A stretch of 64,000 bases of DNA from Eledone cirrhosa (Eukaryota). A model generated the notes under the pieces. The model made no database searches, was not told where the DNA came from, and saw only the letters and a program-made list of their open reading frames with translations. The stretch covers positions 86,552,001 through 86,616,000 of the forward strand of contig OZ024743.1 in the NCBI GenBank assembly GCA_964016885.1. Direction: 5' to 3'. Of this stretch, positions 1 to 64,000 are shown piece after piece (within the stretch, counting starts at the first letter, position 1; every line of letters begins with the position of its first letter). The position numbers and the translations under genes are program-made.

Positions 1-608
1 AGACGCTCTTGTGTTCTTTATCACATGTATATATATATATATATACATATATATGTATATATATATATATATATAAATAGACATATATATGTATATATAT
101 ATATATATACATATATATGTATATATATATATACATATATATGTATATATATATGTATATATATCTGGTAAGATCTGGGTCATCGCTTGCTACATTGGAT
201 GTCGAAAGATAATCGTCCCCAGGCAGGCCAAAGGTCAATCCGCAGTCCTCGCGACCCCTCTCTGACCGTCAGATCATCCATATACGTACAACCCGCACCG
301 CAGTTGCAATGCATTCACTCACTGCGCTCAGCAGCCCGGTCCTACTGGTCAACAGCGCTACTCGATTAAATCATTTTACATCTGTCTAAGGAAGGTGTTT
401 CCTCTGCCCAACACTATCCAACCGATCAATTCATGCTCAAATTACCCTTAGAGCGGTGTAGTGCCGTTCAAGTGGGTGGATGTTGTCACACCTGCCGTAG
501 AGGTATAAATGGGTATTTTCCCTGCGAAGGGTTCCGGAGGGATGTCGTTGTTTGTGTTATAAAGGATCAGCTAGTGTTGGGTATATATATATAATGAAGG
601 AAATATAT

Positions 609-800
609 AACGAAGGAATTGTGGTAAGGAACCAGATGGACCATAACGCACCAGAGTACTCAATACTTAGGGTAGTAGAGTAGGTAATAGGAAAAAGAAT
701 GACCCCAACGGCAGAGCACAAGCCGTTTCGACGGCTATTTCTGGACTCCAGAAATAGCCATCGAAACGGCTTGAGCTCTGCCGTCGAGGTCATTTTTTTT
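609..800 (-). mobile_element. Penelope-like pseudo-LTR fragment (family A) with inverted duplication and hammerhead 3' half
   Basis: Near-identical to 59683-59823. Arms about 692-745 and 747-800 are inverted about base 746. Flanked by (TA)n-rich sequence. Confidence 0.75.
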
Positions 801-803
801 TCA

Positions 804-854
<51 letters not shown>

Positions 855-1058
855 TACATACTTATACGCACACATACATTTATATGTGTATGTGTGAACC
901 TGTACAGACACAAAAAAATATACACCTGGGCTGGTGATAAAAAACCATACACAAACGCACACACACACACACACATACACACATACTGCATACAAAATAC
1001 TTCAAAAGCAGCAAAAGAAGGGGGAGACAGAGGCTTATTGCTGGCGAAACAAACCAAA

Positions 1059-1410
1059 ATGAGAGAGAGAATAAAAAGTGAGAGAGTGTAAAGATAGAGA
1101 CAGAGTGAAAGAGAAGGGGAGAGAGTAAAAAGGGAGAGAGAAAGTAAAGATAGAGAGAGTAAAGAGAGAGAGTGAAAGAGTAAAGAGGAGGAGAAAGAGA
1201 AATTGCAGGTGGGTGAATCAAATGAGAATGAATGAGAGAGAAAGACTGACAGTTTGAGAGAAAGAGAAAGAGAGAAAGACAGACAGTGAGAGAGAGATAA
1301 AGAGAAAGAAAGAGAGTGAGATAAAGACAGACAGACTGACAGTGTGAGAGAAAGAGAAAGAGAGAGAAAGACAGACAGTGAGAGAGAGAGATAAAGAGAG
1401 TGAGAGATGG
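1059..1410. repeat. (AG)-rich low-complexity tract
   Basis: GA/GAGAAA/GACA repeats. Confidence 0.9.
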
Positions 1411-1575
1411 TTATTAAAAGAGAAGGTTGTAAGGAGGAAGAGAGGCGATAAGTGTTAAGAAAACAAAACAGTGACAGTGGAAAAGTGGAGTTAAAGACGA
1501 AACATGTACAGTTCTACATCACACCTGAGTGTCGACTATAAACTGTTTCAAATCCAAAACAGGTGAGTCTATATA

Positions 1576-1612
<37 letters not shown>

Positions 1613-1744
1613 TTATATTGTTTTTGTAAAAAACGATATTTCTTATATATATATATATATATATATATACTCTTTTTTATATATATATACATATATATAC
1701 ATATATAACTTTTTATATTATTTTTGTAAAAAACGATATTTCTT

Positions 1745-1798
<54 letters not shown>

Positions 1799-1976
1799 GA
1801 TATATTAACAAATGGAAACTATATTTATAAAACCATATTTATTTCATTATACATATTTCAAGGACACCAAGTTAAATTATGGTGTGCTTTCATCAGATAA
1901 AATATAATATAGATCAGTTTTATAAATAAATATTGACATACCCTTAAAAGAATGCGACCATTTCTGTTGGAAGCTC

Positions 1977-2057
<81 letters not shown>

Positions 2058-2060
<3 letters not shown>

Positions 2061-2224
2061 CGAGTAGGACCCCGACGGCTGAGCTCAAGCCGTTTCGACG
2101 GCTAATTCTGGACTTGTACTCAGCCGTCGGGGTCCTACTCGTTCCTATTACCCACTCTACTACCCTAAGTATTGAGTACTTTGGTGCGTTATGGTCCACC
2201 TGGTTCCTTACCACATTTCCTTCG

Positions 2225-2227
<3 letters not shown>
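2058..2227 (+). mobile_element. Penelope-like pseudo-LTR fragment (family A) with inverted partial copy
   Basis: 2058-2113 is the inverted arm (minus strand gtcGAAAcggcttgagctcagccgTCggggt). 2119-2227 is the forward tail. Embedded in (TA)n. Confidence 0.75.
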
Positions 2228-2264
<37 letters not shown>

Positions 2265-2591
2265 CACATCTTTTTCTGGTTTCACTCATTATACTGTGGC
2301 CATACTAAGGCCTTGAACGTATTTAGCAACTCGTAGTGATAGTAGAAGACACTTTCCTTGGGTGCCAATCCATGGGGCTAAACCGGAACCCACGTGTTTG
2401 TAAAGCACACATCCGACAGATTATATGTGTACCTAACTCATTCTCTATCTCCGCCGTGTTTTCCTTTTTATCTTCTTCTGATTCGAACATTTAACATTGT
2501 CATACTTATTTAACCGACTCCATCTCGTTCAAATTTGTCTCCTCGTTTCACTTTATCTCTTTATCATCTCTTCGATAAATGTATATTATTA

Positions 2592-2725
2592 CCAAATCCC
2601 GCCGAGGTTGACTTTGCCTTTCATCCTTTCGGGGTCGATAAAATAAAGCACCAGTAACGTACTGAGTCGATTTAATCGACCCCCCCCCCCCTCCAAATTA
2701 CTGGCCTTGTGCCTGAAGTAGAAAT
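2592..2725 (+). mobile_element. SINE family fragment (gactttgcctttcatcctttcggggtcgataaaata core)
   Basis: The same core recurs at about 11028-11215, 19960-20100, 20900-21085, 21925-22100, 32693-32830 and 46063-46200. Fuller copies have A-box-like (tggc) and B-box (gagttcaaatcc) heads. Confidence 0.75.
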
Positions 2726-2822
2726 CATTATTATACCTTACCTGACTCCGGGCAGAGTCGATAAAACGTCGGATAAATAGCCTACCCGCATTTCCTGAAG
2801 CAAACTTATCGTTTCATCCCCT

Positions 2823-2950
2823 CTGATGATTTCTAATGAATGAAACAGTTCTAGTCCTGTAGAATCTCATCTATATTAAAACTTTTATACTCTGCTATGT
2901 ATTGAGTACCTTACTTACTGTGGTTACCTCCGATTCAACCCGGAATAACG

Positions 2951-2951
<1 letters not shown>
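2823..2951 (+). mobile_element. Hammerhead-core repeat (family B), probable Penelope-like pLTR fragment
   Basis: CTGATGA-t-ttc-taat-gaa-t-GAAA-cag-ttctagtc-ctg-TA, then a tail ending at (TA)n. Other copies at 16988-17174, 30475-30583 and 43831-43938. Confidence 0.6.
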
Positions 2952-2981
<30 letters not shown>

Positions 2982-3424
2982 CATATATATATTTATTTAT
3001 TTATTTATTTATACGTTTGTGTGACGGCTGAGAGAAGGGAGTACTCAAAACCGAAGTAGAGTTTTAATATTCAGTTTATTAAGGGTGAATAGTGAGACTT
3101 GTTACTCTGGAGTTTCGCCTGTTTATGCAATGAATATATATATACCAAACTTTCTTTCCCCTTTTCCATATAAAGCGTGAAACTAATAAGACTTTTTGCA
3201 CCTCTGTTTCTTGTTTCCTTCTCCTATATATATAGAGAGATATAAAAGATACAGAAGCAAAAACCAATCCAAACCAAACAGTGAGTGAGTTTTATTATTA
3301 TTTCTGGTGCAGGGTGTGTCCCCAAAATGTATACACACTTCAGCAGCATTCTAATAAATATTGCCTGTACAGGTAAGCAAAACGTGTATACATTTATATA
3401 TATATATATAATATATATATATAT

Positions 3425-3482
<58 letters not shown>

Positions 3483-3558
3483 ATATATATTATATATATA
3501 TATATATATTATATATATATATATATATATATTTTATATATATATATATATATAATAT

Positions 3559-3601
<43 letters not shown>

Positions 3602-3619
3602 TATATAAAATATATATAT

Positions 3620-3748
<129 letters not shown>

Positions 3749-3773
3749 ATATATATATATATATTATATATAT

Positions 3774-3809
<36 letters not shown>

Positions 3810-4009
3810 NNNNNNNNNNNNNNNNNNNNNNNNNNNNNNNNNNNNNNNNNNNNNNNNNNNNNNNNNNNNNNNNNNNNNNNNNNNNNNNNNNNNNNNNNNN
3901 NNNNNNNNNNNNNNNNNNNNNNNNNNNNNNNNNNNNNNNNNNNNNNNNNNNNNNNNNNNNNNNNNNNNNNNNNNNNNNNNNNNNNNNNNNNNNNNNNNNN
4001 NNNNNNNNN
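3810..4009. other. Assembly gap (200 N)
   Basis: Run of N directly after a roughly 420-bp (TA)n tract. Confidence 1.
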
Positions 4010-4657
4010 CATCATTTTACACTTGTTTTTCCATGCTGATATGGGTTGGACAGGTTTTGGTCCAGACCAGCATTTAAAAAAATTTCATTTGTGTCAATCT
4101 AGGTGGGTTGGAGAACCATGATCTCATTTATATTTGAGTATATACGGTAACTAATTGAAGTGTAGGTCATCATTATCATCCTTGTTTATAAGGGTTGGAC
4201 ATATTGTCACAGACAGGTCAGTACGCATGCTGAGCCACTGACCTTCAAGTGGGTCAGGCACTTGACGTGTGAATCCAAGCTTAGTTGAGTGCATTTTATC
4301 ATGGCACCAGCACTAGGGAGGTTGTCATGTCCCTAACACAGTTAAAGTGTCCTCGCGACCTTTTGTTTGCCAAGTAGGTTTTCTACAGCCCTTCCGTTCA
4401 CCAACCACTTTACAGAGTGTACTAGATTATTGTATAGATACCAACACCAGAGAGATTGTCATGTCTTTGATACAGCTGATGAGTCCTCCTAACTCTTTGT
4501 TTGCTAGGTTTTCTACAGCAAGATGTCCTTCCTAATATCAACCACTTTACATGGTGTGTAGATTTAAGTATTAAAACATTTTTCTTCTCTGAAAATAGTT
4601 AATAGGACCAAAAATTCCAGTTGAATTGATAGTGTGTTTTTATGTTTATATTTGCAG

Positions 4658-4750
4658 GAAATTGATGATCTCAGAAATAGCATTAAAAAAATTTCGTGAG
4701 GATCTTTTCCCAAAAAGAAGTCAGCAGAAATTGCCAAAACAAAGCCAGCA
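4658..4750 (+). CDS. RBM26: RBM26/27-like exon (coiled-coil region); reading frame disturbed, probably by assembly error
   Basis: tttgcag acceptor and gtaagt donor. Reads EIDDLRNSIKK, then FREDLFPKRSQQKLPKQSQ after removing one A from an A7 run; this resembles the TLEVLTKNITKLKDEV segment of vertebrate RBM26 as I recall it. As assembled, an in-frame TGA lies at 4697-4699. Confidence 0.6.
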
Positions 4751-5856
4751 GTAAGTATTCTAAGTATTTCTTCTTTGTGTCATCATTATCTTTATAAGTC
4801 TGTCTTACATAGGTTGGACAGGTCATTACAGCCCCACTTAGCTCTTCTTATTCAAGAGTTACTGCTCACTTAGTTAGATGGGTTTGGGGACCATTTGAAG
4901 CTCTGTATTCAAATCTCATTGAAGTCAATAAAATAAGATACCAATCAAGTACTGGGGTCAATTTAACTGCCCACCCTCTTTCAATTATGTTTTATTAAAG
5001 GTAAGAAAACGACTAAGACAGTAGAATGGAAGAAAATCTACTTAATATTTAGGGATATCCTTCTTGAGGTTTACCATACTTCTCATTCCTCTTCTGACAT
5101 TTGGAAAAAATGCCAGTAATATTTTGGTGATAATTCGTTATGCAATGTTCTTCCCTTGACCCTCCTGATACCAAACCACCTGAAACCACCCCTGTTTCTA
5201 TGATATAGAAATGTTTGTTTTAAATGTGTTTATAGTTATCTTAAAATCTTCCATCATTATTTTATGTAAGAACCTTTAAGTTATTCTCCTAATGCCATCT
5301 TAATAATGAGAAAGTTTGCTATAATACTAAATTCCTCCAAATTGTTATTTTAAAAATTATTTGAAAATAATAGGCAGTGTCTTTCATTAGAAATAAGGAC
5401 ATGAAAGGTTTAAAGTAAGGGGATGGAATTGGTGGTAAGCCAAGTTGAAAGAAATAAGAATTATTAGCTATTTAATTAGTTTACTTCTGGTGTTTTAGTT
5501 AAGCTAAAGTTTTGTTAATTTTGTTTATTTCTTTACATATTTTTTCTCTCTTTTTGAAACTTTGTTTGTTTGTTTATATTTTTTATTTATTTATTTGCTG
5601 TTTTATATTTCTTTTTTTTTTTTAAATTAAATAAGAAACCTTTGTTGTTTTGGAAAGTTTTAGATTTTAAGCCTAATAAAGCCAATATTTAATTGAAGCT
5701 GATTGTTTAAGCAACTGTTTAAAATTCTTTGCTAAAATTTTTGTTTATTTCCATTTAATGTTTGATAATAAATCAGCTGGTGTTGTTGTATTGAAAACTG
5801 TTGTTGCTTGAGTGTCGTCACACTGACACATTGTTATGTATGTTGTGGTGTTACAG

Positions 5857-5994
5857 GTAACAATCCCAGGACCATCGAGTAGTCAGAAAACCCAAAAGGA
5901 AATCTTAGACACTGAATTGGAATTAATCTCCAAGCAGAACAGCGGTGAAGACACGACTGACTTACGTAAAAAACTCATAGAACTTACACATGAG
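5857..5994 (+). CDS. RBM26: RBM26/27-like exon
   Basis: ttacag acceptor, gtgggc donor, 138 nt, phase 0/0. VTIPGPSSSQKTQKEILDTELELISKQNSGEDTTDLRKKLIELTHE matches the family motif QKELLDTELDL...GE.T.LR.K..EL..E. Confidence 0.9.
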
Positions 5995-6780
5995 GTGGGC
6001 AGTTGTCCTGGAATTATCTGTGAGATTGTAGAGTGATTGGTTCAGTGGTTTGCAACAAATTGAGCTGTTAACGTCTGCTATAATTCTTGCAGCCAGTGTG
6101 CATTTTTTATTGATTGAATTTTATTTGTTTTTGGTGGGAAGTGTTGTTGTTTTAGGGACAGTTATTACTTCTGTTTAACATTTTAATCAATCCAAAAAAA
6201 AAGAAAAAAAATCCTTAATTAAACACTGCCTGGTGTTTGGGTACCTTTAGAAGATTCCTCTCTGTTGCAAGTATTTGGACCAGATCTCTGGTTTAGAGAT
6301 AACTCAATATCTTGATATTGCTGCATCCTACTGAAACAACTCGATGAGCTGTGGTATCTTCCTCTACTCACTGTTCTCAAAGGCTGTACAGTATATGGTC
6401 ATGAGCACTGCCTTTCCTCTTCCGACTCAGCCATAGAAAATTACTTCTTGGCCAGTTATGGTCAAGTTTTATGCTACTGCTTTATTGTCAGTGCCAAATA
6501 CTTTCCATCTAACTAGCACATGTTAGCTGTGTTGTGTTCTATGTTAAGTTTGTTGATACCAACCTGGCCAAACCTACCTCTGGTTCTATGAAACAAAACC
6601 ATCCATTTTAAAGGGATCCTATCTAAATTGAATTCTTCCAACATAAATTTGATATAAGAACCTTTTGTTAACTTAGGCTACAAATGCTATTGTAATAATG
6701 AAATATTTAATAATTTTAGTAAATCCCTTAAAAACCTTCACTAAGTGTATTTCATTAGAATTTTGGTCTCCAATAGATTA

Positions 6781-6940
6781 AACCTCCAAGTAAACTTGTA
6801 TATAGTTTATACTACCCCAGTAAACTTGTATATAGTTTATACTATCCCAGTAAACTTGTATATAGTTTATACTACCCCAGTAAACTTGTATTTAGTTTAT
6901 ACTACCCCAGTAAACTTGTATATATTTTAAACCTCCCAGT
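6781..6940. repeat. 30-bp minisatellite (about 5 copies), intronic
   Basis: Unit ccagtaaacttgtatatagtttatactacc. Confidence 0.9.
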
Positions 6941-7038
6941 ACACATGTATATATTTGTTGCTGTTACTTATGATTAATGCCAGTGTTTGTTTATTTAATA
7001 TGTTTATATTTTAAAATATCAAATTATTTGTTTTTCAG

Positions 7039-7242
7039 GCCGCCTCTTTAGGGCTTTTATCGAGAGGAAGGGGCAGAGGAGTGATTCGTGGGGGTATGCG
7101 ATCACGAGGTAGTTCTTGGAGTCGGGGCCATAGGAGTCTGAAATTGACTGCTTCAAACAGGTCCCTTGACAATCGACCAAAGCAAATTCATGTGTCAGGG
7201 TTTGATGCTGAACCCCTGAAAAATATTTTAGCCCATTTTTCT
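7039..7242 (+). CDS. RBM26: RBM26/27-like exon (RG-rich tract and start of the second RRM)
   Basis: tttttcag acceptor, gtaagt donor, 204 nt. AASLGLLSRGRGRGVIRGG...LDNRPKQIHVSGF...ILAHFS parallels AA.RGILS.GRGRG...VDHRPRAL.IS.F...L.HF. Confidence 0.92.
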
Positions 7243-7706
7243 GTAAGTATCTCATTTTGTTTTGTTTTGTTGAAGTTAGGAAAATATTACAAAACAATCT
7301 TCCTCTTTTACCACCACCATAGCTATTGGTTTATAGTCATTTTCCCCATCTAACACTACCACTTTAGACACAATGAAATGGACTCAGTAGAGCATCGGAA
7401 TGTGTGTAAGCAGGACCCTGACTCATCAGAGATGTCAGTAGCTTTGCTTGAGTACTAGCTCGGTCTGTGAGGACTTGTCTAATCCTTGATAGCAGGGAAA
7501 GTGGATCTTAAATGATGATGATTATATATATACACACACACCACACATGCGCATATGTGTGAGTGTGTATAGAATAATGAAAACGAAAGTCAGATCTCGC
7601 TGAAACCATCTATCCAAGGACCCATTGAGTTCTAACAAAGTCATCGACCATAGGTAAATGACAAGATATGATGCCTATTCACAAAATTTCAGCAAATTTC
7701 AATAAT

Positions 7707-8157
7707 ATATGGACATGTGATGCGTATGAAGGATGACAGCTGCATAAAAAGGTGCAGAGCACTAGAAGTCGATGGAAACCGAAGAAGACCTGGGATGAGG
7801 TGATAAAAGCCGACCTTACCCAATTACACCTCTCAAAGGCGATGGCACACGACTGTGACCTCTGGCGTCACACAGTAATACAGAAGACCCGACCCCCACG
7901 GGTATAAGCCGAAGCTGAAGCATATGGACAATATGCCCCCACACCCTCCCACTACAAAAGTGGTCGTGGAGGTGCCACGGCAAAAAAGCACCCAGCCCAC
8001 ACTGTAAAGTGGACCTGTAGGCGCCACGGAAAAAAGCACCCAACACTCACTGTAAATGAGGTAGGTGTTAGGAAGGGCATCCAGCTGTAGAAATCAAGCC
8101 AGATTCAGTTCCCGTCCCACGCTTGCAAGCAGGGAAAAGCGGACGTAAAATGATGAT
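7707..8157 (+). mobile_element. 5'-truncated RTE LINE (RT C-terminus, 3' UTR and (GAT)n tail)
   Basis: YGHVMRMKDDSCIKRC...LWRHTVIQKTR is homologous to the long RTE copies in this window. Confidence 0.9.
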
Positions 8158-8503
8158 GGAGGCACATGGCTTAGTGGTTAGAGCATTGGCCTTGCAATCG
8201 AAAGGTTGTGAGTTCAATTCTCAGAACGGGTGATGTGTTGTTTCCTTGAGCAAGACACTTTATTTCACATTACTCCAGTTTACTCAGCTGTAGAAATGAG
8301 ATGATAGGGGCTGGGGTCCCTATCATTCCACTGCAAAGTGGACGTGGAGGTGCCACGGCAAAAAAGCACCCAGCACTCACTGTAAATGAGGTTGGTGTTA
8401 GGAAGGGCATCCAGCTGTAGAAATCAAGCCAGATTCAGTTCCCGTCCCACCCTTGCAAGCAAGGAAAAGCGGACGTAAAATGATGATGATAATGATAATG
8501 ATG
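8158..8503 (+). mobile_element. tRNA-derived SINE with RTE-derived 3' tail
   Basis: A box tggcttagtgg, B box gagttcaattc, central ccttgagcaagacactt segment. The 3' ~150 nt is nearly identical to the tail of the adjacent RTE and ends in (GAT)n. Confidence 0.88.
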
Positions 8504-8688
8504 ATCCAGCTGTAGAAATCAAGCCAGAATCAGTTCCCGTATGAGCAAGGCATGGTCAGCCGACCGGACACTGCCCACAGCAGGACAACCCGTCTAACCC
8601 ATGCTAGCATGGAAGAACGGACGTAAAACGGTGATGATGATGACCCTAATGGAGGTTAAACCCCCTATCGTGGAAATTTTGGCCAATA

Positions 8689-9407
8689 AATGGAACAAGA
8701 TGTGTTGTAACAAGATTGCACGAGAACTTGATTGAAGCAACCATTATATTCGGGGCTTACAAAGGTCAAGCTCTTCTCATTCCGAGGATTCCACTTATAC
8801 CAAGTGATAGCGAGTTGCCTTTTACATTTAAGAGGCTGCAGTTCCCAGTGAGGCCATGCTTTCCCATAAGCATCAATAAGAGTTAAGGTCAAACTTTCAA
8901 AACTATTGGTATAGATCTCACAAATCCTTATTTCAGTCATGGCATGTTTTATGTGGTTGTTTCAAGGATTGGATCTTCAAAAAATCTCTACATTTTAGCC
9001 AATCAAAGAAAGACAAGAAATGTTGTTTACTCTGAAGTTCTTCATTAGGATAAAGTATGAAATATATTTTCATGTATTTATTATGTTAAAAAATAAATAA
9101 TTAAACTTTTAATTTCTAATTTGAAAATAATGCTTTACACAAAAATGAAATGATCAAGTTTTGAATTGATATTTAAAAAAAATTATTTACAAGAAACAAA
9201 ACAAGAATAAGATTTAATAATATAATTTTGATTTGATATATTACAAAAAATAATGTTTTCCAACTTTTCATGCATTACATTTTACATTGAGTAGTATTGA
9301 AATGCAGAGTTTTTCTTCATAAATTATATCACTGATTTAAAATTGATCAACATTTTCTTACGAGAAAAAAATGTGTGAAACGCAGCAAGCGCAAGTAATT
9401 CGGCTAG
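8689..9407 (+). mobile_element. Helitron 3' fragment (PIF1-like helicase C-terminus and 3' terminus)
   Basis: 8689-9048 translates NGTRCVV...IPRIPLIPSDSELPFTFKRLQFPVRPCFPISINKS*GQTF...FSHGMFYVVVSRIG...TRNVVYSEVL*. It ends with a short GC-rich hairpin-like segment (cgcagcaagcgc) and CTAG|T at 9404-9408. Confidence 0.92.
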
Positions 9408-9499
9408 TATATATATATATATAGTAATAAAAACTGTGAAGACTAAGATCCGAAGAGGGCTCAATAAGGATTATATTAATCTGTACTTATAATATATAT

Positions 9500-9815
9500 A
9501 TCTTAACCCAATATACACCCCACCCACACACCCCACTCCATTCTCCCATTTCTGTCCACTGTAAAGTGGTCATGTAGGTGACAACAAAAAGCACCCAGTC
9601 CATACTGTAAGGTGGTTCTGTAGGAGACATGGTAAAAAGGCTCCCAGTCCACACTGTAAATGTGGTTGGTGTTAGGAAGGGCATCCAGCCATAGAAAACC
9701 TGCCAGAGACAGTTCTGTACGAGTGAGAAGCAGTCTCCTGACCAGTCTCGCATCAAGTGGAACAAAACCGTCCAACCTATGCTAGTGTGGAAGATGGATG
9801 TTAAATGATGATGAT
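9500..9815 (+). mobile_element. RTE 3' UTR fragment
   Basis: Roughly 48-bp internal repeats, the ggttggtgttaggaagggcatccagc motif and a (GAT)n tail. Confidence 0.8.
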
Positions 9816-9893
9816 AATTATATATATAAATATATATGCTCCGTCTAACCCATGCTAGCGTGGAAAATGGACATTAAACGATGATGATGATGA

Positions 9894-10310
9894 TAGTGAA
9901 AGAGTGAAGATAACATGGCCGGCTGTACAAAAAGGGTTTTATTTACAGTATTAACAATTGGTGAGTCTAAAGGCCGCTAATCACTCGAAATTAGTATCCC
10001 GATGATTTGATCAGAGACACAATGTATTTAAGGTCGAATGATGCAATTTCGAGTGATTAGCAGCCTTTGGACTCACCTGATCAATGAAACAATTGTTAAT
10101 ACTGTAAATAAAACCCTTTTTGTACAGCCTACCATGTTATTCTTAACTCTTTCACTACTATTATTACAAGAATGATCTGCATGGGAATTCTCGCAAACTC
10201 AATATGGAAACCTCTTGTTGAGTCAAACAACGCCGTACCTTAAAACTATCCATAGTACAGAGTACTCATAACCTCTAACTGGATTACCTAAAACGATAAC
10301 TTGTTATCCC

Positions 10311-10311
<1 letters not shown>
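9894..10311 (+). mobile_element. Hammerhead-containing repeat (family C) with inverted partial copy; probable Penelope-like pLTR
   Basis: 9894-9992 is inverted relative to about 10046-10157. Type I hammerhead fold at 9993-10103. The tail ends at (TA)n. Confidence 0.65.
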
Positions 10312-10342
<31 letters not shown>

Positions 10343-10466
10343 GCACACGCACACATATGAAGTAAAATTGTGGAAGTAACTACTTGGTGAAAAATAGTTA
10401 CCATATTTGATATGTACAAATAATGTTTATAGTGAAGTCCGTAATGATATCTTTTTCTTTTCTCAG

Positions 10467-10553
10467 TTATTTTGTGAAATAGTGAAATCAGAACCAGACC
10501 CGACGGAAAACAACGTTATCTTAACTTTCAAGAGTCGACAGGATGCTGAGAAG
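10467..10553 (+). CDS. RBM26: RBM26/27-like exon (RRM2)
   Basis: Polypyrimidine tract plus cag, gtgaat donor, 87 nt. LFCEIVKSEPDPTENNVILTFKSRQDAEK matches the family pattern VITFKTR.EAE. Confidence 0.9.
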
Positions 10554-10595
10554 GTGAATATTGGTTTTCTTTTATTGTATTTTATTAATTATATA

Positions 10596-10815
10596 TGCTG
10601 TTGGAACACTGCATCATTCAAAATTTCCATGCTTCCTGAAATTCCCCAACACTACACCTGATATTCCCCCTCCATACACATGCATGCATGTGTGTGCCTG
10701 TGTATCAAGACTCATATATACTGTTCACCTTTCTGACATTTGTACATTATTCTATATACTATACATGCACCTTTGATGAGTTGTAGTGCACCTGTGCAAT
10801 GTACATGATAATTTT
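10596..10815 (+). mobile_element. LINE-like 3' end fragment (CR1/L2-like)
   Basis: ...MLPEIPQHYT* followed by a conserved UTR. Reverse-oriented copies at about 30828-31022 and 44176-44370. Confidence 0.5.
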
Positions 10816-11718
10816 CATTAATTTTCCATATTTGATATATGGCTGTGTGGTTAGGGAGTTTACTTTGCAACCACGTGCTTTTGGGTTCAGTCCCACAGTG
10901 TGAAACTTTGGGTGTCTTCTATATCCTTAGGTTGACAAATGACTTTCGTAAGAAATTGTGCAAAATCCTGTCATATGATCATCATCCATTTTGCATCTTT
11001 TCTTCCATATATATATATTATTATTACAGGCGGTGGATTGGCAATATCGATAGAGGGTCTGACGCCATGCTTTATAGCAAAGAGTTACGGCCCTTTATGG
11101 TCTGAGTTCAAATCCTGTCGAGGTTAACTTTGCCTTTCATCCTTACGAGGTCGATAAAATAAAGTACCAATAATGCACTGGGTAATTGTTGGCCTTGTGC
11201 CAAAAGTAAAAAAATTATTAGTACAGATTAAAGTTTAAGCAAAGAATTTCTGCTTTCACCCTATATGGGATCTTCTGAAATTGAGAAAAATTTATCTGTA
11301 GATGCAGAAGTAAATATTTAAAGAAATGTTGTTTTATATATCTTATATATATATATATATATATACATCATATATACATACAGTCGTTATCAAGCCCTCT
11401 TTGGATTTTGGTCTTTGTATTTATTATTACTATATATATATTTTTTCTCACCTCTTTCTGTTCAAACTGGCCATAACCGTCTGCTCATACTAATGTTACG
11501 GTATTGTTCTCAAAATAAATATCAAAATCTTGTAAATTCGATATTATGTGAGATAAAGTGTTTACTATGAAAATATAATAGTAATGTAATTGCTAAAAGT
11601 TTAAAGAGGTGCTCGATTTTGACTGCAGTCAAATAACTGAAAACAATAAAAGATTTAAAACAAATATTCATACAGTCATCATATAATATTTAATTTAATT
11701 TTGTCTATTTCTGACTAG

Positions 11719-11835
11719 GCTATATTGAAGTGTCGCCGCTACAAGAACAAAGAGTTAAAAATCAAATGGTACACACCAGCTGCTCCTACAGTTACTAATA
11801 GTATTGATACATCATCTGCTGATCTTGATGATTCT
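11719..11835 (+). CDS. RBM26: RBM26/27-like exon (end of RRM2)
   Basis: ctgactag acceptor, gtaagg donor, 117 nt, phase 0/0. AILKCRRYKNKELKIKWYTPAAPTVTNSIDTSSADLDDS fits the family pattern F/YKG..LK..W..P. Not in the ORF track. Confidence 0.88.
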
Positions 11836-12383
11836 GTAAGGATTTCTTTTCTTGTCTCTTTGATATTATTGTTTTAATCCTTTTGTTACTAGACTGCCTG
11901 AAACTGTCCTTGGTTTGACAATACAAAACTTTGCTTTCTACTATTTATATCTCTATCTAAAAGCCTTTCATCATAATAAGAACATTTGTTATGTTCCAAA
12001 CTCCAAGTTAATGGCCTCAGATTCTCGGTTATTTTTCAAAATTGTTTGAAAAATCAAATATGGGAATGAAATGGTTAAAGTGTTTATATTTATCTAAAAA
12101 CCTTCCATTAAAAATTCATTTAAGAACCTTTACTGTGTCTTGAACACCAGCTTAATAATTTCCAATGTTAGAAAGAATTATTTATTAAGCTGGTGTTTGG
12201 AACATAACAAAAGTCCCTACAAAACAATGTAAAGGAAGGTGTACTTTAAATAGAAACAAGGCCAGTTTCAGGTGATTTGGTATCAAAAACGCTAAATGTA
12301 TACACCAATACATAATGTTTAGTACTTTGAATGCTAAACAATAAAATTATAGACAAGACATACAATTTTATGTTGAATATGAA

Positions 12384-12600
12384 TCATCACCATCATCACC
12401 ATTTATTGTCTATTTTTCATGCCTGCTTGGGTTAGCTGGGTTGACACATACTGAGGCTTGACTGGTCAGGTAACTACGTCCTGCTCTTACTCTGTTTTTG
12501 ACTTGGTTTCTTAGGCTGGATGCCCTTCTTAATGCCTACCGCTTTATTATGTGTACTGGCAGCATTTTATTGTAACACCAGCACCATCACCTTACTAGGT
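12384..12600 (-). mobile_element. Antisense RTE 3' tail at the root of the 48-bp array
   Basis: (CAT)n-like tail and ggctggatgcccttc, the reverse complement of the RTE tail motif. Confidence 0.75.
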
Positions 12601-14085
12601 GGACTGGGTACTTTTTGTTGTGGCACCAACACTACTACATTACAGGGTAGACTGGGTGTTTTTTGTTGTGGTACCAACACTACTACATTACAGGGTAGAC
12701 TGGGTGCTTTTTGTTGTGGTACCAACACTACTACATTACAGGGTAGACTAGGTGCTTTTTGTTGTGGCACCAACACTACTACATTACAGGGTAGACTAGG
12801 TGTTTTTTGTTGTGGCACCAACACTACTACATTACAGGGTAGACTGGGTGTTTTTTGTTGTGGTACCAACACTACTACATTACAGGGTAGACTGGGTGCT
12901 TTTTGTTGTGGTACCAACACTACTACATTACAGGCTAGACTAGGTGTTTTTTGTTGTGGTACCAACACTACTACATTACAGGGTAGACTAGGAGCTTTTT
13001 GTTGTGGTACCAACACTACTACATTACAGGGTAGACTAGGTGCTTTTTGTTGTGGTACCAACACTACTACATTACAGGGTAGACTAGGTGCTTTTTGTTG
13101 TGGCACCAACACTACTACATTACAGGGTAGACTAGGTGTTTTTTGTTGTGGCACCAACACTACTACATTACAGGGTAGACTGGGTGTTTTTTGTTGTGGT
13201 ACCAACACTACTACATTACAGGGTAGACTGGGTGCTTTTTGTTGTGGTACCAACACTACTACATTACAGGGTAGACTAGGTGTTTTTTGTTGTGGCACCA
13301 ACACTACTACATTACAGGGTAGACTAGGTGTTTTTTGTTGTGGTACCAACACTACTACATTACAGGGTAGATTAGGTGCTTTTTGTTGTGGTACCAACAC
13401 TACTACATTACAGGGTAGACTAGGTGTTTTTTGTTGTGGCACCAACACTACTACATTACAGGGTAGACTAGGTGTTTTTTGTTGTGGCACCAACACTACT
13501 ACATTACAGGGTAGACTAGGTGTTTTTTGTTGTGGTACCAACACTACTACATTACAGGGTAGACTAGGTGTTTTTTGTTATGGTACCAACACTACTACAT
13601 TACAGGGTAGACTAGGTGTTTTTTGTTGTGGCACCAACACTACTACATTACAGGCTAGACTAGGTGTTTTTTGTTGTGGTACCAACACTACTACATTACA
13701 GGGTAGACTAGGTGCTTTTTGTTGTGGTACCAACACTACTACATTACAGGGTAGACTAGGTGTTTTTTGTTGTGGCACCAACACTACTACATTACAGGGT
13801 AGACTAGGTGTTTTTTGTTGTGGCACCAACACTACTACATTACAGGGTAGACTAGGTGTTTTTTGTTGTGGCACCAACACTACTACATTACAGAGTAGAC
13901 TAGGTGTTTTTTGTTGTGGCACCAACACTACTACATTACAGGGTAGACTAGGTGCTTTTTGTCATAGAACCAGCACTACCACCTTACAGTGCAAGCTGGT
14001 GCTTTTTATTGTGACACCAGCACTACCACCTTACAAGGTGAACTGGGTGCTTTTCCTTGTGGCATCACCACCACCACCTTACAAT
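12600..14085. repeat. 48-bp minisatellite (about 28 homogeneous plus about 3 degenerate units) in the last RBM26 intron
   Basis: Unit tggYaccaacactactacattacagggtagactRggtgYtttttgttg. It produces the repetitive 539-aa and 325-aa ORFs. Confidence 0.97.
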
Positions 14086-15447
14086 TACAAACAAAAACAC
14101 CTCCAACTATATATTTTACAAAAAGAAGTTATACAATAATGGAAATATGAAAAAGAAATATAAAACCAAAATTAAGTAATGAAAATAGGGCAGAAGGGGT
14201 AAAGAAGGACAGGTCTGGTTGTATGGGAAAGTAGAGGAAAGGACTATAAATTCCATTAATGAGAGGAAAAGGAGGGAAAAAGTAAGGGAGGGAGAAGAGG
14301 TGATGGGCTCTGTGCTCAAAGCGGGATAGTGGAAAATATACTTTAGATTATGTTGTCTTTACTAAGCAAAGGTGGTGCTCTTCCAATTAAAACCTACAAG
14401 CATTGCGTTGTAATTGTATTTGCTCCAGTTTTCCTGACAGAACTGGACCAAACCAAACCAAACCGGTTCCTGTAGTTGTTTACTTCACAGATGAGTGGTT
14501 AATACTAGCTGTAGCAGCACCATCAAACATCATCCACCGTTAAAGCAATTGCTTCAACTATAATAGATTCACCCATGCAAGCACGCAATGTATGTGTGTG
14601 TTTGTGTATGTATATGTACGTGTGTGTATGTATGTATCATCTTTTTTGCGTCGATTTTTCCATGGCAGCATGGGTTAGACAGAATTTTTTGAGAGGCAAT
14701 CTTTTACAACTGGATATCTCTCTTGATAGCAACCAATTTAGTTACTTTTTACTACACACAGATTATATATATATATATATAAATAAATATATATATATAT
14801 ATATATGTGTGTGGTTATCGGTGTTTAATGTCTGCTTTATCATGCTAGTGTAGGTTGGACAAGTTGTCAACTTCTGAGATGAAACAAACCAGAGGACCAT
14901 CTCTTGCTCATATGTTCTATTTTGGCATGAATTCTACATCTAGATGCCTTCCTACTGCCAACCACTTTACGGTGTATACTGGACTCATCTTAACATGGCA
15001 CCTATACTACCACTTTACTGAGTGGACTGGGTGTTTGTTTATATGCAATGGCATCAAACCACATTACCAAGGCACTCTTGATAGAATAACTCTAACTGCT
15101 TAACCCTCTAGCATTTACATTACTGTATATTTACTGTATTTTCTCACATATTTATTGTATTTTCTCACATAATATCGAATATATGTGATTTTGATATTAT
15201 TTAATTTGGGAACAATACCTTAACATTAGTATGAGTGGCCAGTTACGACTGGTTTGAAAAAAAAGAGGATATGGCCAGTTTAAATGCCAGTTTTAAAATG
15301 ATGATGATATGAAGTTTAGGTGAAATTTTCCAACTATCTTCATAGTAGCACATAGAAGAGGGTGTGATGAAATTTAGTTTACCTTAACAGAAAACAACAA
15401 TGACAATGAGGCAAAAGAATTTAATGTGAGTTGTCTTCATTTTTCAG

Positions 15448-15561
15448 TTTGCCCAGTCCCCACTGGAATGTACAGAGTTCACCGACCTGGAAGTAGGAGA
15501 GCTGTTGGGTGCTGATGATGAAGATGATGAAGATGAAGAAAGCCGTTCATGGAGGAGATAA
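15448..15561 (+). CDS. RBM26: RBM26/27-like last coding exon
   Basis: ttttcag acceptor. FAQSPLECTEFTDLEVGELLGADDEDDEDEESRSWRR*: an acidic tail plus the conserved RSWRR C-terminus of RBM26/RBM27. Confidence 0.95.
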   Translation, partial: FAQSPLECTEFTDLEVGELLGADDEDDEDEESRSWRR

Positions 15562-16330
15562 TAACAAACAGATGATGGAGTTTTTATATACATATATATA
15601 TATTTCTCCCCACCCCTTACACCACTACTACTACCACCTGCCTGTTTCTATAGCACCACTTTTCTGTACAGTTGTAATGTTCTTAAAAAAAAGATAAGGA
15701 AAAATACAGAATTTATAAGAACATTCTTTTTCTTTCTGTCTTTGAAAACAAAACAAAACTGAATTTTTTTTTTCTTTTTTTTTTAAATTCACTAGTTGGT
15801 CCACAGTGGTTGGTTGTCCACTCTCCACTCCCCACAAATGACCAGTTAAACCCCTTAAAGATTTAGTTGTCCCCACAATGACCTGTCCCCTCAAGGATCT
15901 GGTTTTCATTACAATGTCCAGTTGTTCTCCACAACGTTCAGTCCCCCACAATGACAGCATAACATTTTGGGGGGGTTCTGACAACTCTCTACTTAAGGGA
16001 AAAAAAAATTTTCCTTTTTTTTTTTAAAGTTTAATGGAATTATGTTTTATATTGTTATTTATTTATTTTTTAAATTTCATTTAACTCTTGGAAAGTAATG
16101 AGTATTGTTTGGTTTATAGTTATGTTCATGCAGGATATTGGAGGGTGTATACTGTGTATGTATGTGTGTATATGTATGTATGTATGTATGTGTGTGTGTA
16201 TATGTATATGTAATTTTATATATATATATATATATTTGAGACAATTATTTATAGGAGTACTCAATGCATGGGGAGATGCAGAGTGGGTAGAGAGATATGT
16301 ATAATCCCAGGATTTTACACTTCTCTCTCT

Positions 16331-16367
<37 letters not shown>

Positions 16368-16741
16368 CACATACACACACACACACACACACATAAGGCA
16401 GCAATTTGGTAGTCATTTATGCTCTGAATTCAAATCCTGCTACGGTCAACTTTACCTTTCATGTTTGGAGGGTGAGTGGGTTACAATACCAGTCCAATGT
16501 GAGGGGTGTTATGGAATGGTATTATGGGGTTGGTAGATTTGTTAAAGAGTGTGGTATCTGATCCAGTTCTGTGTATTAGTGAAATCAAACCCCTTCCTCC
16601 TCCTTTCAGGAGTTGTAACTGGCAGATAGTCTCAGCAATGGAAAGGCCAGTGGAATGATTTTATCATATATATATATATATGCATATACCCATGTTAGCG
16701 TGGAAAATAGATGTTAAACAATGATGATATATACATATATA

Positions 16742-16968
16742 TATAAATTAGAAATAAAAGTTTTCACTAGTTCTGACTAAAGAAATTTTAGCCTGATAGT
16801 GGGATATAGAACCCTCAAAGAAATGGAAAAAGATAACTCATCTTTTTCCATTTCTTTGAGGGTTCTAAACTCTACTATCAGGCTAAAATTTCTTTAGTCA
16901 GAAATACGGTGAAAGCTTCTATTTCTAATTTATAACTTACTTGATGTTTCAAAACATACTTACCTGTC
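16742..16968. repeat. Inverted-repeat element (about 90-bp arms, 5-nt loop)
   Basis: tataaattagaaata...aaaaagat|aactc|atcttttt...tatttctaatttata. Shares atcaggctaaaa..tttagtc(c)agaaata with the family A pLTR. Confidence 0.85.
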
Positions 16969-16987
16969 ATATATATATATATATATA

Positions 16988-17174
16988 CGTTATTCTGAGT
17001 TGAGTCGGAGGTAACTACAGTAAGTAAGGTACTCAATACATTGCAGTGTATAAAAGTTTTAATATAGATGAGATTCTACAGGACTAGAACTGTTTCATTC
17101 TTTAGAAATCATCATGATGATTTCTAAAGAATGAAACAGTTCTAGTCCTGTAGAATCTCATCTATATTAAAACT
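16988..17174 (-). mobile_element. Family B element with a perfect 120-bp palindrome (17055-17174)
   Basis: Two 60-bp arms are exact reverse complements with no spacer; the axis lies between 17114 and 17115. Confidence 0.9.
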
Positions 17175-17351
17175 ATATATATATATATAATGTCCATATG
17201 AGAACTATATATTTTCTAATAAGGCCTGTGCAGATCATGGAGGACAGCAAAACCAAGCTAACAACACCACTTGTGATGAGGGGTGAGAAATGGAGAGAAA
17301 ATACAAGTAGGTTCTAATAGAGAGATTAAACTTAGAATAATCAGTTCTTTA

Positions 17352-17388
<37 letters not shown>

Positions 17389-17407
17389 ATATATAATATA
17401 TATATAT

Positions 17408-17587
17408 GGAGGCACATGGCTTAGTGGTTAGAGCATTGGCCTGTAGAAATGAGATGATAGGGACTGGGGTCCATATCATTCCACTGCAAAGTGGTCGTGA
17501 AGGTGCCACGGCAAAAAAGCACCCAGCACTCACTGTAAATGAGGTTGGTGTTAGGAAGGGCATCCAGCTGTAGAAATCAAGCCAGAA

Positions 17588-17590
<3 letters not shown>
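17408..17590 (+). mobile_element. Internally deleted copy of the RTE-tailed SINE
   Basis: ggaggcacatggcttagtggttagagcattggc joined directly to ctgtagaaatgagatg. Sits within (TA)n. Confidence 0.8.
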
Positions 17591-17634
<44 letters not shown>

Positions 17635-17654
17635 AGATATAGAAATAGATAGAT

Positions 17655-17978
17655 GGATAAACCCTCTAATAGGACGCCACGGTGTAGTACCAAGAGTCTT
17701 ATCCTTTATAGCCTGCTGTTTGAAGGCCCTCGGTTCTTTAATAAGCTGCCAAAAAACCTGAGATCTACATGGTGTGAATGTAGATGTTTTCAAGAAACAT
17801 TTTGACATTCTTCTAACCCAGATCCCAGATGAACCCACAGCATGAGACCAAGTATAAATATGGTGAATTGCAACAAACTCCATTTTATATCAATGGCCAA
17901 CCAAGGAAGTTTGGCTATAGAAAGTTAGCGACAATGGCATGGCCAAACCATGGCCTTAGCCAGTCAGCTGGATCAAGG
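17655..17978 (+). mobile_element. CR1-like LINE 3' fragment
   Basis: Degenerate translation NPLIGRHGVVP...FEGPRFFNKLPKNLR...VDVFKKHFDILLTQIPDEP, typical of the C-terminus of CR1-group ORF2. Confidence 0.7.
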
Positions 17979-18509
17979 TATATACATATTATACATGCGC
18001 ACCAAAGTAGTAAAAAATGTTGCCTCTGATTTAATGGCAGCTTTTATGGTGTGTGCACACACACATTTATTTGCTTGTTTTAACCACCCCCTCCAAATCC
18101 ACATTGGATGACTGCTGTGACTCTGTTTTTGTATTTTTTACTTTTTCCTTTTCTTTTCAAAGTTGGGTGGAGATAATGGGCTTCTTGAAGGTGAACACAA
18201 TTGCTAATGTATGTATTTGTGTGTGTGTATATATATATATATATATAAAAATATATATAAATATATATATATTTTTTTTCCATGCTTGCATGCGTTAGAT
18301 GGTATGTATAAATAATTATATACATGTATCATCATCATATATATATATATATCTGTCTAATTGTAAGCATATGTTAATATGTATTATATATAGATGTATG
18401 TGTATATTTATGTGCATATATGCATACATATACACATTGCAGGTCTATAATATAGAACAATAATAAAAGTCAAGAGCAACTATATATATATTGCTTGATG
18501 ATAACATTT

Positions 18510-19240
18510 TAATGCCATTTTCCTTGCTAACGTAGTGGGTAGCATTGTGGGCCTAGTGTCTAGCTTCACCATTTAGCCCTCTTGTCTGCATCTTTCCTCA
18601 CCAAGCTCCTGACTTTCATTCCCTTCTCCATCTTTAGCCATGTCTTGGAATTTCCCTTCCTCTACTTCCTTCCAAATTCATTTCCATCATTCTTCTCATA
18701 CAGTCACTTTCATTTTTCAACACATGGCCCAACAACCTCATTCCATTTCTCTTCATAGTATTCATCACTGGTTCTAGTCTTCTCACCCTGTCACTTTCAT
18801 CTTTCCCCAACACATAACCCCACCATCTCAATCCATTTCTCTTCACAGCATTCCTCATTGGCTCTATTTTCACCCTGTCACGTTCATCTTTCCACAACAT
18901 ATAACTCCACCCTCTCATTCCACTTCTCTTCACAACATTCATCACTGGTTTTATTCTCGCCATCTTCAGCAGTTTAACTTCTCTTTCAGTACTATGCCAC
19001 TAACTACTGAACCATTCTCATTTCCGTTCATTTTTGCTGCTTCACATTATCACCCATGCTTCACTCCCACAAATCCTGGCACTTCTCACACATACAGCAA
19101 ACCCCTTTATGTTCAGTTTTGGTGACACTCTCTTCCTCATTAGCACATTACTCAATTCCCTGGAATTCTTCCATGCACATCTCACTAGATACTGTTGTTG
19201 AATCAGATTCACCTTCTTTATTCAACATATCTTCTAGGTA
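18510..19240 (-). mobile_element. Old RTE-like RT C-terminal fragment with an internally triplicated ~90-bp segment
   Basis: The ORF at 18634-18963 repeats (I/L)(E/K)P(V/M)MN..KR.G.R..G.VL..DE.DR three times and ends GSRGREIPR, matching LRW.GHV.R...GRGRP. Confidence 0.7.
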
Positions 19241-19585
19241 ACAACCATTCCCAAGATATATATATAATATATATAGATAAATGTATATCATTATCATCAT
19301 TTAATTTATCATCATTTTTCCACACTTGCATCATGGGTTAGACGGGTTTTCATGTTATGTGACAAGTCAGGTGACCACGTCTTGCTCATACAGATCTGTA
19401 TTTCGGTTTGGTTTCTATGGCTGGATGCCTTTCCAAGCACCAATTACATTACCATGCAATCTGGGTGCTTTTTATTGTGACACCAAAATGACCATCTAAC
19501 AGGATGGACTTGGTGCTTTTTCATTGCAGTACCAGCACGACCACCTACAAAGTGGACAGGGTGCTTTTTGTCGTTTCACCAACAT

Positions 19586-19833
19586 GACCACCTTACTGGG
19601 TTGACTGGATATTTTATAATTGAATTCACAATACATAAGTTTGGTACTCAGTTCAGTGTCATATCCACTCAAATTTTCATCTCAACAACAAAGCCTGCGG
19701 TGGGTTTAGACCACCTTACTGGGTTGACTGGATATTTTATAATTGAATTCACAATACATAAGTTTGGTACTCAGTTCAGTGTCATATCCACTCAAATTTT
19801 CATCTCAACAACAAAGCCTGCGGTGGGTTTAGA
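19586..19833. repeat. 123-bp direct tandem duplication
   Basis: The segment gaccaccttactgggttgactgg...ggtgggttta starts at both 19586 and 19709. Confidence 0.95.
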
Positions 19834-20296
19834 AATTGGGACATGACATACATCTTTTTTGAGTCCTTCTTTTTTTACTGTTTTTTCTAACCTGGCATTT
19901 TCTTTGGACATCTTGGTCAAAGTTTTCTCAAGACCTATGTCATCAATTATTTGTAAGTCAGCGAATTGTCAGAGTTGTTAGAACGTTGAATTCATTCTGG
20001 TTCTCTTCACTCCGAGTTCAGATCCTAGCAAAGTCAACTTTGCCCTTTATACTTAGGGTTGATTAAAAAAAAAAATACCAATACTGGGGTTGATTCATTC
20101 TAACTTATTTTCTTTTTTCCTTTTCTGGAAGAAATCTGTGTTGAGACCTGGAGAGGGCATGTACTCCCCCTGAGTTTAAAATGTCCATGACACACCATAT
20201 GCCATGACAATGAGGTTACTCTGACTGTTTTTAAAATGTGACAACCTATCCAACTCATGCCAGTGTGGAAAGTGCATACAAAATGATGATAATAAC

Positions 20297-20334
<38 letters not shown>

Positions 20335-22934
20335 GTTTCAAACATTTGTTCTTGGTATGGTGCACTAACTGTTGTGGAACTTCTACCAAACTCGTCTCAT
20401 GGACTGAATGCTCTACTACTACGGATATAACCCACCAGTGTTCTACTATATATATATATATATATATATATACATACACACACTAACATAAATAGTTAGG
20501 TATCAAAAGGATTAATATATATCTTTTAATTAATCTCACTACTCTTGGCCCCTTCATTTGTTGAAGGTCTGCTTGTACACTGGTCACCATTTCAACAATG
20601 ACTCCTTAACTCTTAATGTTCTGTACTACATAAAATTGCATTAGCAAAACCTTGAAAACTACAAAGCAACACTATGACTGCATAACATCACAAATTAGAA
20701 TCTTTATTTTAGCTCACTGCAAGTTTTTGCAATCATCTGTCTACTATAAACATTTGAATTAACAAACCTGTTTTTAGATATTTTCTACTAAATCATTACA
20801 GCTGTCTATAATTTTTCACTTGATTTTTTAAATAATCAAGAATTTGGAATGATTTAGCCAATTAACTAACTTTCTCATTATGAAGATAGTATCTAGAGTG
20901 GTGGATAGACAGAATCGGTCAAGCATCGAACAAAACATATTGGGGTATTTAGTTACGACTTTCTACATTGAGGCCAACTTTGCTTTTCATCCTTTTGGGG
21001 GTTGATAAAATAAAAGCACCAGTTAAGTACTGGCGTGGGTATAATCAATTTTTTTTCTCCCCCCACAAATTTCTAGCCTTTTTAGAAAGAATTAAGATGT
21101 TGTTTGTAATATAACTTAAAGGTTCTTTCATAGAATTATGATGGAAGATTTTAGATAAATTTAGATACTTTTTAAAATAAACAGTTTTGTATGACAGAAC
21201 AAGGGGGTGATTTCTGGCAGTTTAGTATCGAAGGAGTTTGTGAACAAGTAGGGCAAGTGTGCTTATCTCTCTTTGTGCCACAAGTACGAAAGACAGGCGC
21301 TGACTCTGGGGGTCTTTACTCTAGGACAATCATTAGCCTTGCCCAAATTATTTCTGACTGTTAATGAAGACAAGATGATACAATTGCTTACAGTGGAACC
21401 ATGTTTGGGAGGGAGCTAAGGCACAAAAGGTATACTTTAATAGGCACAAGTTAAAAATAACTTGACTCCAAAATCCTTTTCTTTTTTTTTGTGTGTGTGG
21501 AGGTGGGGTGGTGTTTGTTTTTAATTTTCCCCTCTTCCTCTCCCAGTTGAAAAAAATTAAACAGCAACAAAGAAAATTTTTTTTTTTTAAATTGCAAAAT
21601 TTTTATCTAAATTCCACATTTTGCTGGGATTTTTTGCAAGCCCTATTCTACAAAGGTTTTTTTTAATCACCCACCCATTACATTTTAGTTAAATATAGTA
21701 ACAACAACAGGTGGTAAAAGAAAAAAAAATGTTAATTTTAATAAAATAGAAGTTTCGTTTTAATTACCATTTTTATTTTTTAAATTTTTTTTTCCAAGAA
21801 AAGCATTCTATTTTCCCCATCTGAAGAAAGTAGTTGACTAAATATTCTGGAATTCACACTATATATTCCCATTATTATTGTTATTATTTTTTTAATTTAT
21901 AATTATAAGTATTATTATTAAATGCTGGGGATTGGCAGAATTGCTAGAGCTTCAGAGAAAATGCATTACAGTATTTTATTCTGAAGTCAACTTTGCCTGT
22001 CTTCCTTCTGGGGTTGATAAAATAAAGTACTAGTCAAGTACTGGGGTCGATATAATCAACTTCCCCTCTCCTCAACTTGCTGGCCTTGCGCCTAAATTAT
22101 TGTTATTGTGAACAGTGTAAAGTGATGGCTAAAACTCTGGGTGTGTTAATCTTAAATTTCTGATTCCCAAGTTGTGGCCCATTGGCTTTACCTATGATAC
22201 TAATGCCATTTGAGAAGGCATGAACATCAGTCTCATTTCCTATAGGTCTTGTGCCTCAGTAAAAACCCATCATCATTCTTATTATATTGCTACTTCATTT
22301 CTGATATTTTTTCCATTTGGTTCTGTTTGCCAGTTTCTTTCACTCTCTTTCTCAGATGTATTTAAAAATCAGATTTTATTGTTAAAAAAAACACAAACAA
22401 ACAATTTTCATATATTCCCTTTAATTGTATATTCAGATGAATTAAACCTGATTTCCTTGGAAAAAAAAATAAAATAAAAAGAAAAATAAATGAGAAAAAA
22501 AAGAAAGAAAAAAGAAAACTATTTAAAAAAAGTCACAAAAACCTCCTGCTCTCAATAAAAAAAATATAAAAAGTTTAAGAAAAAAAAGATATCTTTAAAA
22601 AAAATGTTTTTTTTAAAAATAAATATATCTAAAAAAAAATATGAAAAAAAAAAATGTTGATAAAAAAAATGTAAAAAAATATTGAGAGTATGGATTGAGT
22701 TGTTTTTGTTTGTTGGTTTTATCAGGTATTATGGAAAAAAATGGTTCTTTGAAAAATAAGACAAAAAAATATAAAGAAAAAAAAGATAAAAAAAAAGATG
22801 AAAAGGGGAAATAAAAACTGTTGCAATAAAACTGATTGTATAAAAAACAACAAAAAAACATAATATGAAAGTATCTCAAATACTGTTTGTGATATGCGAT
22901 CTTTAATGTATTTTAAATGTGCCTTTATCTATAT

Positions 22935-23295
22935 TAGGTGTAAGTGTATGGCTGTGTTGTAAGGAGTTTGTCTCACAACCACATGGTTTTTGGTTCACTG
23001 CCACTGCTTGGATCCTTGGGCAAGCTGTCTTCTAGCATAGCCTCGGGTTGACCAATCGGTTGTGAGTGGAATTTGGTTGATGGAAACTGCAGAAGCCCAC
23101 CATGTGTATATATAATATATATATATATATATTTTTTTTTTGTGTGTTTCTTTATGTCCTATAACTTAGTGGTTTGTCAAAAAGTGATGGATAAAGTATC
23201 AGACTTGAAGAAAACATATAGAGGTCAATAGGATCATCTTTGAGGCAATGCCCCAGCATGGTCACAGCCTAATGATTGAAGTCAGTTAAAGAATA
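22935..23295 (+). mobile_element. tRNA-derived SINE with CORE-like segment
   Basis: tggctgtgttgtaagg head, ggttcactgcc B-box-like motif, and ccttgggcaag segment. Related copies at about 10838-10975 and 28935-29085. Confidence 0.65.
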
Positions 23296-23966
23296 TGTAT
23301 GGATTTAGTGTGCTCAACAATTAATTATCCGGAGGCTATCAATATGTGAAGACATTGTGTGATTTTTTAGGCTCTGGAACATGGCAATTCTGTATATCCA
23401 AGCTCTCTTGTAGTCCCTGGTAGAGTGAACCTGTGAATTTATTACCATAATCATTTGGATTGCATTCTTTTTCTGTATCTATTCATCTTGGTTATTTAGG
23501 GCTCAACACTTTCATTACCATATTTTTAATGGAAGACACTACTTCTGGTTTTCTAGTTATTTTGAAAATAATCAAGAATTTGGAGATATATAATTTTCTC
23601 ATTATTGAAAGATGATGCAAATTTCTTACATAAAATTATGATTGAAGGTTTTTAGATAAGTATAAATAATTTAATCCTTTTGAAACTATAAGAATTTGAA
23701 GGGAGTTAGTAATATTACTTTTTCATTATTAAGCTGGTGTTTGGAATATAACAGATTCTTACATTCAAATTATCCATAAATATAAACACCTTAGTATTGG
23801 AGAGTCAGGACAGATTTCAAGAAGTTTGGTATGAAAAGGGGGTCCATTTAGCTGCTAAATGGGTCAGGTGTGTAAGACATGGTAGGGAGATGTCTATTGT
23901 TGCAATGAGCACATCAAGTGACAGCATACAAGACAATTTCACAAGCTGATACTAGTCTCATTTTAA

Positions 23967-24193
23967 CCCTTTTCATACTAACCCATCTGAAACCACCCAG
24001 GTTTTATACAAAACTGTCCATTTTAAACTGTCTATACTTATAATAAAACCTTTCATTAAGTTTTTGTTAAATAATGTTTCAAATATTAGTTTACCAATGA
24101 AAAAGATATTTCACTAAATCCTCAAAATCTTTATTTCAACTTAATTGAAACACATTTGCAGTATACTTCATGAGAAGTTCGGTAATAATAGGG
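23967..24193. mobile_element. piggyBac-like MITE (TTAA|CCCT...AGGG|TT(G)A)
   Basis: Termini fit piggyBac rules. Diverged relatives at about 5155-5413, 6548-6740, 11875-12080, 26980-27170 and 29400-29577. Confidence 0.5.
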
Positions 24194-24289
24194 TTGACGA
24201 AGGTCTTGATCTGGAAGATGTCTTCAGTGATTTGTTTTAAACAATTTGATGATATTGATCTAACTTATCTGTGTTTCATTATCCTAGAT

Positions 24290-24530
24290 CAGTGGTTCTC
24301 AACCTTTTTTTTTACCTATAGATCTCTTTGATTCCTATTTTACCCTGGTGGATCCCCCTATTCCTGTCTAAGTCCCATGGGAAAATAAACTTATAATCGT
24401 GCGTGACTTCACCACCACCACTGATTATGGAATTTTTTTACCAATTGCTTTGGTTAGCCGTTTTATAATGTGTACTTTCTCTAAGGCCTAAGATATTTTC
24501 TTTGAAAGCAAAATTTTTTCATGGACCCTT
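24290..24530 (+). mobile_element. hAT/Charlie-like DNA transposon end
   Basis: CAGTGGTTCTCAACC terminus preceded by tcctagat, similar to the Charlie target consensus. The other terminus is not seen. Confidence 0.5.
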
Positions 24531-24914
24531 AATATGGAATGTGTCTTCGTTAAAGAATTGCTTTTATGGATATGGGCTGCCCTGTCAGTAGCTTTTTTTG
24601 AGAATATTTTCTTCTGGAAACTACAAAGAGCTGCCATTCCAGTAACCTTGGTGTCCAATTAGTTTGGTCTTATGTTATGAATATTTTATGTCAACTATAT
24701 TTTACAGACATGTTATACAATGATGGTAATAATAAGAAAAAAAGATAAAAACAAAATTAACAAATGTAAAAAGGGGGAAGGGGTAAAGAGGGGCAAATCT
24801 AGCTGAATGGAAAGGACTATAAATGCCATAAATGAGAAGAAAAGGAGGGAAAGAGCAAGGACTATTAGGCCACAGAAGAAATATAGGGGAGAGGTGACAG
24901 ACTACACTTAGGTC

Positions 24915-25095
24915 GGGTCAGTGTTTTGGGTGCAGACAATGGCCAGTGTACCCACTGCAACAACCACCGCACCCTGCAGGGCTGCTTACGTTCCTATTTT
25001 ACAGAGGAGCTCGGCAGTACGGGACACGAGAACACCTGAGGTCTCAATGGCGACCTATCTAACTTGCTTCTCTTGTCTCATTGGATTCTTTATCT
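24915..25095 (-). mobile_element. Degenerate restriction-like endonuclease (REL) fragment of a CRE/NeSL-type non-LTR element
   Basis: The minus strand gives KRSK... then VAIETSGVLVSRTAELLCKIG...VAVG, resembling K..KY...P.A.ET.G..G..A..L...G...S.AVQRGN. Repeated in copies 2 and 3. Confidence 0.45.
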
Positions 25096-25103
25096 TCCCA
25101 GTG

Positions 25104-25277
25104 AGGTTACATGCCTAACTGACATGTGGACATTTCATGGTTGACTGACTGTCACTTCTCACCTGACTAGTGAATGTAATAGGTTACATGCCTCACTGAC
25201 ATGTGGACATTTCATGGTTGACTGACTGTCACTTCTCACCTGACTAGTGAATGTAATAGGTTACATGCCTCACTGAT
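25104..25277. repeat. 77-bp minisatellite (about 2.2 units here; about 5.7 units at 38217-38659 and 51587-52029)
   Basis: Unit aggttacatgcctcactgacatgtggacatttcatggttgactgactgtcacttctcacctgactagtgaatgtaat. Confidence 0.92.
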
Positions 25278-28200
25278 TTTACTCGTTGATAATTTTAATG
25301 GTCAGTACTACATAAATCATATATTTGCCCATTGATAAATTTACTGGTTAATACGACATCATGTGTGCCCATAAATAATTTTGATGGTCCATACTACAGC
25401 AATCAAAGGTTTGCCCATTTAATGGTCAGTACTACAACAAATAGGTTTGCCCATAGACAGTTTTCATGGTCAGTACAGCACTAATAGTAGGTTTAGCCGT
25501 TGACAGTTTTTATAGTCTACTACATTAATCATAGTTTTGCCCATTCACAATTTTGACAGTCAGCATTACAACAATCATAGATTTACCCATTGGTCAGTTA
25601 TCAATCACAGGCTTGCCTATTGACCTTTTTATAGGTTTGCCCATATCCAATTTAGTTGGTCAGTTCGGCTCATAAGTTTTCCCATTATAGCCCAATCATA
25701 GTTTAGCCAATTAACTATTTTATTGTTCTGTACTATACCAAACAAGAGGACCCATTGATATATATATATATAGAGAGAGAAAGTGAGTTAGTTCCACAAC
25801 AAATTCGCAAACCATATTCGAGGACGCATGTTTCACCGGAGAGATTTTCAACCTGTGTATGGCTGCAGTGAGAACGGGAGTATAGTGAAATTGTGTTATA
25901 ACGAAATTCATGGGTATAAACAAATTTGTTGTAATGTAAAATTCTTTATAATGAGATCAACTGAAACAAGGTGTTTTTTACCTCGAGGATTGAAAAAATT
26001 TTGTTAATGGAATTTTACCTATATATATATATATATATACCCAAAAGTTATGGAATAGTTTGGAAACCTGAAATGATCAAAGTACTGGTACTAGTACTAT
26101 ATTTTGTGTTAAACCTTTGGAAGTTTTATTAACCTATTTATATTTTTACTTCTATTCCAAAATTCTTGTACTGGTTTCAGTCATTAGACTGTAGCCATGT
26201 TGGGGCACAGTCTGTGAGAGCTTTTAGTCAATCACATCAACCCCAGTACTTGCTACCATCTGCTACTTATTTTATCAATATCTGTTTATAGATTTGTTAA
26301 AAGCCAGCCCTGGTCAAAACCATGACCAGTCCATCATTTGTATATCTAAGTCCAAACTACAATGTATCCTTCCTTTTTTAAGATGGTAGAATGGAATTTG
26401 ATAGAGAGTTGGCCATCCTTTCTAGCAGATGGTGGTAAATTGGCATTTATTAGAACTTTAATATTTATTCCAGCTCTCTTCACTCCAAGGTCAACACTGC
26501 TTCTCATCCTTTTGGGATTGATAAATAAAGTATCAATCCTGGGGAAATAGATTTGATAAAATTGTTAAGGAGCTTTGTGATATCTGATCCAGCTCTTAGC
26601 ATTCTGGGTTCAAATCGTATCTCCTGCTAAAAGTTGCGACTGCAGATGGTATCATTGTTGAAAAACTAGCTGCTTTCCTTTCCTTTTTCAGTGACTGTAG
26701 AGGCTTCCCTTATTGGCTTGAGCTTGTTTCTCTTTTCTAACTATGTGTATTTATATTATCTAAAGTATCTTCCAAGTTCAGTTAAATGTTTTACAATGTA
26801 GACTTTCTCTTTCTTTTGCAGCCAATCATAAGAATTCCAACTGAAGATTCTACCAGAAGACTGATATCCAGTGCCATATGGATAAATGGAATAAAGGAAA
26901 CTTGTTATGTAGCTCTAAGGAATAGTAACTCTGATATTAGATTAGTGCAATCTCTCAGATAGCAGATGGAGAGCTAATTAATCATTTTGTGACCATATTT
27001 CTAATGAAGAATTTTGAGAGATTTACTGAAATTATTAATTATTTCATTACTAAGATAGTAGCGTTATGATTCTTTTATAAAAAAATTGTTGGAAAATTTT
27101 AATTTAAATTAGGTGGCTTTGTTTCATAGAACCATAGCCTCTTTTATTTGAGTTGATCTCAAAAGGGTTTATGTTTTTCTAGTTTAAATCCTCCTGAGGT
27201 TGGTAAAATAAGTAATAATTAATCTAATATCAGTGTTAATCAGAGGTGAGAAATGATGCTAGATGCTGTTACAGAATCATGAGAAATTTGACAGGAGCAA
27301 GAAGCAGTTCATATATGCCAGTTAAGGGTGATTAGATGTTGGTAAGAGTAAGGTATCAGCCAAGTGGCTGCAACATTCCCAGGAAGTGCTCGATTGGCTG
27401 GATCCAGTTGACCTCTTTGACTTGCCTATGGATAAAATGGCAAATGTGTTACTGTAGAGAACAGCCAGTGATACCTGCTGCATCGATCATTCTACTACAC
27501 AGGGCTCTTTCCTTAAGCAAAATGCCCTTTTTTGGAGGTGAGGCAAACTACAACTTTAATTAGGTGGTATATATCAGCTATACTCTGTGGACAAGATGGT
27601 GAAAGTGTTGCCATAGAGAACAGCCAACAATACCTGCTGCATCTGCCATTTGACCTTAAAGGGCTCCTACCTCAGGCTAGATGCCCTCCCAATTTGGGAG
27701 TGGGGCAGACACGAAACCTTTGGTTGGATTGTAATATCTCAGCTGTGACATTCTTTTCTTGGATATAATGCCCCCCTGATTTATCTGAGGAAAACAGCAT
27801 TACAGAGACAGAAGACAAAGTTCTAATGGTATAAAAAAATTTTCAAAGTCTAATTTCAAGAATGGATTTAATATAAATAAGGTGAGTATGTAGGGCAGAA
27901 GAAAGGGTTAGGTTACTGACTGATTTAATCAGATATTGACAGCTGTGTCATGTGTCATATAATTATCATAAAACATCTATTTTTCCATACTTGCACAAGT
28001 TGGTTAGGTATGTTCAGGCACAGCCTCCTTCAACTCATCACATTCGTTTGTCATCTCTGAGGTTCCACATTTTCAGATCAGCTCTTAACACTTCCCAGAT
28101 TTTCCTTAGTCTTCCTCTTCTGGCTCTACCTTCTACTGGGAACTCTTGGTAATTCTTCTTCAGTCAATGATCATCCAAACACACCACATGTCCATACCAT

Positions 28201-28412
28201 TGCATAATTCTCTGTTGCACACATCTAATTCCCCTTATAGCCTCATTTTCCTGTCAACTCATCCATGTACACTGTTCAGATGAAATAATCAATAGCCTGG
28301 TTATGTTGATCACATGTTCTTGTGTCCCTATCAACTGTTATCTGTGCTACGAACAGAAACCCAACAATTTGTAATTTAATGTCTATATTTTCTTCTGTAA
28401 AGGACCCAGGGT

Positions 28413-28677
28413 CAGGGTTTGGATTTAAACCTTGGAGAGGCCCCTCATACACAAAACAAGAATACATAGCAAACCCCCCAATTTTACATATCAAAGTTAG
28501 CTTGACACAAGTAATTGGAATTGAAAAGTTATACATACAGGTATTAAATTAACAAATTTTAACAATCCTAAAACTAAAAGCCCAGCTGAAGGTACAAATA
28601 AATTGCTATGGCAGTTGCTGATGGGGCTCCCCACTACAGGGAGCCCAGGACAATTGCCCCCATTAAATCCGGCCTTG
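28413..28677. mobile_element. hAT-like MITE (also at 41768-42033 and 55137-55401)
   Basis: Imperfect TIRs cagggtttggatttaa / ttaaatccggccttg. The flanks cccagggt and cccagagg match at 6 of 8 positions, suggesting an 8-bp TSD. Confidence 0.6.
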
Positions 28678-29669
28678 CCCAGAGGGTGGAATTATTCAGG
28701 GTTTCATAATAGTTGATAGCTTCTCTTAGCTAAGTGACATAATTAGCAGTAGTATAGGTTGCTGTGAAAGCATAATAGCCAGAATAAGAATGAGGAGGGG
28801 TTTGGAAAAAAATTGAGAGAGCTACAACTTCTGTTGAAAGATTTTCTCTCTGGTGGTAGTGGTAATGGTGATGGTAGTGTTGTTGGTATAAGTGAGCAGT
28901 TAAAGAATTCACTGAAATAAATAAACATAGGTGCAGTCATTGCTATGTGATTAAGGATTTCACTTAAAATTCTCAATTTTGGGTTCAGTCCCGTTTTGGC
29001 ATCTTGGGCAAGTTTTTTTTTAATTACAGTTTTAGGTTGTGGGTGAAATATAGTAGACTGGAACTGCGTTTAAGACTGTCACACATATTTACCAGGATGA
29101 CAGGAAAACTATTTTCTATAGTCTAGCTGCTCTCAAATTACTCTCAACAAGGGCTGGTGTGAACACATATGTAAGGTGACCATACTAGGAGTCCTGACAA
29201 AATGTATATTTGTAATGGAGCTGATGCACTTAGAGATGTCCTGGCCAAATTAGGTTTATGCAGCGTGCAATCTGTTAGCTACAATGGCAGGATAAGTGTA
29301 GTTATGCCTGCCAAGTTAATATATATATGTGTGTGTGGTGTATATATATATAGTTGTGTGTGTGTGGTGTATTATAAAACTGGTGGATTGGTATGAAAAG
29401 GGTTAAAGAATTTTAGGGGATTTATTAAAATTATTTCATTACTAAGATTGTAACTTAGCATATGGTTTTTATATAAAATTATGTTGGAAGATCTTACTTT
29501 AAACAGTACCCCTTTAGAACGGGTCTTGTTTCATTGAACCATAGCCTCTTTTAGGTGATTGGTATTAAAAGGGTTAATGTTTCTTTTAGCTTAAATCCTG
29601 CTGAGGTTGATAAAATAAGTAACAATTAATCTAATATCAGTGTTAAGTGCAGATATGCCTGCCAAATTA

Positions 29670-29736
<67 letters not shown>

Positions 29737-32610
29737 GTGTGTGTGTGTGGTCTATATATATATACATACACGTGTGTGTGGTCTATATATATATATATGT
29801 GTGTGTGTGTATTATAAAGCTGGTGGATTAGTATCAAAAGGGTTAAAAAGTTACAGGCATATATACATAAATAAATATACAGACACATCAAATAAGATTG
29901 TGGTTGATGTTTGCGATAACAACGTAAGTTAAGGGAGCTCTTTCTATTGGTGTACTTATTTCTAGGATATTACTGAGTTGCTGTAATCTAATCAGTTATA
30001 GGTTAACGAGGAGAGTGTGTGTGAGGGATTAGGTGAGTGAGAGTGAGAGAGGAGCAAGGGGAAAGTGTGGGTGAAAGAGAGGGTCAAGGAGAATGTGTAC
30101 AAGAAGAGGCATATGGAGTGTGTATGTATATATATGTGTAGATGTATGTATATATATATTTATATCTGTGTGGTGGTTGTGAGAGTGTATATATATATAC
30201 ATATATATATATGTGTATATGTGGGGTATATATAAATATATATGTGTCTGTGTGGTAGTTGACCAAATTTCTGAAGAGGACACAAAGTTCAAGCTATCAG
30301 TAGAGAGAAAAGTTCAAAAGAGATTAATGTTAGGTGAAACAGAACATATTGATAGTTGTTAATACTTGAACTGATTACTAAGGTGATGGTTAATCAATAG
30401 ATCAGTAAAGGGTGGCTAATCAATAATTATTTGGGGTGGTTGATCAATGGTTAATTGATCAGTGGTTAACTGATCAGTTCTAGTCCTGTAGAAACCATTT
30501 CTATATTAAACTTGATGTTTACACTCTACTACTGTATTGAGTACCTTACTAACTGTGGTTACCTCTGATTGAACCCGGGACTCACACAGACACACACACA
30601 CACACACATATATATATATGTGTGTGTGTGTGTGAGTATTTCACATCAGTTAAGCTACATGTATGTTGCATCTAATTTCATATATTTTGTATGTGTATTT
30701 TTTTGGCATTCCCTTCTTATCTAATGTCGTTGCATCACATTCATCTCTTCACTTTCAGTTTATTACAGAACGGATGTTGGAATTTGCAATGATTTCAATA
30801 TAGAAATGCATTTAAAAAATATATTAATGAAAATTATTGTGTACACTGCTCAAGTGCACTACAACTCATCAAAGGTGCATGTATAGTACATAGAATAATA
30901 TACAAATGTTAGGAAAGTGAACAGTGTATGAGTCCTGATATACACACATATACATGCATACGTGTGTATGGAGGGGGAAATATCAGGTGTAGTGTTGGCG
31001 AATTTCGGGAAGCATGGAAGTTTAAAATTAAAGAAGTATGAAATCTTGTGTCTTTTCTATCAGTCCCCCATCACAATAGCTCACTGTTTTATTTTTATTT
31101 TGCTTGTTAAATGTAAATAAACCATAAGTGACATCCAATCCAATGCAGAGCCTTCTCACTTCTGTTAGAGGGACCCCTTTCTGGTGGCCTTCCACCACTT
31201 CTGTTTGGTTTTAGTTGTCAGGTGTGTAGCCATACTCACCACACTTGGTTTTGTCTCTTCACAATTTTTTTAATAATACATATTTTACTGAAAATAATTT
31301 TCAGAGAGGTAGATTACGATTATCTTGATAGAAATAGTTTTTTGTTGCTCACAATTCCCAGTTGTTAAAAATTTAATTTTATCCTGATCAATATTATCCT
31401 TTAGCAATATAAAACTTGAAGGTATCATCATTATCATCATTGATTTTGCATGCGTTTTTCCATGCTTGCATGGGTTGGATGGATTTTTCTCAGCACAGCA
31501 TCTCTCCACTTGTCATGTTCCTTTGTCATCTCCTCTGTGGGTCTTAGCGATTTAAGATTGACTCTCACAACCTCTGCCTATGTCTTTCTTGGTCTGCATC
31601 TACTGTAGCTTCCTTCCACTGAGATATCCTCGCATTTCTTCACCCAGCGGTCACGATGAACAAATTTTCAAGCTTACATTTAGCCATTTTTCATATAAAT
31701 TTTTTCAGCATAGTTATGATCTATACCTTCATATGCAGTATTAAGAAAGTTATAAGGAAACAAATTCAGAGTGGTGGGGGCTTATATTGTAGTTATGTTT
31801 TATAGGTTCTGTAAGGTAACCAATACATTTAAAATCACTTGCAGAAATTGTCTTCTGTTTCAATTAAATGCAAGACAGGAATTTTGAAAATGGGTCAGAT
31901 GAGTTGCTAACACACAAATTCCAAGGTGACTACTTTAATTTAATGTTGGTCTTTGTACAATAATCAGAGATTTGTTGAAATGTAGTTAGATTAGATTGTT
32001 ATTAAATGTTTAAAATCTATTGAATCTGAATTTTATGCATATTCATTTTATAAAATTATAGTTTTAAGCCAGATAATATTGATGAGATAGGAATTGCCAC
32101 ACATATACTGTATATATATATATATGTATATGTACATCAGTATGTTGTGTGTGTATGTCATTCTCTCTCTCTTTATATATATATATAAGAGTGGGCAAAG
32201 ACAGGAAAATAAATGAATACAGACAGTCCTATCTCATCAGTTGATTGCTAGAGATATGTTGTTTTAGTGCTTTAAGATTGATACAACTGGCACAAGGGAC
32301 AAATGGACAAAGGCCCCAGTCTACTCTGTAAAGTGGTCATTTTGGTGCCATGATAGAAAGTGTCCAGCCCACACTGTAAAGTCGTTGTGTAGGTGTCACA
32401 ACAAAAATCAGCCAGTACACACTGTCAATGTGGTTGGCATTGGGAAGGGCATCCAGCCATAGAAACTAAGCTAGAAACAGTTCTGTATAAGCAAGACATT
32501 TTCACTTGATCTGACTTGTTTCAAATGGAACGACTTGTCTAACCTGTGCTAGCATGGAAAATAGACATTAAATGATTATGAAGATGATGATGATGATATA
32601 TACATGTGTG

Positions 32611-32693
<83 letters not shown>

Positions 32694-32951
32694 GTATACG
32701 TGGTGAATTGGCGGAGTTGTTAGAATGTTAGATATTTGCAGCTTTCTGAGTTCAAATCCTGCCAAAATCAACTTTGCCTTTCATCCTTTCAAGGTTGATA
32801 AAAAAAAGTACCAGTCTTGTACTGGGGGAGTCTCCCTCTATATCACTTTCTTATTCTCTCTTTCCTCTCTGGAAGAAATTGGCTGTGTTCAGGTAGATGG
32901 ACTCTGCTAGGTTCAAAATGCTCAAGATATGCCATATGTCATGACCATGTC

Positions 32952-35900
32952 AGTGGTTTGTCAAAAAGTGATGGATAAAGTATCAGACTTGAAGAAAACA
33001 TATAGAGGTCAATAGGAACATCTTTGAGGCAACGCCCCAGTATGGTCACAGCCTAATGATTGAAGTCAGTTAAAGAATATGTATGGATTTAGTGTGCTCA
33101 ACAATTAATTATCTGGAGGCTATCAATATGTGAAGACATGGACCCTTCCTAAAAACTAACCTTAACTTTGTAAACACTGTTCCTTCTCTCATACCTGATC
33201 GCAAGTATAAAACAAATCTTGCTGGTTCCCAAGGACAGAATTTATCTATCTAAATTATCTTACAGGCGATCTGTTGATTTTGAGAATGTAAGCAAATTAC
33301 TTGTCTTTCTATTATCTGTAGTCTTCCCAATGAGCAGTGTTTTAAACTCCTAGTTATGCCAGTCTAAAATTCAAATTACCTGTTTGTTTCTCTCGGATTT
33401 TCAATTAATATTTTACATGTTTTTAATAATTTGTCTCATTCTGTTGGACCCTTCCTAAAAACTAACTTGCTTCTAAAGTTACCCATTTCCCGCCCTCCCA
33501 CCCCCACACACCACCATTGGTATACGGTCCAATCATAACTCAGCGGCTTTAGTAAGTTCCCTAACAAATCAGTATAGCAAAGCTACCGCCCCGGTTACTA
33601 CTCCTTAAGTTTAGACCTGTTTGATGGGTTGACTGCGGAGATTTGGAAAGTCTAAGCACTCAATGACAATGTCACAGATAAAGATAAATTCATTACCCGC
33701 TGCAGGACGAGAATGCAAAGACCCCTCTCTATTTCTGACACGAATGACCAACATAATTCCGTCTCCTATACCCCTCTCTGCCCCTCCAACCCATCCATCC
33801 CACCCTCCCAACTTCAGAGTTGGTACCATAAATGTAGGCACATTGAAACGTCGCTCAAATGAGGTTGTAGAGATGCGTAAAGAAGTTGATGTTTGTTGTA
33901 TTCAAGAGACTAGGTGGAGAGGGGGTCTGCCAGATTCATCGTGGGTAAAAAACGATGCTATAAACTTTTCTGGGTGGGAAATGACAACGGACAGGGTGGT
34001 GTAGGAATTATGTTAGCAGAAAAATGGGTAGATAAGGTAATTGACGTAAATAGAGTAAATGACAGAATAATTAAAATAAGGCTAGTTCTAAATAGAACTA
34101 CTGTGACAATAACATCCGCTTATGCACCCAATCTGGTCTCCCTGACGTTATAAAGGACAGGTCTATGAGACGCTAATGCACACTAACTCCCAAATAACTG
34201 ACAGCGACTACTTAATTATTGCTGGCGATCTAAACGGCCACGTTGGACAACATAGTGATGGCTATAATGGAATCCATGGAGGCTATGGGGTTGGAAATAG
34301 AAATGAGGGCTTTAGAATCCTGGAATTCTGTGACGCCAATAACCTAACTATCTGTAACACAAACTTCAAAAAACGTGAAAACCACTTGATCACCTATAGA
34401 TCAGGGGAACACGCCAGCCAGATAGATTATATCCTTACTAGAAGACAGGACAAAGTGTCTGTTGTAAACACTAAATCCCTCCCCCGTGAAGAATGCACTT
34501 CCCAACATAGCCTAGTAGTTAGTGACCTCATAGTCAGTAATAGATGTACTCGACGACAGAGGAAGCTTATCTTGAGGAGAAGAATATGGAAGTTGAAGGA
34601 CCCCATAGCCAGTGACAAATTTAAAAGCTTATTACTAGATGCCTTTGACAATAAGGAAGAGCAATTAGAGACGTGCGATATAGAGGAACAGTGGCAATTA
34701 TTGAAAGTGAACCTGCTAAAAGCAATGGATGAAATCTGTGGCTGGAGCAGACCTATTGGCAGGAGGAGAGTAACTTGGTGGTGGAACAGTAAGGTAGAAG
34801 AGACAATCAAGGCCAAAAAGCAGGCTAGGAAAGTATGGCAGGATGGGGGAAGTAGAGAGTACTATGTGGCCAAAAGTAGAGAGCACTATAGTGGCCAGGA
34901 GAGAAGCTAGGAGACAAGTGTACCTTGCAAAAAGGGTAGCAGAGGAAAGAAAGTTCAATCATGTTCTACAACGTGAGGTGTTCAGGATTGCTAGACAATG
35001 TGTCAAGAAAAACCGTGATATTGTCGGGGAGAAGTGTGTCTGTAATGATAACGGTGTACTTGCCCTCACTGATGCTGATAAGAAGATAGCCTGGAAGTGT
35101 CACTTCCCATGGGAACTCCTATACGCAGATGATCTAACGCTCATAGCTGAATCAATGGCTGTACTAGAGAAGAAATTCCAAATATGGAAGAATGGCCTAG
35201 AATCAAAAGGCCTTAAAGTTAACTTGTCCTAGTTTGTAGAAAGGAAAATAAGGCACAGGTACCCTCAGGGAAATGGCCATGCTCAGTGTGTAGGAAAGGA
35301 GTAGGTAGAAATTCAATTTTATGTCCCAAATGCAAAGAATGGGTACATAAAAGATGTAGTGAGATCACAGGTAAACTATCTAAGAACGTAGACTTTATAT
35401 GTGGCCGATGCTCAGGTGCAATAGGTAGCAGGTGTCCACAGGATACTAGCTCCTTCTATTGCCCAGATGGTTCTATAGAAATAGTAGACACTTTCCGTTA
35501 CCTGGGTGACAAAATCAGCAGTGGTGGTGGGTGTTCTGAAAGTACAGTAGCCAGAGGCAGAACGGGATGGAAAAAGTTCAGAGAGCTTACACCGCTGTTG
35601 GCCACAAAAGGTTTCTCTCTAAAAATGAAAGGTAGATTGTATGATACTTATATACGAACAACATTGCTACATGGCAGTGAGACATGGGCATTACGTGCAG
35701 AGGACCTGCGCAGACTGGAAAAGAATGAAGCATGCATGCTCCGTTGGATGTGTAATAGTAATATACGTGAACGGCAAAGCATAAATGAACTAAGTGAGAA
35801 ATTAGGAATAAGAGGGATCAGATGCTTTTTACTTGAGAGAAGACCACGTTGGTATGGCCACGTGATGCGCATGAAAGACGACAGCTGTATAAAAAAGTGC

Positions 35901-38900
35901 AGAGCGATCAAAATTGATGGTAGTTACGGAGTAGGTAGACCCAGAAAAACCTTGGACGATCTGATAAATTCCGACCATACAAACTTACACCTCTCTAAGA
36001 CAATGTCACTGGACCGAGATCTTTGGCGCTACGCAGTAATACAGAAGACCCGCCTTGCCTATGTACAAAGCGAAACCTACAGTCAGTAGGCACCTCTTAA
36101 CCAAATATACACCCCAATCCACTACTACCCTATTCTCCCACTCCCACCAGCACCACCCTCTCTCTGTAAAGTTGGTAACACAACATCCAGTCCAAATAAA
36201 TGAGATCGAGATCGTGTAGGTGTCACGAGAAAAAAACACAGTCCACGCTGTAATGTGACCATGTAGGTAACATGGTAAAAAATTCCCAGTTCCACACTGT
36301 AAATGTGGTTGGTGTTAGGAAGGGCAACCAGCTGTAGAAAACCTGCCAAATAGTCCTATATGAGAGAGACATGGTCACCCAACCAACCTTACCTCAAGTG
36401 GGACAACTCCCATCTAACCCAAGATAGCGTGGAAAATGGACGTTAAACGAAGATGATGATGATGCTGATTGTGTGATTTTTAGGCTCTGGAACATGGCAA
36501 TTCTGTATATCCAAGCTCTCTTGTAGTCCCTGGTAGAGTGAACCTGTGAATTTATTACCATAATCATTTGGATTGCATTCTTTTTCTGTATCTATTCATC
36601 TTGGTTATTTAGGGCTCAACACTTTCATTACCATATTTTTAATGGAAGACACTACTTCTGGTTTTCTAGTTATTTTGAAAATAATCAAGAATTTGGAGAT
36701 ATATAATTTTCTCATTATTGAAAGATGATGCAAATTTCTTACATAAAATTATGATTGTAGGTTTTTAGATAAGTATAAATAATTTAACCCTTTTGAATCT
36801 ATAAGAATTTGAAGGGAGTTAGTAATATTACTTTTTCATTATTAAGCTGGTGTTTGGAATATAACAGATTCTTACATTCAAATTATCCATAAATATAAAC
36901 ACCTTAGTATTGGAGAGTCAGGACAGATTTCAAGAAGTTTGGTATGAAAAGGGGGTCCATTTAGCTGCTAAATGGGTTAGGTGTGTAAAACATGGTAGGG
37001 AGATGTCTATTGTTGCAATGAGCACATCAAGTGACAGCATACAAGACAATTTCACAAGCTGATACTAGTCTCATTTTAACCCTTTTCATACTAACCCATC
37101 TGAAACCACCCAGGTTTTATACAAAACTGTCCATTTTAAACTGTCTATACTTATAATAAAACCTTTCATTAAGTTTTTGTTAAATAATGTTTCAAATATT
37201 AGTTTACCAATGAAAAAAATATTTCACTAAATCCTCAAAATCTTTATTTCAACTTAATTGAAACACATTTGCAGTATACTTCATGAGAAGTTCGGTAATA
37301 ATAGGGTTGACGAAGGTCTTGATCTGGAAGATGTCTTCAGTGATTTGTTTTAAACAATTTGATGATATTGATCTAACTTATCTGTGTTTCATTATCCTAG
37401 ATCAGTGGTTCTCAACCTTTTTTTTTACCTATAGATCTCTTTGATTCCTATTTTACCCTGGTGGATCCCCCTATTCCTGTCTAAGTCCCATGGGAAAATA
37501 AACTTATAATTGTGCGTGACTTCACCACCACCACTGATTATGGAATTTTTTTACCAATTGCTTTGGTTAGCCGTTTTATAATGTGTACTTTCTCTAAGGC
37601 CTAAGATATTTTCTTTGAAAGCAAAATTTTTTCATGGACCCTTAATATGGAATGTGTCTTCGTTAAAGAATTGCTTTTATGGATATGGGCTGCCCTGTCA
37701 GTAGCTTTTTTTGAGAATATTTTCTTCTGGAAACTACAAAGAGCTGCCATTCCAGTAACCTTGGTGTCCAATTAGTTTGGTCTTATGTTATGAATATTTT
37801 ATGTCAACTATATTTTACAGACATGTTATACAATGATGGTAATAATAAGAAAAAAAGATAAAAACAAAATTAACAAATGTAAAAAGGGGGAAGGGGTAAA
37901 GAAGGGCAAATCTAGCTGAATGGAAAGGACTATAAATGCCATAAATGAGAAGAAAAGGAGGGAAAGAGCAAGGACTATTAGGCCACAGAAGAAATATAGG
38001 GGAGAGGTGACAGACTACACTTAGGTCGGGTCAGTGTTTTGGGTGCAGACAATGGCCAGTGTACCCACTGCAACAACCACCGCACCCTGCAGGGCTGCTT
38101 ACGTTCCTATTTTACAGAGGAGCTCGGCAGTACGGGACACGAGAGCACCTGAGGTCTCAATGGCGACCTATCTAACTTGCTTCTCTTGTCTCATTGGATT
38201 CTTTATCTTCCCAGTGAGGTTACATGCCTAACTGACATGTGGACATTTCATGGTTGACTGACTGTCACTTCTCACCTGACTAGTGAATGTAATAGGTTAC
38301 ATGCCTCACTGACATGTGGACACTTCATGGTTGTCTGACTGTCACTTCTCACCTGACTAGTGAATGTAATAGGTTACATGCCTCACTGACATGTGGACAT
38401 TTCATGGTTGACTGACTGTCACTTCTCACCTGACTAGTGAATGTAATAGGTTACATGCCTCACTGACATGTGGACATTTCATGGTTGACTGACTGTCACT
38501 TCTCACCTGACTAGTGAATGTAATAGGTTACATGCCTCACTGACATGTGGACATTTCATGGTTGACTGACTGTCACTTCTCACCTGACTAGTGAATGTAA
38601 TAGGTTACATGCCTCACTGACATGTGGACACTTCATGGTTGACTGACTGTCACTTCTCAAATCATATATTTGCCCATTGATAAATTTACTGGTTAATACG
38701 ACATCATGTGTGCCCATAAATATTTTTGATGGTCCATACTACAGCAATCAAAGGTTTGCCCATTTAATGGTCAGTACTACAACAAATAGGTTTGCCCATA
38801 GACAGTTTTCATGGTCAGTACAGCACTAATAGTAGGTTTAGCCGTTGACAGTTTTTATAGTCTACTACATTAATCATAGTTTTGCCCATTCACAGTTTTG

Positions 38901-39104
38901 ACAGTCAGCATCACAACAATCATAGATTTACCCATTGGTCAGTTATCAATCACAGGCTTGCCTATTGACCTTTTTATAGATTTGCCCATTTCCAATTTAG
39001 TTGGTCAGTTCGGCTCATAAGTTTTCCCATTATAGCCCAATCATAGTTTAGCCAATTAACTATTTTATTGTTCTGTACTATACCAAACATAAGAGTACCC
39101 ATTG

Positions 39105-39139
<35 letters not shown>

Positions 39140-42100
39140 AAGTGAGTTAGTTTCACAACAAATTTGCAAACCATATTCGAGGACGCATGTTTCACCGGAG
39201 AGATTTTCAACCTGTGTATGGCTGCAGTGAGAACGGGAGTACAGTGAAATTGTGTTATAACGAAATTCATGGGTATAAACAAATTTGTTGTAATGTAAAA
39301 TTCTTTATAATGAGATCAACTGAAACAAATAGTGTTTGTTACCTCGAGGATTGAAAAAATTTTGTTAATGGAATTTTACCTATATATATATATACCCAAA
39401 AGTTATGGAATAGTTTGGAAACCTGAAATGATCAAAGTACTGGTACTAGTACTATATTTTGTGTTAAACCTTTGGAAGTTTTATTAACCTATTTATATTT
39501 TTACTTCTATTCCAAAATTCTTGTACTGGTTTCAGTCATTAGACTGTAGCCATGTTGGGGCACTGTCTGTGAGAGCTTTTAGTCAATCACATCAACCCCA
39601 GTACTTGCTACCATCTGCTACTTATTTTATCAATATCTGTTTATAGATTTGTTAAAAGCCAGCCCTGGTCAAAACCATGACCAGTCCATCATTTGTATAT
39701 CTAAGTCCAAACTACAATGTATCCTTCCTTTTTTAAGATGGTAGAATGGAATTTGATAGAGAGTTGGCCATCCTTTCTAGCAGATGGTGGTAAATTGGCA
39801 TTTATTAGAACTTTAATATTTATTCCAGCTCTCTTCACTCCAAGGTCAACACTGCCTCTCATCCTTTTGGGATTGATAAATAAAGTATCAATCCTGGGGA
39901 AATAGATTTGATAAAATTGTTAAGGAGCTTTGTGATATCTGATCCAGCTCTTAGCATTCTGGGTTCAAATCGTATCTCCTGCTAAAAGTTGCGACTGCAG
40001 ATGGTATCATTGTTGAAAAACTAGCTGCTTTCCTTTCCTTTTTCAGTGACTGTAGAGGCTTCCCTTATTGGCTTGAGCTTGTTTCTCTTTTCTAACTATG
40101 TGTATTTATATTATCTAAAGTATCTTCCAAGTTCAGTTAAATGTTTTACAATGTAGACTTTCTCTTTCTTTTGCAGCCAATCATAAGAATTCCAACTGAA
40201 GATTCTACCAGAAGACTGATATCCAGTGCCATATGGATAAATGGAATAAAGGAAACTTGTTATGTAGCTCTAAGGAATAGTAACTCTGATATTAGATTAG
40301 TGCAATCTCTCAGATAGCAGATGGAGAGCTAATTAATCATTTTGTGACCATATTTCTAATGAAGAATTTTGAGAGATTTACTGAAATTATTAATTATTTC
40401 ATTACTAAGATAGTAGCGTTATGATTCTTTTATAAAAAAATTGTTGGAAGATTTTAATTTAAATTAGGTGGCTTTGTTTCATAGAACCATAGCCTCTTTT
40501 ATTTGAGTTGATCTCAAAAGGGTTTATGTTTTTCTAGTTTAAATCCTCCTGAGGTTGGTAAAATAAGTAATAATTAATCTAATATCAGTGTTAATCAGAG
40601 GTGAGAAATGATGCTAGATGCTGTTACAGAATCATGAGAAATTTGACAGGAGCAAGAAGCAGTTCATATATGCCAGTTAAGGGTGATTAGATGTTGGTAA
40701 GAGTAAGGTATCAGCCAAGTGGCTGCAACATTCCCAGGAAGTGCTCGATTGGCTGGATCCAGTTGACCTCTTTGACTTGCCTATGGATAAAATGGCAAAT
40801 GTGTTACTGTAGAGAACAGCCAGTGATACCTGCTGCATCGATCATTCTACTACACAGGGCTCTTTCCTTAAGCAAAATGCCCTTTTTTGGAGGTGAGGCA
40901 AACTACAACTTTAATTAGGTGGTATATATCAGCTATACTCTGTGGACAAGATGGTGAAAGTGTTGCCATAGAGAACAGCCAACAATACCTGCTGCATCTG
41001 CCATTTGACCTTAAAGGGCTCCTACCTCAGGCTAGATGCCCTCCCAATTTGGGAGTGGGGCAGACACGAAACCTTTGGTTGGATTGTAATATCTCAGCTG
41101 TGACATTCTTTTCTTGGATATAATGCCCCCCTGATTTATCTGAGGAAAACAGCATTACAGAGACAGAAGACAAAGTTCTAATGGTATAAACAAATTTTCA
41201 AAGTATAATTTCAAGAATGGATTTAATATAAATAAGGTGAGTATGTAGGGCAGAAGAAAGGGTTAGGTTACTGACTGATTTAATCAGATATTGACAGCTG
41301 TGTCATGTGTCATATAATTATCATAAAACATCTATTTTTCCATACTTGCACAAGTTGGTTAGGTATGTTCAGGCACAGCCTCCTTCAACTCATCACATTC
41401 GTTTGTCATCTCTGAGGTTCCACATTTTCAGATCAGCTCTTAACACTTCCCAGATTTTCCTTAGTCTTCCTCTTCTGGCTCTACCTTCTACTGGGAACTC
41501 TTGGTAATTCTTCTTCAGTCAATGATCATCCAAACACACCACATGTCCATACCATTGCATAATTCTCTGTTGCACACATCTAATTCCCCTTATAGCCTCA
41601 TTTTCCTGTCAACTCATCCATGTACACTGTTCAGATGAAATAATCAATAGCCTGGTTATGTTGATCACATGTTCTTGTGTCCCTATCAACTGTTATCTGT
41701 GCTACGAACAGAAACCCAACAATTTGTAATTTAATGTCTATATTTTCTTCTGTAAAGGACCCAGGGTCAGGGTTTGGATTTAAACCTTGGAGAGGCCCCT
41801 CATACACAAAACAAGAATACATAGCAAACCCCCCAAATTTTACATATCAAAGTTAGCTTGACACAAGTAATTGGAATTGAAAAGTTATACATACAGGTAT
41901 TAAATTAACAAATTTTAACAATCCTAAAACTAAAAGCCCAGCTGAAGGTACAAATAAATTGCTATGGCAGTTGCTGATGGGGCTCCCCACTACAGGGAGC
42001 CCAGGACAATTGCCCCCATTAAATCCGGCCTTGCCCAGAGGGTGGAATTATTCAGGGTTTCATAATAGTTGATAGCTTCTCTTAGCTAAGTGACATAATT

Positions 42101-43025
42101 AGCAGTAGTATAGGTTGCTGTGAAAGCATAATAGCCAGAATAAGAATGAGGAGGGGTTTGGAAAAAAATTGAGAGAGCTACAACTTCTGTTGAAAGATTT
42201 TCTCTCTGGTGGTAGTGGTAATGGTGATGGTAGTGTTGTTGGTATAAGTGGGCAGTTAAAGAATTCACTGAAATAAATAAACATAGGTGCAGTCATTGCT
42301 ATGTGATTAAGGATTTCACTTAAAATTCTCAATTTTGGGTTCAGTCCCGTTTTGGCATCTTGGGCAAGTTTTTTTTTAATTACAGTTTTAGGTTGTGGGT
42401 GAAATATAGTAGACTGGAACTGCGTTTAAGACTGTCACACATATTTACCAGGATGACAGGAAAACTATTTTCTATAGTCTAGCTGCTCTCAAATTACTCT
42501 CAACAAGGGCTGGTGTGAACACATATGTAAGGTGACCATACTAGGAGTCCTGACAAAATGTATATTTGTAATGGAGCTGATGCACTTAGAGATGTCCTGG
42601 CCAAATTAGGTTTATGCAGCGTGCAATCTGTTAGCTACAATGGCAGGATAAGTGTAGTTATGCCTGCCAAGTTAATATATATATGTGTGTGTGGTGTATA
42701 TATATATAGTTGTGTGTGTGTGGTGTATTATAAAACTGGTGGATTGGTATGAAAAGGGTTAAAGAATTTTAGGGGATTTATTAAAATTATTTCATTACTA
42801 AGATTGTAACTTAGCATATGGTTTTTATATAAAATTATGTTGGAAGATCTTACTTTAAACAGTACCCCTTTAGAACGGGTCTTGTTTCATTGAACCATAG
42901 CCTCTTTTAGGTGATTGGTATTAAAAGGGTTAATGTTTCTTTTAGCTTAAATCCTGCTGAGGTTGATAAAATAAGTAACAATTAATCTAATATCAGTGTT
43001 AAGTGCAGATATGCCTGCCAAATTA

Positions 43026-43092
<67 letters not shown>

Positions 43093-45966
43093 GTGTGTGT
43101 GTGTGGTCTATATATATATACATACACGTGTGTGTGGTCTATATATATATATATGTGTGTGTGTGTATTATAAAGCTGGTGGATTAGTATCAAAAGGGTT
43201 AAAAAGTTACAGGCATATATACATAAATAAATATACAGACACATCAAATAAGATTGTGGTTGATGTTTGCGATAACAACGTAAGTTAAGGGAGCTCTTTC
43301 TATTGGTGTACTTATTTCTAGGATATTACTGAGTTGCTGTAATCTAATCAGTTATAGGTTAACGAGGAGAGTGTGTGTGAGGGATTAGGTGAGTGAGAGT
43401 GAGAGAGGAGCAAGGGGAAAGTGTGGGTGAAAGAGAGGGTCAAGGAGAATGTGTACAAGAAGAGGCATATGGAGTGTGTATGTATATATATGTGTAGATG
43501 TATGTATATATATATTTATATCTGTGTGGTGGTTGTGAGAGTGTATATATATATACATATATATATATGTGTATATGTGGGGTATATATAAATATATATG
43601 TGTCTGTGTGGTAGTTGACCAAATTTCTGAAGAGGAAACAAAGTTCAAGCTATCAGTAGAGAGAAAAGTTCAAAAGAGATTAATGTTAGGTGAAACAGAA
43701 CATATTGATAGTTGTTAATACTTGAACTGATTACTAAGGTGATGGTTAATCAATAGATCAGTAAAGGGTGGCTAATCAATAATTATTTGGGGTGGTTGAT
43801 CAATGGTTAATTGATCAGTGGTTAACTGATCAGTTCTAGTCCTGTAGAAACCATTTCTATATTAAACTTGATGTTTACACTCTACTACTGTATTGAGTAC
43901 CTTACTAACTGTGGTTACCTCTGATTGAACCCGGGACTCACACACACACACACACATATATATATATGTGTGTGTGTGTGTGAGTATTTCACATCAGTTA
44001 AGCTACATGTATGTTGCATCTAATTTCATATATTTTGTATGTGTATTTTTTTGGCATTCCCTTCTTATCTAATGTCGTTGCATCACATTCATCTCTTCAC
44101 TTTCAGTTTATTACAGAACGGATGTTGGAATTTGCAATGATTTCAATATAGAAATGCATTTAAAAAATATATTAATGAAAATTATTGTGTACACTGCTCA
44201 AGTGCACTACAACTCATCAAAGGTGCATGTATAGTACATAGAATAATATACAAATGTTAGGAAAGTGAACAGTGTATGAGTCCTGATATACACACATATA
44301 CATGCATACGTGTGTATGGAGGGGGAAATATCAGGTGTAGTGTTGGCGAATTTCGGGAAGCATGGAAGTTTAAAATTAAAGAAGTATGAAATCTTGTGTC
44401 TTTTCTATCAGTCCCCCATCACAATAGCTCACTGTTTTATTTTTATTTTGCTTGTTAAATGTAAATAAACCATAAGTGACATCCAATCCAATGCAGAGCC
44501 TTCTCACTTCTGTTAGAGGGACCCCTTTCTGGTGGCCTTCCACCACTTCTGTTTGGTTTTAGTTGTCAGGTGTGTAGCCATACTCACCACACTTGGTTTT
44601 GTCTCTTCACAATTTTTTTAATAATACATATTTTACTGAAAATAATTTTCAGAGAGGTAGATTACGATTATCTTGATAGAAATAGTTTTTTGTTGCTCAC
44701 AATTCCCAGTTGTTAAAAATTTAATTTTATCCTGATCAATATTATCCTTTAGCAATATAAAACTTGAAGGTATCATCATTATCATCATTGATTTTGCATG
44801 CGTTTTTCCATGCTTGCATGGGTTGGATGGATTTTTCTCAGCACAGCATCTCTCCACTTGTCATGTTCCTTTGTCGTCTCCTCTGTGGGTCTTAGCGATT
44901 TAAGATTGACTCTCACAACCTCTGCCTATGTCTTTCTTGGTCTGCATCTACTGTAGCTTCCTTCCACTGAGATATCCTCGCATTTCTTCACCCAGCGGTC
45001 ACGATGAACAAATTTTCAAGCTTACATTTAGCTATTTTTCATATGAATTTTTTCAGCATAGTTATGATCTATACCTTCATATGCAGTATTAAGAAAGTTA
45101 TAAGGAAACAAATTCAGAGTGGTGGGGGCTTATATTGTAGTTATGTTTTATAGGTTCTGTAAGGTAACCAATACATTTAAAATCACTTGCAGAAATTGTC
45201 TTCTGTTTCAATTAAATGCAAGACAGGAATTTTGAAAATGGGTCAGATGAGTTGCTAACACACAAATTCCAAGGTGACTACTTTAATTTAATGTTGGTCT
45301 TTGTACAATAATCAGAGATTTGTTGAAATGTAGTTAGATTAGATTGTTATTAAATGTTTAAAATCTATTGAATCTGAATTTTATGCATATTCATTTTATA
45401 AAATTATAGTTTTAAGCCAGATAATATTGATGAGATAGGAATTGCCACACATATACTGTATATATATATATATGTATATGTACATCAGTATGTTGTGTGT
45501 GTATGTCATTCTCTCTCTCTTTATATATATATATAAGAGTGGGCAAAGACAGGAAAATAAATGAATACAGACAGTCCTATCTCATCAGTTGATTGCTAGA
45601 GATATGTTGTTTTAGTGCTTTAAGATTGATACAACTGGCACTAGTGCACAAGGGACAAATGGACAAAGGCCCCAGTCTACTCTGTAAAGTGGTCATTTTG
45701 GTGCCATGATAGAAAGTGTCCAGCCCACACTGTAAAGTCGTTGTGTAGGTGTCACAACAAAAATCAGCCAGTACACACTGTCAATGTGGTTGGCATTGGG
45801 AAGGGCATCCAGCCATAGAAACTAAGCTAGAAACAGTTCTGTATAAGCAAGACATTTTCACTTGATCTGACTTGTTTCAAATGGAACGACTTGTCTAACC
45901 TGTGCTAGCATGGAAAATAGACATTAAATGATTATGAAGATGATGATGATGATATATACATGTGTG

Positions 45967-46063
<97 letters not shown>

Positions 46064-46321
46064 GTATACGTGGTGAATTGGCGGAGTTGTTAGAATGTTA
46101 GATATTTGCAGCTTTCTGAGTTCAAATCCTGCCAAAATCAACTTTGCCTTTCATCCTTTCAAGGTTGATAAAAAAAAGTACCAGTCTTGTACTGGGGGAG
46201 TCTCCCTCTATATCACTTTCTTATTCTCTCTTTCCTCTCTGGAAGAAATTGGCTGTGTTCAGGTAGATGGACTCTGCTAGGTTCAAAATGCTCAAGATAT
46301 GCCATATGTCATGACCATGTC
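32952..46321. repeat. Tandem segmental repeat, copy 2 (13370 bp, with RTE)
   Basis: Junction atgaccatgtc|agtggtttgtc at 32951/32952 and again at 46321/46322. Confidence 0.95.
33140..36469 (+). mobile_element. RTE-clade LINE, near full length, frameshifted, with internal deletion of the RT core
   Basis: APE endonuclease motifs (GTINVGTL, CIQETRW, AYAP, AGDLNGH, QIDYIL, SQHSLV), WWWN, LLYADD, RWYGHV, 3' UTR and (GAT)n tail. Absent from copy 1 at 23355/23356. Confidence 0.95.
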
Positions 46322-49300
46322 AGTGGTTTGTCAAAAAGTGATGGATAAAGTATCAGACTTGAAGAAAACATATAGAGGTCAATAGGAACATCTTTGAGGC
46401 AACGCCCCAGTATGGTCACAGCCTAATGATTGAAGTCAGTTAAAGAATATGTATGGATTTAGTGTGCTCAACAATTAATTATCTGGAGGCTATCAATATG
46501 TGAAGACATGGACCCTTCCTAAAAACTAACCTTAACTTTGTAAACACTGTTCCTTCTCTCATACCTGATCGCAAGTATAAAACAAATCTTGCTGGTTCCC
46601 AAGGACAGAATTTATCTATCTAAATTATCTTACAGGCGATCTGTTGATTTTGAGAATGTAAGCAAATTACTTGTCTTTCTATTATCTGTAGTCTTCCCAA
46701 TGAGCAGTGTTTTAAACTCCTAGTTATGCCAGTCTAAAATTCAAATTACCTGTTTGTTTCTCTCGGATTTTCAATTAATATTTTACATGTTTTTAATAAT
46801 TTGTCTCATTCTGTTGGACCCTTCCTAAAAACTAACTTGCTTCTAAAGTTACCCATTTCCCGCCCTCCCACCCCCACACACCACCATTGGTATACGGTCC
46901 AATCATAACTCAGCGGCTTTAGTAAGTTCCCTAACAAATCAGTATAGCAAAGCTACCGCCCCGGTTACTACTCCTTAAGTTTAGACCTGTTTGATGGGTT
47001 GACTGCGGAGATTTGGAAAGTCTAAGCACTCAATGACAATGTCACAGATAAAGATAAATTCATTACCCGCTGCAGGACGAGAATGCAAAGACCCCTCTCT
47101 ATTTCTGACACGAATGACCAACATAATTCCGTCTCCTATACCCCTCTCTGCCCCTCCAACCCATCCATCCCACCCTCCCAACTTCAGAGTTGGTACCATA
47201 AATGTAGGCACATTGAAACGTCGCTCAAATGAGGTTGTAGAGATGCGTAAAGAAGTTGATGTTTGTTGTATTCAAGAGACTAGGTGGAGAGGGGGTCTGC
47301 CAGATTCATCGTGGGTAAAAAACGATGCTATAAACTTTTCTGGGTGGGAAATGACAACGGACAGGGTGGTGTAGGAATTATGTTAGCAGAAAAATGGGTA
47401 GATAAGGTAATTGACGTAAATAGAGTAAATGACAGAATAATTAAAATAAGGCTAGTTCTAAATAGAACTACTGTGACAATAACATCCGCTTATGCACCCA
47501 ATCTGGTCTCCCTGACGTTATAAAGGACAGGTCTATGAGACGCTAATGCACACTAACTCCCAAATAACTGACAGCGACTACTTAATTATTGCTGGCGATC
47601 TAAACGGCCACGTTGGACAACATAGTGATGGCTATAATGGAATCCATGGAGGCTATGGGGTTGGAAATAGAAATGAGGGCTTTAGAATCCTGGAATTCTG
47701 TGACGCCAATAACCTAACTATCTGTAACACAAACTTCAAAAAACGTGAAAACCACTTGATCACCTATAGATCAGGGGAACACGCCAGCCAGATAGATTAT
47801 ATCCTTACTAGAAGACAGGACAAAGTGTCTGTTGTAAACACTAAATCCCTCCCCCGTGAAGAATGCACTTCCCAACATAGCCTAGTAGTTAGTGACCTCA
47901 TAGTCAGTAATAGATGTACTCGACGACAGAGGAAGCTTATCTTGAGGAGAAGAATATGGAAGTTGAAGGACCCCATAGCCAGTGACAAATTTAAAAGCTT
48001 ATTACTAGATGCCTTTGACAATAAGGAAGAGCAATTAGAGACGTGCGATATAGAGGAACAGTGGCAATTATTGAAAGTGAACCTGCTAAAAGCAATGGAT
48101 GAAATCTGTGGCTGGAGCAGACCTATTGGCAGGAGGAGAGTAACTTGGTGGTGGAACAGTAAGGTAGAAGAGACAATCAAGGCCAAAAAGCAGGCTAGGA
48201 AAGTATGGCAGGATGGGGGAAGTAGAGAGTACTATGTGGCCAAAAGTAGAGAGCACTATAGTGGCCAGGAGAGAAGCTAGGAGACAAGTGTACCTTGCAA
48301 AAAGGGTAGCAGAGGAAAGAAAGTTCAATCATGTTCTACAACGTGAGGTGTTCAGGATTGCTAGACAATGTGTCAAGAAAAACCGTGATATTGTCGGGGA
48401 GAAGTGTGTCTGTAATGATAACGGTGTACTTGCCCTCACTGATGCTGATAAGAAGATAGCCTGGAAGTGTCACTTCCCATGGGAACTCCTATACGCAGAT
48501 GATCTAACGCTCATAGCTGAATCAATGGCTGTACTAGAGAAGAAATTCCAAATATGGAAGAATGGCCTAGAATCAAAAGGCCTTAAAGTTAACTTGTCCT
48601 AGTTTGTAGAAAGGAAAATAAGGCACAGGTACCCTCAGGGAAATGGCCATGCTCAGTGTGTAGGAAAGGAGTAGGTAGAAATTCAATTTTATGTCCCAAA
48701 TGCAAAGAATGGGTACATAAAAGATGTAGTGAGATCACAGGTAAACTATCTAAGAACGTAGACTTTATATGTGGCCGATGCTCAGGTGCAATAGGTAGCA
48801 GGTGTCCACAGGATACTAGCTCCTTCTATTGCCCAGATGGTTCTATAGAAATAGTAGACACTTTCCGTTACCTGGGTGACAAAATCAGCAGTGGTGGTGG
48901 GTGTTCTGAAAGTACAGTAGCCAGAGGCAGAACGGGATGGAAAAAGTTCAGAGAGCTTACACCGCTGTTGGCCACAAAAGGTTTCTCTCTAAAAATGAAA
49001 GGTAGATTGTATGATACTTATATACGAACAACATTGCTACATGGCAGTGAGACATGGGCATTACGTGCAGAGGACCTGCGCAGACTGGAAAAGAATGAAG
49101 CATGCATGCTCCGTTGGATGTGTAATAGTAATATACGTGAACGGCAAAGCATAAATGAACTAAGTGAGAAATTAGGAATAAGAGGGATCAGATGCTTTTT
49201 ACTTGAGAGAAGACCACGTTGGTATGGCCACGTGATGCGCATGAAAGACGACAGCTGTATAAAAAAGTGCAGAGCGATCAAAATTGATGGTAGTTACGGA

Positions 49301-52300
49301 GTAGGTAGACCCAGAAAAACCTTGGACGATCTGATAAATTCCGACCATACAAACTTACACCTCTCTAAGACAATGTCACTGGACCGAGATCTTTGGCGCT
49401 ACGCAGTAATACAGAAGACCCGCCTTGCCTATGTACAAAGCGAAACCTACAGTCAGTAGGCACCTCTTAACCAAATATACACCCCAATCCACTACTACCC
49501 TATTCTCCCACTCCCACCAGCACCACCCTCTCTCTGTAAAGTTGGTAACACAACATCCAGTCCAAATAAATGAGATCGAGATCGTGTAGGTGTCACGAGA
49601 AAAAAACACAGTCCACGCTGTAATGTGACCATGTAGGTAACATGGTAAAAAATTCCCAGTTCCACACTGTAAATGTGGTTGGTGTTAGGAAGGGCAACCA
49701 GCTGTAGAAAACCTGCCAGATAGTCCTATATGAGAGAGACATGGTCACCCAACCAACCTTACCTCAAGTGGGACAACTCCCATCTAACCCAAGATAGCGT
49801 GGAAAATGGACGTTAAACGAAGATGATGATGATGCTGATTGTGTGATTTTTAGGCTCTGGAACATGGCAATTCTGTATATCCAAGCTCTCTTGTAGTCCC
49901 TGGTAGAGTGAACCTGTGAATTTATTACCATAATCATTTGGATTGCATTCTTTTTCTGTATCTATTCATCTTGGTTATTTAGGGCTCAACACTTTCATTA
50001 CCATATTTTTAATGGAAGACACTACTTCTGGTTTTCTAGTTATTTTGAAAATAATCAAGAATTTGGAGATATATAATTTTCTCATTATTGAAAGATGATG
50101 CAAATTTCTTACATAAAATTATGATTGTAGGTTTTTAGATAAGTATAAATAATTTAACCCTTTTGAATCTATAAGAATTTGAAGGGAGTTAGTAATATTA
50201 CTTTTTCATTATTAAGCTGGTGTTTGGAATATAACAGATTCTTACATTCAAATTATCCATAAATATAAACACCTTAGTATTGGAGAGTCAGGACAGATTT
50301 CAAGAAGTTTGGTATGAAAAGGGGGTCCATTTAGCTGCTAAATGGGTTAGGTGTGTAAAACATGGTAGGGAGATGTCTATTGTTGCAATGAGCACATCAA
50401 GTGACAGCATACAAGACAATTTCACAAGCTGATACTAGTCTCATTTTAACCCTTTTCATACTAACCCATCTGAAACCACCCAGGTTTTATACAAAACTGT
50501 CCATTTTAAACTGTCTATACTTATAATAAAACCTTTCATTAAGTTTTTGTTAAATAATGTTTCAAATATTAGTTTACCAATGAAAAAAATATTTCACTAA
50601 ATCCTCAAAATCTTTATTTCAACTTAATTGAAACACATTTGCAGTATACTTCATGAGAAGTTCGGTAATAATAGGGTTGACGAAGGTCTTGATCTGGAAG
50701 ATGTCTTCAGTGATTTGTTTTAAACAATTTGATGATATTGATCTAACTTATCTGTGTTTCATTATCCTAGATCAGTGGTTCTCAACCTTTTTTTTTACCT
50801 ATAGATCTCTTTGATTCCTATTTTACCCTGGTGGATCCCCCTATTCCTGTCTAAGTCCCATGGGAAAATAAACTTATAATCGTGCGTGACTTCACCACCA
50901 CCACTGATTATGGAATTTTTTTACCAATTGCTTTGGTTAGCCATTTTATAATGTGTACTTTCTCTAAGGCCTAAGATATTTTCTTTGAAAGCAAAATTTT
51001 TTCATGGACCCTTAATATGGAATGTGTCTTCGTTAAAGAATTGCTTTTATGGATATGGGCTGCCCTGTCAGTAGCTTTTTTTGAGAATATTTTCTTCTGG
51101 AAACTACAAAGAGCTGCCATTCCAGTAACCTTGGTGTCCAATTAGTTTGGTCTTATGTTATGAATATTTTATGTCAACTATATTTTACAGACATGTTATA
51201 CAATGATGGTAATAATAAGAAAAAAAGATAAAAACAAAATTAACAAATGTAAAAAGGGGGAAGGGGTAAAGAAGGGCAAATCTAGCTGAATGGAAAGGAC
51301 TATAAATGCCATAAATGAGAAGAAAAGGAGGGAAAGAGCAAGGACTATTAGGCCACAGAAGAAATATAGGGGAGAGGTGACAGACTACACTTAGGTCGGG
51401 TCAGTGTTTTGGGTGCAGACAATGGCCAGTGTACCCACTGCAACAACCACCGCACCCTGCAGGGCTGCTTACGTTCCTATTTTACAGAGGAGCTCGGCAG
51501 TACGGGACACGAGAGCACCTGAGGTCTCAATGGCGACCTATCTAACTTGCTTCTCTTGTCTCATTGGATTCTTTATCTTCCCAGTGAGGTTACATGCCTA
51601 ACTGACATGTGGACATTTCATGGTTGACTGACTGTCACATCTCACCTGACTAGTGAATGTAATAGGTTACATGCCTCACTGACATGTGGACACTTCATGG
51701 TTGTCTGACTGTCACTTCTCACCTGACTAGTGAATGTAATAGGTTACATGCCTCACTGACATGTGGACATTTCATGGTTGACTGACTGTCACTTCTCACC
51801 TGACTAGTGAATGTAATAGGTTACATGCCTCACTGACATGTGGACATTTCATGGTTGACTGACTGTCACTTCTCACCTGACTAGTGAATGTAATAGGTTA
51901 CATGCCTCACTGACATGTGGACATTTCATGGTTGACTGACTGTCACTTCTCACCTGACTAGTGAATGTAATAGGTTACATGCCTCACTGACATGTGGACA
52001 CTTCATGGTTGACTGACTGTCACTTCTCAAATCATATATTTGCCCATTGATAAATTTACTGGTTAATACGACATCATGTGTGCCCATAAATATTTTTGAT
52101 GGTCCATACTACAGCAATCAAAGGTTTGCCCATTTAATGGTCAGTACTACAACAAATAGGTTTGCCCATAGACAGTTTTCATGGTCAGTACAGCACTAAT
52201 AGTAGGTTTAGCCGTTGACAGTTTTTATAGTCTACTACATTAATCATAGTTTTGCCCATTCACAGTTTTGACAGTCAGCATCACAACAATCATAGATTTA

Positions 52301-52474
52301 CCCATTGGTCAGTTATCAATCACAGGCTTGCCTATTGACCTTTTTATAGATTTGCCCATTTCCAATTTAGTTGGTCAGTTCGGCTCATAAGTTTTCCCAT
52401 TATAGCCCAATCATAGTTTAGCCAATTAACTATTTTATTGTTCTGTACTATACCAAACATAAGAGTACCCATTG

Positions 52475-52507
<33 letters not shown>

Positions 52508-55500
52508 AAGTGAGTTAGTTTCACAACAAATTTGCAAACCATATTCGAGGACGCATGTTTCACCGGAGAGATTTTCAACCTGTGTATGGCTGCAGTGAGA
52601 ACGGGAGTACAGTGAAATTGTGTTATAACGAAATTCATGGGTATAAACAAATTTGTTGTAATGTAAAATTCTTTATAATGAGATCAACTGAAACAAATAG
52701 TGTTTGTTACCTCGAGGATTGAAAAAATTTTGTTAATGGAATTTTACCTATATATATATATACCCAAAAGTTATGGAATAGTTTGGAAACCTGAAATGAT
52801 CAAAGTACTGGTACTAGTACTATATTTTGTGTTAAACCTTTGGAAGTTTTATTAACCTATTTATATTTTTACTTCTATTCCAAAATTCTTGTACTGGTTT
52901 CAGTCATTAGACTGTAGCCATGTTGGGGCACTGTCTGTGAGAGCTTTTAGTCAATCACATCAACCCCAGTACTTGCTACCATCTGCTACTTATTTTATCA
53001 ATATCTGTTTATAGATTTGTTAAAAGCCAGCCCTGGTCAAAACCATGACCAGTCCATCATTTGTATATCTAAGTCCAAACTACAATGTATCCTTCCTTTT
53101 TTAAGATGGTAGAATGGAATTTGATAGAGAGTTGGCCATCCTTTCTAGCAGATGGTGGTAAATTGGCATTTATTAGAACTTTAATATTTATTCCAGCTCT
53201 CTTCACTCCAAGGTCAACACTGCCTCTCATCCTTTTGGGATTGATAAATAAAGTATCAATCCTGGGGAAATAGATTTGATAAAATTGTTAAGGAGCTTTG
53301 TGATATCTGATCCAGCTCTTAGCATTCTGGGTTCAAATCGTATCTCCTGCTAAAAGTTGCGACTGCAGATGGTATCATTGTTGAAAAACTAGCTGCTTTC
53401 CTTTCCTTTTTCAGTGACTGTAGAGGCTTCCCTTATTGGCTTGAGCTTGTTTCTCTTTTCTAACTATGTGTATTTATATTATCTAAAGTATCTTCCAAGT
53501 TCAGTTAAATGTTTTACAATGTAGACTTTCTCTTTCTTTTGCAGCCAATCATAAGAATTCCAACTGAAGATTCTACCAGAAGACTGATATCCAGTGCCAT
53601 ATGGATAAATGGAATAAAGGAAACTTGTTATGTAGCTCTAAGGAATAGTAACTCTGATATTAGATTAGTGCAATCTCTCAGATAGCAGATGGAGAGCTAA
53701 TTAATCATTTTGTGACCATATTTCTAATGAAGAATTTTGAGAGATTTACTGAAATTATTAATTATTTCATTACTAAGATAGTAGCGTTATGATTCTTTTA
53801 TAAAAAAATTGTTGGAAGATTTTAATTTAAATTAGGTGGCTTTGTTTCATAGAACCATAGCCTCTTTTATTTGAGTTGATCTCAAAAGGGTTTATGTTTT
53901 TCTAGTTTAAATCCTCCTGAGGTTGGTAAAATAAGTAATAATTAATCTAATATCAGTGTTAATCAGAGGTGAGAAATGATGCTAGATGCTGTTACAGAAT
54001 CATGAGAAATTTGACAGGAGCAAGAAGCAGTTCATATATGCCAGTTAAGGGTGATTAGATGTTGGTAAGAGTAAGGTATCAGCCAAGTGGCTGCAACATT
54101 CCCAGGAAGTGCTCGATTGGCTGGATCCAGTTGACCTCTTTGACTTGCCTATGGATAAAATGGCAAATGTGTTACTGTAGAGAACAGCCAGTGATACCTG
54201 CTGCATCGATCATTCTACTACACAGGGCTCTTTCCTTAAGCAAAATGCCCTTTTTTGGAGGTGAGGCAAACTACAACTTTAATTAGGTGGTATATATCAG
54301 CTATACTCTGTGGACAAGATGGTGAAAGTGTTGCCATAGAGAACAGCCAACAATACCTGCTGCATCTGCCATTTGACCTTAAAGGGCTCCTACCTCAGGC
54401 TAGATGCCCTCCCAATTTGGGAGTGGGGCAGACACGAAACCTTTGGTTGGATTGTAATATCTCAGCTGTGACATTCTTTTCTTGGATATAATGCCCCCCT
54501 GATTTATCTGAGGAAAACAGCATTACAGAGACAGAAGACAAAGTTCTAATGGTATAAAAAAATTTTCAAAGTCTAATTTCAAGAATGGATTTAATATAAA
54601 TAAGGTGAGTATGTAGGGCAGAAGAAAGGGTTAGGTTACTGACTGATTTAATCAGATATTGACAGCTGTGTCATGTGTCATTATAATTATCATAAAACAT
54701 CTATTTTTCCATACTTGCACAAGTTGGTTAGGTATGTTCAGGCACAGCCTCCTTCAACTCATCACATTCGTTTGTCATCTCTGAGGTTCCACATTTTCAG
54801 ATCAGCTCTTAACACTTCCCAGATTTTCCTTAGTCTTCCTCTTCTGGCTCTACCTTCTACTGGGAACTCTTGGTAATTCTTCTTCAGTCAATGATCATCC
54901 AAACACACCACATGTCCATACCATTGCATAATTCTCTGTTGCACACATCTAATTCCCCTTATAGCCTCATTTTCCTGTCAACTCATCCATGTACACTGTT
55001 CAGATGAAATAATCAATAGCCTGGTTATGTTGATCACATGTTCTTGTGTCCCTATCAACTGTTATCTGTGCTACGAACAGAAACCCAACAATTTGTAATT
55101 TAATGTCTATATTTTCTTCTGTAAAGGACCCAGGGTCAGGGTTTGGATTTAAACCTTGGAGAGGCCCCTCATACACAAAACAAGAATACATAGCAAACCC
55201 CCCAATTTTACATATCAAAGTTAGCTTGACACAAGTAATTGGAATTGAAAAGTTATACATACAGGTATTAAATTAACAAATTTTAACAATCCTAAAACTA
55301 AAAGCCCAGCTGAAGGTACAAATAAATTGCTATGGCAGTTGCTGATGGGGCTCCCCACTACAGGGAGCCCAGGACAATTGCCCCCATTAAATCCGGCCTT
55401 GCCCAGAGGGTGGAATTATTCAGGGTTTCATAATAGTTGATAGCTTCTCTTAGCTAAGTGACATAATTAGCAGTAGTATAGGTTGCTGTGAAAGCATAAT

Positions 55501-56455
55501 AGCCAGAATAAGAATGAGGAGGGGTTTGGAAAAAAATTGAGAGAGCTACAACTTCTGTTGAAAGATTTTCTCTCTGGTGGTAGTGGTAATGGTGATGGTA
55601 GTGTTGTTGGTATAAGTGGGCAGTTAAAGAATTCACTGAAATAAATAAACATAGGTGCAGTCATTGCTATGTGGTTAAGGATTTCACTTAAAATTCTCAA
55701 TTTTGGGTTCAGTCCCATTTTGGCATCTTGGGCAAGTGTATTTTTTATTACAGTTTTAGGTTGTGAGTGAAATATAGTAGACTGGAACTGCGTTTAAGAC
55801 TGTCACACATTATATTTACCAGGATGACAGGAAAACTATTTTCTATAGTCTAGCTGCTCTCAAATTACTCTCAACAAGGGCTGGTGTGAACACATATGTA
55901 AGGTGACCATACTAGGAGTGCTGACAAAATGTATATTTGTAATGGAGCTGATGCACTTAGAGATGTCCTGGCCAAATTAGGTTTATGCAGCGTGCAATCT
56001 GTTAGCTACAATGGCAGTATAAGTATAGATATGCCTCCCAAGTTAATATATATGTATATATATATGTGTGTGTGTGTGTGGTGTATATATATATATATAT
56101 GCGTGTGTGGTGTATTATAAAACTAGTGGATTGGTATCAAAAGGGTTAATAAAGAATTTTAGGGGATTTATTAAAATTATTTTATTACTAAGATTGTAAC
56201 TTAGCATATGGTTTTTATATAAAATTATGTTGGAAGATCTTACTTTAAACAGTACCCCTTTAGAACGGGTCTTGTTTCATTGAACCATAGCCTCTTTTAG
56301 GTGATTGGTATTAAAAGGGTTAATGTTTTTTTAGCTTAAATCCTGATGAGGTTGATAAAATAAGTAACAATTAATCTAAAATCAGTGTTAAGTGCAGATA
56401 TGCCTGCCAAATTAATATATATATATATGTGTGTGTGTGTGGTGTATATATATAT
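46322..56455. repeat. Tandem segmental repeat, copy 3 (with RTE; similarity ends at about 56455)
   Basis: Offset about 13370 bp from copy 2. Interrupted in a (TA)/(TG) tract by the inverted-repeat element. Confidence 0.95.
46510..49839 (+). mobile_element. Duplicate of the deleted RTE LINE
   Basis: Same ORF translations and lesions as 33140-36469, offset by 13370 bp. Confidence 0.95.
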
Positions 56456-57600
56456 TAGTTTTGCGAGGTTTTTGATATGAAATCGTGTGTCGAAACAAAT
56501 ATTGTTATACTTGGGGAGGGTCATATTTGTGTAATAATATTGCCAGAATTAATAACAGAACACACTCACTGTTTGGTTGGTTTTCGCTTCTGTGTCCTTT
56601 ATATCGGTTAATTTAATTCATTCGGTCCTCAATGTTATCATTGACTGATCAACGGTCAAAAATACAGATACAATATAGACACAAACACATATATATATAT
56701 AGTCTAACAAAGTTCTTTTGTTGCACATCTGCAACATCCTTAGTGGTGCTATTATGTTTCCTCTCGTTGCATCTTTATTTAGTCTGTTTATTTATTTATT
56801 TATTTGTTTATTTCTTCTCTGCACATGCATTTGCGTGTGTGTATAGTGTTTTTGATGCGTGTTCGTGTTTGGGTGACTGTGTATTGGTTATTATATTCTA
56901 TCTTAGTTTACTAGTGTGTGTTTATATGTGTTTGTTGTTATTGTGCTTGTGTATGTATTTATTTATTTATTTATTTATACTTCTCTTAGGTCAGTGTTGT
57001 TTGTTTGGGTGTTGTTATTCCATTCATTTTTCTGTATAGAACTTAGAAGGCCAAGGCTAAACAGAAAAATGAATGGAATAACAACAACACCCAAACAAAC
57101 AACACTGACCTAAGAGAAGTATAAATAAATAAATAAATACATACACAAGCACAATAACAACAAACACATATAAACACACACTAGTAAACTAAGATAATAA
57201 CCAATACACAGTCACCCAAACACGAACACACATCAAACAAAACACTATACACACACGCAAATGCATGCGCAGAGAAGAAATAAACAAATAAATAAATAAA
57301 TAAACAGACTAAATAAAGATGGCGCAGGCATACAATGCAACGGGCGGAAACATAATAGCACCACTGACGATGTTGCAAATGTACAACGAAAGAACTTTGT
57401 TAGACTATATGTATGTGTTTGTGTCTATATTATATCTGTATTTTTGACCGTTGGTCAGTCAATGGTAACATTGAGGACCGAATGAATTAAATTAACCGAT
57501 ATAAAGGACACAGAAGCGAAAACCAATGAAACAGTGTGTTCTGTTATTAATTCTGGGAATATTATTACACAAATATGACCCTCCCCAAGTATAACAATAT
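56456..57600. repeat. Large inverted-repeat element (arms 56499-57035 and 57061-57600, 25-nt spacer)
   Basis: The arms are imperfect reverse complements. A fragment of the same family lies at about 3237-3306. Confidence 0.9.
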
Positions 57601-57606
57601 ATATAT

Positions 57607-59633
57607 ATGAAGGATATGAAGACGGGTAAGGCGGCTGGGCCTTCGGAAATAGTTGCTGAGATGCTGAAGGCATCTGGCACGGTGGGACACACCATGGTCA
57701 CCCGCATAGTTAACCAAGTCGTACAGAATGGGGTTGTTCCGAAGGACTGGCATAGCAGCATCATCGTTAACTGTTATAAGGGTAAAGGAGACGCCCTAGA
57801 TAGGAGTAACTATAGAGGCATTAAATTAATCGACCAGGTCATGAAGGTCACGGAAAAAGTAATAGCGCAACTAATCAGAGAGAGAATTGACCTAGATGAA
57901 ATGCAGTTCGGGTTTGTGTCAGGCAAAAGTACCACAGACGCTCTTTTCATAGTACGACAACTACAGGAGAAGTACCTAGCTAAAGGTAAACCCCTCTACT
58001 TAGCTTTTGTCGACTTGGAGAAAGCCTTCGACAGAGTCCCCCGCTCCATTATCTGGTGGGCTCTTAGAAAACTAGGCGTTGACGAATGGCTTGTGAGGGC
58101 TATACAAGCCATGTATAAAGAAACAGTCAGCAAGGTTAGAATTAACAACGAATATAGTGAAGAGTTTAGCGTAAAAGTTGGCGTCCATCAGGGCTCTGTT
58201 CTCAGCCCACTACTATTTATTATTGCCCTTCAGGCTATAACAGAGGAGTTCAAGACAGGCTGCCCATGGGAACTCCTATACGCAGACGACCTGACACTCA
58301 TAGCGGAATCAATGGCCGAGCTAGAGAAGAAATTCCAAACATGGAAGCACGGCCTAGAGTCAAAAGGACTTAAAATTAACCTGGCTAAGACCAAAGTACT
58401 AGTTTGTAGGAAAGAAAACAAGGCGGCGGTCCCTTCTGGGAAATGGTCGTGCTCGGTGTGTAGGAAAGGCGTAGGTAGAAACTCCATTTTATGTCCTAAA
58501 TGCAAAGTATGGGTGCATAAAAGATGTAGTGGGATCACAGGTAAGCTAACTAAGAACATAGATTTTACATGTGGCCGGTGCTCTGGTGCAATAAGTAGCA
58601 GCAAGTGCCCACAAACTACTAGCTCTTTCAATTGCGCAGAGGGTTCTATAGAAATAGTGGACAGCTTCCGTTACCTGGGCGATAAAATCAGCAGTGGGGG
58701 AGGGTGCTCTGAAAGTACTGTAGCTAGAGTCAGAACTGGTTGGAAAAAGTTCAGAGAGCTTATACCACTATTAGCTGCTAAAGGGTTCTCACTAAAAATG
58801 AAAGGCAGGTTGTACGATGCCTGCATACGAACAGCAATGCTGCACGGCAGTGAGACCTGGGCATTGTGTGCAGAGGATATACGCAGACTAGAGAGGAACG
58901 AAGCTTGCATGCTCCGCTGGATGTGTAACAGTAATATACGTGAACGGCAAAGCATAAACGAACTAAGGAAAAAATTAGAGATAAGAGGGATCAGATGTTG
59001 TTTACTCGAGAGAAGGCTACGTTGGTATGGACACGTGATGCGCATGAAAGTCGATAGCTGTATAACAAAGTGCAGGGCAATAAAGATAGACGGTAGTCAC
59101 AGAATAGGCAGACCTAGGAAAACCTGGGACGAGCTGATAAACTCCGACATCACACACTTACACCTCTCCAAGACAATGTCACTGGACCGAGACCTTTGGC
59201 GGTACTCAGTAACATAGAAGACCCGCCTTACCTAAATATATAGTAAAACCTACTCCAGCCAGTAGGCATCTCTAACAAAATACACCCCGTCCCACCACCC
59301 CCGCCCCCACCCCATCCACACCACCCCGTTCTATGTAAAGTTATGTTGGTGCCGCGCCATCGAGGCCGAAACAAATGAGATCGTGTAGGTGTCACGACAA
59401 AAAAACACACAGTCCACGCTGTAATGTGGCCGTGTAGGCAACACGGTAAAAACCTCCCAGACCCACACTGTAAATGTGGTTGGTGTTAGGAAGGGCATCC
59501 AACTGTAGAAAACCTGCCAGACAGTCCTATGCGAGCAAGACAATCACTCTTGCCTCAAGTGGGACTACCCCCGTCCAAACCCATGCAAGCGTGGAACACG
59601 GACGTTAAACGTTGATGATGATGATGATGATGA

Positions 59634-59637
<4 letters not shown>
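57607..59637 (+). mobile_element. 5'-truncated RTE LINE with an uninterrupted RT ORF (57607-59217)
   Basis: 536 aa with KAAGP, NYRGI, QFGF, FVDLEKAFD, GVHQGSVLSP, YADD, a PHD-like insert, FRYLG and LRWYGHV. A premature TAG lies near the C-terminus. 3' UTR, (GAT)n tail and (TA)n on both sides. Confidence 0.97.
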
Positions 59638-59682
<45 letters not shown>

Positions 59683-59686
<4 letters not shown>

Positions 59687-60933
59687 AACAAAGGAATTGT
59701 GGTAAGGAACCAGATGGACATAACGCACCAGAGTACTCAATACTTAGGGTAGTAGAGTGGGAAATAGGAAAAAGTATGACCCCGACGGCAGAGCTCAAGC
59801 CGGTTCGACGGCTATTTCTGGACTAAATTAGAATTTTTAGCCTGATGAAAAAATAGCCGAACTTGTCAAGGGGGTACTTCCTTATATGGGAAGATTGTAG
59901 TTGTCAAGAGGATTGGTTAAAATTTGTTGTAAACACAAAAATGTCTATCATGGCATTTGGTGGGAGGTAGGGTTGGCTGAACTTGCCTGAGTGGAGTCGG
60001 TCAAGTTGAAAGTGATATGTATACAGCAGATTCTAAGGGTAGTGTATGAAATAGAGGAGGGAGGTTATAGAAAGGTAATTCGAATGAGAGTAGGAGACAA
60101 TAAAAGATAATAGAAATAAAAAAATATATATATAGTGAGAAATGAATAAAAAAAATCCCAATGCTATCTTACAAATACAGGTTAATAAGTTTAGAATAGA
60201 AAAACATTGTAGAAATGGAGTAGTAACAAAACTGATACAAAATTAAAGGGGTCTAACACATCTGCTATAAGTAGTTAGTAAAACATATTTGGCCAAATCT
60301 ATCTTAAAAATACAGGAGTGGGGGAACTGATGCTACAGAGGCCTGATGGGCTGCATTGGGGTAGGCGAAAGGGGAAAAGCAGACGAGGAAGAAAATAGGG
60401 GGTGGAAGGAAGTGATAGGATGAGACAGGGGGAAGAAGAAGATATAGAGGAAAAGAAAAAAGATACATCTACCTATGTAAGCTGGGGTTTCCCCAAACTT
60501 ATTCGGCAAGTGGGGGGGTATCAGCCCTTGTCTACCCACCCGGGTCGTTATGTGGTGTGAGGGCGAGGTAAGTCCTACTCAATCTGTGTTTGCATGCGGT
60601 TACCAGTTTGTCTTTCTTGTTTAGGAGTTGGTCCTTCAAAAACAGCATTTGTAATGTTTCCTCCGAGCATAAGTTACATGGACGGCGTCCTCCCGTGTAA
60701 GAGTTAGCTCTGGACAGTAAGCTCCAAGTGAGATTGTAGGTTATATTATTATCTTGGAGGTCCCAGATGTGGCCCGAAAGTGTAGTGGCATGTCGCCGGA
60801 CCGGGTTTCAGAAAGTATGTCAGTGTTGGTAGAGCCGGGTCTTGAAGTCATACGCGGTTAATCCTATATAAGCTTTGCACTGGTAGATCACGTTACGTTC
60901 TCGGCATTTGTTGTTGAGGGGGCACGTAGATCT
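59683..60933 (-). mobile_element. Penelope-like element 3' end: decayed GIY-YIG endonuclease plus pseudo-LTR
   Basis: Minus-strand 60933-60532 reads CPLNNKCRERNVIYQCKAYIGLTAYDFKTRLYQH*HTF*...TTLSGHIWDLQ...LTWSLLSRANSY...CNLCSEE..., then after a frameshift LLNKKDKLVTACKH. A non-coding segment with a hammerhead follows, ending at (TA)n. Confidence 0.85.
59779..59875 (-). ncRNA. Degenerate type I hammerhead ribozyme
   Basis: Stem I ACCCC/GGGGT; core cttgacaa (canonical CUGANGA); stem II cggctattt/aaatagccg; GAA(c), which is GAAA in the copies near 730 and 2095; stem III cggc/gccg around gagctc; GUC triplet. Confidence 0.7.
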
Positions 60934-61092
60934 ATCATCATCTCACAAAACATCATCTCCTCAAACAACAAAGAGGCATATGGCGTGTGTATGTATGTAT
61001 ATAAGTGTATATGTATGTATACAAGTGTGTATATGTATGTATATAAATGTGTATATGTATATATATATATTTATATGTGTGTGGTATTTATA

Positions 61093-61431
61093 GGTGCATG
61101 GCTTAGTGGTTAGAGCATTGGCCTTGCAATCGAAATGTTGTGAGTTCAATTCTCAGACCGGGTGATGTGTTGTTTCCTTGAGCAAGACACTTTATTTCAT
61201 ATTGCTCCAGTTTACTCAGCTGTAGAAATGAGATGATAGGGACTGGGGTCCATATTCCACTGCAGAGTGGACGTGTAGGCGCCACGGAAAAAAAGCACCC
61301 AGCACTCACTGTAAATGAGGTTGGTGTTAGGAAGGGCATCCAGCTGTAGAAATCAAGCCAGAATCGGTTACCATCCCACCCTTGCAAGCAGGGAAAAAGC
61401 GGACGTAAAATGATGATGATGATGATGATGA
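61093..61431 (+). mobile_element. Full-length tRNA-derived SINE with RTE tail
   Basis: Highly similar to 8158-8503, with A and B boxes and a (GAT)n tail. Confidence 0.9.
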
Positions 61432-61494
61432 TTGGTGGTTGTGAGAGAGTGTATATATGTATATATATATATGTGTGTATGTATGTGTATATAT

Positions 61495-64000
61495 ATCATC
61501 ATCATCATCGTTTAACGTCCATGTTCCACGCTTGCATGGGTTTGGACGGGAGTTTTCCCACTTGAGGCAAGAGTGGTTGTCTTGCTCGCATAGGACTGTC
61601 TGGCGGGTTTTCTACAGCTGGATGCCCTTCCTAACACCAACCACATTTACAATGTGGGACTGGAAGGTTTTTACCGTGTTGCCTACACGGCCACATTACA
61701 GCGTGGACTGTGTGTTTTTTTTGTCGTGACACCTACACGATCTCATTTGTTTCGGCCTGGATGTTGTGGCACCAACATAACTTTACATTGAAAGGGGCGG
61801 TGTGGATGGGGTGGTGGTGGTGGTGGTGGTGGTGGTGGGGGGGGGGTTGTTAGAGATGCCTACTGACTGTAGTAGGTTTTACTTTGTATTCAGGTAAGGC
61901 GGGTCTTCTCTATTACTGAGTACCGCCAAAGATCTCGGTCCAGTGACATTGACTTGGAGAGGTGTAAGTGTGTGAGGTCGGAATTTATCAAGTCGTCCCA
62001 GGTTTTTCTGGGTCTGCCTACTCCGTGGCAACCCTCTATCTTTATTGCCCTGCACTTTTTTATACAGCTGTCGTCTTTCATGTGCATCACGTGTCCATAC
62101 CAACGTAGCCTTCTCTCGAGTAAACAACATCTGATCCCTCTTATCTCTAATTTTTTCCTTAGTTCGTTTATGCTTTGCCGTTCACGTATATTACTATTAC
62201 ACATCCAGCGGAGCATGCAAGCTTCGTTCCTCTCTAGTCTGCGTATATCCTCTGCACACAATGCCCAGGTCTCACTGCCATGCAACATTGCTGTTCGTAT
62301 GCAGGCATCATACAGCCTGCCTTTCATTTTTAGGGAGAACCCTTTAGCGGCTAATAGTGGTATAAGCTCTCTGAACTTTTTCCATCCAGTTCTGACTCTA
62401 GCTACTGTACTTTCAGAGCACCCTCCCCCACTGCTGATTTTGTCATCCAGGTAACGGAAGCTGTCCACTATTTCTATAGAACCCTCTGCGCAATTGAAAG
62501 AGCTAGTATTTTGTGGGCACTTACTGGTACTTATTGCACCAGAGCACCGGCCACATGTAAAATCTATGTTCTTAGTTAGCTTACCTGTGATCCCACTACA
62601 TCTTTTATGCACCCATACTTTGCATTTGGGACATAAAATGGAGTTTCTACCTACACTTTTCCTACACACTGAGCATGGCCATTTCCCGGAAGGGACCGGC
62701 GCCTTATTTTCTTTCCTACAAACTAGAACTTTAGTCTTAGCCAGGTTAATTTTAAGGCCTTTTGATTCTAGGCCGTGCTTCCATGTTTGGAATTTCTTCT
62801 CTAGCTCGGCCATTGATTCAGCTATGAGCATTAGATCATCTGTGTATAGGAGTTCCCATGGGCAGCCGGTCTTGAACTGCACTGTTATAGCCTGGAGGTC
62901 AATAATAAATAGTAGGGCGCTAAGAACAGAGCCCTGATGAACACCAACTTTTACACTAAACTCTTCACTATAGTCGTTGTTAATTCTAACCTTGCTGACT
63001 GTTTCTTTATACATGGCTTGTATAGCTCTCACAAGCCATTCGTCAACACCTAGTTTTCTAAGAGCCCACCAGATAATGGAACGGGGGACTCTGTCGAAGG
63101 CTTTCTCCAAGTCAACAAAAGCTAAGTATAGGGGATTACTTTTAGCTAGGTACTTCTCCTGTAGTTGTTGTACAATGAAAAGAGCGTCTGTGGTACTTTT
63201 GCCTGACACAAAACCGAACTGCATTTCATCTAGATCAATTCTCTCTCTGATTAGTTGCGCTATTACTTTTTGCGTGACCTTCATGACCTGGTCGATTAAT
63301 TTAATGCCTCTATAGTTACTCCTATCTAGGGCATCTCCTTTACCCTTTTAACAGTTAATGATGATGCTGCTATGCCAGTCCTTCAGAACAACCCCATTCT
63401 GTATGACTTGGTTTACTATCCGGGTGACCATGGTGTGTCACCGTTCCAGAGGCTTTCAGCATCTCAGCAACTATTTCCGAAGGCCCAGCCGCCTTACCCA
63501 TCTTCATATCTTTGATTGCCTTACTTATTATACTACCTTCGACTAACACTGCCGGTCCCTCTATTGGGTCGATGTGGGGGAGACTGTCTTTCTCCCATTT
63601 ATTCTCCTCATTTAGAAGCCTTTCGTAGTGACACTTCCAAGCTACCTTCTTATCAGCGTCAGTGATGGCAAGTACGCCATCATCATTAAGTCCACACTTC
63701 TCCCCGACAATATCATGGTTTTCCTTGACACATTGCCTAGCAATCCTGAACACCTCACGTTTTTGGTCCTCACGTTGTAGAACATGCTTGAACTTTCTTT
63801 CCTCTGCTTCCCTTCTTGCGAAGTACACTTGTCTCCTAGCTTCCCTCCTGGCCACTTGATAGTCTTCTCTACTTCCCCCATCCCGCCATACTTTCCAAGC
63901 CTGCTTTTTGGCCTTAATTGACTCCTCCACCTTACTGTTCCACCACCATGTTACTCTCCTCCTACCTACAGGCCTGCTCCAGCCACAGACCTTGTCTGCC
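61495..64000 (-). mobile_element. RTE LINE, minus strand, continuing beyond the window
   Basis: ORFs at 63370-63930 and 61890-63284 are split by a frameshift near 63440. YADD has become YTDD. (ATC)n tail at 61495. Confidence 0.97.

What the first reader, a model, noticed from the sequence alone, without database searches (positions are those of the whole stretch)
59683..60933. Hidden Naiad-type Penelope-like element: GIY-YIG endonuclease followed by a hammerhead-bearing pseudo-LTR
Seen: a stop-interrupted minus-strand frame absent from the ORF track, with CPL..KC, VIY..YIG, FK.R..H, T.LS.HIW.L, C.LC.EE, LLNK and C.H motifs. About 650 nt downstream is a segment with three pairing stems and a GUC triplet. 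The sister copies at 609-800 and 2058-2227 restore the mutated GAAA, so the inferred consensus is ACCCC-CTGACGA-stem II-GAAA-CGGC(ttgagctcw)GCCG-TC-GGGGT. Established: Penelope-like elements have a GIY-YIG endonuclease and hammerheads in their pLTRs. Inference: the C-terminal Cys/His pattern points to the Naiad group. This hammerhead has a real stem III with a self-complementary loop and a long stem II loop, unlike the minimal PLE hammerheads. The two TGA codons are best read as CGA decay, not selenocysteine.
Basis: partly seen in the sequence, partly recalled or inferred. Interest (0 to 1): 0.8.

Follow-up and report, generated by a model that had tools for sequence, protein, structure and literature searches.

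The report
Jumping gene with self-cutting RNA footprints
This is a dead end-piece of a very abundant, likely still active animal jumping gene (a Hydra-type Penelope element), and tiny copies elsewhere in the genome that stop exactly at its hammerhead ribozyme's predicted cut site suggest that the RNA really cuts itself in the animal, which has been an open question for these elements.

Summary
Observation real, labels partly wrong. Window 60940-59685 (-) is a decayed, 5'-truncated end of a Penelope-like element: GIY-YIG fragment, 3' UTR, type I hammerhead, tail, (TA)n. Young kin in the same genome carry an intact 717-aa RT + C-terminal GIY-YIG ORF in 3.53-kb units. The clade is Hydra (DKT, CxCx5C, no CCHH, CxxC/CxH, TA target), not Naiad; the TGAs are CGA decay. 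The core box is UUGANAA (U3-A8; 4,668 exact genome hits), not CUGACGA (CUGANGA: 8); 1,438 copies carry a C3·A8 mismatch. The window's ribozyme has lost GAAA. Most interesting: 416 mini-insertions join two copies head to head near the cut site; in 18 of the first 50 both arms stop exactly at +1 with untemplated letters between, the likely trace of reverse transcription running off self-cleaved RNA. All 64 scored head-to-head insertions have one long and one short end (two priming sites). One locus is a 299-bp retrozyme-like array. Against: no covariation above shuffles, no Rfam hit, no RNA data, weaker signal in the window's subfamily (5 of 32).

The parts
60532..60940 (-). 3' end of the ORF: GIY-YIG endonuclease domain, 5'-truncated at about 60940, two TGA stops (60822-60820, 60810-60808), an 8-codon deletion against intact kin, stop codon at 60534-60532
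   Evidence: intact kin P0002; fold of the kin domain
59882..60531 (-). 3' untranslated region (non-coding part of the pseudo-LTR), about 90% alike to same-subfamily copies, mostly not alignable with the youngest subfamily
59767..59881 (-). type I hammerhead fold: two-part stem I, core box UUGACAA (59869-59863, U3-A8), long stem II with distal hairpin, GAAC for GAAA (59806-59803, predicted dead in this copy), 4-5 bp stem III with a GAGCUC palindrome in the loop, GUC
59783..59784 (-). predicted self-cleavage site (after C at 59784); mini-insertions elsewhere in the genome begin exactly at the next base
59685..59766 (-). tail between the two 3' ends of the family (about +17 and +97 from the cut site); this copy ends at the far one
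59636..59684 (.). (TA)n target microsatellite
609..800 (.). head-to-head mini-insertion of the same family, joined in loop II; one long and one short arm; lacks the first core box
2058..2227 (.). head-to-head mini-insertion of another subfamily; short arm to loop II, long arm from loop III; lacks the first core box

Best explanation
The stretch is a dead, 5'-truncated copy of a Hydra-clade Penelope-like retrotransposon whose likely still active relatives encode one RT + GIY-YIG protein and a hammerhead ribozyme that likely cuts the element's RNA in vivo. Mechanism, step by step. (1, shown) The full unit is about 3.53 kb: 5' leader, 717-aa ORF, long 3' UTR, hammerhead, tail; insertions lie in (TA)n. 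(2, inferred from the fold and from PAc biochemistry in PMC11167929) The endonuclease cuts both strands of a TA repeat. (3, shown as a pattern, mechanism inferred) Two cDNAs are primed, one on each target end, one at +17 and one at +97 past the cut site, both at UAU-like words that could pair with the target; their 3' ends are then joined head to head. (4, inferred) On uncut, longer-than-unit RNA the RT reads through the ribozyme and gives 5'-truncated copies such as this one, or unit-plus partial tandems; it very often stops in loop II, giving about 200-bp palindromes. (5, inferred) On RNA that the ribozyme has cut, both cDNAs run off at +1, gain untemplated letters and give about 125-bp dead palindromes. 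So cleavage happens but is partial, and it likely trims the transcript's 5' end rather than being needed for each insertion; the core tolerates U-A, C·A and U·G at positions 3/8, in line with a slow or protein-assisted ribozyme.
For: Intact ORFs and arrays. RT fold nearest telomerase RT (Foldseek rank 1 3du5, E 8.7e-9; VIA Z 15.9, rmsd 2.7 over 248, tied with a DGR RT at 15.8). Endonuclease fold: top four VIA rows are GIY-YIG nucleases, I-TevI Z 9.0, rmsd 2.4 over 88; Pfam GIY-YIG hits 8 of 28 aligned proteins weakly. Hydra motifs. Lowest-energy fold of the youngest copy is the hammerhead junction itself, and the constrained fold costs 0-1.5 kcal/mol in 5 of 7 copies. Position 7, the free core position, takes all four letters among subfamilies while U4, G5, A6, A9 and GAAA stay. 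U3-A8 core known from Schistosoma PLEs (PMC4209133). Cut-site trace: 416 loci, control 0; hand tally of the first 50: 18 with both arms at +1 and untemplated filler, 7 with one arm so, 6 blunt; 43 of 100 arms end unambiguously at +1 against at most 6 at any of +2, +3, +4, -1, -2; 11 of the first 50 in the wider search of 1,100; two read in full; one such joint also in contigs of a public run. One long plus one short end in 64 of 64 head-to-head insertions. Internal segments reaching +160 to +545 in short tandems show that the template goes on past the priming sites.
Against: No covariation above shuffled controls (87.7% paired, 194 of 500 shuffles as high). Folding z-scores are weak (-0.39 for the youngest copy; below -2 in only 2 of 7). 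No Rfam hammerhead hit. A successful subfamily of at least 1,438 copies has a C3·A8 mismatch that should slow cleavage. In the window's own subfamily only 5 of 32 mini-insertions have both arms at +1, and 3 have an arm reaching -1, so single T/A fillers there could be CpG decay. The 6 blunt joins also fit a CG microhomology and were not counted. The tallies are by hand on the first 50 loci of one chromosome. PAc ribozyme mutants still insert in vitro and no reads ended at its cut site (PMC11167929). Hydra membership rests on motifs and a by-eye look at published sequences, not on a tree with them.
Confidence: 0.78

Rival explanations
1. The element is a Hydra PLE, but the hammerhead is a folded relic that rarely or never cuts; the +1 stops come from RT stalling at the three-way junction or from a protein nuclease.
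For: C3·A8 mismatch lineage thrived and, on the tree, the young U3-A8 copies nest inside it; no covariation; most copies read straight through the site; an even stronger stop exists in loop II with no catalytic explanation (6,964 loci; about 15-fold step in summed contig depth).
Against: The stop is at the scissile bond to the base, not at the foot of stem III (-1/-2), and carries untemplated letters as at a template end; all other core letters are kept across subfamilies up to 18% apart.
Confidence: 0.17
2. The ribozyme cuts out unit-length RNA that is ligated to a circle, and rolling-circle reverse transcription makes the tandem arrays (model of PMC4209133). This could add to the best explanation rather than replace it.
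For: Arrays of up to 4 full units plus a partial one, units at most one base apart; a 299-bp unit repeated 7 times with the same two deletions, the partial first unit apparently included, found at one locus only; upstream partial units of any length.
Against: Arrays G, F and D show middle units that are chimeras of their neighbours, the mark of unequal crossing-over in DNA; array B's partial unit breaks the ABAB pattern expected of a dimer circle; two adjacent 299-bp units share a variant.
Confidence: 0.3
3. Naiad-type element, possibly with UGA read as selenocysteine.
For: (TA)n target and Cys/His motifs; Naiad remnants are reported from octopus genomes.
Against: Endonuclease is C-terminal, DKT not DKA, no CCHH, hammerhead present; TGA in only 3 of 32 and 4 of 32 close kin, CGA in most; intact kin have no TGA.
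Confidence: 0.02

Closest known systems
Hydra clade of Penelope-like elements, e.g. Hydra-1_Obim (Craig et al. 2021, PMC8557442)
   Same: Single ORF, RT then GIY-YIG; DKT; CxCx5C linker; no CCHH; CxxC and CxH at the end; (TA)n target; hammerhead in the 3' end. The displayed first 400 residues of Hydra-1_Obim look alike by eye (identity not computed).
   Different: Unit 3.53 kb against 'generally <3 kb'; thousands of copies with young intact ones; RWR for RWK; ribozyme with U3-A8 core, 5-6 bp stem III with a 7-9 nt palindromic loop and a stem II region of 54-56 nt, whereas all 26 Hydra rows listed in File S2 have CUGANGA cores, short stem III loops (1-3 nt) and loops II of at most 10 nt, and 22 of 23 hits in 80 related metagenome loci have C3-G8.
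Cercyon PLE minimal hammerheads of Schistosoma mansoni (Cervera and de la Pena 2014, PMC4209133)
   Same: U3-A8 core variant; bulge near the 5' end of stem II; G10.1-C11.1 pair; palindromic loop III region.
   Different: Those lack a stable helix III and need dimers; this one folds with a 5-6 bp helix III as a monomer in prediction.
PAc, Poseidon element of Anolis (Frangieh et al. 2024, PMC11167929)
   Same: Two internal RT start sites that bound the tail; AT-rich target; both strands extended.
   Different: Other clade; tail about 80 nt here against 30-40; their study found no reads at the cut site, here the genome holds insertions that start there.
Non-LTR retrozymes (bioRxiv 10.64898/2026.07.22.740005; review PMC7761336)
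   Same: The 299-bp x 7 array at G000:C2:356.03 Mb is a tandem of short non-coding units, each with a type I hammerhead, derived from a PLE end.
   Different: One locus only, near-identical to its parent element, so a birth event rather than a family; circular RNA not shown.

Membership tests
Penelope-like elements (EN+) | single ORF with telomerase-like RT and GIY-YIG endonuclease | tested here: met
   717-aa ORF; RT nearest TERT; GIY-YIG fold
Penelope-like elements (EN+) | partial tandem / inverted pLTR structure with an optional tail at one end | tested here: met
Hydra clade | C-terminal endonuclease without CCHH; CxCx5C linker; CxxC and CxH around E and N | tested here: met
   P0002 residues 572-580, 670-673, 698-700; 49, 68 and 64 of 83 related proteins, many partial
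Hydra clade | DKT in place of DKG; RWK-type N-terminal motif | tested here: met
   DKT and RWR in P0002; DKT/S in 60 and DKG in 3 of 83
Hydra clade | insertion into (TA)n; hammerhead present | tested here: met
Hydra clade | groups with Hydra families in an RT phylogeny | not tested
   reference proteins seen only as supplement text; no tree built with them
Naiad clade | N-terminal GIY-YIG linked to a C-terminal RT | tested here: not met
   RT residues about 110-480, endonuclease 572-700
Naiad clade | DKA motif, CCHH finger, no canonical hammerhead | tested here: not met
Type I hammerhead ribozyme | three helices around core boxes with 3-8 pair, GAAA and NUH | tested here: met
   met in young and window subfamilies with U3-A8; not met in the window copy itself (GAAC) and mismatched at 3-8 in 1,438 copies
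Type I hammerhead ribozyme | match to an Rfam hammerhead model | tested here: inconclusive
   no hit in the window at E<=5; intact young copies were not scanned
Type I hammerhead ribozyme | compensatory changes in stems | tested here: inconclusive
   2 of 30 pairs change on both sides, not above shuffles; 25 copies, 86% mean identity
Type I hammerhead ribozyme | site-specific self-cleavage | not testable with these tools
   indirect genomic trace only
Non-LTR retrozyme (299-bp array only) | tandem non-coding units each with a type I hammerhead | tested here: met
Non-LTR retrozyme (299-bp array only) | circular RNA, spread to many loci | tested here: inconclusive
   exact junction at one locus only; RNA not available

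The most novel reading that the evidence does not exclude
The genome records the whole replication cycle of a living Hydra-clade element: a monomer-competent hammerhead with a U3-A8 core cuts the RNA in the germ line, leaving well over a hundred insertions that start at the scissile bond; a protein dimer primes two cDNAs from two fixed sites in every inverted insertion; the ribozyme core passed through a C·A mismatch and was repaired to U-A while the element kept spreading; and a retrozyme has just been born from it by rolling-circle copying.
Probability: 0.45. Interest if true: 0.72.

Novelty: new variant of a known kind. Interest (0 to 1): 0.58.

Why it matters
Whether Penelope hammerheads cut in vivo was called 'still a mystery' in a 2020 review (PMC7761336), and the one biochemical study found no RNA ends at the site (PMC11167929). 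Insertions that begin at the scissile bond give a DNA-only read-out of cleavage that can be applied to any long-read genome, and here they come with an intact, young element of a clade known from some 27 consensus families. Natural 3/8 variants (U-A, C·A, U·G) in one lineage allow a direct test of how much ribozyme activity a retroelement needs. The window copy itself is ordinary debris.

Tried and rejected
Rfam scan of the window: no hammerhead. Pfam on the fragment and on the intact protein: nothing; PDB sequence searches with both alignments: nothing significant; Foldseek on the endonuclease model: best E 0.22, T4 EndoII. No RNA holder listed among public runs, so expression is untested. 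Covariation test: not above shuffles. Promoter start in loop II as the source of the short palindromes: 4 of 51 leader-bearing loci start at -60 to -30, the rest spread from -985 to +77, so not supported for full units. A second cut at the GUC in loop II: rejected, most arms extend past it by a variable 0-12 bases. Fold-back at the distal hairpin: the expected junction with the whole hairpin kept was not seen by eye among the first 50 loci. Dimer-circle origin of ABAB arrays: array B does not fit. Selenocysteine: rejected. Earlier findings of the scan: none. Lunse et al. 2017 on dimeric PLE hammerheads is not held; only its title was seen, and it may list similar motifs. I found no report of cut-site-terminated PLE insertions or of this family in seven full-text searches; the library lacks most subscription papers and Repbase/Dfam were not searched. 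Supplements of the bioRxiv retrozyme preprint were not seen.

Full report
OBSERVATION. About 660 nt past its stop lies a hammerhead-like fold (59881-59767), then a tail and a (TA)n tract. The element spans about 60940-59685 and is about 90% alike to same-subfamily copies over 1.3 kb. Pfam, Rfam and PDB sequence searches miss both parts, so the identification needed the relatives.

THE FAMILY. In the own genome (G000, 3.0 Gb) the fragment drew 58,823 first-look candidates, 150 scored, many with one identical score and open frames of 784 codons (candidates are not copy numbers). Fetched loci hold an intact 717-aa ORF in a 3.53-kb unit, alone, in partial tandems, or in arrays of up to four full units; 148 places keep the exact tail-to-leader junction of the youngest subfamily. 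Endonuclease DNA of 15 copies with the youngest core differs by a median 1.1%, of 26 copies of the window's subfamily by 4.7% (samples were picked by similarity). That the element is still active is inferred from this; no RNA run was listed. The predicted structure (pLDDT 89.8) matches telomerase RT first; the C-terminal domain folded alone matches I-TevI (Z 9.0, rmsd 2.4 over 88), T4 EndoII, UvrC and a fourth nuclease as its top four rows. 82 related proteins, mostly unnamed, one from Argonauta, share the layout at 34-54% identity.

CLADE. Craig et al. 2021 (PMC8557442; passages, section 11 and parts of the supplement read) define Naiads by an N-terminal endonuclease, DKA, CCHH and no canonical hammerhead, and Hydra by a C-terminal endonuclease without CCHH, DKT, RWK, CxCx5C, C-terminal CxxC and CxH, a hammerhead and (TA)n targets. 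P0002 meets every Hydra motif (RWR for RWK) and fails the Naiad ones. A Hydra family from an octopus is already listed there, with a different, canonical ribozyme. No tree with the reference set was built. The TGAs are CpG decay: CGA in 22 of 32 and 27 of 32 copies from the 30 closest loci.

RIBOZYME. In one fixed context the first core box reads UUGANAA 4,668 times, CUGANAA 1,438, UUGANGA 31 and CUGANGA 8 (exact matches, controls 0). Position 7 takes all four letters. The youngest copy folds into the hammerhead junction as its lowest-energy form, though no better than shuffles (z -0.39); the constrained fold costs 3.5 kcal/mol in a C·A copy and 10 in a decayed U·G copy. Stem pairs hold in 87.7% of cells but covariation is not above shuffles. 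On an unrooted tree of 34 endonuclease sequences the young U3-A8 copies nest, with starred support, inside C3·A8 copies, while the window's U3-A8 subfamily lies apart (bootstrap not fully settled). In 80 related metagenome loci my descriptor found 23 plus-strand hits in 21 loci, 22 with C3-G8. The window copy has GAAC for GAAA and is predicted dead.

TRACES OF THE CYCLE. (a) Two 3' ends, about +17 and +97 from the cut site, both running into (TA)n (62 and 90 of 240 ends at exactly these distances). All 64 head-to-head insertions with both ends scored have one of each. A tail at one end only is known (PMC3846280 passages; PMC8557442), and two start sites were shown in vitro for PAc (PMC11167929, parts 1-2 of 4 read); the strict pairing points to coordinated priming on both target ends. 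(b) 6,964 palindromes are joined in loop II, including the sister copy at window 609-800; summed contig depth steps up about 15-fold there. Why RT stops there is unexplained. (c) 1,100 palindromes are joined within 30 bases of the cut site; of the first 50, by hand, 21 join through stem III, 11 have both arms at +1 with untemplated filler, 2 are blunt, 16 other. With a tighter pattern (416 loci) the first 50 give 18 both-arm, 7 one-arm, 6 blunt, 11 of a GAC/GTC type (3 of them uncertain) and 8 other; 43 of 100 arms end unambiguously at +1, at most 6 at any neighbouring position. Two read in full are (TA)n, +103..+1 inverted, one letter, +1..+20, (TA)n. This is what run-off on a cleaved RNA would leave. 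In the window's subfamily the signal is weaker: 5 of 32 both-arm, 4 one-arm, 3 with an arm at -1. (d) Short tandems contain an inner segment reaching +160 to +545, so templates continue into the next unit. (e) One locus holds seven 299-bp units, each with a shortened hammerhead, ending in the family tail: a retrozyme-like array nearly identical to its parent, as the preprint 10.64898/2026.07.22.740005 would predict (parts 1 and 3 of 5 read). (f) Long arrays do not prove rolling circles: several have chimeric middle units, the mark of unequal crossing-over.

VERDICT. A real but dead fragment of a new, abundant Hydra-clade family with an unusual hammerhead. The element type, the U3-A8 core, the tail and the inverted structures each have precedent. 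What I did not find in print (seven searches; limited library; an octopus repeat survey, PMC13282606, passages only, mentions neither Hydra nor ribozymes in its main text) is genomic evidence that a PLE hammerhead cuts in vivo. That reading is likely (about 0.75), rests on hand tallies of partial lists, and is easy to test.

Noticed in passing
G000:C2:356029900-356032000 (L201): Seven 299-bp tandem units, each with a hammerhead lacking the distal stem II hairpin, the tail, the leader and the first codons of the ORF; near-identical to the young element; a retrozyme-like array at a single locus.
   Followed up: partly
G000, 6,964 loci (L086-L100; window 609-800): The commonest product of the family is a palindrome of about 200 bp joined in loop II of the ribozyme; the cause of the stop is unexplained.
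   Followed up: partly
G000:C1:437.19-437.22 Mb (L031-L033) and C1:91.47-91.49 Mb (L034-L036): Four-unit arrays in which variants alternate ABAB between units; the second has a 55-bp stutter repeated at least seven times at its 5' junction.
   Followed up: partly
window 57607-59635 (+) and 61449-63516 (-): Two copies of a LINE, 92.8% alike, face each other around the finding; the right one has an open RT-like frame of over 370 codons. The label RTE-type is recalled, not tested. Older copies at 35103-36469 and 48473-49839.
   Followed up: no
window 25104-43070 and 38448-56455: Tandem duplication with a period of about 13.3 kb at 99% identity; may be real or an assembly artefact.
   Followed up: no
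window 12555-14083: Minisatellite with a period of about 48 bases, related to pieces at 19256-19615 and to the LINE 3' end.
   Followed up: no
window 8165-8502 and 61097-61432: Short repeat, 94% alike between copies, with a weak tRNA-like start (Rfam 28 and 26.5 bits, below threshold); likely a SINE.
   Followed up: no
window 56499-57600, 16742-16934, 9894-10157: Self-inverted stretches of 0.2-1.1 kb; an N gap lies at 3810-4009.
   Followed up: no
L101-L180 (metagenome contigs); protein P0026: Hydra-type elements are common in marine metagenome contigs, 21 of 80 loci with a hammerhead-like hit; one such protein is filed under a gammaproteobacterial genome bin, likely animal DNA in the bin.
   Followed up: partly
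run X5 (organism B) laid on L031: A second organism's contigs carry pieces of the same family at up to 99-100% identity, which may mean a close relative or recent transfer.
   Followed up: no
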